From Clostridiaceae bacterium (GTDB lineage Bacteria > Bacillota > Clostridia > Saccharofermentanales > Saccharofermentanaceae): a stretch of 39,798 nt of DNA. Location of the stretch: positions 1 to 39,798 of the forward strand of contig JAAYBI010000063.1 of the NCBI GenBank assembly GCA_012718915.1, written 5' to 3'. Under the pieces are notes generated by a model that was not told the DNA's origin, made no database searches, and saw nothing but the letters and a program-made list of their open reading frames with translations. Positions 1 through 39,798 of the stretch are shown in pieces (within the stretch, counting starts at the first letter, position 1; the number at the start of each line of letters is the position of its first letter). The position numbers and the translations under genes are program-made.

Positions 1-22
1 GCTAAATCTTAACAAGTGAAAA

Positions 23-1921
23 CTAGTAATTGACCTCTTCCGCGGATGCAGAAATTATCGGTTCCGACCCGACACTATCCTGCACAAGCTCTCCCACGAA
101 TATACTCTCAAATTCATCGCCTTCGATTTTCTCTTTCTCAAGCAATCGAGTGGCAACGGCATTCAAGATGTCCATCTTTGCTTTCAGAAGATCGATAACC
201 TCATTGTAAGCGCCATCAATGATAGCTTGAACTTCTTCATCTATCATCGCTGCGACTTTGTCGCTGTAGTTTTGAACATGGCCGTAGTCGCGACCGAGGA
301 ATACTTCATTACCGCCACCGAAAACCATATTCCGTAGTTTTTCGCTCATACCGTATTGCGTAATCATATCTCTGGCAATCCCGTTACAGTTCTGTAAATC
401 GGAGGAAGCGCCGGTGCTGATTTCACCGAGAATAATCTCCTCGGCAGCACGGCCTCCGAGGGAAACCTTGATGTTATCAACCAACTGCTTGCGTGTTGTG
501 TAATATACATCCTCGTCCGGTTTATGAGCAGTGTATCCGCCAGCTCCGCCGGCCGGAATAATAGAAACACGCTCGACACGATCGGTTTCCGATACGGACC
601 TGAGAACAATAGCATGTCCGGCTTCATGATAAGCAGTCAGACGTTTCTCCTTGTCGTTAATGATTCGACTCTTCTTCTCCGTACCGATTACCACTTTGAA
701 AACCGCTTCCGAAATATCTGTATAAATGATCTGCTTGGAACCGCGTCGTGCTGCCAATAATGCCGCTTCATTCAATAGATTGGCCAAATCCGCACCGGTA
801 AATCCGGGTGTCATCTTGGCGATTTCTTTGAGATCTACATCAGAAGCAAGCGGCTTACCCTTGGCATGCACTTGCAAAATAGCCTCTCTGCCCTTGATAT
901 CCGGGCGCATAACAACAACGCGGCGATCAAAACGTCCGGGACGAAGCAATGCAGGATCAAGAATATCCATGCGGTTCGTCGCTGCTATGACAATGACCCC
1001 TTCATTGGGTCCGAACCCATCCATCTCTACAAGAAGTTGATTCAGAGTTTGCTCTCTCTCATCATGGCCTCCACCCATACCCGCACCGCGGTGGCGTCCG
1101 ACAGCATCAATTTCATCAATAAAAATGATACAAGGCGAATTCTTCTTTGCCGTGTCAAAAAGATCGCGAACACGGCTTGCACCGACGCCGACAAACATCT
1201 CTACAAAATCAGATCCGGAAATAGAGAAAAATGGAACACCGGCCTCTCCGGCAACAGCTTTTGCAAGCAAAGTCTTACCGGTACCCGGAGCGCCAAACAA
1301 CATAATACCCCTTGGAATTTTTGCTCCGAGCTCTGAATACTTCTGCGGATTTTTAAGAAAATCGACAACCTCCGTCAGTTCTTCCTTCTCTTCATCTGCA
1401 CCGGCAACATCTGCAAACGTAACTTTATTCTTGCTCGGATCGTGCAACCTGGCCTTGCTTCTCCCAAAGCTCATCGCGCTCTTGCCGTCACTTTGACCTC
1501 GTCCGATAGATACCCAGAACACTACGCCGATCAATACCACTAAAAGGACTATACTGACCACACTCATAATACTGCTGAAATCCATTGGTTCTTTGTAATC
1601 GAAATCTTCGATTTGACCCTTCTTTTGAGCATCGATCAAAATCGACAGGACGCGATCCATCGAAGCATACGGTATTACTTTTTTGACTTCGACTGTTTTG
1701 TTTTCGGCATCCATATACTTAAACTCAAGTGAAGTACCATATAGTGTGACTTCCTCTAGTTCAAATTGCTCAGATCTTATGAGCTCCAAAGCCTCCGAAA
1801 GAGACTGCTCCTTTTTATTCGTATCATTCAAATAGAAATATGCGAAAACGAATAATACGACAAGTAAGATAATATAGAAAGGCGCACCGCCTAATCTTTT
1901 AATCGGGCTTGTTGAACTCAT
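23..1921 (-). CDS. ftsH: ATP-dependent zinc metalloprotease FtsH
   Basis: 632 aa. Two N-terminal TM segments. Walker A GAPGTGKT. Zinc-binding HEAGHA. Start overlaps the hpt stop (ATGA), the classic tilS-hpt-ftsH arrangement. Confidence 0.95.
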
Positions 1922-2472
1922 TTTTTACCTCCGTCCGGATCGAGTATACAAACATCCGGCAAATTTCTGTATCTTCCTGAATAATCGAGCCCGTACCCGA
2001 CAATAAATTCATCGGGAATGGACATGCCGACGTAATCGGCACTGATTTCAGTCTTCCGACGATCCGGTTTATCAAATGCAACACATACTCTAAGGCTCGC
2101 AGGATCCTTTGTTCTAAGTAAATCCTTAAGATTCAGAAGAGTCAGACCGGAATCGACGATATCCTCAACAATTAATACGTTCTTACCGTTAATATTAACA
2201 TCCAGGTCTTTAACAATTTTAACGATTCCGGATGTTTTAGTTCCGCCATAATAACTTGATACAGACATAAAATCAATTGTTGTCTGAACCGTAAGTTTTC
2301 GGACAAGGTCAGCCATGAAAATAAATGATCCCTTAAGTATTCCGACAACGACAATCTCTTGACCCTCGTAATCTCGATTAATCTCAGCGGCCAACCGATC
2401 AACCATCTCCTGAATCTGCGTTCTGTCAATCATGACACGCTCAACCCTATGCGTCATAGTATTCTCCTTCAT
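1918..2472 (-). CDS. hpt: hypoxanthine-guanine phosphoribosyltransferase (copy 1)
   Basis: PRPP-binding motif [14 protein letters not shown]. Ends [14 protein letters not shown]. Alternative start at 2457 (MTHRVE) has a better AAGGAG RBS. The 2472 start overlaps the tilS stop. Confidence 0.9.
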
Positions 2473-4052
2473 ACCTCGTCAGGAATAATTTTTAACTCGA
2501 ATATATTGAGATCGGAGGACTCGTCCTTTTCAATCGTACGAAAACGGCTCATGAACCGATCACACGAAATTGCGTCAACAAATCCTCTGGCATGTGCCAA
2601 TCCCGGGATCCAAACGACCTCCGATTCGATACACAAAACGAGCAATGAATTCCTGATATGGGAAGGCACTTTCATATCCGTTAAATATCGCCTTAACAAC
2701 TTTCGACCTGCTCCTCCGGCTCGGGAAAAATAATCTCCGGTACGAGGGTGACGAAGCGTTAATCCGCTTAATAACTCTGAAGTGCCAAACCATGTCAGAT
2801 TATTATAAACTACGACATCCAGATTCTCAACGCGTCGAATGTGAACAGAAATAAACATTTGAGGATCTCGAATTTCATAATGACCCTTAATGCGCAACTC
2901 GGATTCGATGGTATGAAAATCATCCAAGCGCATTTCTCCGGTTACTTTTCTATCTGAAATCAACACATGTTTGCCATTTACATTCAACGTTCTTGTCGCA
3001 GATAACGTGAATTTTTCTTGATCCAAAAAATATAATACATCATCGTCGATATGTGCTTCGCGTTTCCCCGAAATGGAAACGAGCAAATTGGATTGCCCGC
3101 TTTGAGCCATTTTGACAAGAGCGGCGATTCGATTTGATCCAAAATCTACGAGGTCTCCAAATGTAGTCTCATATAAAATTCGCAAAACTCGCGAAGACAT
3201 AGCCGGATGCAATTTAAGCCATTCCGAGCAATGAATACCCTTGACGCAATCTATCGTGTCGATGGATATCCTTTTGAAAATCGCTTGAGCTTCACGGTCC
3301 AGGTAAGCCTTATCCGATGCTAAATGTTCCGCCAACCGGCTCAAGGCTAAATCCGGAGATTTGTTTGAAACTTTTTCAATTGCAGGAAAAACGACATGTC
3401 TCCATTGGTTTCGAGTATATTCCAAATCCGCGTTTGATTCGTCAATCGAATAATTTATCTCATTATCAGAAAGATACTGAAGTATCTGATCTTTTCCGAC
3501 GAATATCAACGGACGGACAATTCTATCTTTTCTTATTCCCATGGCACACAACCCGTCCAATCCTGCACCCCGAAAAACGTTCATCATCATGGTCTCTGCA
3601 CGATCTTGACGATGATGTGCCAAAGCAATTCGAACCGTCTTACCATCTGATTCATAATCCCTTGCCAAACGCTCAAAAAAGCGGTGTCTTGCAATTCTTG
3701 CAGCATGCTCTATGCTCATTCCGGATTGCGAGGACATCAGCGGAACATCTTCAGAATCCGAAAAAAATAATATACCTCTCGCCTCACAGTACTCCCGCAC
3801 CAATCTACACTCATACTCTGATGCTTCTTTTCGAATCTGATGATTAAAATGAGCAACCGTCAAAGTATCAAAAATTGTCGCATCTTCCGGTTTATGTTGT
3901 GAAATGCGAAAAAGAAGATCTAAAAGGCACATCGAATCCGGGCCGCCGGATACAGCCGCAACAAGCACATTACAAGACAACAGATCATGCGATTTGACGA
4001 CACGAACAAACGAATCATATAGCGCCATCATTAACCTCTTCCGAGCAAACAA
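2469..4052 (-). CDS. tilS: tRNA(Ile)-lysidine synthetase
   Basis: PP-loop SGGPDSMCLL near the N-terminus. TilS C-terminal domain present. 527 aa. Confidence 0.9.
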   Translation of the reverse strand: MFARKRLMMALYDSFVRVVKSHDLLSCNVLVAAVSGGPDSMCLLDLLFRISQHKPEDATIFDTLTVAHFNHQIRKEASEYECRLVREYCEARGILFFSDSEDVPLMSSQSGMSIEHAARIARHRFFERLARDYESDGKTVRIALAHHRQDRAETMMMNVFRGAGLDGLCAMGIRKDRIVRPLIFVGKDQILQYLSDNEINYSIDESNADLEYTRNQWRHVVFPAIEKVSNKSPDLALSRLAEHLASDKAYLDREAQAIFKRISIDTIDCVKGIHCSEWLKLHPAMSSRVLRILYETTFGDLVDFGSNRIAALVKMAQSGQSNLLVSISGKREAHIDDDVLYFLDQEKFTLSATRTLNVNGKHVLISDRKVTGEMRLDDFHTIESELRIKGHYEIRDPQMFISVHIRRVENLDVVVYNNLTWFGTSELLSGLTLRHPRTGDYFSRAGGAGRKLLRRYLTDMKVPSHIRNSLLVLCIESEVVWIPGLAHARGFVDAISCDRFMSRFRTIEKDESSDLNIFELKIIPDEV

Positions 4053-4061
4053 TCCGATTCA

Positions 4062-5603
4062 TTAGAAGTCCGGAGTCGGCGGTGCTGAAGCCGAATCAAA
4101 ATCATATAAAATTTCTTCACCAACATCAAACGGTTCTTCTGACGAAAGATTTGCGTCCGGTTCGTAGGGCTCGCCCGGCATATTTTGTCCAAACGCTTCC
4201 GGTACAATTTGGGAAAGTTGCGGTGGTCTCTCCGGAGCAACAGGCTCTCCGGGATCCGAATCCTCAAAAAATAAGGTGCGTTTTGCCCACCATTTAAGAT
4301 GAACCGTTTTTGTCGGACCCTGTCTGTTCTTCGCCAAAATAATCTCAGCATCCTCTATCTCAGGCTTAACCGGATCATTGTTGTAGTAGAGTTTACGATA
4401 TATAAACATAACCATATCGGCATCTTGCTCAATAGCACCCGAATCGCGCAAATCCGACAAAACCGGACGGTGCTCATCCCTCTGTTCGGCGCCGCGTGAA
4501 AGCTGCGACAAGGCGATAATCGGAACATCCAATTCTTTGGCCATAATTTTGAGCGATCTCGAAATTTCAGAAATCTCTTGCTGGCGGTTTCCCTGATTCC
4601 GAGAAGAAGTAGCATTCATCAACTGTAAATAGTCGATGACCACCAAATCCAATCCGGACTCATTTTTAAGTTGACGGCATTTCGCCATCATCTCAACCGT
4701 TGATACACCGGAACGATCGTCAATGAACAGCGGAGCCGGCTTTAAGATGTTCAGAGCCTCTTCTATCTGGATAAATTCATCTTTGTGAATCGAAGCATTT
4801 TGCAGTTTAAACGCACTGATTGAAGATTTTGAAGACAAAATACGATTACAAATCTCTTCTTTGGACATTTCCAAGCTAAAGAAGGCAACCCTTGCACCAT
4901 AAAGAACCGACGCGTTTACGGCCATGTTGATGACCAGTGCAGACTTACCCATAGCCGGACGCGCCGCAACGATCAACAGCGTTCCGGGCCTGAAACCACC
5001 GGTGACCTGATCCAACTTTGCGAAGCCGGTTCGGACAGTATGGCGCTCTTTTTTTCCTTCAGCGATCTCTTTTATTTCTTGAAAGGAACGCTTCAGGATC
5101 TCATGCAAACGTTCAAAACCACCTCCGAGAGGCGATTCACGCATATCTGAAAGACGCTTAATTGCAACATCTAAAATGCCGTTGGCCTCTTGTTCTCCCT
5201 CATATGAAAACTTAACAATCTCATCCATTGTGGAAATGAGTTTACGAAGCGTGAATTTTTGCTTAATGATAGAAACGTATTCCCTGACACTGGATCTCAC
5301 GATTAGCATATTAGAAAGCTCACTGATATAGGCAAGCCCTCCGACCGCATCGATTTCTCCGCTTTGGTTCAGACTCTCTGAAACGGTGATAATATCAACC
5401 GGCTTTCGAGCAGCAAACAACTCGAGCATCGCCATATATATAAGGCGGTGACCGGGATGATAGAAGTGATCCGGAACTAACTCAGACGCCACATTCGTTA
5501 AAGCCTCACGACTATCCAAACAGCAACAAAGAACCGCCTTTTCAGCGGGCAAGTAATGTGGCGGAACTCTTCCTTCACGTTGCATCGGCGAAGCATTCGA
5601 CAT
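4062..5603 (-). CDS. dnaB: replicative DNA helicase DnaB with ~60-aa acidic C-terminal tail
   Basis: Walker A GARPAMGKSA in a RecA-like C-terminal domain. DnaB N-terminal domain present. Ends in a Pro/Glu/Asp-rich extension. Confidence 0.9.
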   Translation of the reverse strand: MSNASPMQREGRVPPHYLPAEKAVLCCCLDSREALTNVASELVPDHFYHPGHRLIYMAMLELFAARKPVDIITVSESLNQSGEIDAVGGLAYISELSNMLIVRSSVREYVSIIKQKFTLRKLISTMDEIVKFSYEGEQEANGILDVAIKRLSDMRESPLGGGFERLHEILKRSFQEIKEIAEGKKERHTVRTGFAKLDQVTGGFRPGTLLIVAARPAMGKSALVINMAVNASVLYGARVAFFSLEMSKEEICNRILSSKSSISAFKLQNASIHKDEFIQIEEALNILKPAPLFIDDRSGVSTVEMMAKCRQLKNESGLDLVVIDYLQLMNATSSRNQGNRQQEISEISRSLKIMAKELDVPIIALSQLSRGAEQRDEHRPVLSDLRDSGAIEQDADMVMFIYRKLYYNNDPVKPEIEDAEIILAKNRQGPTKTVHLKWWAKRTLFFEDSDPGEPVAPERPPQLSQIVPEAFGQNMPGEPYEPDANLSSEEPFDVGEEILYDFDSASAPPTPDF

Positions 5604-5624
5604 ATATATCTCCCAATAAATGAA

Positions 5625-6071
5625 TTACTCGACTGCGGCTACCTGAACCTTGATAGTAACTGACACTTCCGTATGAAGCTTTGCCACGATATCATATACC
5701 CCTATTGCCTTAATAGGATTCTTGATGGTGATGTTTTTCTTATCAACCTTATAACCGGATTTGGCAACAGCAGCGGCAATATCTGACGCTGTTACGGCGC
5801 CATATAATCTGCCGCCTTCTCCGGTCTTCATTTCTAGCTTAAATGTCTGTCCGGAGAGCTTGCTGCCCATCTCTTTACATTCTTCAAGATGTCTTCTGGC
5901 TCGTTCTGCCTGAGCCGCCTTTTTGATTTTGATAGAATTGAGGTTCGAAGGAGTTGCCTCCAAGGCTAAGTCTTTTTTGAAAAGGAAATTTCTGGCATAA
6001 CCGTCATTGACCTCAACGATATCATCGGCTTTCCCCAGTCCTTTAACTTCTTCCAATAAAATAACCTTCAT
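5625..6071 (-). CDS. rplI: 50S ribosomal protein L9
   Basis: [31 protein letters not shown]-terminus. 148 aa. Confidence 0.92.
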
Positions 6072-6215
6072 ATGTGAATGTCGCTCGAAAAACCAACGAG
6101 CGCCTCCTTTCGATAAATAAAATCAGGCACCTTCCGAAGCTCGGATCGATGCCTAATAATTATATACGTTAAAAGTACTTATCGCAAACAAACCGGGTAC
6201 CGTTAGCTGACAAAA

Positions 6216-6479
6216 TCAGTCAACAACGTACGGAAGTAAAGCAACATGTCTCGCGCGCTTGATGGCTATTGTCAGCTCTCTTTGGTGCTTTGCACAGTTG
6301 CCCGTCATACGCTTAGGCAAAATCTTGCCACGTTCTGACGTGAATTTGCGAATGCGACCAATATCTTTGTAGTCAATCGATTCCACCTTGTCTGCACAAA
6401 ATGCGCACACTTTACGGCGTGTACGACGACCTCTCATGCCGCCGCGATCAGAAAAACGCGGTCCTCTATTTTCGGCCAT
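6216..6479 (-). CDS. rpsR: 30S ribosomal protein S18
   Basis: [15 protein letters not shown]...[17 protein letters not shown] motif. 87 aa. Confidence 0.92.
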
Positions 6480-6545
6480 AGTAATTCTCCTTTCAACTCA
6501 ATAAAACCACACTCTTAAAATGTGGAGACGCCGTATTGGCGTAAA

Positions 6546-6992
6546 TTACAAATCAAACGGAAGTGCTGTATCATCATCCATCGTCGGCATAAAAACACTG
6601 TCCGAACCGGCGTTCGAGGACATCGGAGCCGGCGCACTATATGAGCGATCATCAGAGACCGATGAAGCACCGTCCTTGCGAGACTCGAGAAACTCGATTT
6701 CGTCAACGGTAACCTCTGTCACATATACCTTCTTACCATCTTTGTCATCGTAAGAACGTGACTGAAGGCTGCCGATAATTCCAATTCGATGGCCCTTTTG
6801 AAAATACTGACCCAATAACTTGGCCTGTTGTCTCCAGGCGACACAGTTGATGAAGTCCGACTGACGTTCTCCTGATGCTGTCTTGAAACGACGATCGACT
6901 GCTACAGTAAAACTACAAACTTCGACTTGGCTTTGGGTGGTTTTCACTTCGGGATCACGGGTTAGTCTTCCGACCAGAATGACTTTGTTCAT
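6546..6992 (-). CDS. ssb: single-stranded DNA-binding protein
   Basis: OB-fold N-terminus MNKVILVGRLTRDPE. Gly/Ser-rich linker and acidic C-terminal DDD...PF tail. AAAGGAG RBS. Confidence 0.92.
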   Translation of the reverse strand: MNKVILVGRLTRDPEVKTTQSQVEVCSFTVAVDRRFKTASGERQSDFINCVAWRQQAKLLGQYFQKGHRIGIIGSLQSRSYDDKDGKKVYVTEVTVDEIEFLESRKDGASSVSDDRSYSAPAPMSSNAGSDSVFMPTMDDDTALPFDL

Positions 6993-7010
6993 ACAATTAC
7001 TCCTTTTTGA

Positions 7011-7298
7011 TTACGCATCTTTACGGATAACAAGAAAACGCAACACGCCTTCGGTAATCTTAAGTACACGCTCAATCTCTTTCGGGTAGTCAGCTTCTGA
7101 AGTAAAGTTGAACAAAAGATAAAAACCGTCTTTCTGATCATCAATCTCGTAAGCCATACGCTTCATGCCCATTGTCTCCATTGATTCAAGGGTAGCACCG
7201 GCCTCGACCTTTGATTTCACCGTTTCAGTGGTAGCAGCAATGCCTTCTTCACCGAGAACAGGACTCAGAACAACGATCATCTCATACTTGTTTGCCAT
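7011..7298 (-). CDS. rpsF: 30S ribosomal protein S6
   Basis: MANKYEMIVVLSP start preceded by a GGAGGAGG RBS. The listed ORF is extended 15 codons upstream of the real ATG. Confidence 0.9.
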   Translation of the reverse strand: MANKYEMIVVLSPVLGEEGIAATTETVKSKVEAGATLESMETMGMKRMAYEIDDQKDGFYLLFNFTSEADYPKEIERVLKITEGVLRFLVIRKDA

Positions 7299-7326
7299 GG
7301 AAATTTCACCTCCTCCTGGACTAAAC

Positions 7327-7415
7327 GGCCCTTGAACGATCAAGGGCGAGGATTAATTACGAAACCGCATCCTTTGCGGCACGAAAAAGAATATCACACC
7401 ACCATAGGCACGTCA
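7327..7415 (-). promoter_or_regulatory. rpsF promoter (TTGACG / TATTCT-like) plus a ~80-nt structured leader with two hairpins: GCCCTTGA-loop-TCAAGGGC at 7328-7347 just upstream of the RBS, and CCGCA-loop-TGCGG at 7365-7379
   Basis: Inverted repeats read directly from the sequence. Their position immediately 5' of the rpsF RBS matches the placement of the S6:S18 autoregulatory leader known in other bacteria. Confidence 0.35.
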
Positions 7416-7704
7416 AGTCAGCTGCTCTAAACCCCGGAGAATCACTGCGTAAATCCAGAAAATAAACTGCCGGCAAAATATTGTAGCGCTGATAAAATAC
7501 CTAAGTATGTTGTCAAGGTTCCCTGTGAATCAGCGATTAATCCGGGTGCACTCCATAACCATATCGCGCGACTCATCTTCTGAAACAATCATATGCCTTT
7601 TTGACGCTTACTTCTATATTATATAAACGAAATCAAGCTAAGAATAATCGACAATCCCTTCCAAACCGGACCAAGCGCTCTATCGAATATCCTATCTTTA
7701 TGGA

Positions 7705-9411
7705 CTATACAAACGAAACCGGCATAATTCCAAGATTATCCAAAATATACGGCATCAATGCACTCAATAAGTGTTCGAGCGTATCAGCCGTCTTAATATA
7801 CTCATCTAAGGAGGCTCCGAAAGGATCAGGAATACCCATGGGTGACTTCACAAGGTTGCGCAACATATCACTTGGAATATCTGCATTCTCGAAAAAAGAA
7901 AATATATCGTATGCACGATCGGCAATTTCAGGAAATGCTGCTCTCAAAAACATTGCGTGCTCACCGGTCATCGTCAAAATTAAATGCGTCGAACTCAAAA
8001 GCACCTCATCCACGCGCCGTGAGCGATGGCCGCTTATGTCTATGCCGTAAAGCTGCCGAAGTGCATCAACTGCATTCTGGGCGGCAGGACTTCCGAATGA
8101 AGCAAAGATACCTGCGGAAGAGGCGAACACTTGCACTTCCCGAGATGGATCGCTACATAATACAAATGGCCCCATTTCTTGTAATATCGCATTGAAAATC
8201 CCTTCAGCCATCGGACTGCGGCAGGTGTTCCCGGTGCAAACAAACAGAACCTGTCGACAATCCTCGTCCTCACTACCTTGTTCGAGCATACCTAATTTTG
8301 GGTCTAGATCTTTTTCCAGACCTGCGGCCTTTTCGAGTCGATTCATATAGGCAACGCCATATCCTTCACTTCCGAATCCGGGAGCAAATATTCGATCTGA
8401 GCCTGCATCATCAAGAGAGCGAAGAGCATCGTAAAGTTTTTGACCAGCCGAAAATACGTCATCCTCGGAACCATACTCATAATAAATGACTTGACCCTGA
8501 GCGACGTTTGCAAAACTTAATCTCAAGGCTTCACAAACCTCTCGAGATGCAAAAACACCCATTACCCCACCGGGACTTTCTTGTTGGAAAGAATGCATCG
8601 TTTGCTCATAGGCTTGCGACATCATTTCTTTGCCGGAATGAATGACCGTAACAGGCGACTTCGGCGCGTAATGCCTGTATTTTTGTCCCGGAGAACGAGG
8701 AACTTGTCCATTTTTTGAAACCGGATCAACGGAAACCTGTGCAAAAGACAATCCGAATTTTTTACACTCAGACAGAATCATTTCAGAGGTTATTGCGCCC
8801 GGTCTCAAAATCACCGGCCGATTGCCCGTAACATCAACAACAGTCGATTCAAGTCCGACATCACAATCACCGCCGTCAACAATGTACGAGATTCGGCCTC
8901 TCAAGTCTTTCAGGACATGTTGTGCTTTAGTCGGAGACGGACTGCCCGAACGATTGGCTGAAGGAGCTGCAATCGGAACACCCGCCATAGCGATGAGCTC
9001 GCGCGCGACAGGGTGAGCGGGTATTCTTATTCCAACCGTATCCAGACCGGCAGTCACCACGTCAGGAACTGAGCGGTTGCGTCGCATAACCAATGTAATC
9101 GGGCCGGGCATAAAAGCGTCCATCAAACATCGAGCCAGCGGTGTTATGTCGGAAACAAGCATTCGTATTTGGTCTTTCTCGGCGACATGAACGATGAGAG
9201 GATTATCGCTCGGCCGTCCTTTTGCCTTGAATATTTTGTCGATAGCATTTGTATCAAGCGCATTTGCCCCGAGCCCGTATACAGTCTCAGTGGGAAATGC
9301 AACCACCTCACCGCCACGAATCAACTCCGCAGGACGAACCAAGTCGTCCTGAGATCGATACAACGCAACTTCGGTGACAAAACCTCCTGTTTCGACGCCC
9401 TTGACTTCCAT
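7705..9411 (-). CDS. in-frame fusion: L-threonylcarbamoyladenylate synthase (Sua5/TsaC/YwlC, YrdC + Sua5 domains) joined to a YwlE-type low-molecular-weight phosphatase
   Basis: N-terminal half has YrdC motifs VAFPTETVYGLGANA and KGRPSDNPLIVHV. The C-terminal ~185 aa has P-loop VLFVCTGNTCRSPMAEG (C-X5-R with Thr after Asn, as in the B. subtilis arginine phosphatase YwlE) and a DPF general-acid loop. There is no stop between the halves. The likely real start is the ATG at 9411 (MEVKG); the ORF tool started at the GTG at 9438. Confidence 0.8.
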   Translation of the reverse strand: MEVKGVETGGFVTEVALYRSQDDLVRPAELIRGGEVVAFPTETVYGLGANALDTNAIDKIFKAKGRPSDNPLIVHVAEKDQIRMLVSDITPLARCLMDAFMPGPITLVMRRNRSVPDVVTAGLDTVGIRIPAHPVARELIAMAGVPIAAPSANRSGSPSPTKAQHVLKDLRGRISYIVDGGDCDVGLESTVVDVTGNRPVILRPGAITSEMILSECKKFGLSFAQVSVDPVSKNGQVPRSPGQKYRHYAPKSPVTVIHSGKEMMSQAYEQTMHSFQQESPGGVMGVFASREVCEALRLSFANVAQGQVIYYEYGSEDDVFSAGQKLYDALRSLDDAGSDRIFAPGFGSEGYGVAYMNRLEKAAGLEKDLDPKLGMLEQGSEDEDCRQVLFVCTGNTCRSPMAEGIFNAILQEMGPFVLCSDPSREVQVFASSAGIFASFGSPAAQNAVDALRQLYGIDISGHRSRRVDEVLLSSTHLILTMTGEHAMFLRAAFPEIADRAYDIFSFFENADIPSDMLRNLVKSPMGIPDPFGASLDEYIKTADTLEHLLSALMPYILDNLGIMPVSFV

Positions 9412-9415
9412 GCGG

Positions 9416-10504
9416 CTACTCGTCCTCCCCTGCGACACTCATTAACTGATCTGCTTTATCCGCCGAAGCTAATGCATCGATTATTTCATCGATATCTCCT
9501 GACAAAAATGCGTCAAGCTTGTATATTGTCATATTTATCCGATGATCCGATACTCTACCTTGATGGTAATTGTAGGTACGAATACGTTCGGAACGGTCGC
9601 CGGTTCCCACCTGGGACTTTCGAGCCATTGCTACTTCCCCGTGCGCTTCTGAATTCTTCATCTCCTGAAGACGGCTCATCAGGACCGCCATCGCCTTGTC
9701 CTTGTTCTTATATTGACTACGCTGATCCTGACATTGAACAACAATACCGGTTGGAATATGTGTGATTCTTATCGCAGAGTCGGTTCTGTTAACATGCTGA
9801 CCGCCGGCTCCGGATGCTCTAAACGTGTCAATGCGCAGGTCTCCCGGCTGTATGTCTACTTCCACGGCCTCTGCTTCCGGGAGAACGGCGACGGTAACCG
9901 TCGAAGTGTGAATCCTACCTGACGACTCAGTTACGGGTACCCGCTGTACGCGATGGACTCCTCTTTCATACTTGAATCGACTGAATGCTCCGTTTCCCTC
10001 AACCGAAAAAATGATCTCTTTGTAACCGCCAAGTTCAGTCGGACTGCTGTCAATTTGTTCTACCGTCCACCCTCGGCTCTGAGCATACGCCGAATACATT
10101 TCGAAAAGCACTCCACAGAAAAGAGCCGCCTCATCCCCACCGGCACCGGCTCTGATTTCGATGATGACCGATTTCTGATCGTTGGGATCCTTGGGCGCAG
10201 TCAATGCCCTGAGCCTTTCGTTTTCGGTCGTCAGAACGCTATTGAGTATTTTCAATTCTTCGCGAGCCATCTTACGCATTTCTTCATCGTCTGCTAATTC
10301 AAACATCTCTTGCGTCTGGTCTATTTCTGATTCAAGACGTTCCACTTCATGAATTGCTCCGACAATCGGCTCCAACTCTGCCAATTCTTTGTTGAGTTTC
10401 TGATAACGACTCGGGTCCGAAAAGACAGCCGGATCCGCCAGCGTAGCAATAATTTCATCGTATCGATGTCTGATGTCGTTTAACTTAGTATCAAGGAGAC
10501 TCAT
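9416..10504 (-). CDS. prfA: peptide chain release factor 1
   Basis: GGQ motif (SGAGGQHVNRTDSAIRITHIPTG). 362 aa. GTGAGGT RBS. Confidence 0.93.
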   Translation of the reverse strand: MSLLDTKLNDIRHRYDEIIATLADPAVFSDPSRYQKLNKELAELEPIVGAIHEVERLESEIDQTQEMFELADDEEMRKMAREELKILNSVLTTENERLRALTAPKDPNDQKSVIIEIRAGAGGDEAALFCGVLFEMYSAYAQSRGWTVEQIDSSPTELGGYKEIIFSVEGNGAFSRFKYERGVHRVQRVPVTESSGRIHTSTVTVAVLPEAEAVEVDIQPGDLRIDTFRASGAGGQHVNRTDSAIRITHIPTGIVVQCQDQRSQYKNKDKAMAVLMSRLQEMKNSEAHGEVAMARKSQVGTGDRSERIRTYNYHQGRVSDHRINMTIYKLDAFLSGDIDEIIDALASADKADQLMSVAGEDE

Positions 10505-10530
10505 TGTAACCTCACAAATTTTTCTTTATT

Positions 10531-10562
10531 ACGTGTATATATAATACACGATTTCACGATTT
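10531..10562. promoter_or_regulatory. palindrome CGTGTAT-ATATA-ATACACG (10532-10550) followed by direct repeat CACGATTT x2, in the divergent prfA / NifU-like intergenic region
   Basis: Perfect 7-bp inverted arms around an AT centre. It overlaps the probable -10 of the prfA promoter on the minus strand. Candidate operator. Confidence 0.3.
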
Positions 10563-10573
10563 TTGTAGTTCGC

Positions 10574-10604
10574 TTATGGATAATCTGATATCTTTTGCTA
10601 TAAT
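10574..10604 (+). promoter_or_regulatory. candidate sigma-A promoter for the NifU-like/GGGtGRT operon (weak -35, extended -10 TGcTATAAT at 10596-10604)
   Basis: TATAAT with upstream TG. About 70-nt leader containing the small hairpin GGCGG-TG-CCGCC (10632-10643) before RBS AAAGGGGA. Confidence 0.35.
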
Positions 10605-10675
10605 AAACGCTGGTGTGAATTTAAGGTTGAAGGCGGTGCCGCCAGACACCGACTTTATTGAAAGGGGATACATAC

Positions 10676-11368
10676 ATGCAGAATACACACGAAGTAGAAC
10701 AAATGACTTGTATCGCAAGAGGACCGAACCACGGTCCGGCTCCAATCCCGGAAGAAGGCAAGTGGGTTCAGGCCCGCGAAATTAAGGACATTTCCGGCTT
10801 TACCCACGGCGTCGGCTGGTGTGCGCCTCAGCAAGGAACATGTAAGTTGTCTTTGAACATCAAAGACGGCGTGATTCAGGAGGCTTTGGTTGAGACCATC
10901 GGTTGTACCGGAATGACTCATTCAGCCGCAATGGCCGGTGAGATTCTCCCGGGCAAAACCATTCTTGAAGCACTGAATACGGACCTTGTTTGCGATGCGA
11001 TCAACACAGCAATGCGCGAACTCTTCCTTCAGATTGTTTACGGCCGTTCCCAGTCCTCATTTTCTGAAGGCGGTCTTCCGATCGGCTCTTCTCTTGAGGA
11101 TCTCGGAAAGGGGCTTCGCTCTACAACAGCGACCATCTTCTCTACCGTTGAGAAAGGCCCTCGCTATCTTGAGTTAACAGAAGGATACATTACGTCATTA
11201 GCTCTGGACAAGGACAATCAGATCATCGGCTATCAATTTTTGAAGCTTGGGCCGATGCTTGAGCAGATCAAAAAAGGTACGGATGCCAACGAAGCCTATC
11301 AGAAGAATCTCGGAACTTACGGTCGTTATGCAGACGCTGTCCGCTATATCGATCCGAGACACGAATAA
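10676..11368 (+). CDS. IscU/NifU-N-like three-cysteine Fe-S scaffold-domain protein with ~100-aa C-terminal extension (function unknown)
   Basis: Core GWCAPQQGTCKLSLNIKDGVIQEALVETIGCTGMTHSAAMAGEILPGKTILEALNTDLVCDAI aligns to IscU GAPACGD...GCGSAIASSS...HC, and the three Cys are conserved. Real start is the ATG at 10676 after AAAGGGGA. The tool used the TTG at 10658. Confidence 0.65.
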   Translation: MQNTHEVEQMTCIARGPNHGPAPIPEEGKWVQAREIKDISGFTHGVGWCAPQQGTCKLSLNIKDGVIQEALVETIGCTGMTHSAAMAGEILPGKTILEALNTDLVCDAINTAMRELFLQIVYGRSQSSFSEGGLPIGSSLEDLGKGLRSTTATIFSTVEKGPRYLELTEGYITSLALDKDNQIIGYQFLKLGPMLEQIKKGTDANEAYQKNLGTYGRYADAVRYIDPRHE

Positions 11369-11386
11369 GTGTGGGAGGAGAATAAT

Positions 11387-12382
11387 ATGCCACTTTTTGA
11401 AAGTTACGACAGAAGAATTGCGCAGATTAATGCCGCGTTGAACGCTCACGGAATTGCATCCATAGAGGAAGCAAAAGCCATCTGCGATGCTAAGGGGATT
11501 GACCCCTACACCATCACCAAGGAAACCCAACCCATTGCTTTTGAGAACGCGTGCTGGGCATACGTCGTCGGCGCTGCAATCGCAATCAAGAAGGGGATTA
11601 AAGTTGCCTCTGAAGCAGCTGAAGCCATTGGTATCGGCCTTCAGGCTTTCTGTATCCCGGGTTCTGTTGCAGACGACCGCAAGGTTGGTATCGGACATGG
11701 CAATCTTGCCGCCATGCTTCTTCGCGAAGAAACCAAATGTTTCGCATTCGTTGCCGGCCATGAGTCTTTTGCAGCAGCAGAAGGCGCAATCAAAATTGCA
11801 CAATCCGCCAACCAGGTTCGTACTGAACCGCTTCGGGTTATCTTGAACGGATTAGGCAAGGATGCCGCATTCATTATCTCAAGAATCAACGGTTTTACTT
11901 ATGTAAAGACTCAGTTTGATTACGCGTCAGGTAAGGTTGCGGTGGTCAGCGAGACCGCTTATTCCGAAGGCGACCGCGCGAAGGTCCGTTGCTACGGCTC
12001 GGACGATGTGCGTGAAGGCGTTGCCATCATGCACCTCGAGGGCGTTGATGTTTCCATCACAGGCAACTCGACAAATCCGACCCGCTTCCAGCACCCCGTT
12101 GCAGGAACATATAAAAAAGAATGCACTGAATTGGGTAAGAAGTACTTCTCTGTTGCTTCCGGCGGCGGTACCGGTCGTACTCTGCACCCGGACAATATGG
12201 CTGCAGGCCCTGCCTCTTACGGCATGACAGATACAATGGGACGCATGCACTCTGATGCCCAGTTCGCAGGTTCCTCCTCCGTTCCGGCGCATGTTGAGAT
12301 GATGGGCTTCCTTGGTATGGGTAACAACCCGATGGTCGGTGCGACCGTTGCGGTTGCAGTTGCAGTAGAGCAAGCCGGCTAA
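11387..12382 (+). CDS. GGGtGRT-motif family protein (Pfam GGGtGRT, unknown function)
   Basis: Contains SGGGTGRTLHPDNMAAGPASYGMTD. About 330 aa, typical of the family. RBS GGGAGGAG 8 nt before ATG MPLFESYD. Translationally coupled to the upstream gene (18-nt gap). Confidence 0.7.
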   Translation: MPLFESYDRRIAQINAALNAHGIASIEEAKAICDAKGIDPYTITKETQPIAFENACWAYVVGAAIAIKKGIKVASEAAEAIGIGLQAFCIPGSVADDRKVGIGHGNLAAMLLREETKCFAFVAGHESFAAAEGAIKIAQSANQVRTEPLRVILNGLGKDAAFIISRINGFTYVKTQFDYASGKVAVVSETAYSEGDRAKVRCYGSDDVREGVAIMHLEGVDVSITGNSTNPTRFQHPVAGTYKKECTELGKKYFSVASGGGTGRTLHPDNMAAGPASYGMTDTMGRMHSDAQFAGSSSVPAHVEMMGFLGMGNNPMVGATVAVAVAVEQAG

Positions 12383-12404
12383 TCTACTCCTTCTTATAAG
12401 ACAA

Positions 12405-12445
12405 ACACCGCTTCGGAGAAACTCGAAGCGGTGTTTTCGTTTTCT
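12405..12445 (+). terminator. rho-independent terminator (11-bp stem ACACCGCTTCG/CGAAGCGGTGT + TTTCGTTTTCT)
   Basis: Perfect inverted repeat followed by a T-run directly after the GGGtGRT stop. Possibly bidirectional with the convergent DUF1836 gene. Confidence 0.8.
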
Positions 12446-12474
12446 GCGAGAATCGCAACAAAAAAATGAAAAGA

Positions 12475-13104
12475 CTACTTGCCAATAGCATCCATTATTT
12501 TTTGTGCCATCATGACACGAACTCGCGCCTCAAGAGAAAGCCTTAGCGCAATATCCGCCATCATACGACGCCGGTCTTTCGCCGGAACGCTACCCTCTTG
12601 AGATGATCTCTTGAGCGGCTCAAGCTCGTTAAGCACTTGAAGACGGGCATCTTTAAAAGCTTCTTCTTGAATTTGAAGATAAAGCTCGTACAACTCCTGC
12701 TCCGTGCTACCTTGAAGTGCCGCATCCGTCAAAGTCCCCAAATCCGAAATAGATACCACAGGTTTCAGCGCGCATACCAATGAAATCAGAGCCAGATGGT
12801 CCGGCGTATACTTTTTGTCAATCGGACGCGGAAGCACGCCATCCTTCGTGTAATTATTTATCATTGCCTTGGTCAGAATCTTGTCATCTTCAGATCGTTT
12901 ATAAAAATTCAATTGCCGATCCATAAGTGTTAAGACCTGATCCATGTATAGACCGATGTCCGGAAGTTTCTCCCAATCCAACAATGCGGTATGATCCAGC
13001 TCTCTGAGCCAATTTTCAATATCGCTGACGCGTTCATCCGACACAAGAATATTCTTCCTGGGCGACTGAATATTTTGAATCACAGGTGTATCATTCTTTG
13101 GCAT
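12475..13104 (-). CDS. DUF1836 family protein (MerR-like HTH-related, unknown function)
   Basis: Motif ILTKAMINNYTKDGVLPRPIDKKYTPDHLALISLVCALKPVVSISDL is typical of DUF1836. GGAGG RBS. Confidence 0.5.
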   Translation of the reverse strand: MPKNDTPVIQNIQSPRKNILVSDERVSDIENWLRELDHTALLDWEKLPDIGLYMDQVLTLMDRQLNFYKRSEDDKILTKAMINNYTKDGVLPRPIDKKYTPDHLALISLVCALKPVVSISDLGTLTDAALQGSTEQELYELYLQIQEEAFKDARLQVLNELEPLKRSSQEGSVPAKDRRRMMADIALRLSLEARVRVMMAQKIMDAIGK

Positions 13105-13211
13105 ATAGACCTCCTGCTCTCTAATAGAACATTTCTATTATAGCGAATGACCATAACTAATATCTACCTGACTAAAAGGAATATCTTGATCTACCTAAGT
13201 GTCCTCAAAAT

Positions 13212-13427
13212 TTATTTGTCTTTTTCATCATTTTTCTCAATTGACTTACAGGATTTTTCGAGAGCACTTCGCTTGAGTACCATGCGACGACCGCATGTTT
13301 GACAGCGCAGTGTAACATCGCCTGCAACACGAACGAGCGACCAAGTGGTTCCGCCGCAAGGATGTGGCTTGCGAAGTGTAACAATATCTCCGGCCTCAAA
13401 GGGATATAGAAAAAACGACGCATTCAT
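13212..13427 (-). CDS. DUF951 family small protein (YyzM-like)
   Basis: GDIVTLRKPHPCGGTTWSLVRVAGDVTLRCQTCGRRMVLKRS matches the DUF951 pattern. Probable start MNASFF at 13427. The listed ORF extends further upstream and overlaps prmC. Confidence 0.55.
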   Translation of the reverse strand: MNASFFLYPFEAGDIVTLRKPHPCGGTTWSLVRVAGDVTLRCQTCGRRMVLKRSALEKSCKSIEKNDEKDK

Positions 13428-13449
13428 TTCAACATTCCCCCGCAATAAA

Positions 13450-14409
13450 CTATGAACGAGTTTCTTGATAACGACCCAGTGTGACGCGGTCATTTCCACC
13501 GAAATCTTTTAGACAAGTCACGTTCAAAAATCCTGCGTTTGTCATCAATTCCGAGATGGATTCTCTCTGGTCGAAGCCATGTTCAAAGGCAAGTATACCA
13601 TTATTCGAAAGATACTTAGGCACCTGCTCGAGTATTCTCCGATATAGCTGAAGTCCGTCTCTTCCTCCTTTGAGAGCAAGCTCAGGTTCATGAATTCGAA
13701 CTTCCGGCATAGCACCTTCGAATGCCGCATCTGAAATATAGGGCGGATTAGATACGATGAAGTTTGCCTTGCCGTATGTTTTGAGGAAATACTCTTCTTC
13801 AGGAAACAAGTCACACATTTCAAGCACGATTTGGTCTGGCTCTGAGGCTTCTTTTATGTTCCGTTTCGCATAGCTTGCAGCCTCTTCAGATATCTCAGTC
13901 AACACCATTTTATAAGATAGTATATACCGACTGAGAATATTGGCAATCGATATCCCGATACAACCGCTTCCGGTGCATAGATCCATGACAACGAGATGAT
14001 CGATTTTTGAGTCGACTTTAAGTGAAGTCAGATCTTCGTATCTTCCGGCGAGAAAACTATCGTCTATTCCCAACGAATAAAGCGAGGCTCCTACGAGTAT
14101 TTCACTGTCGGGTCGCGGAACGAGCACTCCCGGACCGACAAAAAAACGATCCCGATAAAAAAATACCTCACCCAAAAGATATGCTAAAGGCTCACGCCTT
14201 ATTCGACCGGACAAAATCTTTTCAAAGCGAAGCAAGACATCCTCCGATAAAGCCTCGGATACTTCGATTTCTTTGTCAAAATAAATATTGGATCGAGCTT
14301 TTTCATTTAGGACAGACAAAATATAAATCAACTCATCTTCGGGATAATCAATGCCCGCAGACTCGAGCCGCTTCACTTGCTCCGTTTTCCAATCGAACCA
14401 CTTCACCAC
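13450..14409 (-). CDS. prmC: release factor glutamine N5-methyltransferase PrmC/HemK
   Basis: SAM-binding DLCTGSGCIG and catalytic NPPY (FIVSNPPYI). Confidence 0.9.
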   Translation of the reverse strand: MVKWFDWKTEQVKRLESAGIDYPEDELIYILSVLNEKARSNIYFDKEIEVSEALSEDVLLRFEKILSGRIRREPLAYLLGEVFFYRDRFFVGPGVLVPRPDSEILVGASLYSLGIDDSFLAGRYEDLTSLKVDSKIDHLVVMDLCTGSGCIGISIANILSRYILSYKMVLTEISEEAASYAKRNIKEASEPDQIVLEMCDLFPEEEYFLKTYGKANFIVSNPPYISDAAFEGAMPEVRIHEPELALKGGRDGLQLYRRILEQVPKYLSNNGILAFEHGFDQRESISELMTNAGFLNVTCLKDFGGNDRVTLGRYQETRS

Positions 14410-15626
14410 CGGTCTTCCTCTGCATTCTCAGGCAAGACCGCCTGCATAGCAGCAATGGCGACCTCGAGCATCCGATCATCAGGCTCTCGAGTCGTAAACC
14501 TCTGTAACCACAAACCGGGCTTTGAAATCATTCGACCCACCAGTGAATCTTCATGTCGTCCGGCCAAACGCAATACTTCATAAGAAATACCGCCGACCAG
14601 AGGCACCAAAGCTAGGCGAACCAGAAGATTAATCCACCAGATGTTAACCCCTAACCACTTGATTAGGAATACACTGGCAACGCTAAAAACAAGAATCGAA
14701 ATAACGACAACAATAAACATAAATGCGGTACCACAACGGGGATGTGCTTTAGTGTGTTTTCGAATATTCTCCACAGTGAGAGGTTCCCCGGCTTCGTAGC
14801 AAGCAATTGTCTTGTGTTCTGCACCATGATACATCCATACTCTGGCAATATCCTTGATCTTCGAAGTAAGTATCAAATATGTCAAAAATATAACGATTCG
14901 CAAAATGCCCTCGATAACATTCATTCCGACGGCAATACCAATATTATCAGCACGATCCGGATTGAATATGCCCTCAATGATATCGACGATGAGGCGAGGC
15001 AACAAGATGAACAAGAGGACGCTGAACAAAATGCCAAGGATCGCTGAAATAACAATCATCACATTGACATGACGATCCAAAAACTGGTCCAGTCGGCTTT
15101 TAGGCTTCTTCTCCGGCTTTATGCTATCGCTCGAAATCGGCGTCTGAGCCGCCAGTCGAGCCGCATCCGCTTGGTCAGTATCTACAATTTGGTCCGGCTG
15201 ATCCGGAAAAATATCAGAGACTTCCGGAGCAGCGCCCATCTCTTTCATTTCGGATAACTCCGGAGCGACATGTTCCACGTCGACAGCCTCCGGTTCCTCT
15301 TTGTCCGCATCAATATCCGATATCTCAGCAGATTTCATCAGCGCGCCGGTCCCGGTCACAATCTGCCTGAAAAACCGAATGCTTCCACGAATAAATGGGA
15401 CCTTATCGAAAAATATAATCTTACGGTCTTGCTTGACCTCTTCGACATAAATCGAACCATCCGGTTTACGTATTGCCATAGCAATTTTCGTCGGACCGAA
15501 CATCATTAAGCCTTCAATTAGTGCCTGCCCTCCGATTGTTGTCTTCTTGCTCGACGGACAGAACGAGGATGTATTACGCGACACATCCTTCTCTATATTA
15601 TTTGGCTTTGCCACATCTTTATCCAT
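14403..15626 (-). CDS. DUF1385 family membrane protein (YqhQ-like) with an ~80-aa acidic low-complexity insertion
   Basis: GGQALIEGLMMFG and HGAEHK motifs. Three or four TM helices. Insertion DIDADKEEPEAVDVEH...KPEKKPK between the soluble N-domain and the TM region. Overlaps the prmC start by 7 nt. Confidence 0.6.
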   Translation of the reverse strand: MDKDVAKPNNIEKDVSRNTSSFCPSSKKTTIGGQALIEGLMMFGPTKIAMAIRKPDGSIYVEEVKQDRKIIFFDKVPFIRGSIRFFRQIVTGTGALMKSAEISDIDADKEEPEAVDVEHVAPELSEMKEMGAAPEVSDIFPDQPDQIVDTDQADAARLAAQTPISSDSIKPEKKPKSRLDQFLDRHVNVMIVISAILGILFSVLLFILLPRLIVDIIEGIFNPDRADNIGIAVGMNVIEGILRIVIFLTYLILTSKIKDIARVWMYHGAEHKTIACYEAGEPLTVENIRKHTKAHPRCGTAFMFIVVVISILVFSVASVFLIKWLGVNIWWINLLVRLALVPLVGGISYEVLRLAGRHEDSLVGRMISKPGLWLQRFTTREPDDRMLEVAIAAMQAVLPENAEEDRW

Positions 15627-15747
15627 TAATTGTCTCCTTTATTGGGAACGCTATCCCATATTTTAACAGAATATCAGGTAAATAGGAAAACCCAAAATAA
15701 TTGCCAACTGACCGACGGTCGGAATGAACCGTATGCTTCGGACCGAT

Positions 15748-16956
15748 TCATTTAATCGAAGTCACTATTTCCGGAAATGGCGCTATCGCGCGATCTAATA
15801 TGCCATTTGCATATGCAATAAATACACCGTAATTGGTAATCGGGATTTGACGTTGAGTCGAAAGCGTCGTTCGATAATGCATTTCTTTTTCGTTGAGCAT
15901 ACAGCCACCACAATGAATAATCATGTCGTAAATATCAATTCGTTTGGGGAAGGTCGATCCTGATGCCCACTCGAGTTGAATACCCTCACTCGCAACCATT
16001 TTTATCCACTTCGGAATCTTTACAGTTGCGATATCATCCATTTGCTTATGATGTGTACATGCTTCCACAATCAATACACGGCTCCCTTGCTTCAGGTTTT
16101 TTATTTGTCGAACGCCTGATACCATTTCTTTTAAATTCGACTTCTGCCTGGCAAATAGTATCGAAAATGAGGTTAACGGAACCTCGGCAGAAATTCGTTG
16201 CTCGACATACCCAAAAGCTTGGGAATCTGTAATGACAATATTCGGAGGATTCTTAAGCTTAGAAATGACGCGTTCGAGCTCGGTTTCACGAGTCACGACG
16301 GGAATCGCTCCAATGTCCAGAATATCTCTGATGGTTTGTTGCTGAGGCAAAATCAGCCTGCCTTTAGGAGCAGCCGAATCTATTGGTGTAACTAAGACCG
16401 CCGTATCGTATGGTCTTAAAACCCCACTTATCAGCGACGGTGATTCGGCTTGACGACCGGACGACTCGATAATTCGTTGTTTTAGTTTTGATATGCCTTC
16501 GATATTTTTCGCGCTAACAAACACAGGGGAAAAAAGCATGGTAATATCATCGACCTGGAAGCCGGTATCCGATTTATTCACGACAACAGAAAAGGGGACT
16601 TTCCGTTCCCGAATTTCGTCAATTAGCGACTGTTCTAAGGTCGTAATGCCTTTCTCATCTGTTACCACTAAAACATAATCCGTCCGCCTTAGTACTTCTC
16701 TAGATTTTTCTACTCGCATTGTTCCAAGTTCGCCGTCATCGTCGAGTCCGGCGGTATCAACAAAGACTACCGGTCCGATCGGCAACATCTCCATCGCCTT
16801 GGAAACAGGATCTGTCGTCGTGCCCGCCACATCTGATACAACGGACGCGCTCTGCCCCGTAAGCGCATTTACAAGTGAAGACTTTCCGACATTTCTTCTT
16901 CCGAATATGCCGATGACAAACCTCTTGGAAATCGGGGTTGCATTTATATCTTGCAT
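15748..16956 (-). CDS. hydF: [FeFe]-hydrogenase maturation GTPase HydF
   Basis: G1 GRRNVGKSS, G4 NKSD. C-terminal Fe-S ligands CTHH...HCGGC. Confidence 0.85.
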   Translation of the reverse strand: MQDINATPISKRFVIGIFGRRNVGKSSLVNALTGQSASVVSDVAGTTTDPVSKAMEMLPIGPVVFVDTAGLDDDGELGTMRVEKSREVLRRTDYVLVVTDEKGITTLEQSLIDEIRERKVPFSVVVNKSDTGFQVDDITMLFSPVFVSAKNIEGISKLKQRIIESSGRQAESPSLISGVLRPYDTAVLVTPIDSAAPKGRLILPQQQTIRDILDIGAIPVVTRETELERVISKLKNPPNIVITDSQAFGYVEQRISAEVPLTSFSILFARQKSNLKEMVSGVRQIKNLKQGSRVLIVEACTHHKQMDDIATVKIPKWIKMVASEGIQLEWASGSTFPKRIDIYDMIIHCGGCMLNEKEMHYRTTLSTQRQIPITNYGVFIAYANGILDRAIAPFPEIVTSIK

Positions 16957-16992
16957 ATCTAACCTTTCTTCACGCAGTAGTAGACTATGTTT

Positions 16993-18081
16993 TCAATCTG
17001 ATTTTCGCTCTCGAAAATCGAAATGATCCCCGCGAGACATTTCCGCACTTAACCCTAGATCGTGAATCTGATTTATCAGAAACCTGACGTTCTCCGCTGC
17101 TTCCGTCGACGATGACAGTTTTCCGTCATATATGGCATAGGCGTCTCGATATTTCTGCGGAGTCAGGCACGGCATCACAACATTTGCACCCGCGCGAAAT
17201 GCATCTGCTCGATGCTGAATGTCACATGAGGCCAGTGCTGTCGTGGCCGGGAGCATCACATTGGGAAGCATTATTCGGCACAACGCCGTCAAAACCAAAG
17301 TATGATCGACTGAACCATAAGGAAATTTCGCGAACCTCGTATTGATATGGGGACGAAACGGACCTAATCCAATCATGTGCGGAGAGAGCTCCCTTAAGAA
17401 CAGAAAGTCTTCCGTCAATGTATCAACACTTTGATAAGGAGATCCGACCATCAATCCGGCACCAACCTGATATCCAATCCGTTTCATCGTCTCAAGGCTC
17501 TTCCGGCGTATTGAGAAGTGCTGATTGGCATCGTGTAGTTTTGAAAAATGTTCTTCATCAGCGGTCTCATGCCTTAAAAGAAATCGGTCCGCCCCGGCTT
17601 GATAAAGTTGTAAATACTGTTCCGAATTCAGAACACCAACACTTAGAGTCAATGCGATATCCGAAAATAAACTTTTGATACTGAACACGAGCTCGGAAAG
17701 ACGGCCGGCCAAATAGTACGGATCTTCTCCGCTTTGCAAGACAAAGCTTCGAAATCCCATAGCATACCCGTTACGGATAACTTGAACGATCTCTTGTTCT
17801 GTCATCCGATAACGAACCGCCTTCCTGTTCCGCACTGAAAGACCACAATAGAAGCAGTCGTTTCGACAAAAACTACTAAACTCAATCAAACCGCGCAGAA
17901 AAACTCTGGGACCGTCATTTGAGTCGCGCACTCGCCTCGCCATAGAATAAAGATCTTCTTTATCCTCATTTGTCGACATATTCAGGTAGAAATCAATCAG
18001 ATCTTTCATCTCACTTCTATCTGCACCTAACAACAAGGCCTCATTCGGAACATCTTTATTTTTCATAAGGTTTACCCTCAA
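16993..18081 (-). CDS. hydE: [FeFe]-hydrogenase maturation radical-SAM protein HydE
   Basis: CRNDCFYCGL radical SAM motif. BioB-like. About 350 aa. Confidence 0.8.
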   Translation of the reverse strand: MRVNLMKNKDVPNEALLLGADRSEMKDLIDFYLNMSTNEDKEDLYSMARRVRDSNDGPRVFLRGLIEFSSFCRNDCFYCGLSVRNRKAVRYRMTEQEIVQVIRNGYAMGFRSFVLQSGEDPYYLAGRLSELVFSIKSLFSDIALTLSVGVLNSEQYLQLYQAGADRFLLRHETADEEHFSKLHDANQHFSIRRKSLETMKRIGYQVGAGLMVGSPYQSVDTLTEDFLFLRELSPHMIGLGPFRPHINTRFAKFPYGSVDHTLVLTALCRIMLPNVMLPATTALASCDIQHRADAFRAGANVVMPCLTPQKYRDAYAIYDGKLSSSTEAAENVRFLINQIHDLGLSAEMSRGDHFDFRERKSD

Positions 18082-18083
18082 AA

Positions 18084-19535
18084 TCAGAATCGAAGATCGC
18101 GCTCTCCCTTTTCAATTCGACGGATCATCGCCTGAGTCTTCTCAAAGGCATCTCCTTTCAGATTATTTAGATGCTCTGCAAGAACACGTTCGCCCTCCAA
18201 TCGGGTCTCATCTGTCGCATAATCAAGAAGATACTCCTTGAAAGTCAAAACTGCATTTGGAATACAGTAATTGTGTACGAATTTCGATTTTGCGACCTTC
18301 ATGAAATGCTCTCCGGTCCGGCCTGCGCGATAACAAGCCGTGCAAAATGACGGAATATTTCCCATTTCACAAATCTGACCTACAACATCATCGAGAGAAC
18401 GTGAATCTCCGATAGTGAATTGCTCTTTGTCCGGCAACATATTTGCATGTTTTGCGTGTGAGTAAGCACCCACACCAATTCTCGTCCCTGCATCTATCTG
18501 CGAGACACCCAGAGGAATAACTGACTCTCTGACCTGAGCCGATTCTCGTGCAGTGCAAATCAACCCGGTATAAGGCACCGACAGACGCAGAATCGCAATT
18601 ATGCGTTTGAAATCATCATCGTTGACAGCATAATCCGGATTGAGAGAAAATGGAGTATCCGTCGCCGGAGTAATCCTCGGAAAAGAAATGGTATGCGGAC
18701 CAACACCGTTAAAATGCTTTTCGAGGTGCATCGTATGCATCAATAGAGCCATCAATTCAAACCGCCAATCATATAAACCAAAAAGCACGCCCAGTCCACA
18801 GTCATCAAGACCCGCCTTGAGCGCACGATCCATGGCATACAGTCTCCAACGATAGTGCCCTTTAATTGTTCCTTGTGGATGAACGCTTTCGTAAGTCTTT
18901 CTGTGGTATGTCTCTTGGAAGACCTGGAAGGTTCCGATGCCGACTTCCTTCAGTTTTTTTAGTTCGTCGATCGCCAACGGAGCACAATTAATATTCGCTC
19001 GTCGAATTTCACCGTTTTCCGTCTTGACTTCATAAACTTTCCGAACTGATTCACACATGAAATCCACGTTAGTCTTCGGAGATTCCCCATAGACCAGTAC
19101 CGTTCGTTTTTGCCCCTCATCAATCATTATTTGAACTTCTTCTTCAATTTCCTGCATATTCAATGTCTTACGATGAATTGCGACATTACTGCTCCGAAAA
19201 CCGCAATACTTACAATTATTCGCACACTCATCGCTGATATAGAGCGGCGCAAAAAATACAATTCGATCACCATATACTTCCTTCTTGAGTTCGAATGCCA
19301 CTCCAAACATCTCTTGAATGGTGTCCGGATCGTTATTACCGATTAGAATTGCCATTTCATCCAAATCTAATCTTATGCAATTTCGTGATTTCTCCAGGAC
19401 TCGGCGCACCTCATCACGTCCGGGATTTTTATTAGCATCTAGTAGTGAATGGATTAACTCCTCATCAATAAAATCTTTCTCCATGGCATCCAATACATCG
19501 AACTCATCTTGATATTTGTTTAAATAACGCATCAC
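18084..19535 (-). CDS. hydG: [FeFe]-hydrogenase maturation radical-SAM protein HydG
   Basis: CANNCKYCGF radical SAM motif. ThiH-like with C-terminal CTACYR...C cluster motif. 483 aa. Confidence 0.85.
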   Translation of the reverse strand: MMRYLNKYQDEFDVLDAMEKDFIDEELIHSLLDANKNPGRDEVRRVLEKSRNCIRLDLDEMAILIGNNDPDTIQEMFGVAFELKKEVYGDRIVFFAPLYISDECANNCKYCGFRSSNVAIHRKTLNMQEIEEEVQIMIDEGQKRTVLVYGESPKTNVDFMCESVRKVYEVKTENGEIRRANINCAPLAIDELKKLKEVGIGTFQVFQETYHRKTYESVHPQGTIKGHYRWRLYAMDRALKAGLDDCGLGVLFGLYDWRFELMALLMHTMHLEKHFNGVGPHTISFPRITPATDTPFSLNPDYAVNDDDFKRIIAILRLSVPYTGLICTARESAQVRESVIPLGVSQIDAGTRIGVGAYSHAKHANMLPDKEQFTIGDSRSLDDVVGQICEMGNIPSFCTACYRAGRTGEHFMKVAKSKFVHNYCIPNAVLTFKEYLLDYATDETRLEGERVLAEHLNNLKGDAFEKTQAMIRRIEKGERDLRF

Positions 19536-19552
19536 AAATCGTCCTCCAAAAT

Positions 19553-19807
19553 CTATTTATCAACCGACTTAGTAATCATTGACTTGACAGAAATTCCCTT
19601 AACTCTACCAAGCGCACCGGTCATCGCGCTGATTTGATCATTCGTCCCATCAACAATTAACGAAATAACAGCAACATTTTTTTCGCGAAAAGGAAGACCC
19701 ATCCTCCCAACAATTCGGTCCGAAAATCGATGCAATACATCATTAACCTTCTCAACACTGTCTTTCTCCTCAATGACTATTCCAACAATAGCAATTCGAT
19801 TGTCCAT
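19553..19807 (-). CDS. small TM1266-like putative iron-only hydrogenase system regulator (ACT/NikR-C-like)
   Basis: About 85-aa protein immediately upstream of hydG in the same orientation. Real start is the ATG at 19807 (MDNRIAIVGIV) behind a GGAGGG RBS. Confidence 0.55.
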   Translation of the reverse strand: MDNRIAIVGIVIEEKDSVEKVNDVLHRFSDRIVGRMGLPFREKNVAVISLIVDGTNDQISAMTGALGRVKGISVKSMITKSVDK

Positions 19808-19984
19808 AATACCCTCCAACAAAAAATCCCCGCCCGCAAAAGCAGACGAGGATCAAAACGCACAAGCAAGGAACCGAAAATCGGTTCATAGACTTCCCGC
19901 TCAGAAAACTGCTTCACGGTTAGAAAAAATAGTACATACGATTGCACTCCGAGAGAAGAACTCAGGCAACACAAGCGCAAAAAG

Positions 19985-20014
19985 ATAATACCATAACAAT
20001 CTTCGCCTTATCAA
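19985..20014 (-). promoter_or_regulatory. candidate promoter (TTGATA-18-TATTAT) of the hyd maturation operon, followed by a ~170-nt leader containing a perfect 7-bp hairpin GAACCGA-AAA-TCGGTTC (19871-19887)
   Basis: Boxes read on the minus strand. There is a long untranslated leader before the regulator gene. Confidence 0.3.
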
Positions 20015-20061
20015 GCAAAGACGAATTAAAGATATCATGATTTCTGATTTGCACAAATATA

Positions 20062-20099
20062 CAGACAAACAAAAACAGCGACGGAGACCCGTCGCTGTT
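20062..20099 (-). terminator. rho-independent terminator of rpmE (11-bp stem AACAGCGACGG/CCGTCGCTGTT, then TTTTTGTTTGT on the minus strand)
   Basis: Perfect inverted repeat plus T-run, 55 nt after the rpmE stop. Confidence 0.8.
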
Positions 20100-20153
20100 A
20101 GATGACTTCTTGTCGCGTTTCGGCCAATTAAGGCCTCACATTCAAAAAAAGAA

Positions 20154-20354
20154 TTACTTTTGTTCCATTCTCTTCTTGAACTTATCAACACGTCCGCCGG
20201 TATCGATAAGCTTCTGCTTGCCGGTATAGAACGGGTGACACTTCGAGCAAATGTCAACACTGTAGCTCGCGCTGGTTGATGTCGTCTCAAAAGACTCGCC
20301 ACAGGCGCACTTCACAGTAACTTTCTCTGTCTTGGGATGGATGCCCTCTTTCAT
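20154..20354 (-). CDS. rpmE: 50S ribosomal protein L31
   Basis: [19 protein letters not shown]...[24 protein letters not shown]. The listed ORF has a spurious 20-codon 5' extension. Confidence 0.92.
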
Positions 20355-20484
20355 TTTCTCACCTCTCATCAAAGATTCGACGCGTAACGTAAAATGTGTC
20401 GATACGTATGCCAAACCAGATTATCTAACGCAAAAGTATGCTACTACACAAACGCCTTACTGTCAATTGATTTCAGAAATATCC

Positions 20485-21954
20485 TCAGTTGTCTGTGGTC
20501 ATGTCTATCTTTTTCGGCGGCCTAAGTCTTTGTGCTTGAGAATATCGATTTTCCGGTTCAGACTGAAGATTATTAACATTCGGGTTAAGCTCTTCAGCCG
20601 CTTTAGACTCTAAAGCCTTAGCTATGGAAGAAGACGGCATAACCTTTGCGATTATCGGAACTACAAGCGGAGCGATCAATGATTTGATCCTCAGAAATAA
20701 TAATGTAATCGAATGAACCAATTTCTCTAACTGTTCACCTACAAATACTATTGCTATTTTCGTAAGCGATTCCTTTTCTTGCTTCTCTCTACGTTTATTG
20801 ATCGAATTATAAACACTAACAGCTACTGCTAATAATATGAGCCAAAAGAAAAACACCCAACTCTTGTCTTTGGCAGGCGAGATACTTGATTCGATTCCTA
20901 AAGATCCGAGACCATCTCCACCTCCAGCTCCGGAATCGTTGATTATACCCATAACAGCCGGGTCATTGTCGTCATTATCGGAATCAGAGGATTTAGAAGA
21001 TTGCGACGACACGCCCGATTCCGAACCATTCATTTGAAACGTTGATGTATCTTCGAAATGATCAGTCCCATCAACATCGGCTCCCGAATCCTGTTCTGCG
21101 GAGTCAGGAAAAGACTCGTTGGTAACCGGAGAAGAAGGATTTGTCATTGTCGGTTGAGTTTCATCGGTATTATCCTCTGTATCAGATACAGGAGTTGTTG
21201 TCGGTATTACAGGCTCCGAACTCTCTTTTGGAACCGAAGTAGATTCCGGCACTGTCGGCTCCGCAACAGGCTGAATAACAACCGGTGTCGGCTGAGCAGT
21301 GGGCAGAACGGTAGGTGCCGATGTAGCCACAGGAGTCGGTATAGGGGATGGAATAGACGTCGGTATTGTCGTTGGTATTGTCGTCGGCGTCGGTGATGGC
21401 GTCGGTGATGGCGTCGGCGTTGACTTAGGCGTTGGTGGTGGTGGCGGTGGTGGCGGTGGTGGCGGTGGTGGCGTAGACTTAGGCGTTGGTGTTGGAGTCG
21501 GCGTTGATACATTTCGATCTGCGCTTGCCGATTTAACCTTAACGCTGTTCCCAGTCGGAGACGTCGTCACCAGCTGAAATCCGATGCTATCATCATGCGC
21601 CCCCGATGAAATCGTCGAATTATAGCCACAAGGAGTGACAATCAATTTTCCGGAAGAATCGATTAGAAATGAGCCATTCCAGCTGCTCTGAATGGAAGCG
21701 TCGGAAGGCACAGAAATCTCAACCTTCCAATTGATGATGTCAAAAGTATTGCTATTAGTTATTTTGAGCGCGTACTGTGTAACCTGTTTCCCATCGCTAT
21801 CCCAACTATTTACCTTGGTCAGGGAAGTGCCGATAGACTCGCTGGCTTCTATCGGCATACGAAAAGAGAAAGCCATAAGAATAGCCGCTATAACAATTAT
21901 CAATAAGCGTTTAGTTATAGAACCAGACTGATATGCCACACATTTCCCATTCAT
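20485..21954 (-). CDS. type-I membrane-anchored surface protein: signal peptide, CBM2-like carbohydrate-binding domain, Pro/Thr linker with Pro14, acidic/Ser-rich segment, one TM helix, ~110-aa cytoplasmic tail
   Basis: Segment VNSWDSDGKQVTQYALKITNSNTFDIINWKVEISVP...SSWNGS...GFQLVTTSPTG follows the CBM2 pattern W..G...V.NT....W...F.....WN....G....GF. TM helix WVFFFWLILLAVAVSVYNSI is followed by NKRREKQEK. No catalytic domain. No LPXTG. Confidence 0.55.
   Translation of the reverse strand: MNGKCVAYQSGSITKRLLIIVIAAILMAFSFRMPIEASESIGTSLTKVNSWDSDGKQVTQYALKITNSNTFDIINWKVEISVPSDASIQSSWNGSFLIDSSGKLIVTPCGYNSTISSGAHDDSIGFQLVTTSPTGNSVKVKSASADRNVSTPTPTPTPKSTPPPPPPPPPPPPPTPKSTPTPSPTPSPTPTTIPTTIPTSIPSPIPTPVATSAPTVLPTAQPTPVVIQPVAEPTVPESTSVPKESSEPVIPTTTPVSDTEDNTDETQPTMTNPSSPVTNESFPDSAEQDSGADVDGTDHFEDTSTFQMNGSESGVSSQSSKSSDSDNDDNDPAVMGIINDSGAGGGDGLGSLGIESSISPAKDKSWVFFFWLILLAVAVSVYNSINKRREKQEKESLTKIAIVFVGEQLEKLVHSITLLFLRIKSLIAPLVVPIIAKVMPSSSIAKALESKAAEELNPNVNNLQSEPENRYSQAQRLRPPKKIDMTTDN
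21300..21500. repeat. coding tandem repeats: (GGTGGTGGC)n 9-bp units plus two copies of GACTTAGGCGTTGGTG, encoding the Pro14/PT linker on the opposite strand
   Basis: Repeat units directly visible at 21431-21475. Flanking GTCGGTGATGGC repeats are also present. Confidence 0.8.
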
Positions 21955-22096
21955 TGAAATTCTACCTCACAACCATCATTGATAATGATATTTCTAGGTT
22001 ATGGACATACGTCTTCGATTTGGTATGCCTTATACTTTTTGTGAAACGCATAACTCCAAATATGTCATAAAACAGGATAAAATAATCCAGAGAGCA

Positions 22097-23077
22097 TCAA
22101 CCCGTGATCACTCGGTCTTTTCCGGCTTTCTTTGCTTCATACATGCAATTATCCGCACGCGCAATAAATTCGGAAAGCATCTCGTTTTGATATTGGCTGA
22201 TTCCGGCACTTGCCGTAACACGAAAACCCTGCTCGTATTGGAAATCTCGAACTTTCGAAAGGATACGACGCATCACTTTCTCGGCATCACTTTTCTTGGT
22301 TTGAGAAAAAACCACCAGATACTCTTCACCGCCATATCTTCCAACCATATCCGTCTCTCGCACGGAGTCGGCAATAATCTGGGCCGTTTGTCTCAATACT
22401 TCGTCTCCGACTACATGGCCGTATTGATCATTAACCTTCTTAAAGTCGTCAATATCAACCATCGCAATGGAAAGCGGTTGCTTCGTCTGAATCGAAACCG
22501 CTGTTTGATCGTTGAGAAATTCAACAACTGCACGATGATTGAAAATACCTGTCACTTCGTCTTTGCGCGTTTTTTCAAGAAGCACCCTATTGTCTTGCTC
22601 AAGCTGCTTGAGCTTTTCTTTGCGATCGGTAATGTCAAAGACAATTCCTGCAACAAACAACGGCCTCCCGGATTTATCTCGCTTTGTGATACTGCCGCGA
22701 TCATAAAACCATCGATATGATTCATCTTTACACCGAACACGATACTCAACCTCGTATACCTTTGCGCCATGATACATATGATTAAGCATCGCCGTCATAG
22801 TTGCTTCATGATCATCAGGATGGAGTCTGTCCGTAAAAAATTGATAAGTCAGCGGGTTCGGAATCTCACTCATCTCAAAGCCCAAGGCTTGAACCTTGTG
22901 CGGATTGCAGATGACTTTGTTGCTCGGAACGTGCCAGTACCAGTGGCCGAGATTGCCTGTCCATGCATAATTCAGATCTGTAGATTGTCTTTGCTCGGAG
23001 AGAAGCTGCTCATTAAGAATTTTCAGTTCAGAAGCAACCTCGATAAGTTCTTCTTTGCTCATTGAAGTGTAATCCAT
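22097..23077 (-). CDS. PAS-GGDEF diguanylate cyclase
   Basis: N-terminal PAS-like region and a C-terminal GGDEF domain with an intact RYGGEEY active-site motif. No TM segments, so it is cytoplasmic. Confidence 0.8.
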   Translation of the reverse strand: MDYTSMSKEELIEVASELKILNEQLLSEQRQSTDLNYAWTGNLGHWYWHVPSNKVICNPHKVQALGFEMSEIPNPLTYQFFTDRLHPDDHEATMTAMLNHMYHGAKVYEVEYRVRCKDESYRWFYDRGSITKRDKSGRPLFVAGIVFDITDRKEKLKQLEQDNRVLLEKTRKDEVTGIFNHRAVVEFLNDQTAVSIQTKQPLSIAMVDIDDFKKVNDQYGHVVGDEVLRQTAQIIADSVRETDMVGRYGGEEYLVVFSQTKKSDAEKVMRRILSKVRDFQYEQGFRVTASAGISQYQNEMLSEFIARADNCMYEAKKAGKDRVITG

Positions 23078-23162
23078 ATTCTTGCCCCCTTCTTGATCGG
23101 CAACCGCCGACCAAAAGACAAAGTATGATTACATCTTATCGTATTTTTAATAAAATGACACG

Positions 23163-25373
23163 TTATTTATTTGAATTTCCATTCGCGTTATTGACCGTAC
23201 TCGTTCCCGCAGGGCGAGTGCCGCGCATCGCTTCAAATACTGCTTTATCATTAAAAGAAACATTCACGGACTGAACAAATTGCTGATTACTCTGCGTTTT
23301 AAGCAATAGATTTATTATCATCTCCGTGACGGCCGTCGTATCCAATTGACCGAACGCTTTTCGGATACTCCACACTGCATCAAGCTCCTTGTCCGAAAGA
23401 AGTAACTCCTCACGCCTTGTTCCTGACTTATTAATATCAATCGCCGGGAATATCCGCTTCTCAGAAAGCTTTCGATCCAAGTATACTTCCATATTGCCGG
23501 TTCCCTTGAACTCTTCAAATATAACCTCATCCATTCGCGAGCCGGTATCGATTAAAGACGTTGCAATAATAGTAAGGCTGCCACCGTTTTCTATATTACG
23601 AGCTGCCCCGAAAAAGCGCTTTGGTCCGTACAGCGCTCCGGGATCTAGTCCGCCTGACAGTGTTCTTCCTGTAGGGTTAATCGTCAAGTTGTAAGCTCTG
23701 GACAACCGCGTCATCGAATCCAGTAATATGACAACATCCTGACCTAGCTCAACCAGGCGCATAGCACGCTCCAAGACTAATTCAACGATCTTTGTATGAT
23801 TCTCCGGTTTTTTGTCAAATGTAGAATACACGACCTCGCCATTAATCGATCTTTGCATATCCGTGACTTCTTCAGGACGCTCATCAATCAGTAATACTAT
23901 TAGTTTGGTATCCGGATTATTGATCGAAATAGCATTGGCAATCTTCTGTAACAGGATTGTTTTTCCTGCCTTTGGCGGAGAAACAATCATCCCTCTCTGT
24001 CCTTTTCCGATAGGCGCGATTAAGTCGATAATCCGAGTGGATAACTCAATTTTGTGTGTTTCAAGAACATATCTCTCGTCGGGATATATTGGTGTTAATT
24101 TATCAAAATGCGGCCTACGCATCATTTTCTCGGGGGGCAAGCCATTAACCTCTTTAATGTATTGTAATGGCGCATACTTATCCGAATCCTTCTTCATTCG
24201 AACCGGACCGGTGATCTGGTCTCCTGTTCGAAGATTAAACCTCCGAATGTAATTGCTGTGAAGAAAAACATCCCCTGCAGAAGGAAGGTAATTTTCCGTA
24301 CGCAAAAATCCAAACCCTTCGGACATAATTTCCAGAATGCCGGTAACCACGACCGGTTCAGGTTCTTTTCGCTTGAGTGTTACAGGCGCAGCATCTTTAA
24401 TTATGTCACCGGTCTCCGCTTCTGCTGAAGAAAAGGCGGCATCTTCATTTTCGGAATTGCGACTCTCATTTTGAGGTGTGATGATTACCGAACGCTTTCT
24501 GCCGCGAGAGCGTTTGAGCTTAGACGGCGCCGAACTCGACCGCACCACAGAACCATCGCTTGAAACCACCGAATCTTCGCGCTCAGCGCTTGTTTCAATA
24601 TCATCAGCAGGTTGCACGCGGTTTATTTCTTCAATTGGCGGCTGAAGAGTTCCGGTTTGACCATCATTGTCAGTCACCGTAACATCAGCCGTTGACTCAG
24701 GCAATTTGTCACTAACCGGCAGCTCATGAGCTGAATCCTTCTTGTCAGGCTTAGGCTTGATGATTTTGCTTGTTCGAGAACGAGAAGAATGTTTATCACT
24801 CGCCTTTTCAGCCGCGACAGAGGTTGAATTCTCTTGAGTTATTAATTCCTGAGGTTCGCTCTGAGAAACTTCTTTCGTCTCGATATCAACGGATGTCGGT
24901 TCAATCATTGGCTTTCGACTTGTTTTGCGCGTTCTCGAAGCTACGGTTTGCATCGGTTTGATGTTTTCTGTTAGCGGAGATTCTGATTTAGCCGTCTCCG
25001 AAGATTTCTCCGTACGCGTGTTTTGATTGGCGGAAGAATCTTTTGAAGTCTTCACTTTATTTGCCGAGGTGGCTTTCTTGGGCGTCTTCTCGATCGGTTT
25101 CGAAGTGGTTTTCTTGTTGCTTGTTTTGATAACAGAATCTGGAGTATCTGACGCGAGAATCTGCGGGTCACCTGCAGGCTTAATCTCTGAGTCTGCTTGA
25201 CGATTATCCGAATTCTTGGAAAATGAATCGCTTACCTGCTGCGAAGCAAGGTATAGAACAAGAGAATCTTTAGTCATCGCAGTCGCCTTAGATTCGGTTA
25301 ACAGGCCAAACTGAACCGCAATTGAAACAAGATCTTTCTTTTTTTTCGCAGAAAAATGGGTCTTGAAGTCCAT
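23163..25373 (-). CDS. rho: transcription termination factor Rho with ~300-aa disordered N-terminal insertion domain
   Basis: C-terminal ~420 aa is canonical Rho: RNA-binding FGFLR region and Walker [18 protein letters not shown]. The N-terminus has a Rho_N-like start followed by a K/S/T/E/D-rich low-complexity region. 736 aa in total. Confidence 0.9.
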
Positions 25374-25589
25374 ATAATACCCCTACTTACATAAAAATGA
25401 GACAAACAGAAACGCGCTCACGATCAAATGATCAAACGGCAAGATAACTTACTCGCGAAAATCGGAAACAAATAAAAAAAGCAAATATAGTACTCACAAT
25501 CAAGAAAATAATAAGCCAAAGATGGCAAGAAATAATGAATCGTGGTTATTATAAATCCGTCCGGCTACATTCGTCAATACAAAATAGAG

Positions 25590-25615
25590 ATATCTTTCCG
25601 TTATATCTTTCCGTT
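25590..25615. repeat. perfect tandem direct repeat ATATCTTTCCGTT x2 in the 495-nt mbl-rho intergenic region
   Basis: Two adjacent identical 13-mers seen in the sequence. Confidence 0.7.
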
Positions 25616-25868
25616 AGTTTATAGATAGTGCGAAATAGATACTACTTCACAAGCGCTTGCTTAATCATAATAGCGACACAGTCGATCCTCCTTCAACTCG
25701 AACTCAAGAATTACACAAAAAGCATATAATGCAACATCGTCTATAGCTAATGTAAATGGACACGCTAATTATACATTCAACGTCATCTATTTATTTCTAG
25801 CTAATAATCGAACTGAAATGCAACAATCACTTGAAAATTTAGCATGAGTTATAAAGCAAGGTCCGTAA

Positions 25869-26879
25869 TCAAGCGTCACCAAGTGCAGCAAACTTATCCA
25901 TCATGTTCAATGCTTTTCCGGTGCCGATAGCAACACAACTCACTGCGTCATCTGCAACAAAAACATCAATACCAATCTTCGTGGCCAACATGCGGTCTAG
26001 TCCGTAGAGCAAAGCACCTCCACCGGTCATGACTATACCACGTTGGCTGATGTCAGCCATCAGCTCCGGCGGTGTTCTTTCAAGGACAGAGTGGACTGCT
26101 TCAAAAATCTGCGCCACCGGCTCTTCTAAAGCTTCCAGCATTTCGGTAGAGGACACCGTAACCGTCGCAGGAAGGCCGGTAATAAGGTTTCGACCACGAA
26201 CGTCCATAGTCGATTCCTCTTCTCTCGGATAAGCACAGCCAATCTGAATCTTGAGTTCTTCTGCCGTCTTTTCTCCGATGAGAACATTGTGCTTTCGACG
26301 GACATGCTTAACAATCGCCTCATCGAATCGATCGCCAGCAATTTTTAGAGAATAGTCTACAACCGGCTCACAAAGCGAAATAACAGCGATATCGGTCGTT
26401 CCTCCTCCGATGTCCACAATCATTGATCCGCATGCCTTCGTAATATCAATACCTGCTCCGATGGCAGCGGCTATGGGTTCTCGAATAAGAAAAACGTCCT
26501 TTGCACCTGCATGTCGACAAGCATCCTCAACTGCTTTTTGTTCAACCGGTGTAATAACAGAAGGCACACAGACGACAATTGTCGGCTTAAAATAGGTTGC
26601 GCGAAGTCCGTGGCACACCCGACCGATAAAGGCCTTAAGCATGACTTCGGTGACTTTAAAATCGGAAATCACGCCATCTCGCAAGGGACGAATGGCCTCA
26701 ACGACACCGGGCGTTCTCCCAAGCATCAAACTCGCACTTTCGCCGACGGCCAACACTTTACCCGTCTTCGTATTCACGGCTACCACTGACGGTTCCTTGA
26801 GAACAACACCACGACCACGAACATATATCAATACACTACTGGTACCTAAATCGATACCAATATCCATTCCTAATCCCAT
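25869..26879 (-). CDS. mreB: rod-shape-determining actin homolog MreB/Mbl
   Basis: DIGIDLGTSSVLIY N-terminus. Actin-fold phosphate loops. 336 aa. AAGGAG RBS. Confidence 0.88.
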   Translation of the reverse strand: MGLGMDIGIDLGTSSVLIYVRGRGVVLKEPSVVAVNTKTGKVLAVGESASLMLGRTPGVVEAIRPLRDGVISDFKVTEVMLKAFIGRVCHGLRATYFKPTIVVCVPSVITPVEQKAVEDACRHAGAKDVFLIREPIAAAIGAGIDITKACGSMIVDIGGGTTDIAVISLCEPVVDYSLKIAGDRFDEAIVKHVRRKHNVLIGEKTAEELKIQIGCAYPREEESTMDVRGRNLITGLPATVTVSSTEMLEALEEPVAQIFEAVHSVLERTPPELMADISQRGIVMTGGGALLYGLDRMLATKIGIDVFVADDAVSCVAIGTGKALNMMDKFAALGDA

Positions 26880-27015
26880 ATTAATGACTCCTTATATACT
26901 TATACGCGAGTTAAGCTCACGTGAACTTCATTACAAATAACCAAAAATAATGATACAATAAAATAGCTTCCGGTTCAATGAATGCACCAATTTTCACTAA
27001 TAATCGGGTGATATT

Positions 27016-27864
27016 GTGAGAAAAAAAATCATTGCTTACCTATTCGTTCTATTTTATCATATAAATTTATACTTTGCGGACTATATTTCGTCGGATATTT
27101 CCGGTTTTATTGATATCCTGGCAGGACTAACCATACCAATATTTGCATATTCGTTGGCCATCGGATTTTTGAAAACAACAAACAGTGGCCATTATTTTAT
27201 ACGTATTGCGATTTCCGCCGTCATCACCCAATGTATTCAATATTTACTTTTGCCCCTGTCAGGGTTTTCCCAATCATCTATCCCGCTCAACCCCATGTAC
27301 GCTTTACTTTTAGCGTTTGGTTTACTGTACGGGTTAGAAATGATATTGCCATATACTCCCGACAAAATTGCATCTTTGAAACTGCTTGAGGCCAATCCTC
27401 ACAACAAATCCACAAGATTCGACATGCGAATATCCGGTGAAACCAATCGTCCTTTGGGCATGCGAGTTCCCAAATGGCCAGAGCCGTTGATTCAGATTGT
27501 CGGCTTTTTTCTCGTAGTCTTATGCATTACCATACCAATCGTTCTGCCGGTGAGTTTTGGTCTCTTTTTTATTCTGGCAACACTACTTTTTTATATCATC
27601 GAAAAGTGCTATACCCGCAACAAGATGCTCACGGCGTTCATTTGTTTTCTTTTGATGGATGCCGGTTATCTTCTCGTGCAATATAGATATACCGGTCGAA
27701 TTCATCCATGGGGAGCTTCTGCTGCCAGCATCATCTTCTGCTACTTACCTAACGAAGAAAAGCGACCCTCCCGAAAAATGCGCAATATAATGTATGTGTT
27801 TTTCCCTCTTCATATTTTGCTGATACTGATTGCTCGCATAATCATTTATACATTTTGGATGTAA
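27016..27864 (+). CDS. polytopic membrane protein, possibly TraX family
   Basis: About 8 predicted TM helices. C-terminal YVFFPLHILLILI resembles the TraX FYPxHL signature. GTG start with a weak RBS. Confidence 0.35.
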   Translation: MRKKIIAYLFVLFYHINLYFADYISSDISGFIDILAGLTIPIFAYSLAIGFLKTTNSGHYFIRIAISAVITQCIQYLLLPLSGFSQSSIPLNPMYALLLAFGLLYGLEMILPYTPDKIASLKLLEANPHNKSTRFDMRISGETNRPLGMRVPKWPEPLIQIVGFFLVVLCITIPIVLPVSFGLFFILATLLFYIIEKCYTRNKMLTAFICFLLMDAGYLLVQYRYTGRIHPWGASAASIIFCYLPNEEKRPSRKMRNIMYVFFPLHILLILIARIIIYTFWM

Positions 27865-28013
27865 AAATATCTCGAGCCGCAAGAAACACTCAAATTTCTG
27901 TCGACAAAAGTCGCGTTCATCACAAAACGTCCAAAGATGTATTTTGAGCATGAGTTCTGATATAATTTTTTAAGCATTCCAATTCAATAACAGTATCGAA
28001 AGAGGCAAACACC

Positions 28014-30488
28014 ATGGCATATTCTGTAGACATCGACAAAAAGTGGCAAAAACGCTGGGAAGAATCCAACTTATACCGATTTGATACCGGGAATCTTGAT
28101 AAAAAACTATATTGCTTGGAGATGTTTTCTTATCCGAGCGGAGCAAATCTTCATCTCGGTCACTGGTATAACTACGCGCTTACAGATTCTTGGTCAAGAA
28201 TGAAGCGCATGCAAGGATATAATGTATTTCATCCAATGGGCTTTGATGCTTTTGGTTTGCCTGCCGAAAATTACGCCATAAAAACCGGAATCCACCCGCA
28301 GGATTCTACCATGTCTAACATAAAGACTATGGAAGAGCAACTCAAGGCGCTCGGTGCCACATACGACTGGCAATATGAGCTTGCCACCTGTACTCCCGAA
28401 TATTACCGTTGGAACCAGTGGATCTTCCTGCGAATGCTCGAAAACGACCTTGCCTACCGCAAGAATGCCCCGGTGAACTGGTGTCCAAAATGCAACACCG
28501 TGTTAGCTAACGAGCAAGTCATTGACGGGGCTTGCGAAAGGTGCTCTTCAGAAGTTATCAGAAAGAATATGACACAGTGGTTTTTCGCGATTACTAAATA
28601 CGCACAGGAACTACTCGATTGTTTACAAGACCTTGATTGGCCTGATAAGACCAAGAAAATTCAGACCAACTGGATTGGACGCTCCGAAGGTGCTCAACTC
28701 TCTTTCTTCTGTGAAAAAGAAGGCGCGCCTTTGTACGATAAGGATGGAAACGCACTCAAACTTGATGTCTTTACCACACGTGCGGATACACTTATGGGCG
28801 TCACCTACGTCGTCGTTGCCCCGGAGTCCGTGCTCTGTGATGTACTCACGACTGCCGACCAGCTCGAAGCGGTTCGCTCATATCAAGATCAAACGAGAAA
28901 AGCTTCTGACATTGACCGCATGTCTACGACTCGCGACAAAACCGGCGTATTTACCGGATCTTATGCAGTTCACCCTATTACCGGCAAAAAAGTCCCGATT
29001 TGGACATCAGACTATGTCATCGCAGGTTATGGCACCGGCGTCGTTATGGCCGTTCCGGCTCATGACGAAAGAGACTTCGAATTCGCGAAAAAGTTTGACC
29101 TTGATATTGTCCGCGTGATCGCATCCTCAAACGAGTCGGATGATACATTACCTTTTACCGAAAAGGGTATCCTCGTCGAATCCGGTGAATTCACCGGATT
29201 AACTTCTGACGAATCCGTACATGCCATTATTGCAAAACTATCACCAATAAATATGGGCGAACTCAAGATAAATTTCCGTCTCCGTGACTGGCTGATTTCT
29301 CGACAAAGATACTGGGGAACACCCATCCCGATTATTCACTGCCCGGATTGCGGAGTCATACCTGTTCCGGATGATCAACTTCCGGTTCTCCTCCCTTATG
29401 ATGTCGAATTCCGTCCCGACGGTGAGTCCCCACTCAAAAAGTGCCGTTCATTTATGGATGTCAAATGTCCAAAATGTGGAGCAGATGCTCATCGAGATCC
29501 GGACACGATGGATACTTTCGTTGACTCATCCTGGTATCAATTCCGATATGTTGATAATCTCAATAACAATGCAATTTTCGATAAAACCAAGGTCAACGCA
29601 ATGTGCCCTGTAGACAAATACGTCGGAGGTTCGGAACATGCTGCCATGCATCTTCTCTATGCGCGTTTTTTCACGAAAGCTCTTAGAGATATGGGATATC
29701 TCAACTTTGACGAACCGTTCAGATCCTTAGTTCATCAAGGTATCATATTAGGCCCGGACGGCAACCGCATGTCAAAATCAAAAGGCAACACCGTTGCCCC
29801 GGACGCCTATGTCAGCAAGTATGGCTCTGATGTCTTTCGAACCTATTTAGCATTTGGCTTTGCTTATACCGACGGCGGCCCTTGGAATGATGGCGGTATC
29901 CAGGCGATTGCCAAGTTCACTTCGAGAATCGAAAGAATCATAGAGGATTTGCCATCAAAAGCCTCTATCGGTTCGGAGTCATTCGATATTAACGCGGAAG
30001 ACAAGAGTCTCCACTACGCCATCCACTACGCCATTAAGTCGGTTACACACGACACCGAACGATTCCAATTCAACACTTCGATTGCACGTTTGATGGAACT
30101 TGTCAACGCAATTAACAAGTATCAGAGCACCTCCTCTCCTAAGGCACCTCTGTTGCGTCAGGCCGGGGAGACTTTACTGTTATTGTTTGCGCCGTTCGCT
30201 CCGCATTTTTGCGAAGAATTGTGGAACAAGATTGGCAACGAGTATTCAATATTCAACCAAAGCTGGCCCGAGTACGATCCCCAGGCATTAGTATTAGACA
30301 CGATTGAGATTGCCGTTCAGGTCAACGGTCAGGTTAAGTTCAAAATTGACATCGACAACAATGCCGATGCAACGCAAGTCGAAGACATCGTTCGCAACGA
30401 CGAACGCCTTGAAGAAGCACTTTCAGGAAGAGGCATTGTAAAAGTCATATATGTAAAAGGCAGATTGATCAATATAGTAGCTAAATAA
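28014..30488 (+). CDS. leuS: leucine--tRNA ligase
   Basis: HIGH motif ([11 protein letters not shown]), KMSKS (RMSKSKGN), editing CP1 domain. 824 aa. Confidence 0.95.
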
Positions 30489-30515
30489 ATCTATTCGATT
30501 ACTGCCGGTACGAAT

Positions 30516-32003
30516 CTATTCCCGAGGAAGCCCCCCGGGAATTTTTTCGACCGCCACCTTCTTCACCCAAACACTCACTTTACCTCCGGAAACCGGGAAA
30601 TCGGCCTCGCCATAATCTGATAGTATTATCTCTTCAACACGATGACGGGTGATATCTACCCAAACTGTCTTTGCATGGCTTTCTCCAAACGAAAAATGCA
30701 ACGCGCCGTCATCCGTGTTACTAATAACCGTCACCAGCCCCGAATCCGCATGCTCAAGGTCGCCTAATCTCTGCCAACCCACGATGTGCGCATCATCAAA
30801 ACGATCCAATTGCTCTCCGTAGGCTAAAAATTTGCGAGCGAGCAACAGCGGGTCTAGTCGATCCTTCATCGGCGCCTTGGGAACCTCGCCGCCGATACCG
30901 TAGTAATCGCCGTAGAACAGACAGGGGTACCCGTCTTTTCTCAAAAGGATAAACGCGTATGCAATTTCTTTGAACCATTCTTCTATAAATGACTCCAAAG
31001 ATTGTCGATGCTGAGAATCATGATTATCCACGAATGTCACCACATTCATCGGATTATATGAGACCAATGCGTCCTTAAAGATTTCTCTCAAGTCATAATC
31101 TCTACCTCTTTGAGATGCCTCGAAAAGATTGAAATGCAAAGGCACATCAAAAAGCGTCATATGATAATCCACATCTGATAAATACTCACGTAATCGCTCC
31201 GGCTCGCCACGCCAATACTCACCCACTACAAAAAATGGCCGATCGACACTCTCTCGGATTTTACTGATAAAATACTGCATGAAATTATCGTCGATATGCT
31301 TTACGGCATCCATTCTCATGCCGTCTAAACCGAGTTCCTGGGTAATCCATCGGCCCCATCTGACAGTCTCTTCCACCACATCCGAATTATAATAATCAAT
31401 ATTCGCATACATCAGAAAATCGTAATTTCCAAATTCTTCATCCACTGCTTGTGCAAATTCTTTGCCTTCCCCGGCAAACTTGTATATAGCTGTCTCACCC
31501 GAACGTGCATCATAATCTGTTGCAGAAAAATGAGATTTATTCCACTTAAATGCAGAATATGTATTGCCACGACCCGGAAAATCGAACCGCGTCCAAGCTT
31601 CAATGGTGAAAGGCTCAGAAATAACTGTACGACGATCCATCGGGTCCACCTTAACAACAACCGTCTCCTCCGTCGCGTCCGCCGCTGCTTTATGATTCAA
31701 AACCACGTCGGCATAAACTTTCAATCCCTTTTCATGGAGTACAGAAATAGCTTCTGTTAATTCCGACTTGGTACCGTACTTCGTCGGAACCGTGCCTTTC
31801 TGGTCAAACTCGCCCAAGTCGAAAAGGTCATAGACCCCGTATCCGACATCATTCGGTCCCGTAGATTTGCAACACGGCGGAATCCATACTCCGGATACAC
31901 CAATACGCAATAGATTATCTGCATCTGCTTTTAATCTTTGCCAGTGACGCTGATCACAAGGCAATTCCCACTCGAAATATTGAATCATTATATAATTATC
32001 CAT
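30516..32003 (-). CDS. cytoplasmic GH13 alpha-amylase
   Basis: MIQYFEWELP...VWIPPCCKSTGPNDVGYGVYDLFDLGEFDQKGTVPTKYGTK...DVVLNHKA is closely similar to Bacillus alpha-amylase regions I-II. No signal peptide. Confidence 0.85.
   Translation of the reverse strand: MDNYIMIQYFEWELPCDQRHWQRLKADADNLLRIGVSGVWIPPCCKSTGPNDVGYGVYDLFDLGEFDQKGTVPTKYGTKSELTEAISVLHEKGLKVYADVVLNHKAAADATEETVVVKVDPMDRRTVISEPFTIEAWTRFDFPGRGNTYSAFKWNKSHFSATDYDARSGETAIYKFAGEGKEFAQAVDEEFGNYDFLMYANIDYYNSDVVEETVRWGRWITQELGLDGMRMDAVKHIDDNFMQYFISKIRESVDRPFFVVGEYWRGEPERLREYLSDVDYHMTLFDVPLHFNLFEASQRGRDYDLREIFKDALVSYNPMNVVTFVDNHDSQHRQSLESFIEEWFKEIAYAFILLRKDGYPCLFYGDYYGIGGEVPKAPMKDRLDPLLLARKFLAYGEQLDRFDDAHIVGWQRLGDLEHADSGLVTVISNTDDGALHFSFGESHAKTVWVDITRHRVEEIILSDYGEADFPVSGGKVSVWVKKVAVEKIPGGLPRE
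30519..30547 (+). terminator. candidate leuS terminator (TTCCCG-11 nt-CGGGAA + TTTTTT) lying within the 3' end of the convergent amylase gene
   Basis: 6-bp stem followed by a T6 run, 31 nt after the leuS stop. Confidence 0.4.
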
Positions 32004-32087
32004 ACTAACCTCATTGGACTCAAATTCTTGCTCAATTGATAATCCATTATACCAATACGAACAATACGAGCAAAGCGGAAATAGATG

Positions 32088-32116
32088 TTGACAACATGAT
32101 CCTAAATCCCTATAAT
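32088..32116 (+). promoter_or_regulatory. consensus sigma-A promoter TTGACA-17-TATAAT upstream of tRNA-Thr
   Basis: Exact TTGACA at 32088-32093 and TATAAT at 32111-32116 with a 17-nt spacer. Confidence 0.75.
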
Positions 32117-32143
32117 TTCATTTGCGCCAACGACTATAATTAT

Positions 32144-32219
32144 GCCGATTTAGCTCAGTTGGTAGAGCAGCTGATTTGTAATCAGCAGGTCGTCAGTTCG
32201 AGTCTGACAATCGGCTCCA
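32144..32219 (+). tRNA. tRNA-Thr (anticodon UGU), CCA encoded
   Basis: Cloverleaf: acceptor GCCGATT/AATCGGC, D-arm GCTC...GAGC, anticodon stem GCTGA/TCAGC with loop TTTGTAA, T-arm GTCAG TTCGAGT CTGAC, discriminator T, CCA. Confidence 0.85.
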
Positions 32220-32223
32220 CGAT

Positions 32224-32260
32224 GAGCCCGCAACATTAGACGTTGCGGGCTCATTTTTTT
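32224..32260 (+). terminator. rho-independent terminator (GAGCCCGCAAC / GTTGCGGGCTC + ATTTTTTT)
   Basis: Perfect 11-bp stem immediately after the tRNA, followed by T7. Confidence 0.85.
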
Positions 32261-32453
32261 GTGACAAAGAGCATCGCCCCCAATAAATATTTATTGAATC
32301 GATAAAATCGTTGCGTTTTTTCATACATTTATGAATATCCGAATTTATTCGCAACAATACGCAAATTGATTACATTTTTACATTTTCAGCAATTCAGTTA
32401 TGTGATACGAGCAATTCTGCTGTGAAAGGAGTACGAGCACCCCGAATTTTCTG

Positions 32454-32555
32454 TTGGAGGAATTTCGAATAATTATCGTATACCTCATTCTCGTGACTCT
32501 GGTTGCGGTGGTATCGATTATTATTGCGGTGTTCAACGGCGTGGCTTTCCTATGA
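32454..32555 (+). CDS. possible small hydrophobic peptide ORF (33 codons; LEEFRIIIVYLILVTLVAVVSIIIAVFNGVAFL)
   Basis: In-frame hydrophobic TM-like ORF in an otherwise ORF-free 680-bp region. GGAGGAA lies within and just after a TTG. Start codon is uncertain (TTG/ATA/ATT). Could be spurious. Confidence 0.15.
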   Translation: MEEFRIIIVYLILVTLVAVVSIIIAVFNGVAFL

Positions 32556-32942
32556 CCCTTCCTTGGACATCTTGATCATAATCCTATCAACCGTTTCCCT
32601 GATCTCTGTTGCAATTTATAGACATTTAAACTAAATAGAAATTCCGAAGAGGCATAAGCCTTTTTGATGCTTATCTCAAAAACCTCGGCAGATATTGTCG
32701 AGGCCTTAACGTTTTCAGATAAATCAAACAATCCGGAGAAAGAGAACCATTCATATATATTGATCGAGAAATCCATTAATATAAGCATTTGTAACAGTGT
32801 TACGATGTTTTCATTATATGTTCTATGTTTCCGTAATATGATCAATTTGAGGCAATACTCCGCATATACTTGCCTCCTTTGATCTGATCTTATTACAATA
32901 GACAAATAGCAATTCGTACAACACAAAAAATAAGGATGGCTC

Positions 32943-34115
32943 ATGAAGACTTTCATTACCAAAATCTCGGCAAAATTATCAGAGCAATTGCTTCGAATCA
33001 GAAATTCTCGTTTCCTTACGTCTATAAAGGAGACTCGATTATTTCCTTTTCTTCATAAGTATCATATCCAGGTACTTGGTTCATTAACTGTTATCTTGGC
33101 AAGCATCGCTGTGCTGTTAGTAGTCAGCCCGCTGATATCCGGAGCAGAAGGACAGACAACATTAGACGGATCAACTTCTGTCGAACAGAATTCATTATCT
33201 GATACTATTTCTGAACCCACTCCAAGTCCGTCGCCAACACCTACTTCAACGCCGACTCCTACGCCTACCCCGGACCCGACACTTCGCTTCGGTGACGAAA
33301 ACGAACGGGTCCAACAACTTCAAGAACGACTAATGGCACTTAATTACATGGATCTTGACGAGTCTACACAATACTACGGACCCGCTACTCAATACGCTGT
33401 ATCTCTCTTTCAGCGACAACATGATTTAGCCCAAGACGGCGTAGCCGGTCCTCTTACTCTCGATATGATTAACTCCCCTGACGCCAAAAATTACACGCTT
33501 CTCGAGGGCACACGCGGATCAGACGTCGATAGTCTACAACGTCAGTTAGTTGACCTCGGATACCTAAGCAATTCAACCGGCTATTACGGTACAGAAACCG
33601 TGAAAGCAGTCAAAGCCTTCCAAGAAAGAAACGGTTTGGCAGTTGACGGCAAGACCGGCGAGCAGACTCTTTCTCTTATTTTTTCTCCAAACGCCAAGCA
33701 AAGTGCATCAAAAGTCCAGGCCGAATTGCGCAGTGCAAATATCAAGGAATTTATTGCCGCTGCAGAAAAGCAACTTGGCGATCCATACGTTCTCGGTTCT
33801 GTGGGACCGGATACTTTTGATTGCTCAGGTTTAGTCTATTATTGTCTTAAACAAGCCGGTTCATCGCGAGGCCGATATAATGCAGCCGGATACGCTCAGG
33901 TTACAGATTGGGAGAAGATTTCTTCTATGGACAACTTACAAATCGGTGATTTGCTGTTTTTCAGTACCGGAGGTAAATCGGTGGGGCACGTCGGCATTTA
34001 CATTGGTGGCGGCATGATGATTGATGCATCTTCTTCCAGCAACGCTGTCGTAAAGCGTTCATGCCGGACGGATTTCTGGGAAAGAAACTTCGTTTATGCA
34101 AGGCGCCCCTGGTGA
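32943..34115 (+). CDS. cell-wall hydrolase: N-terminal membrane anchor, PT linker, two peptidoglycan-binding (PG_binding_1) repeats, C-terminal NlpC/P60 endopeptidase
   Basis: Repeats L..LGY...G.YG..T..AV..FQ...GL..DG..G..TL occur twice. NlpC/P60 catalytic region DCSGLVYYC...GHVGIYIGGGMMIDA. Confidence 0.8.
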   Translation: MKTFITKISAKLSEQLLRIRNSRFLTSIKETRLFPFLHKYHIQVLGSLTVILASIAVLLVVSPLISGAEGQTTLDGSTSVEQNSLSDTISEPTPSPSPTPTSTPTPTPTPDPTLRFGDENERVQQLQERLMALNYMDLDESTQYYGPATQYAVSLFQRQHDLAQDGVAGPLTLDMINSPDAKNYTLLEGTRGSDVDSLQRQLVDLGYLSNSTGYYGTETVKAVKAFQERNGLAVDGKTGEQTLSLIFSPNAKQSASKVQAELRSANIKEFIAAAEKQLGDPYVLGSVGPDTFDCSGLVYYCLKQAGSSRGRYNAAGYAQVTDWEKISSMDNLQIGDLLFFSTGGKSVGHVGIYIGGGMMIDASSSSNAVVKRSCRTDFWERNFVYARRPW

Positions 34116-34141
34116 GTATCTTGAAACGCCCAAATAAAAAT

Positions 34142-34178
34142 GCCGCCATGTGATTAGACACATAGCGGTATTTTTTAT
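34142..34178. terminator. probable bidirectional terminator between the convergent NlpC/P60 and flotillin genes
   Basis: Imperfect 11-bp stem GCCGCCATGTG/CACATAGCGGT flanked by AAATAAAAA and ATTTTTTAT. Confidence 0.5.
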
Positions 34179-34225
34179 GAATTTTCAATTATCTGGTTCT
34201 TTTGAAGACTGTCAGAGTCGAAAAG

Positions 34226-35629
34226 TTATTCAGCAGGCTTCGTCTCAACTGTGGCTTCCACTGATTTATTCTTTCCGAGGTACTCCGGAAGTTCCATTCC
34301 GGCCATGTCAAACATCTCATTCATCGGCGGGATGCTCTTCATGATTCCTGACAGAAAGTTAGCTGTTGCCGTCTTGCCATCTTTTCCGGCGGCTCCTCCG
34401 TTACTATCCCATACTGTAACCTTATCGATCTTAATATTTTTGATCGCCTCGACTTGAACACGAACGATATCTTCGAGCTTATCGGCGATAATCAATCGAA
34501 TGGCGTCCGTCGGATTGCCGCCGGCTGCTTCAACTACTCGAGCAAAACCAGCCGCTTGCTTGGTTAGTATTTCTTCCATACCACGTGCTTCCGCTTCCAT
34601 TTTCGCGAAGATAGCATCCGCTTCACCACGTGCTCTGCGTCGAGTTTGTTCAGCTTGTGCCTCTGCGGCAATTTCAAGTTGACGCTTATCAATTTCCGCC
34701 TTAACAACGATATCCGCTTCGAGGGTTGCCTTTTCTCTGGCTGCACGTGCAAGTTCAGCGGCTTGCTCTGCAGAGTATGCATCTTGAGCTGCTTTTGCCG
34801 CTTGAATTTTCTCGGCAGATACTGCTCTTCTCATTGCTTCTGCTTCGAGTTCGCGACGAACCGCATCAGATGCCGCAATGTTGGCCTTTGCTTCGTTTTC
34901 GCCCTTTACAGCTTCAGAGTTCGCCAAGGAAACTTTTATTCTTTGGTCCATATTGGCATTGGCCTCACCAATTGCACCTTCACGATCTGCTTCAGCAACA
35001 GATTTCTTGGCATCGTTGATTGCCTTAGCAGCGGCTTCTTTACCCAACGCAACGATATAGCCGGACTCATCATTAATATCGGTTACGTTAACGTTAATCA
35101 GACGAAGGCCAATCTTCTTTAGCTCAGTCTCAACGTTACCGGATACAGCTTCAAGAAACTTGTCGCGATCCGTATTAATTTCTTCGATATCCATCGTTGC
35201 GATGATCAAACGAAGCTGTCCAAAAATAATGTCCTTAGCTAAATCTTGAACGTCTGTTAACTTCAAGCCCAGCAAACGTTCAGCTGCATTCTGCATGATG
35301 CCCTCTTCTGTCGAGATACCAACAGTAAATCTCGAAGGGACATCGATACGTATGTTTTGTCTTGAGAGCGCATTGGTCAAATCGACACTAATAGATATTG
35401 GTGTCAGGTCCATATACTCATAGGCTTGAAAAATTGGCCATATGAATGCTGCACCACCATGAATACAACGAGCAGAGCGCGAGGTGCCATCATCATTGCT
35501 TCCGACCTTACCATAAATAACCATGATTTTATCGGATGGGCACTTACGATAACGAGATAAAATGATGATGATAGTCGTCAATACCAGTATAGCAATGACA
35601 ATCACCAAAACTAATGATTCGAAAGGCAT
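34226..35629 (-). CDS. floT: flotillin-like SPFH/band-7 protein (FloT/YuaG-like)
   Basis: N-terminal TM anchor, SPFH domain, long Ala/Glu-rich coiled-coil (EA repeats), C-terminal tail. 467 aa. Confidence 0.8.
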   Translation of the reverse strand: MPFESLVLVIVIAILVLTTIIIILSRYRKCPSDKIMVIYGKVGSNDDGTSRSARCIHGGAAFIWPIFQAYEYMDLTPISISVDLTNALSRQNIRIDVPSRFTVGISTEEGIMQNAAERLLGLKLTDVQDLAKDIIFGQLRLIIATMDIEEINTDRDKFLEAVSGNVETELKKIGLRLINVNVTDINDESGYIVALGKEAAAKAINDAKKSVAEADREGAIGEANANMDQRIKVSLANSEAVKGENEAKANIAASDAVRRELEAEAMRRAVSAEKIQAAKAAQDAYSAEQAAELARAAREKATLEADIVVKAEIDKRQLEIAAEAQAEQTRRRARGEADAIFAKMEAEARGMEEILTKQAAGFARVVEAAGGNPTDAIRLIIADKLEDIVRVQVEAIKNIKIDKVTVWDSNGGAAGKDGKTATANFLSGIMKSIPPMNEMFDMAGMELPEYLGKNKSVEATVETKPAE

Positions 35630-35643
35630 AAAACTTTTCCTCC

Positions 35644-36252
35644 TTATTTCTCTTGGTTTTCTTTATTTGCTTCCGGCAACGATACTATTAAAGTATTGCT
35701 GTCGTCTAAGCCATTGATAACGACATTTATCCCAGGCTTGATGGCTTGCCCGTCTTTTGTTACTGCATCACATTCAACAAAGCGACCTTGCAGCGTCAAA
35801 TTAACTTTTCCGCTTCTTCCGTCAGCAGGAATTGTGATGTACACCTTTGCATTTTTGCCGATTGCGTTCTTGTAATCTATTTTGCCATCTGCTTGAAGCT
35901 TTTTTGTAAGCTTTATCATGAATGCTACAAAAAGTAGCGCTAAAATACCGGCAATCAAAGCAACTAATGTTACGAAGAAAGTATGAATTTCAAGTTGCGC
36001 CATGACTATGCCGGTCCAACCACCAACCGCAAAAAAAGCCACAATGCCTCTGACGCTTACAAGTGCCAAGCCCTCTGAATCGTCAGAAAAACTCGCATCC
36101 GAAACATCGCCGTCAACATCAACGTCAGCATCCAAATCACCAACACCAATGACCACTAAAATGGTTTGAATGATCATGATTATAGTTGCCGGAACAGCTA
36201 CGATTCCAAAAATTCTTTGCAACAGCGATAAAGATTCCCACCAATCAAACAT
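35644..36252 (-). CDS. NfeD-like membrane protein (YuaF-like), partner of flotillin
   Basis: N-terminal TM helices, acidic linker DLDADVDVDGDV, C-terminal OB-fold-like soluble domain. Located directly upstream of the flotillin gene. Confidence 0.7.
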   Translation of the reverse strand: MFDWWESLSLLQRIFGIVAVPATIIMIIQTILVVIGVGDLDADVDVDGDVSDASFSDDSEGLALVSVRGIVAFFAVGGWTGIVMAQLEIHTFFVTLVALIAGILALLFVAFMIKLTKKLQADGKIDYKNAIGKNAKVYITIPADGRSGKVNLTLQGRFVECDAVTKDGQAIKPGINVVINGLDDSNTLIVSLPEANKENQEK

Positions 36253-36296
36253 AATTTCCCTCCTGTCTCATCGAATGAGACGAGCTGCAATCTTCA

Positions 36297-36854
36297 CTAT
36301 TTCCGAAGATCTTCCAACAATTTTTCGGCCTGCAGCCTAATGAGTATTGATCTGTCTGCCAGAATGATGATTTTCAGTGAAGCAGATAAACGATGTTTTG
36401 CTCCGGGGATGATCTCAACATAGTGTTGTGTTACTTCGTTTATGCATTGATCAAGCATTTCATCATCAACCTGGACGCCTGAAGCACATCGATTAACCAG
36501 CAGACAGATGTACTCATATAGCTGCGACTCCGGTATGATGTCATCCGAGCTGTCATACACAGATCCGTTAACATACGACAGAAGAAACGCAATTTGCTCT
36601 AACTGAAAAGCAGCTCGAAGCATATTTATAATCAGAATTCTGGCGACCTGATCAATATTGTATCCTCTGTTGACCGGCGGACTGACCCATCCTCGCTTGA
36701 CCCAGTTTTGAAGCGCCGAAGCATCTAGTCCCGTCATTTCACGAATCTGTGACAACTTCATACTCGACGTTGCGGCAAAAATACCATTCAAAAAACCCAC
36801 ACCGGGTATATTCTGTTCTCTTCTTGCCGGTATTGTCGTGCCCGGAATTGTCAT
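36297..36854 (-). CDS. second DUF1836-like / MerR-like HTH protein
   Basis: MTGLDASALQNWVKRGWVSPPVNRGYNIDQVARILIINMLRAAFQLEQI parallels the DUF1836 motif of the 12475-13104 gene and a MerR-type HTH. Real start is the ATG at 36854 after AAGGAGGT. Confidence 0.4.
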   Translation of the reverse strand: MTIPGTTIPARREQNIPGVGFLNGIFAATSSMKLSQIREMTGLDASALQNWVKRGWVSPPVNRGYNIDQVARILIINMLRAAFQLEQIAFLLSYVNGSVYDSSDDIIPESQLYEYICLLVNRCASGVQVDDEMLDQCINEVTQHYVEIIPGAKHRLSASLKIIILADRSILIRLQAEKLLEDLRK

Positions 36855-37048
36855 AATGTACCTCCTTTCGAACTTCATGGTCATATATTACCATGCGTTC
36901 ACATGAACGTCAATAGCATTCTTGAGAACTTTTTTTGTAATCCGTTGAACTCGCACCCGGTTCCTTTGAACCTTATCCCCTAATCACAAATTGTAAAAAA
37001 TTTTGAGAGGCGCAAACATAGCGCCTCTCAATAAAATCGGTAATACGC

Positions 37049-38020
37049 TTATATCGGCATCGAATAATCATCTACATAACCAAGAATGTCATCCTCATCC
37101 ATCTGTACCTCAACAGCGGCATCCTTAACTTTTTTGGGAACTTCAATCTCATCGACTTTATTGACTGAGCTAAATGCGACAGTAACCATCGCCGTCTTAA
37201 CGTCAAATTTGATATTCATATTTTGCATTGAACCTTCACCAGCCGACATCGAGTCTTCGTAAATTGCCATGACATCCTTCATGACACTGGTAAGCATACC
37301 GGCAAAATCAATCTCTATATATGCCGGCAAAGAAGACTTCTTGTCAATCCAGATTGTGACTTCTGCTTCATAGTCTTCTAAATCTATGCCTTCGTCTGCT
37401 AAGGACTCAAGCATCTCTTCGATGTCTTCAACAGAAACATCAAGATCAGATTCCTTGATTGCGTCGATGAGCATCATGCCATCAATGTTGCCCTTTAATA
37501 CGTAAGCATCACTTTTGTTCACTTTCTCGAGCTTTTTCTCAAGTTCAAATTCATCAGCATAATCAGACAACAAAATCATAAACTCTTCGGGAGTGAACTT
37601 CTCCAGAATTTTTGACACATCGTCATAATCGTCATCCTCGATAAGCACCTGCGCCCACTCCGACCCATCTGAAGCATAAACGGTATATGAATCTTTCTCA
37701 TTTATCGCATACATTTCAAAATCAAACTTCTCAGAACCCTGCATCGGAATCTGAACATCCATGTCACCTGACAAATGAATAGCGTCTTCAGTGACTTCGG
37801 CATTCATTTCCGCAGCAAGTTCGATTCCAAGCGAAACCGTGTCCACTTCAATTGACATATCCAAATCGAATATCATTTCCGATTCAAAAGAATCGACTTT
37901 ACTGAGTGCCTTCTCAGAATCTTTAAATAAGGAATCGACTGTCGCCTTCTTCCCGCATGCTGTAACAGGAACAAGCATAGCAATCATTAACACTATGCAG
38001 AGAATTTTCTTTTTCATCAT
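37049..38020 (-). CDS. putative acidic lipoprotein (unknown function)
   Basis: Signal peptide MMKKKILCIVLMIAMLVPVTAC with a lipobox Cys. Very Asp/Glu-rich mature protein. GGAGGG RBS. The tool start was a TTG at 38032. Confidence 0.55.
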   Translation of the reverse strand: MMKKKILCIVLMIAMLVPVTACGKKATVDSLFKDSEKALSKVDSFESEMIFDLDMSIEVDTVSLGIELAAEMNAEVTEDAIHLSGDMDVQIPMQGSEKFDFEMYAINEKDSYTVYASDGSEWAQVLIEDDDYDDVSKILEKFTPEEFMILLSDYADEFELEKKLEKVNKSDAYVLKGNIDGMMLIDAIKESDLDVSVEDIEEMLESLADEGIDLEDYEAEVTIWIDKKSSLPAYIEIDFAGMLTSVMKDVMAIYEDSMSAGEGSMQNMNIKFDVKTAMVTVAFSSVNKVDEIEVPKKVKDAAVEVQMDEDDILGYVDDYSMPI

Positions 38021-38207
38021 ATAACCCTCCAATATAAAGATAAATTAGATACTAAGACTTATTATAACTTTAATTGATGAGTGACTCAATAGAATCCAAC
38101 TCGCTTAGACAATAGATATTTTCACGTTTCAAATATGTTATAATTTTATGTAGTGGAATTTGTAGCTTTTTCACAATCTGCTTTCACCCAAAAAGGGAGG
38201 AAATTTT

Positions 38208-39179
38208 TTGTCTATAATCACTATTTCCCGTCAAATGGGTAGCCTCGGAGACGAAATTGCGCAAGCCCTTTCAAGTAGAACAGATGCCGAATTAATTACT
38301 CGGAACGAATTAATTCATCGCTTTTTCGAAAAGGTCACTGACTTTAGAGAAAAACATATGCTCAAAGAAAGCGCGAAGTTTTTTCTTACTGAAAATCGAC
38401 ACGTCGGGCAATATAAAGCGTATCTGGAAAACGAACTTATGCAGATGGCCACGAAGAAATCGTACATCTTGAAAGGATTTGGATCTCAAGTCATTTTCTC
38501 AGATTATGCGGACGCCGTTCATATCAGAATTATCGCTCCCGAGTCAGAGCGAATCGCTCGAATTCGAAGGCAGTATAAAGTATCTGATCAAGAGGCTGAA
38601 CAGATTTTGGCTACTGCGGACAAGAAACACAAGCGGTTTGTTTCAACTTTATATAATGTTGATATCACTGACACTTCACTTTACCATCTCATTCTCAACA
38701 CCGCAAAAGCCGACGTTGATGAATGTGTTGCCTCTATTCTTGCGCTCGCCGACTCTCACGCTGTGAAAATTAGGCTAAGCCAAGAAAGCAAGGCTCAAGA
38801 AGCGATCGATCATCAGACTATATTTTCCGATTTCAAAAATCCTTCCGAAGCTGAGTTTGCTCGTGTTCTCGATATGTATCATATCGATTGGAAGTATGAA
38901 CCAAAAACCTTTCCGGTCGAGTGGGATGCCGAGGGCAATGTAACTATGGCCTTCAGTCCGGACTTCTATTTGCCAAAATTTGACACTTATCTTGAACTTA
39001 CTACTATGAATCAGAAATACGTCACTGCTAAAAACCGCAAACTAAAAAAAGTTCGCGAATTGTATCCCGGAACAAACGTCCGGATAGTGTACAAAAAAGA
39101 CTTCATGTCTTTGATAGAACGCTTCAAAATGTTTGGCAATGATTTTTCGGCCGAAGCTAACGACGAATCAAAAACCTAA
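38208..39179 (+). CDS. fusion protein: cytidylate-kinase-like family (P-loop NMP-kinase-like) N-domain + C-terminal DUF559/Vsr-like restriction-endonuclease-fold domain
   Basis: N-terminus MSIITISRQMGSLGDEIAQALS is typical of the Cytidylate_kin2 family. C-terminal 120 aa SEAEFARVLDMYHIDWKYE...FSPDFYLPKFDTYLELTT...NRKLKKVRELYPGTNVRIVYKKDF follows the DUF559/Vsr topology, but the usual D/H catalytic residues are not evident. TTG start with AAAAGGGAGG RBS. Confidence 0.55.
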   Translation: MSIITISRQMGSLGDEIAQALSSRTDAELITRNELIHRFFEKVTDFREKHMLKESAKFFLTENRHVGQYKAYLENELMQMATKKSYILKGFGSQVIFSDYADAVHIRIIAPESERIARIRRQYKVSDQEAEQILATADKKHKRFVSTLYNVDITDTSLYHLILNTAKADVDECVASILALADSHAVKIRLSQESKAQEAIDHQTIFSDFKNPSEAEFARVLDMYHIDWKYEPKTFPVEWDAEGNVTMAFSPDFYLPKFDTYLELTTMNQKYVTAKNRKLKKVRELYPGTNVRIVYKKDFMSLIERFKMFGNDFSAEANDESKT

Positions 39180-39208
39180 TTCATACATATTGAAAGGATC
39201 ATAATCTG

Positions 39209-39754
39209 ATGAAAGATCTTCATGTCAAACGCATCCTTATTACAGAGGAACAAATTGCGGAGCGAACAGTAGCGATTGGCAAGCAAATCTCTCAAGATTA
39301 CGCCGATAAAGATTTGGTTTTGATTGCTGTGCTGAAAGGATCCATGTATTTCTTTTCTGATTTGACACGTCAAATTGATTTACCCATCGGAATTGATATG
39401 ATTGCCATCGGCAGCATCCCGGATACGACCAGCCAAACCGGAATTGTAAGGATTACGAAAGATCTCGACCTAAATATTACAGGAAAGCACGTATTAGTTG
39501 TAGAGGATATCATCCGCACCGGACTGACAACGGCATATCTTATCCAAAATCTCGAGGCTCGTAAGCCACTTTCCGTCGGAGTATGCACACTGCTTTACAA
39601 TCCGGACCGTCTTCTCATCAACGTACCAATTTCATATTATGGCTTCGAAATTAGCAGGTCCTGGCTCGTAGGATACGGCATGGACATCGACGAGAAATTT
39701 CGAAACCTTCCATACATAGCAGAATTGGAACGGCGCACCAAAATTGATGACTGA
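39209..39754 (+). CDS. hypoxanthine/guanine phosphoribosyltransferase paralog (copy 2)
   Basis: PRPP motif VLVVEDIIRTGLT. Co-linear similarity to the hpt at 1918-2472 but divergent. 30 nt downstream of the kinase-nuclease-fold gene on the same strand. Confidence 0.8.
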   Translation: MKDLHVKRILITEEQIAERTVAIGKQISQDYADKDLVLIAVLKGSMYFFSDLTRQIDLPIGIDMIAIGSIPDTTSQTGIVRITKDLDLNITGKHVLVVEDIIRTGLTTAYLIQNLEARKPLSVGVCTLLYNPDRLLINVPISYYGFEISRSWLVGYGMDIDEKFRNLPYIAELERRTKIDD

Positions 39755-39798
39755 TTTATTCTCATTTATAATCGATTCAAGCAATTTTGCCGCATTAA

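What the first reader, a model, noticed from the sequence alone, without database searches (positions are those of the whole stretch)
7705..9411. Single-polypeptide fusion of Sua5/TsaC (t6A tRNA modification) with a YwlE-type arginine/tyrosine phosphatase
In B. subtilis, ywlC (sua5) and ywlE (the protein-arginine phosphatase) are separate genes in the same prfA-prmC-ywl operon. Here they are one 568-aa reading frame with a short acidic linker and no intervening stop. The phosphatase P-loop is CTGNTCRS. The Thr after Asn is the residue reported to confer phospho-arginine specificity in YwlE. A covalent link between the TC-AMP synthase and a pArg/pTyr phosphatase implies functional coupling of translation-factor/tRNA modification with stress phospho-signalling, or a Rosetta-stone clue to why these genes are syntenic.
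Basis: partly seen in the sequence, partly recalled or inferred. Interest (0 to 1): 0.55.

Follow-up and report, generated by a model that had tools for sequence, protein, structure and literature searches.

The report
Sua5–YwlE-type phosphatase fusion protein
One gene here really does join the enzyme that makes the precursor of the universal tRNA modification t6A to a phospho-arginine-type protein phosphatase, but the fusion is common in uncultured Clostridia, so it is a useful clue to why the two genes travel together and not a rarity.

Summary
Window 7705-9411 (minus strand) is one 568-aa ORF. It carries YrdC, Sua5_C and LMW-phosphatase domains, all above Pfam cutoffs, joined by a 23-residue acidic, disordered linker. 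It starts 4 nt after the prfA stop.

It is not an artefact. The identical protein and DNA occur on contigs from many independent assemblies. An 82%-identical orthologue keeps the frame although synonymous sites are saturated.

The phosphatase half is YwlE-type. It has the P-loop CTGNTCRS (Cys392, Thr396, Arg398) and Asp529-Pro530. Its best solved relatives are 4EGS and YwlE.

The architecture is widespread. All 120 best homologues have it, and so do 68 of the best 150 representatives of 50%-identity clusters. Fused proteins fall in at least 16 Sua5 sequence clusters interleaved with split forms. 136 of 137 intact P-loops have the pArg-specifying Thr.

About a quarter of the fused proteins, including true orthologues, have a dead but well-conserved phosphatase-like domain. 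That argues for a physical partnership with Sua5 beyond catalysis.

Published B. subtilis work shows that YwlE protects the t6A transferase TsaD from pArg-directed ClpCP degradation, which gives a plausible rationale. mcsB could not be checked. I found no paper describing the fusion.

Verdict: moderately interesting, a new variant of known kinds.

The parts
7705..9411 (-). Whole fusion ORF, 568 aa plus stop: Sua5/TsaC2 joined to a YwlE-type LMW phosphatase
   Evidence: ORF; domains; identical protein called on independent contigs.
8797..9327 (-). YrdC-like catalytic domain (aa 29-205). It contains the KGRP motif (K64, R66) and the SAN motif (S151, N153).
   Evidence: PF01300 at 211 bits. These residues are invariant in 56 fused homologues. 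Foldseek matches P. abyssi Sua5 and T. maritima TsaC2.
8320..8793 (-). Sua5 interdomain loop with the PGxKYRHYAP motif (aa 241-250) and the Sua5 C-terminal domain (aa 207-364)
   Evidence: PF03481 at 94 bits. P241, G242, K244, Y245, R246, H247, Y248, A249 and P250 are invariant. The top structural hit, 6F89, is the H234A/Y235A mutant of this motif in P. abyssi Sua5.
8251..8319 (-). Acidic flexible linker (aa 365-387)
   Evidence: pLDDT is below 50 for aa 366-382. It is only 43% identical to the 82%-identical orthologue, with pN 0.36. Mean pairwise identity across the family is 0.16.
7753..8250 (-). LMW-PTP-fold phosphatase domain of YwlE type (aa 388-553)
   Evidence: PF01451 at 73 bits. PDB sequence matches: 4EGS 1e-26, YwlE 4KK3 1.5e-18, YfkJ only 1.5e-8. 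TM-score is 0.93 to 4EGS and 0.87-0.90 to YwlE. pN 0.146 against pS 0.72 indicates purifying selection.
8215..8238 (-). P-loop C392-T-G-N-T396-C397-R398-S399. It holds the nucleophile Cys, the pArg-specifying Thr, the redox partner Cys and the phosphate-binding Arg.
   Evidence: Read from the sequence. The alignment to YwlE equates these with Cys7, Thr11, Cys12 and Arg13.
7822..7827 (-). D529-P530 general-acid motif, equivalent to YwlE Asp118
   Evidence: Alignments. DP is present in 133 of 137 fused proteins with an intact P-loop.
8140..8172 (-). Clade-specific insertion 1 (aa 414-424, GP[FY]xxxxxP loop after helix 1), absent from YwlE and 4EGS
   Evidence: P415 is nearly invariant.
7834..7878 (-). 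Clade-specific insertion 2 (about aa 512-526) just before the DP loop. The model places a short helix at aa 514-520.
7708..7752 (-). Conserved C-terminal tail (FPxILxDLG-like, aa 554-568), specific to this fusion clade
9423..9430 (-). Shine-Dalgarno GGGGAGGA lying inside the last codons of prfA. The prfA stop (TAG, 9416-9418) is 4 nt before the ATG, which implies translational coupling.
   Evidence: Read. Overlapping or abutting prfA and fusion genes are also seen in homologues.
9416..10504 (-). prfA (peptide chain release factor 1), the upstream operon partner
   Evidence: PCRF and RF-1 domains.
13450..14409 (-). prmC (RF methyltransferase), with the DUF1385 gene at 14403-15626. It is the remnant of the canonical prmC-prfA-sua5 cluster, separated from prfA by an inserted block.
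   Evidence: The same order is seen.

Best explanation
The ORF encodes a genuine bifunctional protein.

N-terminal 364 residues. This half is a complete Sua5/TsaC2 L-threonylcarbamoyl-adenylate synthase. It condenses threonine, bicarbonate/CO2 and ATP into TC-AMP, the donor that TsaD (with TsaB and TsaE) uses to make t6A37 on ANN-reading tRNAs.

C-terminal 181 residues. This half is a YwlE-type low-molecular-weight phosphatase with every catalytic residue in place: the Cys392 nucleophile, Arg398, the Asp529 general acid, the Cys397 redox partner and Thr396. Thr396 is the residue that in YwlE and PtpB directs activity towards phospho-arginine and away from phospho-tyrosine.

How the halves are joined and expressed. 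They are joined by a disordered acidic tether of about 20 residues. The protein is made by translational coupling to release factor 1.

Origin. The fusion arose by loss of the boundary between two genes that are adjacent in most Bacillota (sua5/ywlC and ywlE). It has been fixed in a large clade of uncultured Clostridia.

Inferred step, not shown. The tether keeps the phosphatase domain stoichiometric with Sua5 and next to it, and therefore next to the TsaBDE machinery that Sua5 must visit to deliver the labile TC-AMP. There it would remove McsB-type arginine phosphorylation, which in B. subtilis marks TsaD for ClpCP degradation, or more generally dock on the t6A/translation machinery. In many orthologues the domain has lost catalysis but stays conserved. 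This suggests that the physical partnership itself, and not only the phosphatase chemistry, is selected.

The confidence of 0.55 covers the whole statement including the inferred coupling. I put the architecture and the two domain assignments alone at about 0.95.
For: Architecture. Not an artefact: (identical DNA in six independent contigs; the frame is kept in an 82%-identical orthologue with pS about 0.7).

Sua5 motifs are invariant, and the structural matches are Sua5/TsaC2.

Phosphatase subtype: YwlE-type by sequence and by fold. 136 of 137 intact fused P-loops have Thr at PX5, and 133 have DP.

Purifying selection acts on each domain (dN/dS about 0.03, 0.04 and 0.07), while the linker is almost unconstrained. 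The linker is predicted disordered.

Tight prfA coupling is conserved.

Association between sua5 and the phosphatase gene is strong and recurrent. Of 80 reference loci, 8 are fused, 21 have the phosphatase gene within 150 nt, and 13 have it within 8 kb. Of the 150 best representatives at 50% identity, 68 are fused. Fused proteins occupy at least 16 Sua5 clusters.

Orthologues with a dead P-loop keep a domain as conserved as their Sua5_C domain (0.55 against 0.56 mean identity), in the same syntenic position.

Literature link: TsaD is phosphorylated on Arg282 and degraded by ClpCP, and YwlE stabilises it (PMC7546277).
Against: AlphaFold gives no confident interdomain arrangement (pTM 0.58), so there is no structural evidence for a fixed interface or for channelling.

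No mcsB (ATP:guanido phosphotransferase) or clpC was found in the 39.8-kb window, in 10 kb beyond ftsH, or around three homologues. Whether this organism makes pArg at all is therefore unknown.

Sua5 also fuses with unrelated partners: CoaE, rhodanese and a cation-efflux protein, and HemK in M. genitalium. Fusion of operon neighbours can be selectively neutral.

The TsaD-YwlE link is from B. subtilis only.

No enzymatic activity was tested.
Confidence: 0.55

Rival explanations
1. Neutral operon-neighbour fusion. Loss of a stop codon or short spacer joined two co-transcribed genes. Both domains keep their separate ancestral jobs (t6A precursor synthesis, and general pArg or pTyr dephosphorylation). 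The covalent link has no mechanistic meaning beyond co-expression.
For: In many genomes the two genes abut or overlap, so a fusion needs only one small mutation. The linker is disordered and unconstrained. pTM is low. Sua5 is also fused to CoaE, rhodanese and a cation-efflux protein and to HemK.
Against: The fusion persists across a deep clade, down to 39% identity. It recurs in at least 16 Sua5 clusters. Clade-specific insertions and a conserved C-terminal tail accompany it. Catalytically dead but conserved phosphatase-like domains are retained both in fused orthologues and in adjacent genes, which is hard to explain if the domain's only value were a general phosphatase activity.
Confidence: 0.3
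2. The C-terminal domain works mainly as a non-catalytic module, for example a docking or phospho-ligand-binding domain that regulates Sua5 or recruits it to partners. Its phosphatase chemistry is secondary or vestigial even in this 'active-looking' protein.
For: 47 of 184 fused proteins have degenerate P-loops but a conserved domain, and P0115 is shown to be syntenic. The insertions and the tail are shared by the active and the dead classes.
Against: In the window protein and in 136 other fused proteins the complete catalytic set is strictly kept: Cys, Thr (Ile in one), Cys, Arg and Ser/Thr, with Asp-Pro in 133 of them. This implies selection for catalysis in this class. dN/dS is about 0.07.
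Confidence: 0.1
3. The phosphatase domain is a phosphotyrosine phosphatase, an arsenate reductase or a small-molecule phosphatase, and not a pArg phosphatase.
For: The Pfam family is named for pTyr phosphatases. There are weak sub-threshold hits to Wzb and ArsC models. No mcsB was found locally.
Against: Thr and not Ile sits at PX5. YwlE-type structures are far better matches than YfkJ, Wzb or ArsC. The ArsC models score 36 bits against cutoffs of 174-215 bits, and the Wzb models 34-41 bits against cutoffs of 243-247 bits.
Confidence: 0.04
4. Assembly or sequencing artefact, or a pseudogene: a lost stop or a frameshift falsely joins two genes.
For: None found.
Against: Identical DNA occurs in six independent contigs from JGI, ENA and Logan, and the protein is indexed in 43 blocks. 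Hundreds of homologues share the same architecture. Purifying selection acts across the junction-flanking domains.
Confidence: 0.01

Closest known systems
Sua5 / TsaC2 threonylcarbamoyl-AMP synthase (P. abyssi Sua5 6F87/6F89; T. maritima TsaC2 9D3H; B. subtilis YwlC)
   Same: It has a YrdC domain plus a Sua5 C-terminal domain. The KxR, SxN and loop HY motifs are invariant. TIGR00057 is above its cutoff. The genomic link to prfA/prmC is kept.
   Different: It carries an extra 200-residue C-terminal extension (linker plus LMW phosphatase domain) that the characterised enzymes lack.
YwlE (B. subtilis, G. stearothermophilus) and PtpB (S. aureus), the protein arginine phosphatases; also T. tengcongensis LMW-PTP 4EGS
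   Same: It has the LMW-PTP fold and the P-loop CTGNTCRS, including the pArg-specifying Thr and the second Cys. It has the DP general acid. The stretch VLFVCTGNTCRSPMAEGIFNA is identical to 4EGS.
   Different: It is not a stand-alone protein of about 150 aa. It has two insertions (aa 414-424 and about 512-526) and a conserved C-terminal tail. Activity and substrate were not tested, and the presence of a kinase partner (McsB) is unknown.
Other fusions in the t6A pathway: TsaC/HemK in M. genitalium MG259, Kae1-Bud32 in Archaea, TobZ and HypF (YrdC-Kae1), Pandoravirus TsaN (TsaD-TsaC-SUA5-TcdA, 8IDE)
   Same: A t6A enzyme is joined to a genomic neighbour or pathway partner, giving a Rosetta-stone type of clue.
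   Different: In those cases the partner is another enzyme of t6A, translation or carbamoylation. Here the partner is a protein phosphatase of the stress and proteolysis signalling system. I found no description of this combination in the literature.
McsB/YwlE control of TsaD stability in B. subtilis (Ogura et al. 2020, PMC7546277)
   Same: It links the same two functional systems, t6A synthesis and pArg removal by YwlE.
   Different: In B. subtilis the link is in trans, through TsaD Arg282 and ClpCP. No covalent or physical Sua5-YwlE link has been reported, and none is shown here either.

Membership tests
Sua5/TsaC2 (L-threonylcarbamoyladenylate synthase, type 2) | YrdC-like domain and Sua5 C-terminal domain both present above curated thresholds | tested here: met
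   PF01300 scores 211 bits against 25, PF03481 scores 94 against 23, and the TIGR00057 equivalog scores 216 against 123.
Sua5/TsaC2 (L-threonylcarbamoyladenylate synthase, type 2) | ATP/threonine-binding motifs (KxR, SxN) and the interdomain-loop HY motif | tested here: met
   K64, R66, S151, N153, H247 and Y248 are present and invariant in 56 homologues. The best fold matches are Sua5/TsaC2 crystal structures.
Sua5/TsaC2 (L-threonylcarbamoyladenylate synthase, type 2) | TC-AMP synthase activity, or complementation of a sua5/tsaC mutant | not testable with these tools
   This needs biochemistry or genetics.
YwlE-type protein arginine phosphatase (LMW-PTP superfamily) | LMW-PTP fold with a C-x5-R-(S/T) P-loop and the D-P general acid | tested here: met
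   PF01451 scores 73 bits against 23. The P-loop CTGNTCRS is at aa 392-399 and D529-P530 is present. TM-score is 0.93 to 4EGS and 0.87-0.90 to YwlE.
YwlE-type protein arginine phosphatase (LMW-PTP superfamily) | Thr (not Ile) at P-loop position PX5, the pArg-versus-pTyr selectivity determinant | tested here: met
   Thr396 is present. 136 of 137 intact fused homologues also have Thr. The role of the residue is documented.
YwlE-type protein arginine phosphatase (LMW-PTP superfamily) | Closer to YwlE than to the pTyr (YfkJ, Wzb, PtpA) or ArsC branches | tested here: met
   phmmer against the PDB gives 4EGS 1e-26, YwlE 1.5e-18, YfkJ 1.5e-8, ArsC 1e-7 and Wzb 1e-6.
YwlE-type protein arginine phosphatase (LMW-PTP superfamily) | Cognate arginine kinase McsB (with ClpC and CtsR) encoded in the same genome | not testable with these tools
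   None was found in the 39.8-kb window, in 10 kb of extra flank, or near three homologues. The rest of the genome is not available.
YwlE-type protein arginine phosphatase (LMW-PTP superfamily) | Measured pArg phosphatase activity | not testable with these tools
   This needs an enzyme assay.
Thioredoxin-coupled arsenate reductase (ArsC, pI258 type) | Match to the curated ArsC equivalog models above their cutoffs | tested here: not met
   TIGR02691 scores 36 bits against 174, and NF010053 scores 36 against 215. The matches cover only the first 100 residues or so.
Family of Sua5-LMWPc single-chain fusions (database architecture PF01300+PF03481+PF01451) | All three domains in one ORF, shared with orthologues in the same syntenic position | tested here: met
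   The 120 best homologues all have the architecture. 68 of the 150 representatives are fused. Synteny is conserved.

The most novel reading that the evidence does not exclude
The YwlE-like domain is a dedicated physical partner of Sua5 and the t6A machinery. In its active form it locally erases arginine phosphorylation, for example on TsaD, and so shields t6A synthesis from McsB/ClpCP-directed degradation. In many lineages it has evolved into a catalytically dead but conserved pseudo-phosphatase that acts purely as a docking or regulatory subunit. This would explain the long-standing ywlC-ywlE synteny across Bacillota. It would also reveal a direct regulatory link between tRNA t6A modification and pArg-based protein quality control.
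Probability: 0.25. Interest if true: 0.6.

Novelty: new variant of a known kind. Interest (0 to 1): 0.38.

Why it matters
Both halves are well-understood enzymes, so nothing categorically new is encoded here.

The value lies in the Rosetta-stone argument. The fusion is frequent and recurrent, and fused proteins with an intact P-loop are almost exclusively of the pArg (Thr) subtype. It persists even after the phosphatase loses its catalytic residues. Together with the B. subtilis finding that YwlE protects TsaD from pArg/ClpCP degradation, this gives a concrete, testable reason why sua5 and ywlE are syntenic throughout Bacillota. It also suggests that t6A synthesis is wired to arginine-phosphorylation-based proteostasis.

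There is a practical point too. Current names for these proteins ('threonylcarbamoyl-AMP synthase') ignore the phosphatase half. The dead-P-loop class is an unannotated bacterial pseudo-phosphatase family.

Tried and rejected
1. Sequencing or assembly artefact. Rejected: identical DNA on independent contigs.

2. A rare or unique architecture. Rejected.

3. A fixed interdomain interface predicted by AlphaFold. Not obtained: pTM 0.58 and a disordered linker.

4. Search for mcsB and clpC. Pfam scans of essentially all window ORFs of 100 aa or more found none. Neither did the Pfam tables for 10 kb beyond ftsH or for three homologous loci.

5. Literature on the fusion. Six full-text searches and three targeted readings (the t6A review, the TsaN paper and El Yacoubi 2009) found nothing. 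An absence in this library does not prove that the fusion has never been noted, and domain-architecture databases clearly already hold it.

6. A Biopython neighbour-joining tree of 344 Sua5 domains timed out. It was replaced by a p-distance UPGMA and nearest-neighbour analysis, which is only a rough proxy for phylogeny.

7. Rfam scan of the window. It found only one tRNA. Nothing turned up in the 360-nt spacer between the fusion and rpsF.

8. The terminator and promoter scans gave nothing above background around the gene.

9. dN/dS values are approximate because synonymous sites are saturated (pS about 0.7).
Full report
**1. Observation**

An uninterrupted ORF lies on the minus strand from 9411 (ATG) to 7705 (stop). 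It encodes 568 aa. A possible GTG start at 9438 would overlap prfA by 23 nt. Gene callers on independent contigs use the ATG. A GGGGAGGA Shine-Dalgarno sits at 9423-9430, inside the last prfA codons, and the prfA TAG stop (9416-9418) lies 4 nt before the ATG.

Pfam finds three domains, all far above their gathering scores:
- PF01300 Sua5_yciO_yrdC, aa 29-205, 211 bits.
- PF03481 Sua5_C, aa 207-364, 94 bits.
- PF01451 LMWPc, aa 388-553, 73 bits.

The NCBIfam equivalog TIGR00057 (L-threonylcarbamoyladenylate synthase) scores 216 bits against a cutoff of 123. The ArsC and Wzb models stay far below their cutoffs.

The 23-residue linker LEKDLDPKLGMLEQGSEDEDCRQ is acidic. The P-loop CTGNTCRS occupies aa 392-399, which is nt 8215-8238. 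It lacked only the strand.

**2. Not an artefact**

The exact 568-aa protein is indexed in 43 blocks of public assemblies. Twenty-three contigs were read. The six fetched, from JGI, ENA and Logan samples, carry a gene with zero nucleotide differences from the window and the same gene order.

An 82%-identical orthologue (P0002, locus L089) aligns without gaps. Its synonymous sites are saturated (pS about 0.70-0.72), yet the frame is intact. Non-synonymous change is low:
- pN 0.063 in the YrdC domain.
- pN 0.087 in Sua5_C.
- pN 0.146 in the phosphatase domain.
- pN 0.36 in the linker, which is only 43% identical.

Approximate dN/dS values are 0.03, 0.04 and 0.07, compared with 0.027 for prfA. 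Both halves are under purifying selection, and the linker is nearly free to vary.

**3. What each half is**

The N-terminal half has every hallmark of Sua5/TsaC2. K64 and R66 (KGRP), S151 and N153 (SAN) and the interdomain loop PGxKYRHYAP are invariant among 56 fused homologues. The AlphaFold model has mean pLDDT 86.7. Its best matches are P. abyssi Sua5 (6F89, E 4e-37), T. maritima TsaC2 and S. tokodaii Sua5.

The C-terminal half was compared with the PDB by sequence:
- T. tengcongensis LMW-PTP 4EGS, 1e-26. The stretch VLFVCTGNTCRSPMAEGIFNA is identical.
- B. subtilis YwlE, 1.5e-18.
- Geobacillus YwlE, 8e-14.
- YfkJ, 1.5e-8, with ArsC and Wzb weaker still.

By fold, the TM-score is 0.93 to 4EGS and 0.87-0.90 to YwlE. 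Cys392, Thr396, Cys397, Arg398 and Asp529 align with YwlE Cys7, Thr11, Cys12, Arg13 and Asp118.

The literature confirms that the residue at this P-loop position steers selectivity, with Thr favouring pArg and Ile favouring pTyr. It also confirms that Asp118 and Thr11 recognise the guanidinium group while Cys7 attacks the phosphate (citing Fuhrmann et al. 2013).

Relative to YwlE and 4EGS, the domain has two insertions (aa 414-424 and about aa 512-526) and a conserved C-terminal tail.

**4. How common the fusion is**

- All 120 best hits in the 5.8-billion-protein collection, from 83% down to 39% identity, carry the same three Pfam domains. Where a source names them, they are called only 'threonylcarbamoyl-AMP synthase', from Clostridiales or Saccharofermentanales MAGs.
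- In the exhaustive search of 1.84 billion representatives of 50%-identity clusters, 68 of the best 150 are fused.
- Among 80 loci from GTDB species genomes, 8 are true single-ORF fusions. These include Ca. Fermentithermobacillus carboniphilus and Ructibacterium. A further 21 have the phosphatase gene within 150 nt, often overlapping or one codon after the sua5 stop. Thirteen have it within 8 kb, which is the Bacillaceae ywlC...ywlE pattern. The rest show no phosphatase gene nearby.
- Fused proteins fall into at least 16 Sua5-domain clusters interleaved with split or solo forms. Fusions outside the window's clade lack its insertions. Fusion, or fission, has therefore happened repeatedly.
- The window belongs to one large clade with 90 active-type fused members, 43 degenerate-type fused members and 10 solo members. 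In this clade prfA overlaps the start of the fusion, and rpsF-ssb-rpsR-rplI-dnaB-tilS-hpt-ftsH follows.

**5. Active and dead phosphatase domains**

Of 184 fused proteins (the window plus 183 retrieved), 137 have an intact C-x5-R-(S/T) loop. Of those, 136 have Thr at the selectivity position, 1 has Ile, and 133 keep DP. The window protein is in this class.

The other 47 have degenerate loops such as CDDNKRLS, SDDDRNLG or GDRNTARS, so the Arg and often the Cys are lost. Their Sua5 motifs remain invariant. One of them, P0115, sits in the same syntenic slot, so it is an orthologue.

Their phosphatase-like domain is as conserved among themselves as their Sua5_C domain (mean identity 0.55 against 0.56, with the linker at 0.35). 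Sixty-five columns are at least 85% conserved.

Degenerate loops also occur in separate, adjacent genes of Lachnospiraceae, Roseburia and Eubacterium MAGs. A catalytically dead but constrained domain that stays attached or adjacent to Sua5 is the strongest hint that the association is physical and functional, and not merely a matter of co-expression.

**6. Mechanism**

Shown:
- The domain identities, the intact catalytic sets and the purifying selection.
- The arrangement that implies translational coupling to prfA.
- The recurrence of the fusion.
- The flexible linker: pLDDT is below 50 for aa 366-382, and pTM of 0.58 means there is no confident relative orientation.

Established knowledge: Sua5 makes TC-AMP, which TsaD (with TsaB and TsaE) transfers to A37. 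YwlE reverses McsB arginine phosphorylation, which tags proteins for ClpCP. In B. subtilis, TsaD is phosphorylated on Arg282 and degraded through McsB/ClpCP, and YwlE stabilises it (PMC7546277).

Inferred: tethering a YwlE-type domain to Sua5 keeps the phosphatase stoichiometric with the t6A machinery and close to it. There it can protect the machinery, or act as a docking subunit in lineages where catalysis has been lost.

Against this inference:
- No interface is predicted.
- No mcsB was found in about 50 kb around the gene or near homologues. This says little about the whole genome.
- Sua5 is also found fused to CoaE (4 representatives), rhodanese (2), a cation-efflux protein (1) and HemK. 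A neutral neighbour fusion therefore remains a serious rival.

**7. Comparison with what is known, and novelty**

Each half is a clear member of a known family: Sua5/TsaC2 and the YwlE-type branch of the LMW-PTPs. Fusions inside the t6A pathway are known, namely TsaC/HemK, Kae1-Bud32, TobZ, HypF and TsaN.

I found no paper describing a Sua5-phosphatase fusion or the dead-loop variants. The architecture is nevertheless already present in public databases with precomputed domain hits. From memory, and unverified here, domain-architecture resources list it.

I therefore rate it a new variant of known kinds. It is an uncharacterised but widespread architecture and is not surprising in itself. Its interest is moderate because it provides a testable link between t6A synthesis and pArg signalling.

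**8. Verdict**

Interest is 0.38.

Noticed in passing
Homologues P0077, P0080, P0089, P0096-P0120; locus L091:10001-11758 (P0115); L011:4044-5582; L033:7917-9497: About a quarter of the Sua5-LMWPc fusion proteins have lost the catalytic Arg, and often the Cys, of the P-loop (for example CDDNKRLS and SDDDRNLG). They still keep a well-conserved phosphatase-like domain (mean identity 0.55). P0115 at least sits in the same syntenic position. This looks like an undescribed bacterial pseudo-phosphatase class tied to Sua5.
   Followed up: partly
L014:9060-9551, L048:2287-2832, L054:8974-9465, L057:9045-9509, L069:1790-2299, L077:8900-9520: In Lachnospiraceae, Roseburia and Eubacterium MAGs, the separate LMW-phosphatase-like gene directly after sua5 also has a degenerate P-loop (FVAENGTCRA, FVTDSDTSLG, FICMDNTSGS and others). 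The dead-domain association therefore also exists without a fusion.
   Followed up: partly
Proteins P0059, P0063, P0066, P0069, P0071: Some fused homologues (681-771 aa) carry an additional N-terminal extension of 150-250 residues with no Pfam match.
   Followed up: partly
Proteins P0227, P0256, P0257, P0263 (CoaE); P0221, P0246 (rhodanese); P0207 (cation efflux); L063:6876-9614 (913-aa ORF with Sua5 in the middle): Sua5 is a promiscuous fusion partner. Other single-chain combinations exist, with dephospho-CoA kinase, with a rhodanese domain and with a CDF transporter.
   Followed up: partly
window 10658-12382 (+): A gene pair on the opposite strand is wedged between the prmC/DUF1836 block and prfA. 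It consists of a 236-aa protein with only a faint NifU_N hit, followed by a GGGtGRT protein (PF14057, 642 bits). The same pair occurs in a 49%-identical relative's locus (L093). Its function is unknown.
   Followed up: no
window 15748-19535 (-): An [FeFe]-hydrogenase maturase cluster lies next to the DUF1385-prmC genes: HydF, plus two radical-SAM proteins, one with a BATS domain, consistent with HydE and HydG. This indicates an anaerobic hydrogen-metabolising Clostridia-like organism. A CBM2-containing protein at 20485-21954 suggests polysaccharide degradation.
   Followed up: no
window 23163-25373 (-): The Rho termination factor is unusually long at 736 aa. Its RNA-binding domain starts only at residue 344, which implies an N-terminal extension of about 340 residues with no Pfam match.
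   Followed up: no
window 12475-13104 (-) and 36297-36884 (-): There are two DUF1836 paralogues. The second is combined with a MerR-type HTH. The first sits inside the prmC-prfA cluster, and this placement is conserved in relatives (L081, L089, L093).
   Followed up: no
window 7344-7704: The 360-nt spacer between the fusion gene and rpsF has no Rfam match and no convincing terminator. A weak terminator-like and promoter-like site lies at 7388-7416. It may hold the rpsF operon promoter or leader.
   Followed up: partly
window 32144-32216 (+): A single tRNA gene (Rfam RF00005, 74.6 bits). It is the only Rfam hit in the window.
   Followed up: no

What the first reader, a model, noticed from the sequence alone, without database searches (positions are those of the whole stretch)
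10531..12445. Oppositely oriented NifU/IscU-like + GGGtGRT operon inserted between prfA and prmC, 3 kb from a hydEFG cluster
A self-contained plus-strand operon with its own promoter, coupled genes and a strong terminator sits between the normally adjacent prmC and prfA genes, on the opposite strand to them. Gene 1 keeps the three cluster-ligating cysteines of the IscU/NifU N-domain scaffold but adds a ~100-aa C-terminal domain. Gene 2 is a GGGtGRT-family protein, for which I know of no experimentally established function. An Fe-S scaffold-like protein tightly coupled to an uncharacterised conserved protein, in an anaerobe, close to the [FeFe]-hydrogenase H-cluster maturation genes hydE/F/G, suggests a dedicated metallocluster assembly or delivery module. 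A palindromic operator-like site lies in the divergent promoter region.
Basis: partly seen in the sequence, partly recalled or inferred. Interest (0 to 1): 0.72.

Follow-up and report, generated by a model that had tools for sequence, protein, structure and literature searches.

The report
Conserved iron-sulfur protein pair, glycolysis-linked
This is a real two-gene operon for a NifU/IscU-like iron-sulfur protein and a "GGGtGRT" protein, a pair that is nearly unchanged across anaerobic bacteria, has no known function, and is linked by its gene neighbours to sugar breakdown (glycolysis), not to hydrogenase or iron-sulfur cluster assembly.

Summary
A plus-strand bicistronic operon (promoter 10577-10604, gene 1 10676-11368, gene 2 11387-12382, terminator 12403-12436) sits opposite to prfA and prmC, 3.4 kb from hydF-hydE-hydG. 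Gene 2 is a full-length PF14057 GGGtGRT protein. Gene 1 is only a distant IscU-fold protein, below every curated cutoff. It has four invariant Cys, no Asp39 and no LPPVK.

The pairing is universal: 155 of 155 informative loci, plus a diverged clade. Both proteins are extremely conserved (75-88% across six phyla, against 61% for RF1 in the closest relative). GGGtGRT has no solved structural relative.

The recurrent neighbours are glycolytic genes: pfk, pyk, eno and pgk-tpi-gpmI, in about 10 independent arrangements against 3 for 13 control genes. In the diverged clade they are phosphoglycerate mutases (5 of 5 contexts). Published data agree: strong repression by iron limitation, abundance like glycolytic enzymes, and a pfkA-like transposon phenotype in B. 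thetaiotaomicron.

Best reading: an abundant two-subunit Fe-S protein that acts on a phosphorylated glycolytic intermediate. The reaction is unknown.

The parts
10532..10550 (.). Perfect inverted repeat CGTGTAT-ATATA-ATACACG in the prfA/gene 1 intergenic region, about 27 nt upstream of the -35 hexamer. Probably not an operator.
   Evidence: Read from the sequence. It is the only repeat with 7-nt arms in the region. 9.7% of 5000 dinucleotide shuffles contain one (1.8% if at least 3 G/C per arm is required). It is not present upstream of relatives L001, L012 or L031.
10577..10604 (+). Sigma-70-type promoter-like site: TGGATA, 16-nt spacer, TATAAT with an extended -10 TG.
   Evidence: 10 of 12 hexamer matches. 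It is the only such site in 10400-12600.
10634..10651 (+). Small hairpin (CGGTG...CACCG) in the roughly 65-nt 5' leader. No known RNA family.
   Evidence: Rfam search of 10400-12600 at E<=1 found nothing. The leader is not conserved in relatives apart from the ribosome-binding site.
10676..11368 (+). Gene 1: 230-aa protein. It has an IscU-fold N-domain (about residues 35-120) with invariant His44, Cys49, Cys56, Cys77 and Cys106, and a conserved family-specific C-terminal region of about 120 aa. It is the predicted Fe-S subunit.
   Evidence: - Pfam NifU_N 17.6 bits, below the gathering cutoff of 22; all 15 diverse members match weakly.
- hhalign against E. coli IscU: 90% probability, E = 1.5e-6, residues 50-100 to 35-86.
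- Invariant residues come from the cross-phylum alignment A2.
11387..12382 (+). Gene 2: 331-aa GGGtGRT protein (PF14057). It has an N-terminal helical domain (1-112), a Rossmann-like alpha/beta domain, and glycine-rich C-terminal loops that include GGGTGRT (259-265). It has one invariant Cys (202) and five invariant His.
   Evidence: - Pfam 642 bits. It is 100% identical to a database protein named GGGtGRT protein.
- AlphaFold2 pLDDT 88, pTM 0.89; the loop 261-279 is low-confidence.
- No PDB sequence match and no second Pfam family.
12403..12446 (+). Intrinsic terminator: 14-bp stem (7 G-C pairs), 6-nt loop and a T-rich tail.
   Evidence: RNA fold -24.9 kcal/mol (centroid -21.9), z = -4.8, with 0 of 200 shuffles folding as well.

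Best explanation
The operon encodes the two subunits of one abundant, iron-dependent Fe-S protein that works in or next to glycolysis in anaerobes.

The proposed mechanism is inferred, not shown. The IscU-fold subunit (gene 1) holds a permanently bound Fe-S cluster through its four invariant cysteines and/or His44; it does not hand the cluster on. The GGGtGRT subunit (gene 2) binds a phosphorylated ligand in a pocket formed by its Rossmann-like domain and its invariant Gly/Ser/Thr/Arg/His-rich loops. Cys202 and the conserved His residues are candidate catalytic or bridging residues. Together the subunits convert or sense a phosphorylated glycolytic intermediate between fructose-6-phosphate and pyruvate. 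The phosphoglycerate node is the most likely point.

The specific reaction is unknown. My ranked guesses are:
1. Ferredoxin-linked oxidation of glyceraldehyde-3-phosphate to 3-phosphoglycerate.
2. An Fe-S dehydratase acting on 2-phosphoglycerate.
3. A pyrophosphate-related step of PPi-dependent glycolysis.

What is shown: gene identity, obligate pairing, extreme conservation, absence of scaffold hallmarks, and the neighbourhood statistics. What is inferred: complex formation, cluster binding, the nature of the substrate and the reaction.
For: 1. Obligate pair. 155/155 informative loci have gene 1 directly upstream of gene 2 on the same strand, with a median gap of about 21 nt. This also holds in the diverged clade.

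2. Extreme constraint on both proteins.
- GGGtGRT is 74.5-100% identical across Firmicutes, Bacteroidota, Spirochaetes, Fibrobacteres, Desulfobacterota, Gammaproteobacteria and Coriobacteriia.
- The nearest neighbour is from the same phylum in 68/80 cases, so inheritance is mostly vertical.
- Against the closest relative L001, GGGtGRT is 88% and gene 1 80% identical, compared with RF1 61%, Sua5 50% and PrmC 32%.
- At 50% clustering the family collapses to essentially one cluster.

3. Glycolytic neighbours of canonical pairs.
- PPi-PFK is divergent about 200 bp upstream in Bacteroidales (L016, L105, L141; 1.7 kb away in L078).
- ATP-PFK is divergent in L130/L133 (PF00365, 206 bits). L175 has a PFK with the TSGGD...PKTIDND motifs.
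- Pyruvate kinase starts 24 bp downstream on the same strand in L148, which also has a divergent enolase.
- Pyruvate kinase is divergent in L129, 3.5 kb away in L076, and 5.5 kb away in L091/L097.
- Enolase is divergent in L014/L015.
- L172 has pgk-tpi-gpmI-gene1-gene2 on one strand. L066 has the same genes convergent. L151 has gap-pgk-tpi 3 kb upstream.
- Sources.
- Thirteen housekeeping control genes give only 3 hits outside the window's own lineage.
- Binomial P is 4e-5 at gene level and 2e-3 at locus level. Poisson P is about 1e-4 for immediate neighbours.
- PFK was the single most frequent Pfam family among 124 immediate neighbours in the metagenome loci. That set was fetched later from a second collection.

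4. Diverged clade (55% identical). All 5 contexts with enough DNA place the pair with an ApgM phosphoglycerate mutase that passes NCBIfam's equivalog cutoff (499.7 against 489). A His_Phos_1 (dPGM/PspA-like) protein is present in all five and an HTH_3 regulator in three. GpmI (L088, L089) and a HAD hydrolase (L094, L095) occur in single lineages.

5. Literature.
- BT0173-4 is repressed 11-12.8-fold in iron-deprived B. thetaiotaomicron (PMC10434189).
- The GGGtGRT protein rises up to 7.1-fold with iron in C. pasteurianum (PMC5395762).
- Transposon insertions in BT0173-4 came out of the same screen as pfkA: they relieve glucose-dependent inhibition of Cur (2-fold) and do not impair growth on glucose (bioRxiv 10.64898/2026.04.10.717545).
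- 'NifU' is among the most abundant rumen proteins, next to GAPDH, TPI, PGK and PPDK (PMC6043501).
- NifU and GGGtGRT co-vary with PEPCK, PPDK, FBA and GAPDH (PMC7035244).

6. Not a scaffold. There is no Asp39 equivalent and no LPPVK, four invariant Cys are present, and no cysteine desulfurase is a partner.
Against: - No biochemical datum exists. Complex formation, cluster binding and substrate are all inferred.
- Only about 10% of canonical loci have a glycolytic neighbour. Most pairs stand alone among unrelated genes (176 Pfam families among 133 neighbours).
- Part of the glycolysis hypothesis came from the same data set that was then counted. Only the metagenome loci were fetched later. There, P is about 0.01 by my hand calculation, which was not run as a tool.
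- The control panel is small (13 genes, 3 hits).
- The B. thetaiotaomicron phenotype is modest (2-fold). Loss of any abundant Fe-S protein could produce it indirectly.
- The gene 1 structure model is poor (pLDDT 53).
- GGGtGRT shows only generic Rossmann-like similarity, and hhalign finds no homology to PFK.
- The canonical glycolytic enzymes are, as far as I know, all present in these organisms, so no step is visibly missing.
Confidence: 0.45

Rival explanations
1. Dedicated Fe-S or metallocluster assembly and delivery module. Gene 1 would be a specialised scaffold and GGGtGRT its partner. Together they would serve particular clients such as [FeFe]-hydrogenase maturation.
For: - Gene 1 has an IscU-like fold with conserved cysteines.
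- The pair lies 3.4 kb from hydF/E/G in the window and 0.56 kb upstream of hydG-hydF-hydE in Treponema L022/L023.
- It lies 1.9 kb downstream of sufB-sufD-sufS-sufU in Collinsella.
- It is restricted to organisms rich in Fe-S enzymes.
Against: - hyd and suf neighbours each occur in one lineage out of about 160 loci. That is no more than the control genes give (P about 0.3).
- In Treponema a strong terminator separates the pair from hydG.
- L001 shares the window's synteny but has no hyd genes in the fetched DNA, which extends 4.6 kb past DUF1385.
- No cysteine desulfurase or chaperone partner recurs.
- Gene 1 lacks Asp39 and LPPVK and has a fourth invariant Cys.
- The operon is repressed, not induced, by iron limitation.
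- Its abundance matches glycolytic enzymes, which is unusual for an assembly factor.
Confidence: 0.12
2. Redox-stress or detoxification protein of anaerobes, for example an O2, H2O2 or NO reductase, or an iron or Fe-S reservoir. It would be abundant and iron-dependent like rubrerythrin or the hybrid-cluster protein.
For: - Found in anaerobes and facultative anaerobes.
- Very abundant and listed beside rubrerythrin in proteomes.
- Repressed together with hcp under iron limitation.
- Has a Rossmann/flavodoxin-like domain that could bind a nucleotide or flavin.
- Dispensable for growth on glucose in vitro.
Against: - Neither neighbour census lists a recognisable stress-defence family among its most frequent families.
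- It does not explain the recurrent pfk, pyk, eno and pgm neighbours, or the phosphoglycerate-mutase operons of the diverged clade.
- No flavin- or NAD-binding Pfam signature is detected.
Confidence: 0.15
3. Regulatory sensor and not an enzyme. The Fe-S cluster would report iron, redox or oxygen status. The GGGtGRT subunit would bind a glycolytic metabolite or enzyme such as PFK or PK and tune carbon flux.
For: - Divergent arrangement with pfk, pyk and eno, the control points of glycolysis.
- Mutants alter a glucose-signalling read-out (Cur/Roc) without a growth defect.
- Extreme surface-wide conservation would fit a protein with many conserved partners.
Against: - Abundance of about 1.5% of the identified rumen proteome is far above that of typical regulators.
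- About 90 residues of GGGtGRT are invariant, which looks like an elaborate active site.
- No DNA-binding or known signalling domain is detected.
Confidence: 0.13

Closest known systems
GGGtGRT protein family (Pfam PF14057) with its adjacent 'nitrogen-fixing protein NifU' gene, e.g. Bacteroides thetaiotaomicron BT0173-BT0174
   Same: - Full-length family match at 642 bits.
- Same gene order, spacing and pairing in every locus examined.
- 83% (gene 2) and 71% (gene 1) identity to a Bacteroides sp. genome locus (L024).
   Different: Nothing essential; the window's operon is an ordinary member. Its position between prfA and prmC is specific to its lineage (shared with L001 and L031). The family has no characterised member, so it supplies a name and no mechanism.
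IscU / NifU N-terminal Fe-S scaffold proteins (PF01592, TIGR01999, TIGR03419)
   Same: - hhalign probability 90% over residues 50-100.
- The GC(S/T)G cysteine corresponds to IscU Cys63.
- A cysteine sits at the start of the C-terminal helix (Cys106).
   Different: - Scores lie below every curated cutoff.
- The first ligand Cys37 and Asp39 are replaced (Gln52, Gly54), with two other invariant Cys flanking the loop.
- No LPPVK chaperone-binding motif.
- An extra conserved region of about 120 aa.
- No cysteine desulfurase partner.
- Iron regulation is opposite to what I would expect of an assembly system.
Two-subunit Fe-S enzymes of anaerobic central metabolism, such as L-serine dehydratase alpha/beta or class I fumarate hydratase (functional analogy only)
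   Same: - Two co-encoded subunits.
- Iron-dependent and abundant in anaerobes.
- Act on small hydroxy or phospho acids near the phosphoglycerate/pyruvate node.
   Different: No sequence or fold relationship was detected. The analogy rests on gene context and regulation, not homology.
Phosphofructokinase / NAD kinase / diacylglycerol kinase superfamily (GGDG(T/S) phosphate-loop kinases)
   Same: - A beta-strand followed by a G-G-x-G-T loop (VASGGGTGRT).
- T. brucei PFK is the top Foldseek hit (probability 0.87).
- PFK genes are frequent neighbours.
   Different: - The Foldseek hit is not significant (E = 0.03, TM 0.21).
- hhalign probability is 0.1%.
- I reject this as homology.

Membership tests
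GGGtGRT protein family (PF14057) | Full-length match to the family HMM above the gathering score (27 bits) | tested here: met
   642 bits, E = 2e-193, residues 4-330 on profile positions 1-327 of 327.
GGGtGRT protein family (PF14057) | Conserved GGGtGRT sequence motif, and a length of about 330-345 aa (length range as I recall the Pfam description) | tested here: met
   GGGTGRT is at residues 259-265 and is invariant in 60 aligned members, including the diverged clade. The protein is 331 aa.
GGGtGRT + NifU-like gene pair (as in B. thetaiotaomicron BT0173-4) | A gene for a 220-240-aa IscU-like protein lies immediately upstream on the same strand | tested here: met
   18-nt spacer in the window. 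The arrangement holds in 77/77 and 78/78 informative loci, in the diverged clade, and in Vibrio, Persicobacter and Collinsella.
IscU/NifU N-terminal scaffold (PF01592; TIGR01999 IscU; TIGR03419 NifU_clost; TIGR01994 SufU) | HMM score above the curated cutoff | tested here: not met
   - NifU_N: 17.6 bits against 22.
- NifU_clost: 24.5 against 187.9.
- IscU: 19.8 against 192.4.
- SufU: 16.5 against 92.5.

IscU/NifU N-terminal scaffold | Three cluster-ligand cysteines at the canonical positions (E. coli Cys37, Cys63, Cys106) | tested here: inconclusive
   - Cys77 aligns with Cys63.
- Cys37 aligns with Gln52, with invariant Cys49 and Cys56 flanking the loop.
- The region around Cys106 is not aligned by hhalign, though an invariant Cys106 precedes a 'DAI' helix as in IscU. 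The comparison beyond IscU residue 86 uses the E. coli sequence as I recalled it.

IscU/NifU N-terminal scaffold | Labile-cluster and chaperone features: Asp39 next to the first Cys, and the LPPVK HscA-binding motif | tested here: not met
   Asp39 aligns with Gly54. No LPPVK-like motif occurs in any of 15 diverse members.
IscU/NifU N-terminal scaffold | Genomic partnership with a cysteine desulfurase (IscS/NifS/SufS) | tested here: not met
   None in the window. No recurrent neighbour family of that kind appears in 160 loci. sufS is nearby only in Collinsella.
IscU/NifU N-terminal scaffold | Assembles a transient Fe-S cluster and transfers it to apo-proteins | not testable with these tools
   This needs anaerobic reconstitution and transfer assays.
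[FeFe]-hydrogenase maturation accessory (HydE/F/G-linked) | Conserved genomic linkage with hydE, hydF and hydG across lineages | tested here: not met
   Linkage exists only in the window and in Treponema L022/L023, where a terminator intervenes. A hydE-like gene lies 6.7 kb away in L168. There is none in L001, which shares the window's synteny.
Glycolysis-associated gene set (functional grouping, not a homology family) | Recurrent neighbourhood with glycolytic genes above the background of control genes | tested here: met
   About 10 lineage-collapsed arrangements with pfk, pyk, eno or pgk-tpi-gpmI, against 3 hits for 13 controls. P ranges from 2e-3 to 4e-5. All 5 diverged-clade contexts contain phosphoglycerate mutases.

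The most novel reading that the evidence does not exclude
The NifU-like/GGGtGRT pair is a previously unrecognised, near-universal enzyme of anaerobic sugar metabolism, with a fold absent from the PDB. One possibility is an iron-sulfur, ferredoxin-linked or dehydratase-type alternative for a step between triose phosphate and phosphoenolpyruvate. Another is the missing pyrophosphate-linked step of PPi-dependent glycolysis. If so, textbook glycolysis in gut, rumen and sediment anaerobes lacks one abundant component.
Probability: 0.3. Interest if true: 0.9.

Novelty: new member of a known kind. Interest (0 to 1): 0.66.

Why it matters
- The pair is one of the most conserved and most abundant proteins of unknown function in strict anaerobes. 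It is about 80% identical across phyla and around 1.5% of the identified rumen proteome. It is present in Bacteroides, Prevotella-group bacteria, Clostridia, Treponema, Fibrobacteres and others.
- Assigning it a function would fill a gap in models of gut and rumen fermentation.
- It would also explain part of the iron-sparing response of Bacteroides.
- It could reveal new Fe-S chemistry on a fold with no solved relative.
- This analysis moves the working hypothesis from Fe-S or hydrogenase maturation to glycolysis. It also names tractable tests in an organism (B. thetaiotaomicron) where transposon mutants already exist.

Tried and rejected
- Operator hypothesis: the 19-nt palindrome is not conserved in relatives and is not rare in shuffles. 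No shared upstream motif beyond the ribosome-binding site was found in 71 upstream regions.
- Riboswitch or leader RNA: no Rfam match at E<=1.
- Horizontal transfer as the reason for the high identity: mostly rejected. Sequences group by phylum (68/80) and within-phylum identity exceeds between-phylum identity.
  - Hits in 'plasmids' are non-mobilizable chromids or chromosome pieces. 'Phage' hits are unannotated faecal virome contigs.
  - Integrases are nevertheless frequent neighbours.
- PFK-superfamily homology of GGGtGRT: rejected by hhalign.
- A first neighbour clustering produced a false 'conserved neighbour'. It turned out to be long antisense ORFs over the operon in high-GC genomes.
- Natural gene 1-gene 2 fusions: the long 'representatives' are assembly chimeras or frameshifts, not fusions.
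- The afdb50 fold library was unavailable.
- The metagenome scan meant to enlarge the diverged clade was saturated by canonical members. I used it as a second sample fetched from another collection.
- gap is missing upstream of pgk in L172 and L066. This reflects the lineage's SpoU-pgk arrangement and is not informative.


Full report
**What is in the window.**
- Region 10531-12445 contains a compact plus-strand transcription unit. It is flanked by minus-strand genes: prfA (9416-10504) on one side, and DUF1836 (12475-13104), DUF951 (13212-13499), prmC (13450-14409) and DUF1385 (14403-15626) on the other. hydF (15748-16956), a hydE-like radical-SAM gene (16993-18081) and a hydG-like gene (18084-19535) follow.
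- The unit has a promoter-like site, TGGATA-16-TATAAT with an extended -10 TG, at 10577-10604.
- It has a 65-nt leader with no Rfam match.
- Gene 1 (10676-11368, 230 aa) and gene 2 (11387-12382, 331 aa) each follow a strong ribosome-binding site and lie 18 nt apart.
- A 14-bp terminator hairpin sits at 12403-12436, at -22 to -25 kcal/mol with z = -4.8.
- The rest of the window is chromosomal housekeeping: ftsH, hpt, tilS, dnaB, rplI, ssb, sua5, rho, mreB, leuS.

**Identity of the two proteins.**
- Gene 2 is a textbook member of Pfam PF14057 'GGGtGRT' (642 bits, full length). It is 100% identical to a database protein from a Clostridiaceae MAG.
- Gene 1 is only distantly IscU-like. Pfam NifU_N gives 17.6 bits, below the cutoff of 22, and the NCBIfam IscU, NifU and SufU models fall far below theirs.
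- A profile of 15 members from seven phyla matches IscU chains in the PDB only at E around 3e-4. hhalign against E. coli IscU gives 90% probability over residues 50-100.
- The cross-phylum alignment shows invariant His44, Cys49, Cys56, Cys77 and Cys106.
- Only Cys77 corresponds positionally to an IscU ligand (Cys63). IscU Cys37 and Asp39 align with Gln52 and Gly54, and there is no LPPVK motif.
- About 120 further residues are conserved and specific to this family.
- I read this as an IscU fold turned into a permanent cluster-binding subunit. That is an inference; no cluster has been demonstrated.

**GGGtGRT has no characterised or solved relative.**
- The AlphaFold2 model is confident (pLDDT 88, pTM 0.89). 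It has an N-terminal helical domain (1-112), a Rossmann-like alpha/beta domain, and C-terminal glycine-rich loops. The GGGTGRT loop (261-279) is the only disordered part.
- Foldseek finds nothing below E = 0.03.
- No PDB sequence matches, and no second Pfam family appears in 60 members.
- About 90 positions are invariant across the canonical and diverged clades. They include one Cys (202), five His, and many Gly, Ser, Thr and Arg. That composition is typical of phosphate-binding sites, which is again an inference.

**Pairing and conservation.**
- In 80 loci from species-representative genomes, the gene 1 homologue lies directly upstream on the same strand in all 77 with enough upstream DNA.
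- A second set of 80 metagenome loci gives 78 of 78.
- The pairing also holds in Vibrio, Persicobacter and Collinsella and in a small diverged clade only 55% identical.
- Canonical GGGtGRT proteins are 74.5-100% identical across Firmicutes, Bacteroidota, Spirochaetes, Fibrobacteres, Desulfobacterota, Gammaproteobacteria and Coriobacteriia. Within-phylum means are 85-87% and between-phylum means 77-84%.
- The nearest neighbour is from the same phylum in 68 of 80 cases. The pattern is therefore mostly vertical descent under extreme constraint, with a few transfers or mis-binned contigs.
- An internal yardstick: against the closest syntenic relative (L001), GGGtGRT is 88% and gene 1 80% identical, while RF1 is 61%, Sua5 50%, DUF1385 48% and PrmC 32%.
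- In a library clustered at 50% identity the family collapses to essentially one cluster plus fragments.

- hydG-hydF-hydE follows the pair in two related Treponema loci, but a 10-bp-stem terminator separates them.
- sufB-sufD-sufS-sufU precedes the pair in Collinsella, with a transposase in between.
- L168 has a hydE-like gene 6.7 kb away.
- That is one lineage each, which is what control genes give by chance.
- L001 has the same prfA-operon-DUF951-prmC-DUF1385 synteny but shows rho and mreB, and no hyd genes, in the remaining 4.6 kb of the locus.
- No cysteine desulfurase recurs among the neighbours.
- In B. thetaiotaomicron the operon (BT0173-4) is repressed 11-12.8-fold by iron limitation (PMC10434189). 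In C. pasteurianum the protein rises with iron (PMC5395762). My inference from general knowledge is that this is the behaviour of abundant iron-consuming proteins, not of assembly machinery.
- The assembly reading is not excluded, but I rate it at about 0.12.

**What the neighbours do say.** Most canonical pairs stand alone among unrelated genes: 176 Pfam families among 133 immediate neighbours. The recurrent exceptions are glycolytic.

| Neighbour | Arrangement | Loci |
|---|---|---|
| PPi-dependent PFK | divergent, about 200 bp upstream | L016, L105, L141 (Bacteroidales); 1.7 kb away in L078 |
| ATP-PFK | divergent | L130/L133 (Clostridia; PF00365, 206 bits) |
| PFK with the signature motifs | divergent | L175 (Oscillospiraceae) |
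| Pyruvate kinase | starts 24 bp after gene 2, same strand; enolase divergent upstream | L148 |
| Pyruvate kinase | divergent | L129 |
| Pyruvate kinase | 3.5 kb and 5.5 kb away | L076; L091/L097 |
| Enolase | divergent | L014/L015 |
| pgk-tpi-gpmI | same strand, directly upstream of gene 1 | L172 |
| pgk-tpi-gpmI | convergent | L066 |
| gap-pgk-tpi | 3 kb upstream | L151 |

- In L172 the pair occupies the position that, from my knowledge of Firmicute glycolytic operons, eno usually takes.
- The table is drawn.
- PFK was the most frequent Pfam family among the 124 immediate neighbours of the second (metagenome) set.
- Thirteen housekeeping genes from the window, used as controls, hit only three loci outside the window's own lineage.
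- P is 4e-5 at gene level, 2e-3 at locus level after collapsing lineages, and about 1e-4 for immediate neighbours.
- These tests are partly post hoc and the control panel is small, so I treat them as strong suggestion and not proof.

**The diverged clade points the same way.**
- Five contexts with enough DNA (L081-84, L085, L088, L092, L094) were examined. Their GGGtGRT proteins are 63-79% identical to the clade's reference member P0267.
- All five have the operon [NifU-like]-[GGGtGRT]-[membrane-anchored protein of 317-332 aa].
- All five also carry an ApgM-type phosphoglycerate mutase that passes NCBIfam's equivalog cutoff (499.7 against 489) and a His_Phos_1 protein of the dPGM/PspA kind. 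An HTH_3 regulator is recorded in three of them.
- One lineage adds a GpmI phosphoglycerate mutase, and one adds a HAD hydrolase.

**Literature.**
- No paper in the searchable library assigns a function. Papers from 2024 and 2025 explicitly call the protein uncharacterised.
- The indirect data fit a central-carbon role. In a B. thetaiotaomicron screen for loss of glucose-dependent inhibition of the regulator Cur, insertions fell in three loci: pfkA, an M16 peptidase operon, and BT0173-4. The BT0173-4 effect was 2-fold, with normal growth on glucose.
- In rumen metaproteomes 'nitrogen-fixing protein NifU' ranks among the most abundant proteins, next to GAPDH, TPI, PGK and PPDK.
- NifU and GGGtGRT proteins co-vary with PEPCK, PPDK, FBA and GAPDH, not with ribosomal proteins.

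**Best explanation and its limits.**
- I conclude that the operon encodes a two-subunit, iron-dependent Fe-S protein functionally tied to glycolysis. It most likely acts on a phosphorylated intermediate around the phosphoglycerate node. The IscU-fold subunit would carry a fixed cluster and the GGGtGRT subunit the ligand site (confidence about 0.45).
- The exact reaction is open. Candidates are ferredoxin-linked glyceraldehyde-3-phosphate oxidation, an Fe-S dehydratase on 2-phosphoglycerate, a pyrophosphate-related step of PPi-dependent glycolysis, metabolite repair, or a flux sensor.
- Rivals are the assembly module (0.12), a redox-stress or iron-storage protein (0.15) and a regulatory sensor (0.13).
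- A tempting link to the PFK/NAD-kinase 'GGDGT' loop superfamily (top Foldseek hit, not significant) is rejected by hhalign.

**Novelty and score.**
- The window's operon is an ordinary member of a catalogued family and gene pair, so formally it is a new member of a known kind.
- The family itself is a major unsolved case: ubiquitous in anaerobes, more conserved than release factor 1, as abundant as glycolytic enzymes, and without any solved or characterised relative.
- This analysis adds five things: the universality of the pairing, the loss of scaffold hallmarks in gene 1, rejection of the hydrogenase and Fe-S assembly link, a reproducible glycolysis neighbourhood signal, and the phosphoglycerate-mutase operons of a diverged clade.
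- Mutants already exist in a tractable organism, so the hypothesis is directly testable. Interest 0.66.

Noticed in passing
L081-L095 (e.g. L085:2046-8580; L088:391-7412; L094:842-6141): A small diverged GGGtGRT clade (55% identical to the window protein) keeps the NifU-like partner. It is embedded in operons with ApgM and sometimes GpmI phosphoglycerate mutases, a His_Phos_1 phosphatase/mutase, a HAD hydrolase, an HTH_3 regulator and an uncharacterised membrane-anchored protein of 317-332 aa. Sporulation-type genes (YodL, SpoVT-like) are nearby in two loci.
   Followed up: partly
immediate neighbours of the pair in L001-L080 and L096-L175: Tyrosine recombinase/integrase genes are unusually frequent next to the operon: 7 of 133 immediate neighbours in genome loci and 3 of 124 in metagenome loci. 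This hints that the operon often borders integrated elements, although its phylogeny is mostly vertical.
   Followed up: partly
L178:1-7993 (Collinsella aerofaciens NZ_OY725717.1); also L161, L169: In Collinsella the pair lies just downstream of sufB-sufD-sufS-sufU with a transposase in between. It is the only lineage found with an Fe-S assembly operon next to the pair.
   Followed up: yes
window 7705-9438 (-): The Sua5/TsaC threonylcarbamoyl-AMP synthase is fused to a C-terminal low-molecular-weight phosphotyrosine-phosphatase domain (Sua5_yciO_yrdC + Sua5_C + LMWPc, 577 aa).
   Followed up: no
window 23163-25373 (-): The Rho termination factor has an N-terminal extension of about 340 aa before its RNA-binding domain (736 aa in all).
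   Followed up: no
window 11366-11389: Gene 1 and gene 2 are in the same reading frame, separated only by TAA and 18 nt. Read-through or a stop-codon mutation would fuse them. No genuine natural fusion was found among the database proteins inspected.
   Followed up: partly
L065 versus L052 and L076: The pair on a contig binned as Eggerthellaceae is 97-98% identical to that of Butyricicoccus porcorum and a Clostridiales MAG. This is either a mis-binned contig or a very recent transfer.
   Followed up: no
L176 (Vibrio sp. THAF191d, 1.85-Mb replicon listed as a plasmid) and L177 (Persicobacter psychrovividus pPP1): The pair also occurs on large secondary replicons of marine facultative anaerobes or aerobes (62/71% and 70/77% identity). 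The family is therefore not strictly confined to obligate anaerobes.
   Followed up: partly
window 13212-13499 (-) and 13450-14409 (-): The DUF951 ORF as listed overlaps the 3' end of prmC by 50 nt. Its Pfam match begins only at residue 34, so its real start is probably further downstream. DUF1385, prmC, DUF951 and DUF1836 look like one minus-strand operon.
   Followed up: no
L022, L031, L062-L067 and other high-GC loci, antisense to the operon: Long spurious antisense ORFs (up to 754 aa) run across the gene 1-gene 2 operon in high-GC homologues. They first appeared as a false 'conserved neighbour' cluster and are a trap for automated gene callers.
   Followed up: yes

What the first reader, a model, noticed from the sequence alone, without database searches (positions are those of the whole stretch)
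20485..23077. PAS-GGDEF cyclase immediately upstream of a membrane-anchored CBM2-like, Pro14-containing surface protein
The downstream gene encodes a signal peptide, a single CBM2-like carbohydrate-binding module, a Pro/Thr linker with 14 consecutive prolines, a TM helix and a ~110-aa cytoplasmic tail. It has no enzymatic domain and no sortase motif. That topology (CBM outside, tail inside) resembles a polysaccharide sensor or adhesin rather than a glycoside hydrolase. Its position directly after an active (GGEEY) cytoplasmic diguanylate cyclase suggests a c-di-GMP-linked substrate-attachment or sensing pair.
Basis: inference. Interest (0 to 1): 0.58.

Follow-up and report, generated by a model that had tools for sequence, protein, structure and literature searches.

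The report
Membrane-anchored cellulose-binding-module surface protein
A biogas-reactor Clostridia bacterium carries a rare non-enzymatic surface protein that holds one cellulose/chitin-type binding module on a long stalk, but its position next to a c-di-GMP cyclase looks like a lineage-specific insertion, not a proven functional pair.

Summary
Both genes lie on the minus strand: a soluble PAS_3-GGDEF protein (22097-23077; GGEEY motif, RxxD I-site) and, 142 bp downstream, a 489-aa protein (20485-21954). That protein has a signal peptide, one CBM2 domain, a ~216-aa Pro/Thr then acidic stalk, one TM helix and a 103-aa tail. CBM2 is confirmed by Pfam (34 bits, cutoff 24), a pLDDT 94 model and a top Foldseek match to C. 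cellulovorans EngD CBM2. Corrections: 13 prolines, not 14, and the tract is absent from the only orthologue.

The c-di-GMP pairing is not supported. Four more distant relatives carry the orthologous cyclase in the same rho-dgc-rpmE slot with no CBM gene. The CBM gene occurs in only two sister species and sits exactly between the cyclase stop and a conserved rpmE promoter/leader. I found no c-di-GMP riboswitch, no PilZ, I-site or MshEN motif, and no terminator between the two genes.

The architecture is rare: one other representative among 1.84 billion. The tail has two conserved motifs, notably the last 23 residues (91% identical, synonymous sites saturated), which suggests a cytoplasmic partner.

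Best reading: a non-catalytic substrate tether, possibly also a sensor. Interest is modest.

The parts
23163..25373 (-). rho (736 aa, with a ~340-aa low-complexity N-terminal extension); upstream anchor of the conserved backbone
   Evidence: Pfam Rho_RNA_bind 1.4e-27 and ATP-synt_ab 3.9e-23. rho precedes the cyclase in L007, L089, L091, L095 and L096.
22097..23077 (-). Soluble PAS_3-GGDEF protein (putative diguanylate cyclase), 326 aa
   Evidence: Pfam and NCBIfam hits. Identical to NLT11909.1, 'MAG Clostridiaceae bacterium'. 1805 family members at E<=1e-20. 86% identical to the sister species, dN/dS ~0.03.
22640..22912 (-). PAS_3 sensor domain (res 56-146). The nearby family hallmark WTGNLGHWYW lies at res 39-48, just N-terminal to this Pfam span
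   Evidence: Pfam PAS_3 2.8e-18; invariant columns in alignment A1.
22112..22561 (-). GGDEF catalytic domain (res 173-322)
   Evidence: Pfam GGDEF 9.7e-40; PDB hits 6et7, PleD and WspR at E 1e-30 to 1e-21.
22319..22333 (-). Active-site motif GGEEY (res 249-253). The family consensus is GGEEF; F253Y is shared only with the sister species
22349..22360 (-). RETD = RxxD inhibitory site, five residues upstream of the GGEEY motif
   Evidence: R240 and D243 are invariant in the 32-sequence family alignment.
21955..22096 (-). 142-bp cyclase-CBM spacer. No terminator-like site, no riboswitch, poorly conserved; GAGG ribosome-binding site 10 nt before the ATG
   Evidence: Fold z-score -0.16. The sister species has TTGACT-17-TAGTAT about 30 nt upstream of its start codon.
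20485..21954 (-). 489-aa non-catalytic CBM2 surface protein (signal peptide, CBM2, stalk, TM helix, tail)
   Evidence: Found on 17 contigs. One orthologue, P0122, 47% identical overall.
21844..21954 (-). Signal peptide (res 1-37; n-region charge +3, h-region res 17-31, likely cleavage at IEA|SE)
   Evidence: Hydropathy and charge. The same layout is present in P0122. The cleavage site is inferred.
21547..21813 (-). CBM family 2 module (Pfam res 48-136; block conserved with the orthologue res 38-149). Candidate binding aromatics W51, W92 and Y111
   Evidence: (W51, W76, W92 invariant and N112 nearly invariant in 47 sequences). dN/dS ~0.13.
21205..21507 (-). Pro/Thr-rich linker (res 150-250)
   Evidence: Composition 35% P, 20% T. 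48% identical to the orthologue, with indels.
21433..21471 (-). Pro13 tract (res 162-174), encoded by (CCA CCA CCG)x3 plus CCAx4. It lies in a 20-residue gap relative to the orthologue, so it is not conserved
20869..21204 (-). Acidic Ser/Asp/Thr-rich low-complexity segment (res 251-362, net charge -21); second half of the stalk
   Evidence: 35% identical to the orthologue.
20797..20859 (-). Transmembrane helix (res ~366-386)
   Evidence: Kyte-Doolittle peak 2.2. AlphaFold helix at res 365-391. Flanking charges follow the positive-inside rule.
20725..20802 (-). Conserved juxtamembrane motif INxRREKQEKESLxKIAxVFxGEQLE (res 385-410)
   Evidence: Alignments A2 and A3. The TM plus juxtamembrane block is 67% identical.
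20488..20556 (-). Conserved C-terminal motif PENxYSQAQRLRPPKKIDMxTDN (res 467-489). Predicted disordered, so a candidate docking peptide
   Evidence: 91% identical; pN 0.037 against pS 0.76. Alignment. Low pLDDT and no secondary structure.
20355..20466 (-). rpmE promoter (TTGACA-17-TAGCAT) and ~85-nt structured leader; downstream boundary of the insertion
   Evidence: about 93-95% identical to the sister species; present in relatives that lack the CBM gene; hairpin that sequesters the Shine-Dalgarno sequence, 3 compensatory pairs.
20154..20354 (-). rpmE (ribosomal protein L31, 66 aa from the ATG at 20354)
   Evidence: Pfam Ribosomal_L31 5.1e-32; the gene is called as 66 aa in the relatives.

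Best explanation
The 489-aa product is a non-catalytic, type-I membrane-anchored surface protein.

Proposed mechanism:
- It is exported through its Sec signal peptide and stays in the membrane through the single C-terminal TM helix.
- The ~216-residue Pro/Thr-rich then acidic Ser/Asp-rich stalk is up to about 65 nm if fully extended. That is long enough to cross a Gram-positive wall (inferred).
- The stalk presents one family-2 carbohydrate-binding module. This module binds an insoluble beta-glycan through a flat aromatic strip, W51/W92/Y111. Cellulose is the most likely ligand; chitin is not excluded.
- The effect is to tether the cell to plant fibre in anaerobic digesters.
- The 103-aa cytoplasmic tail is more than a stop-transfer anchor. 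Its juxtamembrane helix and its last 23 residues are conserved, so it probably docks an unidentified cytoplasmic partner for localisation or signalling.

The upstream PAS-GGDEF gene is a resident of the conserved rho-dgc-rpmE housekeeping locus. The CBM gene was inserted there in the ancestor of two sister species. Adjacency is therefore most likely positional, not evidence of a dedicated c-di-GMP module.

Shown here: domain identities, the CBM2 fold, the architecture, purifying selection, and the synteny pattern. Inferred: the ligand, signal-peptide cleavage, wall spanning, and the role of the tail.
For: CBM2 identity:
- Pfam above the gathering score and a PDB sequence hit to 3ndy_E.
- pLDDT 94.4 model whose 14 best Foldseek PDB hits are CBM2 domains, or chitinases carrying a CBM2-like chitin-binding domain.
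- Aromatic and Asn positions are invariant or nearly so across 47 relatives.

Ligand lead: the nearest sequence relatives of the module are fused to GH5 cellulases (P0134, P0135, P0140, P0144, P0172, P0177, P0188).

Real, selected gene:
- Found on 17 contigs.
- CBM dN/dS ~0.13; C-terminal 23 residues pN 0.037 against pS 0.76.

Topology.

No enzyme domain, LPxTG or lipobox.

Insertion into a conserved backbone:
- rho-dgc-rpmE without the CBM gene in L007, L089/L090, L091 and L095.
- The rpmE promoter and leader are conserved on the downstream side in all of them.
- The CBM gene is found only in the window species and its sister.

Habitat: the sister-species contig belongs to a biogas-reactor assembly.
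Against: - No binding data exist, and CBM2 members bind cellulose, chitin or xylan (hit list).
- A simple tether does not need a 103-aa tail with a near-invariant terminus. Other C-terminally TM-anchored CBM2 proteins among the hits have short tails (about 16-26 residues after the last hydrophobic segment by the window heuristic: P0177, P0238). This leans towards a signalling role.
- The cyclase-CBM pair is retained in both species that have the CBM gene, with no terminator between the genes, so functional coupling is not excluded.
- Only two species are available, so conservation statistics are thin.
- Insertion versus loss is inferred by parsimony from four outgroup loci.
Confidence: 0.55

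Rival explanations
1. Transmembrane polysaccharide or contact sensor. The CBM2 engages fibre, the long stalk acts as a spring or spacer, and the conserved cytoplasmic tail relays contact to a cytoplasmic partner. The logic resembles RsgI anti-sigma sensors or the yeast Wsc1 wall sensor, but in N-out/C-in orientation.
For: - The tail has two strongly conserved motifs separated by a fast-evolving spacer (17% identity). The last 23 residues are 91% identical while synonymous sites are saturated.
- The tail is much longer than in other TM-anchored CBM2 proteins.
- CBM-tipped single-pass sensors are established in cellulolytic clostridia: the RsgI literature, PMC10328401 and PMC6852018.
Against: - The tail has no recognisable signalling domain.
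- No tail homologue was found apart from the sister species.
- The AlphaFold model of the tail is low-confidence (pLDDT 59).
- No sigma factor, kinase or regulator gene is dedicated to it in the neighbourhood.
- Topology is opposite to RsgI, and there is no RsgI_N domain.
Confidence: 0.25
2. One reading: a dedicated c-di-GMP pair. Either the PAS-GGDEF cyclase controls production or activity of the CBM protein, or the CBM protein's tail controls the cyclase. Attachment would then be c-di-GMP-dependent.
For: - The genes are adjacent on the same strand, 142 bp apart, with no terminator-like site between them in either species.
- The pair is retained in both species that carry the CBM gene.
- The cyclase keeps the invariant family residues and the I-site and is under strong purifying selection.
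Against: - The cyclase occupies the same rho-rpmE slot in four relatives that lack any CBM gene.
- None of the 80 loci kept from the GGDEF-pattern scan of genome contigs carries a CBM2-like ORF.
- There is no c-di-GMP-I or -II riboswitch in the window or the spacer.
- The tail has no PilZ, RxxD or MshEN motif.
- The spacer is poorly conserved, and the sister species has its own promoter-like site in front of the CBM gene.
- The activity of the GGEEY variant is undocumented; no literature was found.
Confidence: 0.12
3. The module binds something other than plant cellulose, for example chitin, or a glycan of the cell's own envelope or of neighbouring cells. The protein would then be a chitin- or cell-cell-directed adhesin, or an envelope organiser.
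For: Many of the structural matches are chitin-binding CBM2 domains: Pyrococcus ChiA, S. coelicolor Chi18aC, B. thuringiensis ChiA74 and C. perfringens chitinases.
Against: - The closest sequence relatives of the module are attached to GH5 cellulases, not chitinases.
- The best structural and sequence match is the CBM2 of endoglucanase EngD.
Confidence: 0.08

Closest known systems
CBM family 2 modules of clostridial and actinobacterial glycoside hydrolases (C. cellulovorans EngD CBM2, PDB 3NDY; C. fimi Cex CBD, PDB 1EXG)
   Same: - Same fold: Foldseek TM 0.68/0.75 and rmsd 2.1 A to 3ndy_E.
- Pfam CBM_2 above the gathering score.
- The NSW / xxW / (W/Y)N aromatic positions are conserved.
   Different: - It is not attached to any catalytic domain.
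- It sits at the N-terminus of a membrane-anchored protein.
- It has only one Cys, so it lacks the terminal disulfide that I recall for actinobacterial CBM2a.
- The third aromatic residue is Tyr, as in EngD, not Trp.
Secreted non-catalytic CBM2 proteins and C-terminally TM-anchored GH5-CBM2 enzymes found in the exhaustive search (e.g. P0126, tandem CBM2; P0177, CBM2-GH5-TM)
   Same: The same CBM2 subfamily (25-40% identity), an N-terminal signal peptide and, in P0177, a low-complexity stalk plus a C-terminal TM anchor.
   Different: - Those proteins are either soluble, multi-CBM or enzymatic.
- Their post-TM tails are short (P0177 ends ...LRLRVKKGK).
- The window protein has one CBM, no enzyme domain and a 103-aa tail with conserved motifs. 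Only P0122 shares this.
RsgI-type anti-sigma-I polysaccharide sensors of Clostridium thermocellum
   Same: A single-pass membrane protein that exposes a CBM at the end of a long disordered or PT-rich extracellular segment. This is a possible outside-to-inside signalling logic (PMC10328401, PMC6852018, PMC9732909).
   Different: - Opposite topology: RsgI is N-in/C-out with a C-terminal sensor.
- No RsgI_N anti-sigma domain and no adjacent sigI gene.
- No folded juxtamembrane autoproteolytic domain was detected.
Yeast cell-wall integrity sensor Wsc1 (analogy only, from my own knowledge)
   Same: The order of parts is the same: signal peptide, small glycan-binding head, long Ser/Thr-rich stalk, single TM helix, ~100-aa cytoplasmic tail with short docking motifs.
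   Different: There is no sequence or fold relationship. The head is CBM2, not a WSC domain. The organism is a bacterium, and there is no evidence of signalling.
c-di-GMP-regulated clostridial adhesins (C. difficile CD2831/CD3246 type; from my own knowledge)
   Same: A surface protein in a Clostridia genome with a c-di-GMP enzyme nearby.
   Different: Those adhesins are sortase-anchored (LPxTG-like signals) and controlled by c-di-GMP riboswitches. Neither feature is present here.

Membership tests
CBM family 2 (Pfam PF00553) | Sequence match to the family profile above the curated threshold | tested here: met
   34.2 bits against a gathering score of 24, E=3.2e-8, res 48-136. The orthologue P0122 scores 39.6 bits. 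CBM49 is sub-threshold (17.5 against 23.4). There is no CBM_3 hit.
CBM family 2 (Pfam PF00553) | Beta-sandwich fold superposable on solved CBM2 structures | tested here: met
   AlphaFold pLDDT 94.4, nine strands. Top Foldseek PDB hits are 3ndy_E, 6qfs, 2cwr, 2rtt, 6f7e and 1exg, at E 3e-6 to 2e-4.
CBM family 2 (Pfam PF00553) | Conserved surface aromatic residues that form the ligand-binding strip | tested here: inconclusive
   W51, W92 and Y111 align with W, W and Y of EngD CBM2. W51, W76 and W92 are invariant and N112 is nearly invariant in 47 relatives.
CBM family 2 (Pfam PF00553) | Binding to insoluble cellulose, chitin or xylan | not testable with these tools
   Needs pull-down or ITC with the recombinant ectodomain.
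GGDEF diguanylate cyclase | GGDEF domain profile match | tested here: met
   Pfam 136.4 bits, TIGR00254 152 bits. PDB diguanylate cyclases at E 1e-30 to 1e-21.
GGDEF diguanylate cyclase | Canonical active-site motif GG(D/E)EF | tested here: inconclusive
   The motif is GGEEY. The first four residues are canonical and the fifth is F to Y. The family consensus is GGEEF. Y is shared with the sister species. No literature on this variant was found.
GGDEF diguanylate cyclase | Other conserved catalytic-domain residues, and the RxxD I-site five residues upstream | tested here: met
   D208, D210, N216, D217, D225, R247, K316 and R240/D243 are invariant across the 32 family members and present in the window protein. 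Assigning roles to individual residues rests on my knowledge of PleD and WspR.
GGDEF diguanylate cyclase | c-di-GMP synthesis from GTP | not testable with these tools
   Needs an enzyme assay, comparing wild type with Y253F and with a GGAAY mutant.
c-di-GMP effector or c-di-GMP-controlled gene (PilZ, MshEN, I-site-type receptors; c-di-GMP-I/II riboswitches) | A known c-di-GMP-binding motif or domain in the CBM protein's tail | tested here: not met
   The tail has no RxxxR, [DN]xSxxG, RxxD or MshEN core motif. There is no PilZ or other Pfam/NCBIfam hit.
c-di-GMP effector or c-di-GMP-controlled gene (PilZ, MshEN, I-site-type receptors; c-di-GMP-I/II riboswitches) | A c-di-GMP riboswitch in the 5' leader of the CBM gene | tested here: not met
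   Rfam at gathering scores over the whole window finds only a tRNA. In E-value mode on 21850-22200 only two chance-level hits appear. The leader folds no better than shuffled sequence, z = -0.16.
Conserved functional gene pair (cyclase + CBM protein) | Linkage kept across relatives beyond the immediate sister species | tested here: not met
   The pair is present in the window species and one sister species. It is absent from four relatives that keep the cyclase in the same locus and from two in which the cyclase lies elsewhere.
RsgI-type anti-sigma polysaccharide sensor | N-terminal cytoplasmic anti-sigma-I domain and N-in/C-out topology with a C-terminal sensor | tested here: not met
   There is no RsgI_N hit. 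The N-terminus is a signal peptide and the CBM is N-terminal.
RsgI-type anti-sigma polysaccharide sensor | Cognate sigI gene adjacent | tested here: not met
   The neighbours are rho, the cyclase, rpmE and hyd maturation genes.
Sortase-anchored LPxTG surface protein | C-terminal LPxTG-like motif followed by a hydrophobic segment and a short basic tail | tested here: not met
   There is no [LN]Px[TSA][GNSA] motif anywhere in the protein, and the tail is 103 aa.

The most novel reading that the evidence does not exclude
The protein is a bacterial single-pass contact or mechano-sensor built like yeast Wsc1: glycan-binding head, spring-like stalk, TM helix, docking tail. When the CBM2 engages cellulose, the near-invariant C-terminal peptide changes its interaction with a cytoplasmic partner, possibly the neighbouring PAS-GGDEF cyclase. 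Fibre contact would then be converted into a c-di-GMP signal.
Probability: 0.08. Interest if true: 0.75.

Novelty: new variant of a known kind. Interest (0 to 1): 0.3.

Why it matters
If the tether reading is right, this is one more way for non-cellulosomal Clostridia in anaerobic digesters to hold on to plant fibre. It uses a plain TM anchor and a wall-spanning stalk instead of sortase, SLH or cohesin-dockerin systems. That is useful for annotation but not surprising.

The more interesting point is the 103-aa tail with a near-invariant terminal peptide. It hints at outside-inside coupling in the opposite orientation to RsgI sensors. The family is so far known from only two species.

The analysis also gives a general caution. 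Adjacency to a GGDEF gene is weak evidence here, because that gene is a fixed resident of the rho-rpmE locus.

Tried and rejected
Searches that returned nothing useful:
- Word-index homologue searches with the N-terminal 149 aa and with the tail found nothing. They missed even P0122, which the exhaustive search later found. These two negatives are therefore weak.
- The exact CBM protein is not in the 15-billion-protein collection, although it is on 17 contigs.
- A genome-contig scan with the CBM protein found no relative among 185,579 species representatives.
- A genome-contig scan with the cyclase alignment returned mostly generic GGDEF loci. Only L007 was informative.
- A metagenome scan with the tail alignment found only the sister species.
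- AlphaFold on the tail with two sequences gave pLDDT 59, so I did no fold search on it.
- Literature searches for a CBM2-TM-tail architecture and for GGEEY or GGDEY variants found nothing relevant.

Ideas considered and rejected:
- Second hydrophobic stretch (res 412-440) as a second TM helix. It contains R and K, and the orthologue has a basic, amphipathic sequence there.
- The C-terminal conservation as an effect of overlapping rpmE promoter DNA. Synonymous sites in those 23 codons are saturated (pS 0.76), so the constraint is on the protein.
- Recent horizontal transfer judged by composition. The gene has 46% GC against 44% for the window.
- The Pro13 tract as a functional hallmark. It is absent from the orthologue and encoded by a short codon repeat.


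Full report
**1. What is in the sequence**

Both genes are on the minus strand. The order there is mreB, rho (23163-25373), PAS-GGDEF (22097-23077), the CBM gene (20485-21954), rpmE (20154-20354), then a TM1266-like gene and hydG/hydE/hydF. The gaps are 85 bp (rho to cyclase), 142 bp (cyclase to CBM gene) and 130 bp (CBM gene to rpmE).

*The cyclase (326 aa)*
- Pfam PAS_3 (E=2.8e-18) and GGDEF (E=9.7e-40).
- No hydrophobic segment, so it is soluble.
- GGEEY at res 249-253 and an RxxD site (RETD, res 240-243) five residues upstream.

*The downstream protein (489 aa)*
- A Sec-type N-terminus.
- A CBM_2 match above Pfam's gathering score (34.2 against 24 bits; res 48-136).
- A Pro/Thr linker (res 150-250), then an acidic Ser/Asp/Thr-rich segment (res 251-362, net charge -21).
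- One strong TM helix (about res 366-386), followed by KRREKQEK.
- A 103-aa tail.
- No catalytic domain, LPxTG motif or lipobox.

The tail is 103 aa, not about 110.

**2. Is the CBM real?**

Yes.
- The protein hits the CBM2 of C. cellulovorans endoglucanase EngD in the PDB by sequence (3ndy_E, E=1.9e-5).
- An AlphaFold model of res 30-150, built on a 47-sequence alignment, has pLDDT 94.4.
- Its best Foldseek PDB hits are all CBM2 domains:
  - 3ndy_E, with TM 0.68/0.75 and rmsd 2.1 A;
  - the C. fimi Cex cellulose-binding domain;
  - the ScLPMO10C CBM2;
  - several chitin-binding CBM2 domains.
- W51, W76 and W92 are invariant and N112 is nearly invariant in the 47 relatives. W51, W92 and Y111 align with the W, W and Y of EngD. 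From my own knowledge, these correspond to the binding aromatics W17, W54 and W72 of Cex.

An exhaustive phmmer search of 1.84 billion representatives gave 335 hits at E<=1e-3. Apart from one orthologue, the closest are of two kinds:
- GH5 cellulases carrying this CBM2 subtype at the N- or C-terminus;
- small secreted proteins with two or three tandem copies.

This is the basis for preferring cellulose or beta-glucan as the ligand. Chitin is not excluded.

**3. How common is the architecture?**

Rare.
- Among the 150 best CBM hits, only P0122 (475 aa) also has the TM helix and tail (local phmmer).
- P0122 is 60% identical in the CBM and 47% identical overall.
- Scans for the tail found only the same sister species: L096, contig LSQX01036184.1, from a biogas-reactor assembly. 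Nothing else turned up.
- The cyclase is annotated in NCBI as coming from a 'Clostridiaceae bacterium' MAG. Its next relatives are labelled Oscillospiraceae MAGs.

**4. Selection along the protein**

I compared the window with L096 by the Nei-Gojobori method. Synonymous sites are saturated throughout (pS about 0.64-0.82).

| Region | Identity to sister species | Notes |
|---|---|---|
| CBM | 60% | dN/dS ~0.13 |
| PT linker | 48% | with indels |
| Acidic segment | 35% | |
| TM + juxtamembrane (INxRREKQEKESLxKIAxVFxGEQLE) | 67% | |
| Middle of tail | 17% | |
| Last 23 residues (PENxYSQAQRLRPPKKIDMxTDN) | 91% | pN 0.037 against pS 0.76 |

- Because synonymous sites differ freely in those last 23 codons, the constraint is on the peptide. 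It is not on overlapping promoter DNA.
- AlphaFold on the tail is low-confidence (pLDDT 59). It shows a TM helix, two further helices and a disordered C-terminus.
- The tail therefore looks like two short conserved motifs on a variable spacer. That pattern is typical of a docking tail, not a folded domain.
- The Pro13 tract falls in a 20-residue gap relative to P0122. It is encoded by (CCA CCA CCG)x3 plus CCAx4. It is a lineage-specific repeat expansion, not a conserved feature.
- The second hydrophobic stretch (res 412-440) is not conserved and is not a TM helix.

**5. Is the cyclase-CBM adjacency meaningful?**

The cyclase belongs to a large, tightly conserved family of about 325 aa.
- It has 1805 hits at E<=1e-20.
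- Members across Clostridia are about 50-55% identical.
- The hallmark is WTGNLGHWYW, the consensus motif is GGEEF, and the RxxD site is invariant.

The context of orthologues is informative.

| Orthologue group | Loci | Context |
|---|---|---|
| 52-55% identical | L089/L090 (P0008), L091 (P0004), L095 (P0011, GCA_028701505.1), L007 | rho, cyclase, rpmE in all four; the longer loci (L089, L091, L095) continue with DUF1385 and prmC (and DUF951, DUF1836 in L089, L095). No gene between cyclase and rpmE, and no hyd cluster in L089, L091 or L095 |
| More distant | P0018, P0023 | Cyclase elsewhere, again without a CBM gene |
| 80 loci kept from the GGDEF-pattern genome scan | L007-L086 | No CBM2-like ORF |

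- The rpmE promoter (TTGACA-17-TAG[C/G]AT) and its leader are conserved in all these loci. In the window they begin about 20 nt after the CBM gene's stop codon.
- So the CBM gene sits exactly between the cyclase stop and the rpmE promoter of an older backbone.
- The most parsimonious reading is an insertion in the common ancestor of the two sister species. Loss in the other lineages cannot be strictly excluded.

*Against a c-di-GMP mechanism*
- No c-di-GMP riboswitch in the window or the spacer.
- The spacer folds no better than shuffled sequence (z = -0.16) and is only about 50% identical between the two species.
- The tail has no PilZ, RxxD or MshEN motif.

*For possible coupling*
- No terminator-like site lies between the genes in either species.
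- The pair is intact in both species that have the CBM gene.

The sister species has a promoter-like TTGACT-17-TAGTAT about 30 nt upstream of its CBM start. The window has none at the same threshold. Co-transcription therefore remains open.

**6. Is the cyclase active?**

- All invariant family residues and the I-site are present.
- dN/dS against the sister species is about 0.03.
- The fifth motif residue is Tyr instead of Phe in both sister species only.
- I found no literature on this variant.
- 'Active' is plausible but untested.

**7. Mechanism**

*Best-supported reading (about 0.55).* A non-catalytic substrate tether.
- Sec exports it and the C-terminal TM helix anchors it.
- A stalk of up to about 65 nm if fully extended crosses the wall (inferred).
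- The distal CBM2 binds insoluble beta-glycan.
- The conserved tail docks an unknown cytoplasmic partner.

*Rivals*
- A true transmembrane sensor (about 0.25). It is favoured by the tail conservation but has no recognisable output domain or dedicated regulator.
- A non-cellulose ligand (about 0.08).

**8. Comparison with known systems**

- The head is a member of CBM family 2. The profile and fold tests are met; binding was not testable.
- The whole protein is not an RsgI-type sensor. It has the opposite topology, no RsgI_N domain and no sigI neighbour.
- It is not a sortase substrate.
- It does not resemble riboswitch-controlled clostridial adhesins.
- It works most like the C-terminally TM-anchored CBM2-GH5 enzymes found in the search (for example P0177), minus the enzyme and plus a long conserved tail.
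- In the order of its parts it resembles yeast Wsc1. This is an analogy only.
- I rate it a new variant of a known kind.

**9. Verdict**

- The adhesin-or-sensor idea is reasonable.
- The c-di-GMP pairing is not supported by comparative context.
- Interest is 0.3. The annotation is solid and the architecture is rare. Nothing here contradicts expectation, and the family is known from only two species.

Noticed in passing
window 20355-20466 (- strand), upstream of rpmE; also L096 6421-6533, L089 ~7000-7120, L095 ~7000-7123, L091 ~3440-3551: The rpmE (L31) promoter and an ~85-nt leader are about 93-95% identical between the window and the sister species, although synonymous sites in the flanking genes are saturated. 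The leader is also conserved in four-locus comparison with relatives about 54% identical in the neighbouring cyclase. RNAalifold predicts a long hairpin (-22.6 kcal/mol, 25 pairs, 3 with compensatory changes). Its outer stem pairs with the GAUGAGAGGUG Shine-Dalgarno region. This is a candidate L31 autoregulatory leader. It has no Rfam match even at E<=10.
   Followed up: partly
window 22097-25373 (- strand) and loci L007, L089, L091, L095, L096: A ~325-aa PAS_3-GGDEF gene sits between rho and rpmE in at least five species of this Clostridia lineage. The family itself is very large and unusually well conserved: 1805 hits, about 50% identity across Clostridia, hallmark WTGNLGHWYW. Why a cyclase is fixed in this housekeeping slot is unexplained.
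   Followed up: partly
window 24350-25373 (- strand), N-terminal ~340 residues of Rho: Rho is 736 aa, with a long Ser/Thr/Lys/Glu-rich low-complexity N-terminal extension before the RNA-binding domain (Pfam domains start at res 344). The sister species has 728 aa and more distant relatives have 610-654 aa. A ~495-bp untranslated region with a promoter-like TTGACG-18-TATAAT (25577..25548) precedes it.
   Followed up: no
window 15748-19822 (- strand): A TM1266-like regulator with hydG, hydE and hydF ([FeFe]-hydrogenase maturation) lies between rpmE and DUF1385 in the window species and its sister. It is absent from that position in L089, L091 and L095. This is a second lineage-specific insertion into the same backbone.
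   Followed up: no
window 21433-21471 (- strand): The 13-proline run is encoded by a short codon repeat, (CCA CCA CCG)x3 plus CCAx4. It is identical in all six retrieved contigs of this species and absent from the sister species. From general knowledge, a run this long should make translation strongly EF-P-dependent.
   Followed up: partly
P0124-P0133 and similar proteins returned (not in the window): Many of the closest CBM2 relatives are ~265-410-aa proteins with an N-terminal hydrophobic anchor or signal (…SVGYSLL…) and two or three tandem CBM2 modules, with no enzyme domain. This is a sizeable, apparently uncharacterised group of non-catalytic CBM2 proteins.
   Followed up: no
window 5625-7343 (- strand): The stretch without long ORFs holds ordinary small genes. 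From their translations I read them as ribosomal proteins L9, S18 and S6 and a single-strand DNA-binding protein, next to a DnaB-like helicase (identified by eye, not searched). Nothing unusual.
   Followed up: yes

Follow-up and report, generated by a model that had tools for sequence, protein, structure and literature searches.

At one end of the 39,798-nucleotide stretch of DNA analysed here (the window), two genes lie next to each other on the same strand (Table 1). The first encodes a protein composed of a cytidylate kinase-like (CK-like) domain, a linker, a nuclease-fold domain of about 100 residues (hereafter NucL) and a variable tail; the second, located 29 nt further downstream, encodes a protein of the hypoxanthine phosphoribosyltransferase (HPRT) family. 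The housekeeping hpt gene is found at the other end of the window, in a tilS-hpt-ftsH operon, as an earlier note on this DNA had reported.

Table 1. Coordinates and main characteristics of the features discussed in the text.
Feature	Position	Strand	Characteristics
Extended -10 promoter element TGtTATAAT	38136..38144	+	Read from the sequence; ~64 nt 5' of the start codon; putative promoter
Shine-Dalgarno site GGGAGG of CK-NucL	38195..38200	+	Read from the sequence; 7 nt 5' of the TTG
CK-NucL ORF	38208-39179	+	TTG start; 323 aa; PF13189 domain, linker and ~100-aa NucL
CK-like domain, residues 1-185	38208..38762	+	Cytidylate_kin2/PF13189 P-loop-kinase fold; Lys-less loop SRQMGSLGDE; proposed nucleotide sensor
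Linker, residues 186-208	38763..38831	+	End of a long helix and variable segment; helix 170-196 in the AlphaFold model
NucL domain, residues 209-305	38832..39122	+	Predicted restriction-endonuclease (PD-(D/E)xK) fold
C-terminal tail, residues 306-323, and TAA stop	39123..39179	+	Variable; pLDDT <50 at 310-323; unconserved in the alignment
Shine-Dalgarno site GAAAGGA of the HPRT-family gene	39192..39198	+	Read from the sequence; in the 29-nt spacer, 10 nt 5' of the ATG
HPRT-family partner ORF	39209-39754	+	ATG start; 181 aa
tilS-hpt-ftsH operon	23-4052	-	FtsH (Peptidase_M41 and AAA), TilS (ATP_bind_3 and TilS_C)
Housekeeping hpt	1918..2472	-	184 aa; Pfam Pribosyltran, E 6e-33; all catalytic residues canonical

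When the upstream regions of 79 loci are scanned for k-mers, a TGnTATAAT-type element such as the one found upstream of the CK-NucL gene is the sole recurrent motif besides the Shine-Dalgarno site, and the promoters of these operons are, judging from such elements, of the sigma-A/housekeeping type. Related loci carry AAGGAGG/GGGGG-type Shine-Dalgarno sites at the equivalent position. As no terminator-like site was found on the + strand between the two genes, they are probably co-transcribed. A conserved operator-like motif was not detected in the 79 upstream regions, and the search for a leader RNA or riboswitch retrieved no Rfam family, either at the gathering threshold over the whole window or at E<=1 between positions 38000 and 38260. 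The GC content and composition of the module are native.

Residues 3-166 of the CK-NucL protein match the Pfam family Cytidylate_kin2 (PF13189) with E=1e-27 and 97.7 bits (cut-off 28). Since PF13189 proteins that stand alone have a length of about 200 aa (201 aa for 3fdi, 223 aa for 3hdt and 200 aa for the protein of R. albus), the C-terminal extension of the 323-aa ORF is real, and the association of a cytidylate kinase-like domain with a nuclease fold proposed in the earlier note is borne out. The domain shares its fold and its Lys-less G-S-x-G loop with the solved proteins 3fdi and 3hdt; these two structural-genomics proteins are stand-alone and of uncharacterised function, whereas the domain examined here is fused to NucL through a helix. 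The Walker-A Lys is missing, as in all PF13189 proteins, and the corresponding loop (GSLGDE) contains neither Lys nor Ser/Thr. The domain does not qualify as a bona fide (d)CMP kinase: it scores 40.9 bits with TIGR02173 (cut-off 102.1), it lacks the GxxGxGK[ST] motif, and a profile search of the PDB with the CK-like domain did not retrieve any CMP kinase. Identity across homologues amounts to 54% for the CK-like domain and 24% for the linker; NucL, with 84% identity across orders, is under the strongest constraint.

NucL, for which neither Pfam nor NCBIfam has a model, forms a family of 1,586 clusters at 50% identity. According to the structural models, it has a restriction-endonuclease fold whose nearest neighbours are T7 endonuclease I, Bax1 and DUF559. 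The attribution of this domain to a DUF559/Vsr-like group in the earlier note is thus right as far as the fold is concerned, DUF559 and Vsr being structural neighbours of NucL, but does not extend to family membership: the window protein has no profile match to DUF559 or Vsr (E<=1), none of 150 representatives matches DUF559 (E<=0.01), and NucL is no more distant from T7 endonuclease I and Bax1 than from DUF559 and Vsr. Vsr (PDB 1cw0) shares the fold of NucL, but its His residues are absent from NucL. The nuclease domain of Bax1 (DUF790, PDB 6p4w/8gy8) is another fold neighbour, with a DUF790 match of 17.9 bits (cut-off 28.8); Bax1 has an XPB helicase as partner, whereas no such helicase is encoded near CK-NucL.

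The most informative comparison involves T7 endonuclease I (PF05367, PDB 3cae), a phage junction-resolving PD-(D/E)xK nuclease that has the small alpha-beta-beta-beta-alpha-beta core in common with NucL and is the sole PDB nuclease found by the NucL sequence profile (E 0.07-0.28). The two proteins are in register over 'YE', 'tPDF(L/Y)LP', the Glu of ExK, a basic helix (carrying K275 and K278 in NucL) and '(Y/H)P..i.I(V/L)'. In the printed alignment, D252 and E263 face D55 and E65 of T7 endonuclease I; E214, which precedes the first aligned residue by one position, is presumably the equivalent of E20, judging from the helix register and the T7 sequence. Sub-threshold matches to PF05367 were obtained for 34 of 150 NucL relatives (best E 3.2e-5, ~20 bits for a threshold of 29.1), and the Pfam search gave no PF05367 match for the window protein. 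With characterised nucleases, the sequence scores of NucL stay below threshold throughout, in Pfam as in the PDB. In addition, PHROG resolvase/endonuclease families match NucL, and Endonuclease I proteins are among the best-ranked matches to the NucL fold in BFVD.

The description of the catalytic residues as not obvious in the earlier note has to be amended. The residues invariant over the family are E214, E231, P251-D252-F253, E263, T265, Q269, K275 and K278; the acidic triad E214/D252/E263 (E...PD...E) is invariant in 147-150 of the 150 clusters examined, and only the Lys of the canonical PD-(D/E)xK motif is missing, its position being occupied by Thr265 in 149 of them. T7 endonuclease I has a catalytic Lys (K67) at the place of this invariant Thr. 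As K67 is essential in the phage enzyme, NucL may bind nucleic acid without cutting it. T7 endonuclease I is a domain-swapped homodimer that builds composite active sites and resolves four-way junctions. Unlike this phage-borne enzyme, NucL is cellular, coupled to HPRT and usually preceded by an N-terminal sensor-like domain. The hypothesis that NucL is the missing Holliday-junction resolvase of these Clostridia was considered and set aside, as it leaves the coupling to HPRT unexplained and NucL lacks the Lys.

The protein encoded by the second gene scores above the cut-off of the NCBIfam HGPRTase equivalog TIGR01203 (170.8 bits, cut-off 150) and shows 38% identity to the housekeeping Hpt, in agreement with the earlier description of a second, co-oriented HPRT copy downstream of the fusion gene. 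It matches the solved HGPRTs 1r3u/2geb (E 1.5e-50), with EDIIDSG replaced by EDIIRTG and LDKPER by LYNPDR. The residues that contact PRPP, PPi and Mg are kept (K68, G69, E133, D134, T138, G139, T141, D193 and R199 in human numbering), and this holds for at least 69 of 79 Clostridial paralogues. Like canonical bacterial HPRTs (1r3u from Thermoanaerobacter and Hpt-1 from B. anthracis, 6d9s), the partner has an intact PRPP loop III, loop I, D193 and R199; it differs from them by the substitutions D137R, K165N, R169L, F186W and Y104I and by its obligate coupling to a nuclease-fold protein. Arg is found at position 137 in 77 of the 79 linked paralogues, Asn, Ser or Cys at position 165, and Trp or Arg at position 186. 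As deduced from these substitutions, the Clostridial partner has lost both the catalytic general acid/base Asp137 and the Lys165 that specifies 6-oxopurines. By contrast, the partners found outside Clostridia are canonical HPRTs that keep Asp137. The presence of a housekeeping hpt has probably left the linked copy free to lose catalysis. The human HPRT paralogue PRTFDC1 (PDB 2jbh) is among the structure matches of the partner and, like it, is a paralogue devoid of the catalytic Asp. In Hpt-1 of B. anthracis, PRPP and (p)ppGpp bind contacts that are kept in the partner, and these ligands switch the HPRT between dimer and tetramer (PMC6783271). Rule-based annotation names the Clostridial partner hpt in spite of the lost catalytic Asp, which is a systematic error; some sources already mislabel stand-alone NucL proteins as HPRT.

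More than 1,000 full-length CK-NucL homologues were found, and the Clostridial operon carrying this fusion occurs in the genomes of at least 582 species. The pair, which had been called unusual, is therefore anything but rare. An HPRT-like gene lies directly 3' of CK-NucL in all 78 Clostridial loci with room downstream, mostly at a conserved distance of 20-50 nt, and ORF clustering over 81 loci identified it as the only conserved neighbour. Other candidate partners (radical-SAM, Pol IV and response regulator genes) were discarded, as the commonest occurs in only 20 of the 81 loci, where it is encoded on the other strand and restricted to sub-clades. The two genes also co-diverge (r=0.56).

The association extends beyond Clostridia. 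Of 10 non-Clostridial lineages sampled, 8 have an HPRT gene adjoining the NucL gene; the two genes often overlap by 4 nt, which implies that their translation is coupled. For two of the sampled NucL genes (L087 and L089), no HPRT gene was found nearby. Adjacent NucL and HPRT genes occur in Armatimonadota and other lineages. In some bacteria, the two are fused, either directly (Thermomicrobium roseum and P0151), as a CK-NucL-HPRT triple fusion (P0139 and P0185) or, in Dehalococcoidia, as a GAF-NucL-HPRT protein (P0214 and P0250) in which the GAF domain occupies the position of the CK-like domain. The HPRT-like part of the triple fusions is degenerate (D134G, T141E) and has lost ribose-binding residues, so that it may no longer bind a ligand and would retain only a scaffold role. 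Two proteins in which NucL precedes an unknown C-terminus (P0243 and P0256) were not retained as new architectures, since they come from high-GC long-read assemblies, have low-complexity tails and are probably frameshifted; HPRT fragments do lie near NucL in L083. Purine-metabolism genes adjoin NucL in L086 and L090, and a consistent linkage of the module to purine operons was not found. Taken as a whole, the coupling of NucL to HPRT is near-obligate in Bacillota, Chloroflexota/Thermomicrobia, Armatimonadota and other lineages, and the pairing of CK-NucL with an HPRT-like gene goes well beyond chance. The functional link that the earlier note had assumed between the two genes, for which a lack of co-occurrence in other genomes and of a nuclease fold in the C-terminal region had been envisaged as contrary outcomes, is thus upheld on both counts. 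Literature searches on PF13189, on HPRT-nuclease fusions and on inactive bacterial HPRT paralogues retrieved no description of a NucL-HPRT module.

Combined, these observations suggest, with slightly less than even confidence, a module in which NucL acts on nucleic acids and is gated by nucleotide status, the HPRT or HPRT-like protein and the CK-like or GAF domain being its sensing parts. The following model can be drawn. NucL and the HPRT-family protein would form a constant core, as a two-protein complex or, in other phyla, as a single fused protein. NucL would be the effector, binding nucleic acid and probably cleaving it with the help of a metal site made of E214, D252 and E263. The HPRT-family partner would be a ligand-responsive oligomeric subunit reporting the purine status: PRPP, IMP/GMP or (p)ppGpp would bind its retained ribose-phosphate/PPi pocket, and its dimer or tetramer state would set the assembly of the NucL domains. 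Nucleases of the T7 endonuclease I type need to dimerise in order to build their active sites. A sensor role of the partner is suggested by the retention of its ribose-phosphate, PPi and Mg contacts, only residues for the base and for catalysis being lost. The sigma-A-type promoters, the lack of a riboswitch, the native GC content and the absence from viral contigs and ordinary plasmids give the module a housekeeping character, in keeping with this model. The CK-like domain, with its Lys-less P-loop fold, would be a second, swappable nucleotide sensor, as the GAF domain that replaces it in Dehalococcoidia is a classic small-molecule sensor and PF13189 proteins lack the Walker-A Lys. The ancestral partner would have been a working HPRT; in the Clostridial lineage, which has a separate housekeeping hpt, the linked copy would have retained only a sensor or scaffold role (D137R, K165N). 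The folds of the domains, their invariant residues, the linkage and fusions of the genes and the pattern in which residues were lost are observed; from these we infer the physical complex, its gating by a ligand, nucleic acid as its substrate and its cleavage activity.

A precedent for such a sensor is PurR, in which a catalytically inactive PRT fold senses PRPP/(p)ppGpp (PMC8789054). PurR and PyrR of Bacillus follow the same design logic as NucL-HPRT, with a nucleotide-binding PRT-fold sensor attached to nucleic-acid binding, but the nucleic-acid part of PurR is a winged helix that has no homology to NucL. Cap4, Can2 and NucC, which are ligand-gated PD-(D/E)xK effectors, share this logic too, whereas NucL-HPRT has neither a CARF/SAVED sensor nor a defence context. 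These likenesses may indicate a possible working mode and do not imply membership of the same families. A more specific version of the model, which we consider possible but rather unlikely, is that NucL-HPRT is a regulatory nuclease found across phyla, in which an HPRT or pseudo-HPRT oligomeric switch, set by PRPP versus (p)ppGpp/purine nucleotides, assembles and disassembles composite sites that cut a specific DNA or RNA target.

Other explanations account for part of these data. One of them, unlikely but deserving serious attention, is that the module is a non-catalytic regulator like PurR or PyrR, in which NucL is a former nuclease that now only binds DNA or RNA, purine nucleotides, PRPP or an alarmone are sensed by the HPRT(-like) protein and by the CK-like or GAF domain, and the whole acts on purine or nucleotide genes by controlling their transcription or the fate of their mRNAs. 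The invariance of the E214/D252/E263 triad over 150 clusters from several phyla is, however, unexpected if metal binding has been lost, and neither a conserved operator-like motif upstream of the operon nor a consistent link to purine operons was found. A salvage or modification pathway, in which the HPRT-like enzyme would join an unusual base (neither hypoxanthine nor guanine) to PRPP, with subsequent phosphorylation of the NMP by the CK-like domain and with NucL delivering or processing material derived from nucleic acids, has the merit that a PRTase followed by an NMP kinase is a natural two-step order. It is also consistent with the intact PRPP residues, with a base pocket that appears coherently remodelled rather than randomly decayed, with the fully canonical partners of other phyla and with the purine-metabolism neighbours in two lineages. 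We nevertheless regard it as improbable, as the PF13189 domain has no Walker-A Lys or Ser/Thr and fails the CMP-kinase equivalog, the partner has lost its general acid/base, a GAF sensor can stand in for the 'kinase', triple fusions dispense with ribose-binding residues and a small endonuclease-type domain yields no free bases. The plain salvage module evoked in the earlier note is likewise doubtful, the Clostridial partner having lost Lys165 as well.

It could also be supposed that the linked copy is a pseudo-enzyme that forms mixed oligomers with the real HPRT and thereby tunes purine salvage, NucL and the CK-like domain providing accessory inputs. Cases in which an inactive paralogue regulates its active sister are well known, and both HPRT copies are present in the window. 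Moreover, HPRTs are obligatorily oligomeric, and their interfaces govern the binding of ligands (PMC6783271). This scenario appears very improbable: it explains neither why NucL is the most conserved part nor why NucL is coupled in other phyla to a canonical HPRT that probably acts alone, and the 38% identity between the two copies makes the compatibility of their interfaces uncertain. Still less credit can be given to an anti-phage defence or toxin-antitoxin system, also evoked in the earlier note, in which NucL would be a toxic nuclease restrained or triggered by its nucleotide-binding partners. A search of PADLOC-DB v2 gave no significant match, the best ones (E 2.7e-4 to 3.6e-4) covering generic fold segments only, and no match at all for the HPRT-like protein; relatives are absent from IMG/VR viral contigs and from plasmids, except for a 918-kb megaplasmid of Thermomicrobium (T. 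roseum). The conservation of NucL across orders is unlike that of fast-evolving defence genes, and the fixed gene order in at least 582 species, the native GC content, the housekeeping-type promoters and an ancestral partner that would have been a normal metabolic HPRT all argue against this role.

A linkage as strong as that of NucL and HPRT usually marks a real physical and functional partnership. NucL represents a large domain family of about 1,600 clusters at 50% identity without an existing model, and its pairing with HPRT would tie nucleic-acid processing to purine salvage and alarmone sensing. If the regulatory nuclease model is true, a specific DNA or RNA would be cleaved in direct response to purine and alarmone status, and a role, that of a nucleotide-sensing pseudokinase, could for the first time be assigned to the CK-like domain of PF13189. 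The module provides a first functional handle on the 'cytidylate kinase-like' proteins of PF13189, two structures of which have been solved since 2009. Oscillospirales and Christensenellales from gut and rumen, in which purine metabolism has practical relevance, carry the family in abundance. The pair suggests a so far undescribed connection of nucleic-acid processing with purine status.

Both genes recognized by the earlier note at the right-hand end of the window lie exactly where it had placed them (see the table), and the tilS-hpt-ftsH operon that it had reported at the other end is present as well; the two HPRT-family proteins of the window share 38% identity. The first gene encodes a cytidylate-kinase-like (CK-like) domain fused to a C-terminal restriction-endonuclease-fold domain, here called NucL (residues 209–305), and the second an HPRT-family partner. 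Both have a Shine-Dalgarno site upstream, the spacer between them is 29 nt, and no terminator-like site was seen between them on the + strand. Their GC content (41–43%) is close to that of the window (44%). An extended −10 element lies upstream of the operon; such an element and the Shine-Dalgarno site are the sole motifs common to the upstream regions of 79 loci. The leader has no Rfam match, either at the gathering threshold in a window-wide search, whose sole match was a tRNA gene flanked by genes for an alpha-amylase-family protein and an NlpC/P60 peptidoglycan hydrolase, or at E ≤ 1 in the region 38000–38260. On the divergent side of the operon, an SPFH/Band-7 gene lies beyond the DUF6612 and DUF1836/MerR-HTH genes; the DUF6612 gene was rejected as part of the module, as it was seen again in just three other loci. 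TTG or GTG starts are frequent in the first gene (window and related loci L056, L002, L004, L006, L012, L001, L005 and L011), which suggests a deliberately low translation relative to the ATG-initiated partner.

Features of the window and their coordinates
Feature	Position	Strand	Remarks
tilS-hpt-ftsH operon	23–4052	−	
FtsH	23–1921	−	tilS-hpt-ftsH operon
Hpt (housekeeping)	1918–2472	−	tilS-hpt-ftsH operon
TilS	2469–4052	−	tilS-hpt-ftsH operon
tRNA gene	32144–32216	+	Rfam, 74.6 bits
Divergent upstream genes	36297–38032	−	DUF6612 lipoprotein-like (327 aa), DUF1836/MerR-HTH (195 aa)
Extended −10 element	38136–38144		TGtTATAAT, upstream of operon
CK-like-NucL ORF	38208–39179	+	TTG start, 323 aa
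HPRT-family partner ORF	39209–39754	+	ATG start, 181 aa

The structural observation of the earlier note was accurate, but the module has a much wider distribution and a tighter linkage than the note could see. The first protein has more than 1,000 full-length homologues (301–356 aa), and a scan covering each GTDB species by one genome detected a relative in at least 582 of them, the carriers among the matches listed being mostly Oscillospiraceae, Christensenellales, Saccharofermentans, Mageeibacillus and their relatives. An HPRT-like gene (50–75% identity, spacing mostly 20–50 nt) comes next downstream on the same strand in each of the 78 fetched loci that extend far enough to show it. ORF clustering over all loci gives the pair as the sole conserved neighbours (76 and 70 loci); the next commonest family occurs in just 20, is encoded on the opposite strand and is confined to sub-clades. 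The two genes also co-diverge (r = 0.56, p about 1e-7).

The N-terminal domain (residues 3–166) belongs to the Cytidylate_kin2 family (PF13189; E = 1e-27, 97.7 bits for a cut-off of 28). The loop that follows its first strand, SRQMGSLGDE, aligns with GREFGSGGH of 3fdi and EREYGSGGR of 3hdt, which shows that the Walker-A GK[S/T] is missing from the entire family. The first protein does not pass the (d)CMP-kinase equivalog (40.9 bits versus 102.1), and by the tests applied it is a PF13189 member but not a CMP kinase; "kinase-like" describes its fold and is not evidence for kinase chemistry. PF13189 domains occur in unrelated contexts, as shown by plasmid pRUMAL02 of Ruminococcus albus 7 (locus L088, 19574–20176), which encodes a stand-alone protein of 200 aa (27% identity to the domain of the window) between genes encoding an SLC13 permease and a TrkG potassium transporter.

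NucL is the most conserved part of the first protein: homologues share on average 84% identity with the window sequence in NucL, 54% in the CK-like domain and 24% in the linker. It has no match at threshold in Pfam or NCBIfam, its sole Pfam signal being a weak match to DUF790/Bax1 (E 1e-3). The DUF559/Vsr topology proposed by the earlier note holds as a fold but not as the nearest sequence family, which is T7 endonuclease I: neither DUF559 nor Vsr matches the window protein in Pfam or NCBIfam, and when 150 family representatives were scanned with Pfam, 34 gave sub-threshold matches to Phage_endo_I, 3 matched DUF790 and none matched DUF559. PHROGs profiles for Holliday-junction resolvases and endonucleases match NucL (E 6e-7 to 2e-6), and a sequence-profile search of the PDB finds no nuclease except T7 endonuclease I (3cae; E 0.07–0.28), with "YE", "tPDFlLP", the Glu of ExK, a basic helix and a "P..i.IV" strand in register. 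Over 150 clusters at 50% identity, E214 (147/147), E231 (149/149), P251-D252-F253 and E263 (both 150/150), Q269, K275 and K278 are invariant, and the metal-binding triad E20/D55/E65 of T7 endonuclease I is therefore present. However, the position of the canonical, catalytic Lys (Glu + 2) is Thr throughout (T265, 149/150), and NucL falls below the threshold of the T7 family (PF05367); it shares the restriction-endonuclease fold with DUF790 and DUF559 but qualifies for neither.

A protein search of plasmid sequences led to a Thermomicrobium roseum gene annotated hpt (L081, 3944–4945), whose product carries an N-terminal NucL (110 residues, 46% identity to that of the window, E 3e-28) and a C-terminal HPRT and is thus a Rosetta-stone fusion. 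With NucL alone as the query, an exhaustive HMMER search gave 1,586 clusters (50% identity; E ≤ 1e-10 for 807), in which NucL is found alone (120–190 aa), after a CK-like or divergent CK-like domain, or as NucL-HPRT, CK-like-NucL-HPRT (proteins P0139 and P0185) and GAF-NucL-HPRT (P0214 and P0250, named as Dehalococcoidia or Chloroflexota). A PRT gene directly follows a stand-alone or CK-fused NucL gene in L082, L084/85, L086, L090, L091/92 and L093, from Armatimonadota and other lineages; the spacing in these pairs is −4 to +126 nt, with a 4-nt overlap in three of them. HPRT fragments lie about 1.3 kb from NucL in the high-GC locus L083, and no HPRT was found near NucL in L087 and L089. These cross-phylum fusions and adjacent pairs therefore define a constant core, NucL plus an HPRT-family protein, whose N-terminal domain is optional and interchangeable (GAF or CK-like). 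The synteny of L083 (actinobacterial Rv1828_C/BFN_dom/GcvP region) suggests that Actinobacteria carry NucL too. The "unknown C-termini" of P0256 and P0243 were not taken as new architectures: these low-complexity tails rich in Arg, Ser and Thr are typical of frameshifted translations from high-GC long-read assemblies (GC 74% in L083, 68% in L087).

In two distant lineages, genes of purine or nucleotide metabolism neighbour the NucL-HPRT pair: a PNP_UDP_1 (purine-nucleoside-phosphorylase-family) gene divergently upstream of the pair (L090, 1258–2145), and genes for an adenosine-specific kinase domain, NDK and formate-tetrahydrofolate ligase beside it (L086, 214–708 and 5414–7559). DNA glycosylase genes are found near NucL in two lineages: in T. 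roseum, a convergent mutM (Fpg) gene overlaps the 3' end of the fusion gene (L081, 4876–5790), and 1.5 kb separate the orphan NucL of L089 from an HhH-GPD glycosylase gene (2670–3637). These neighbours could hint at base-excision repair or be coincidental.

The partner passes the HGPRTase equivalog TIGR01203 (170.8 bits versus 150) but fails at the catalytic residues. In an alignment of 79 Clostridial partners with canonical HPRTs (including the human and E. coli sequences; human numbering), the ribose-phosphate, PPi and Mg contacts K68, G69, E133, D134, T138, G139, T141, D193 and R199 are kept, whereas catalytic and base-contact residues are selectively lost: the catalytic Asp137 is Arg in 77/79, Lys165 is Asn (65), Ser (10) or Cys (3), Arg169 is Gln or Leu, Phe186 is Trp or Arg and Tyr104 is mostly Ile. 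A HMMER alignment to the solved HGPRTs 1r3u and 2geb independently confirms these substitutions (EDIIDSG to EDIIRTG, LDKPER to LYNPDR, SSYG to GSIP). In B. anthracis Hpt-1, the residues retained here hold the ribose and phosphates of PRPP and (p)ppGpp, guanine is held by Lys131 and Phe152, and PRPP and (p)ppGpp move the enzyme between its dimer and tetramer forms (PMC6783271). Annotation is hazardous in this family: the degenerate copy scores above the equivalog cut-off, the T. roseum fusion is called hpt, and P0172, a stand-alone NucL of 122 aa, bears the JGI name "hypoxanthine phosphoribosyltransferase".

Outside Clostridia, Asp137 and the other positions are canonical in all six adjacent partners sampled, and likewise in both GAF fusions. 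Loss of Asp137 is confined to the Clostridial clade, which has Arg, to T. roseum and the NucL-HPRT fusion P0151, which have Asn, and to the CK-like-NucL-HPRT triple fusions, which have Cys or Arg and are decayed further elsewhere. The simplest history is that NucL was ancestrally coupled to a working HPRT and that, with a second, housekeeping hpt as in the window, the linked copy lost catalysis and kept its phosphate-binding pocket. A genuine salvage or modification pathway is improbable; that a pseudo-HPRT regulates the housekeeping enzyme, which both copies in one genome would allow, is still more so. A defence or toxin system, one of the readings that the earlier note offered for the pair, is least probable of all: the module looks housekeeping or regulatory, has no significant PADLOC match and has no relatives among IMG/VR viral contigs.

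The module may instead be a nucleotide-gated complex acting on nucleic acids, a reading that we favour tentatively. NucL would be its effector, binding and probably cleaving nucleic acid, because a metal-binding triad invariant across phyla is otherwise hard to explain; as the canonical Lys is missing, it might only bind. In nucleases of the T7 endonuclease I type the active sites are assembled across a dimer, and the HPRT-family subunit would act as ligand sensor and oligomeric platform. HPRT oligomerisation is under ligand control (PMC6783271). The CK-like domain would be a second nucleotide sensor, since GAF takes the same position and kinase hallmarks are missing. A PurR/PyrR-type regulator without catalytic activity is rather unlikely; the module resembles PurR and PyrR, like the ligand-gated nucleases Cap4 and Can2, in design only.

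Sensors joined to PD-(D/E)xK effectors, and PRT folds serving as sensors, are already known in kind. No description of a NucL-HPRT module was found in the literature, and the module is real and conserved, and apparently undescribed so far. That HPRT is coupled to a nuclease-fold domain across phyla would be unexpected to specialists and can be tested directly.
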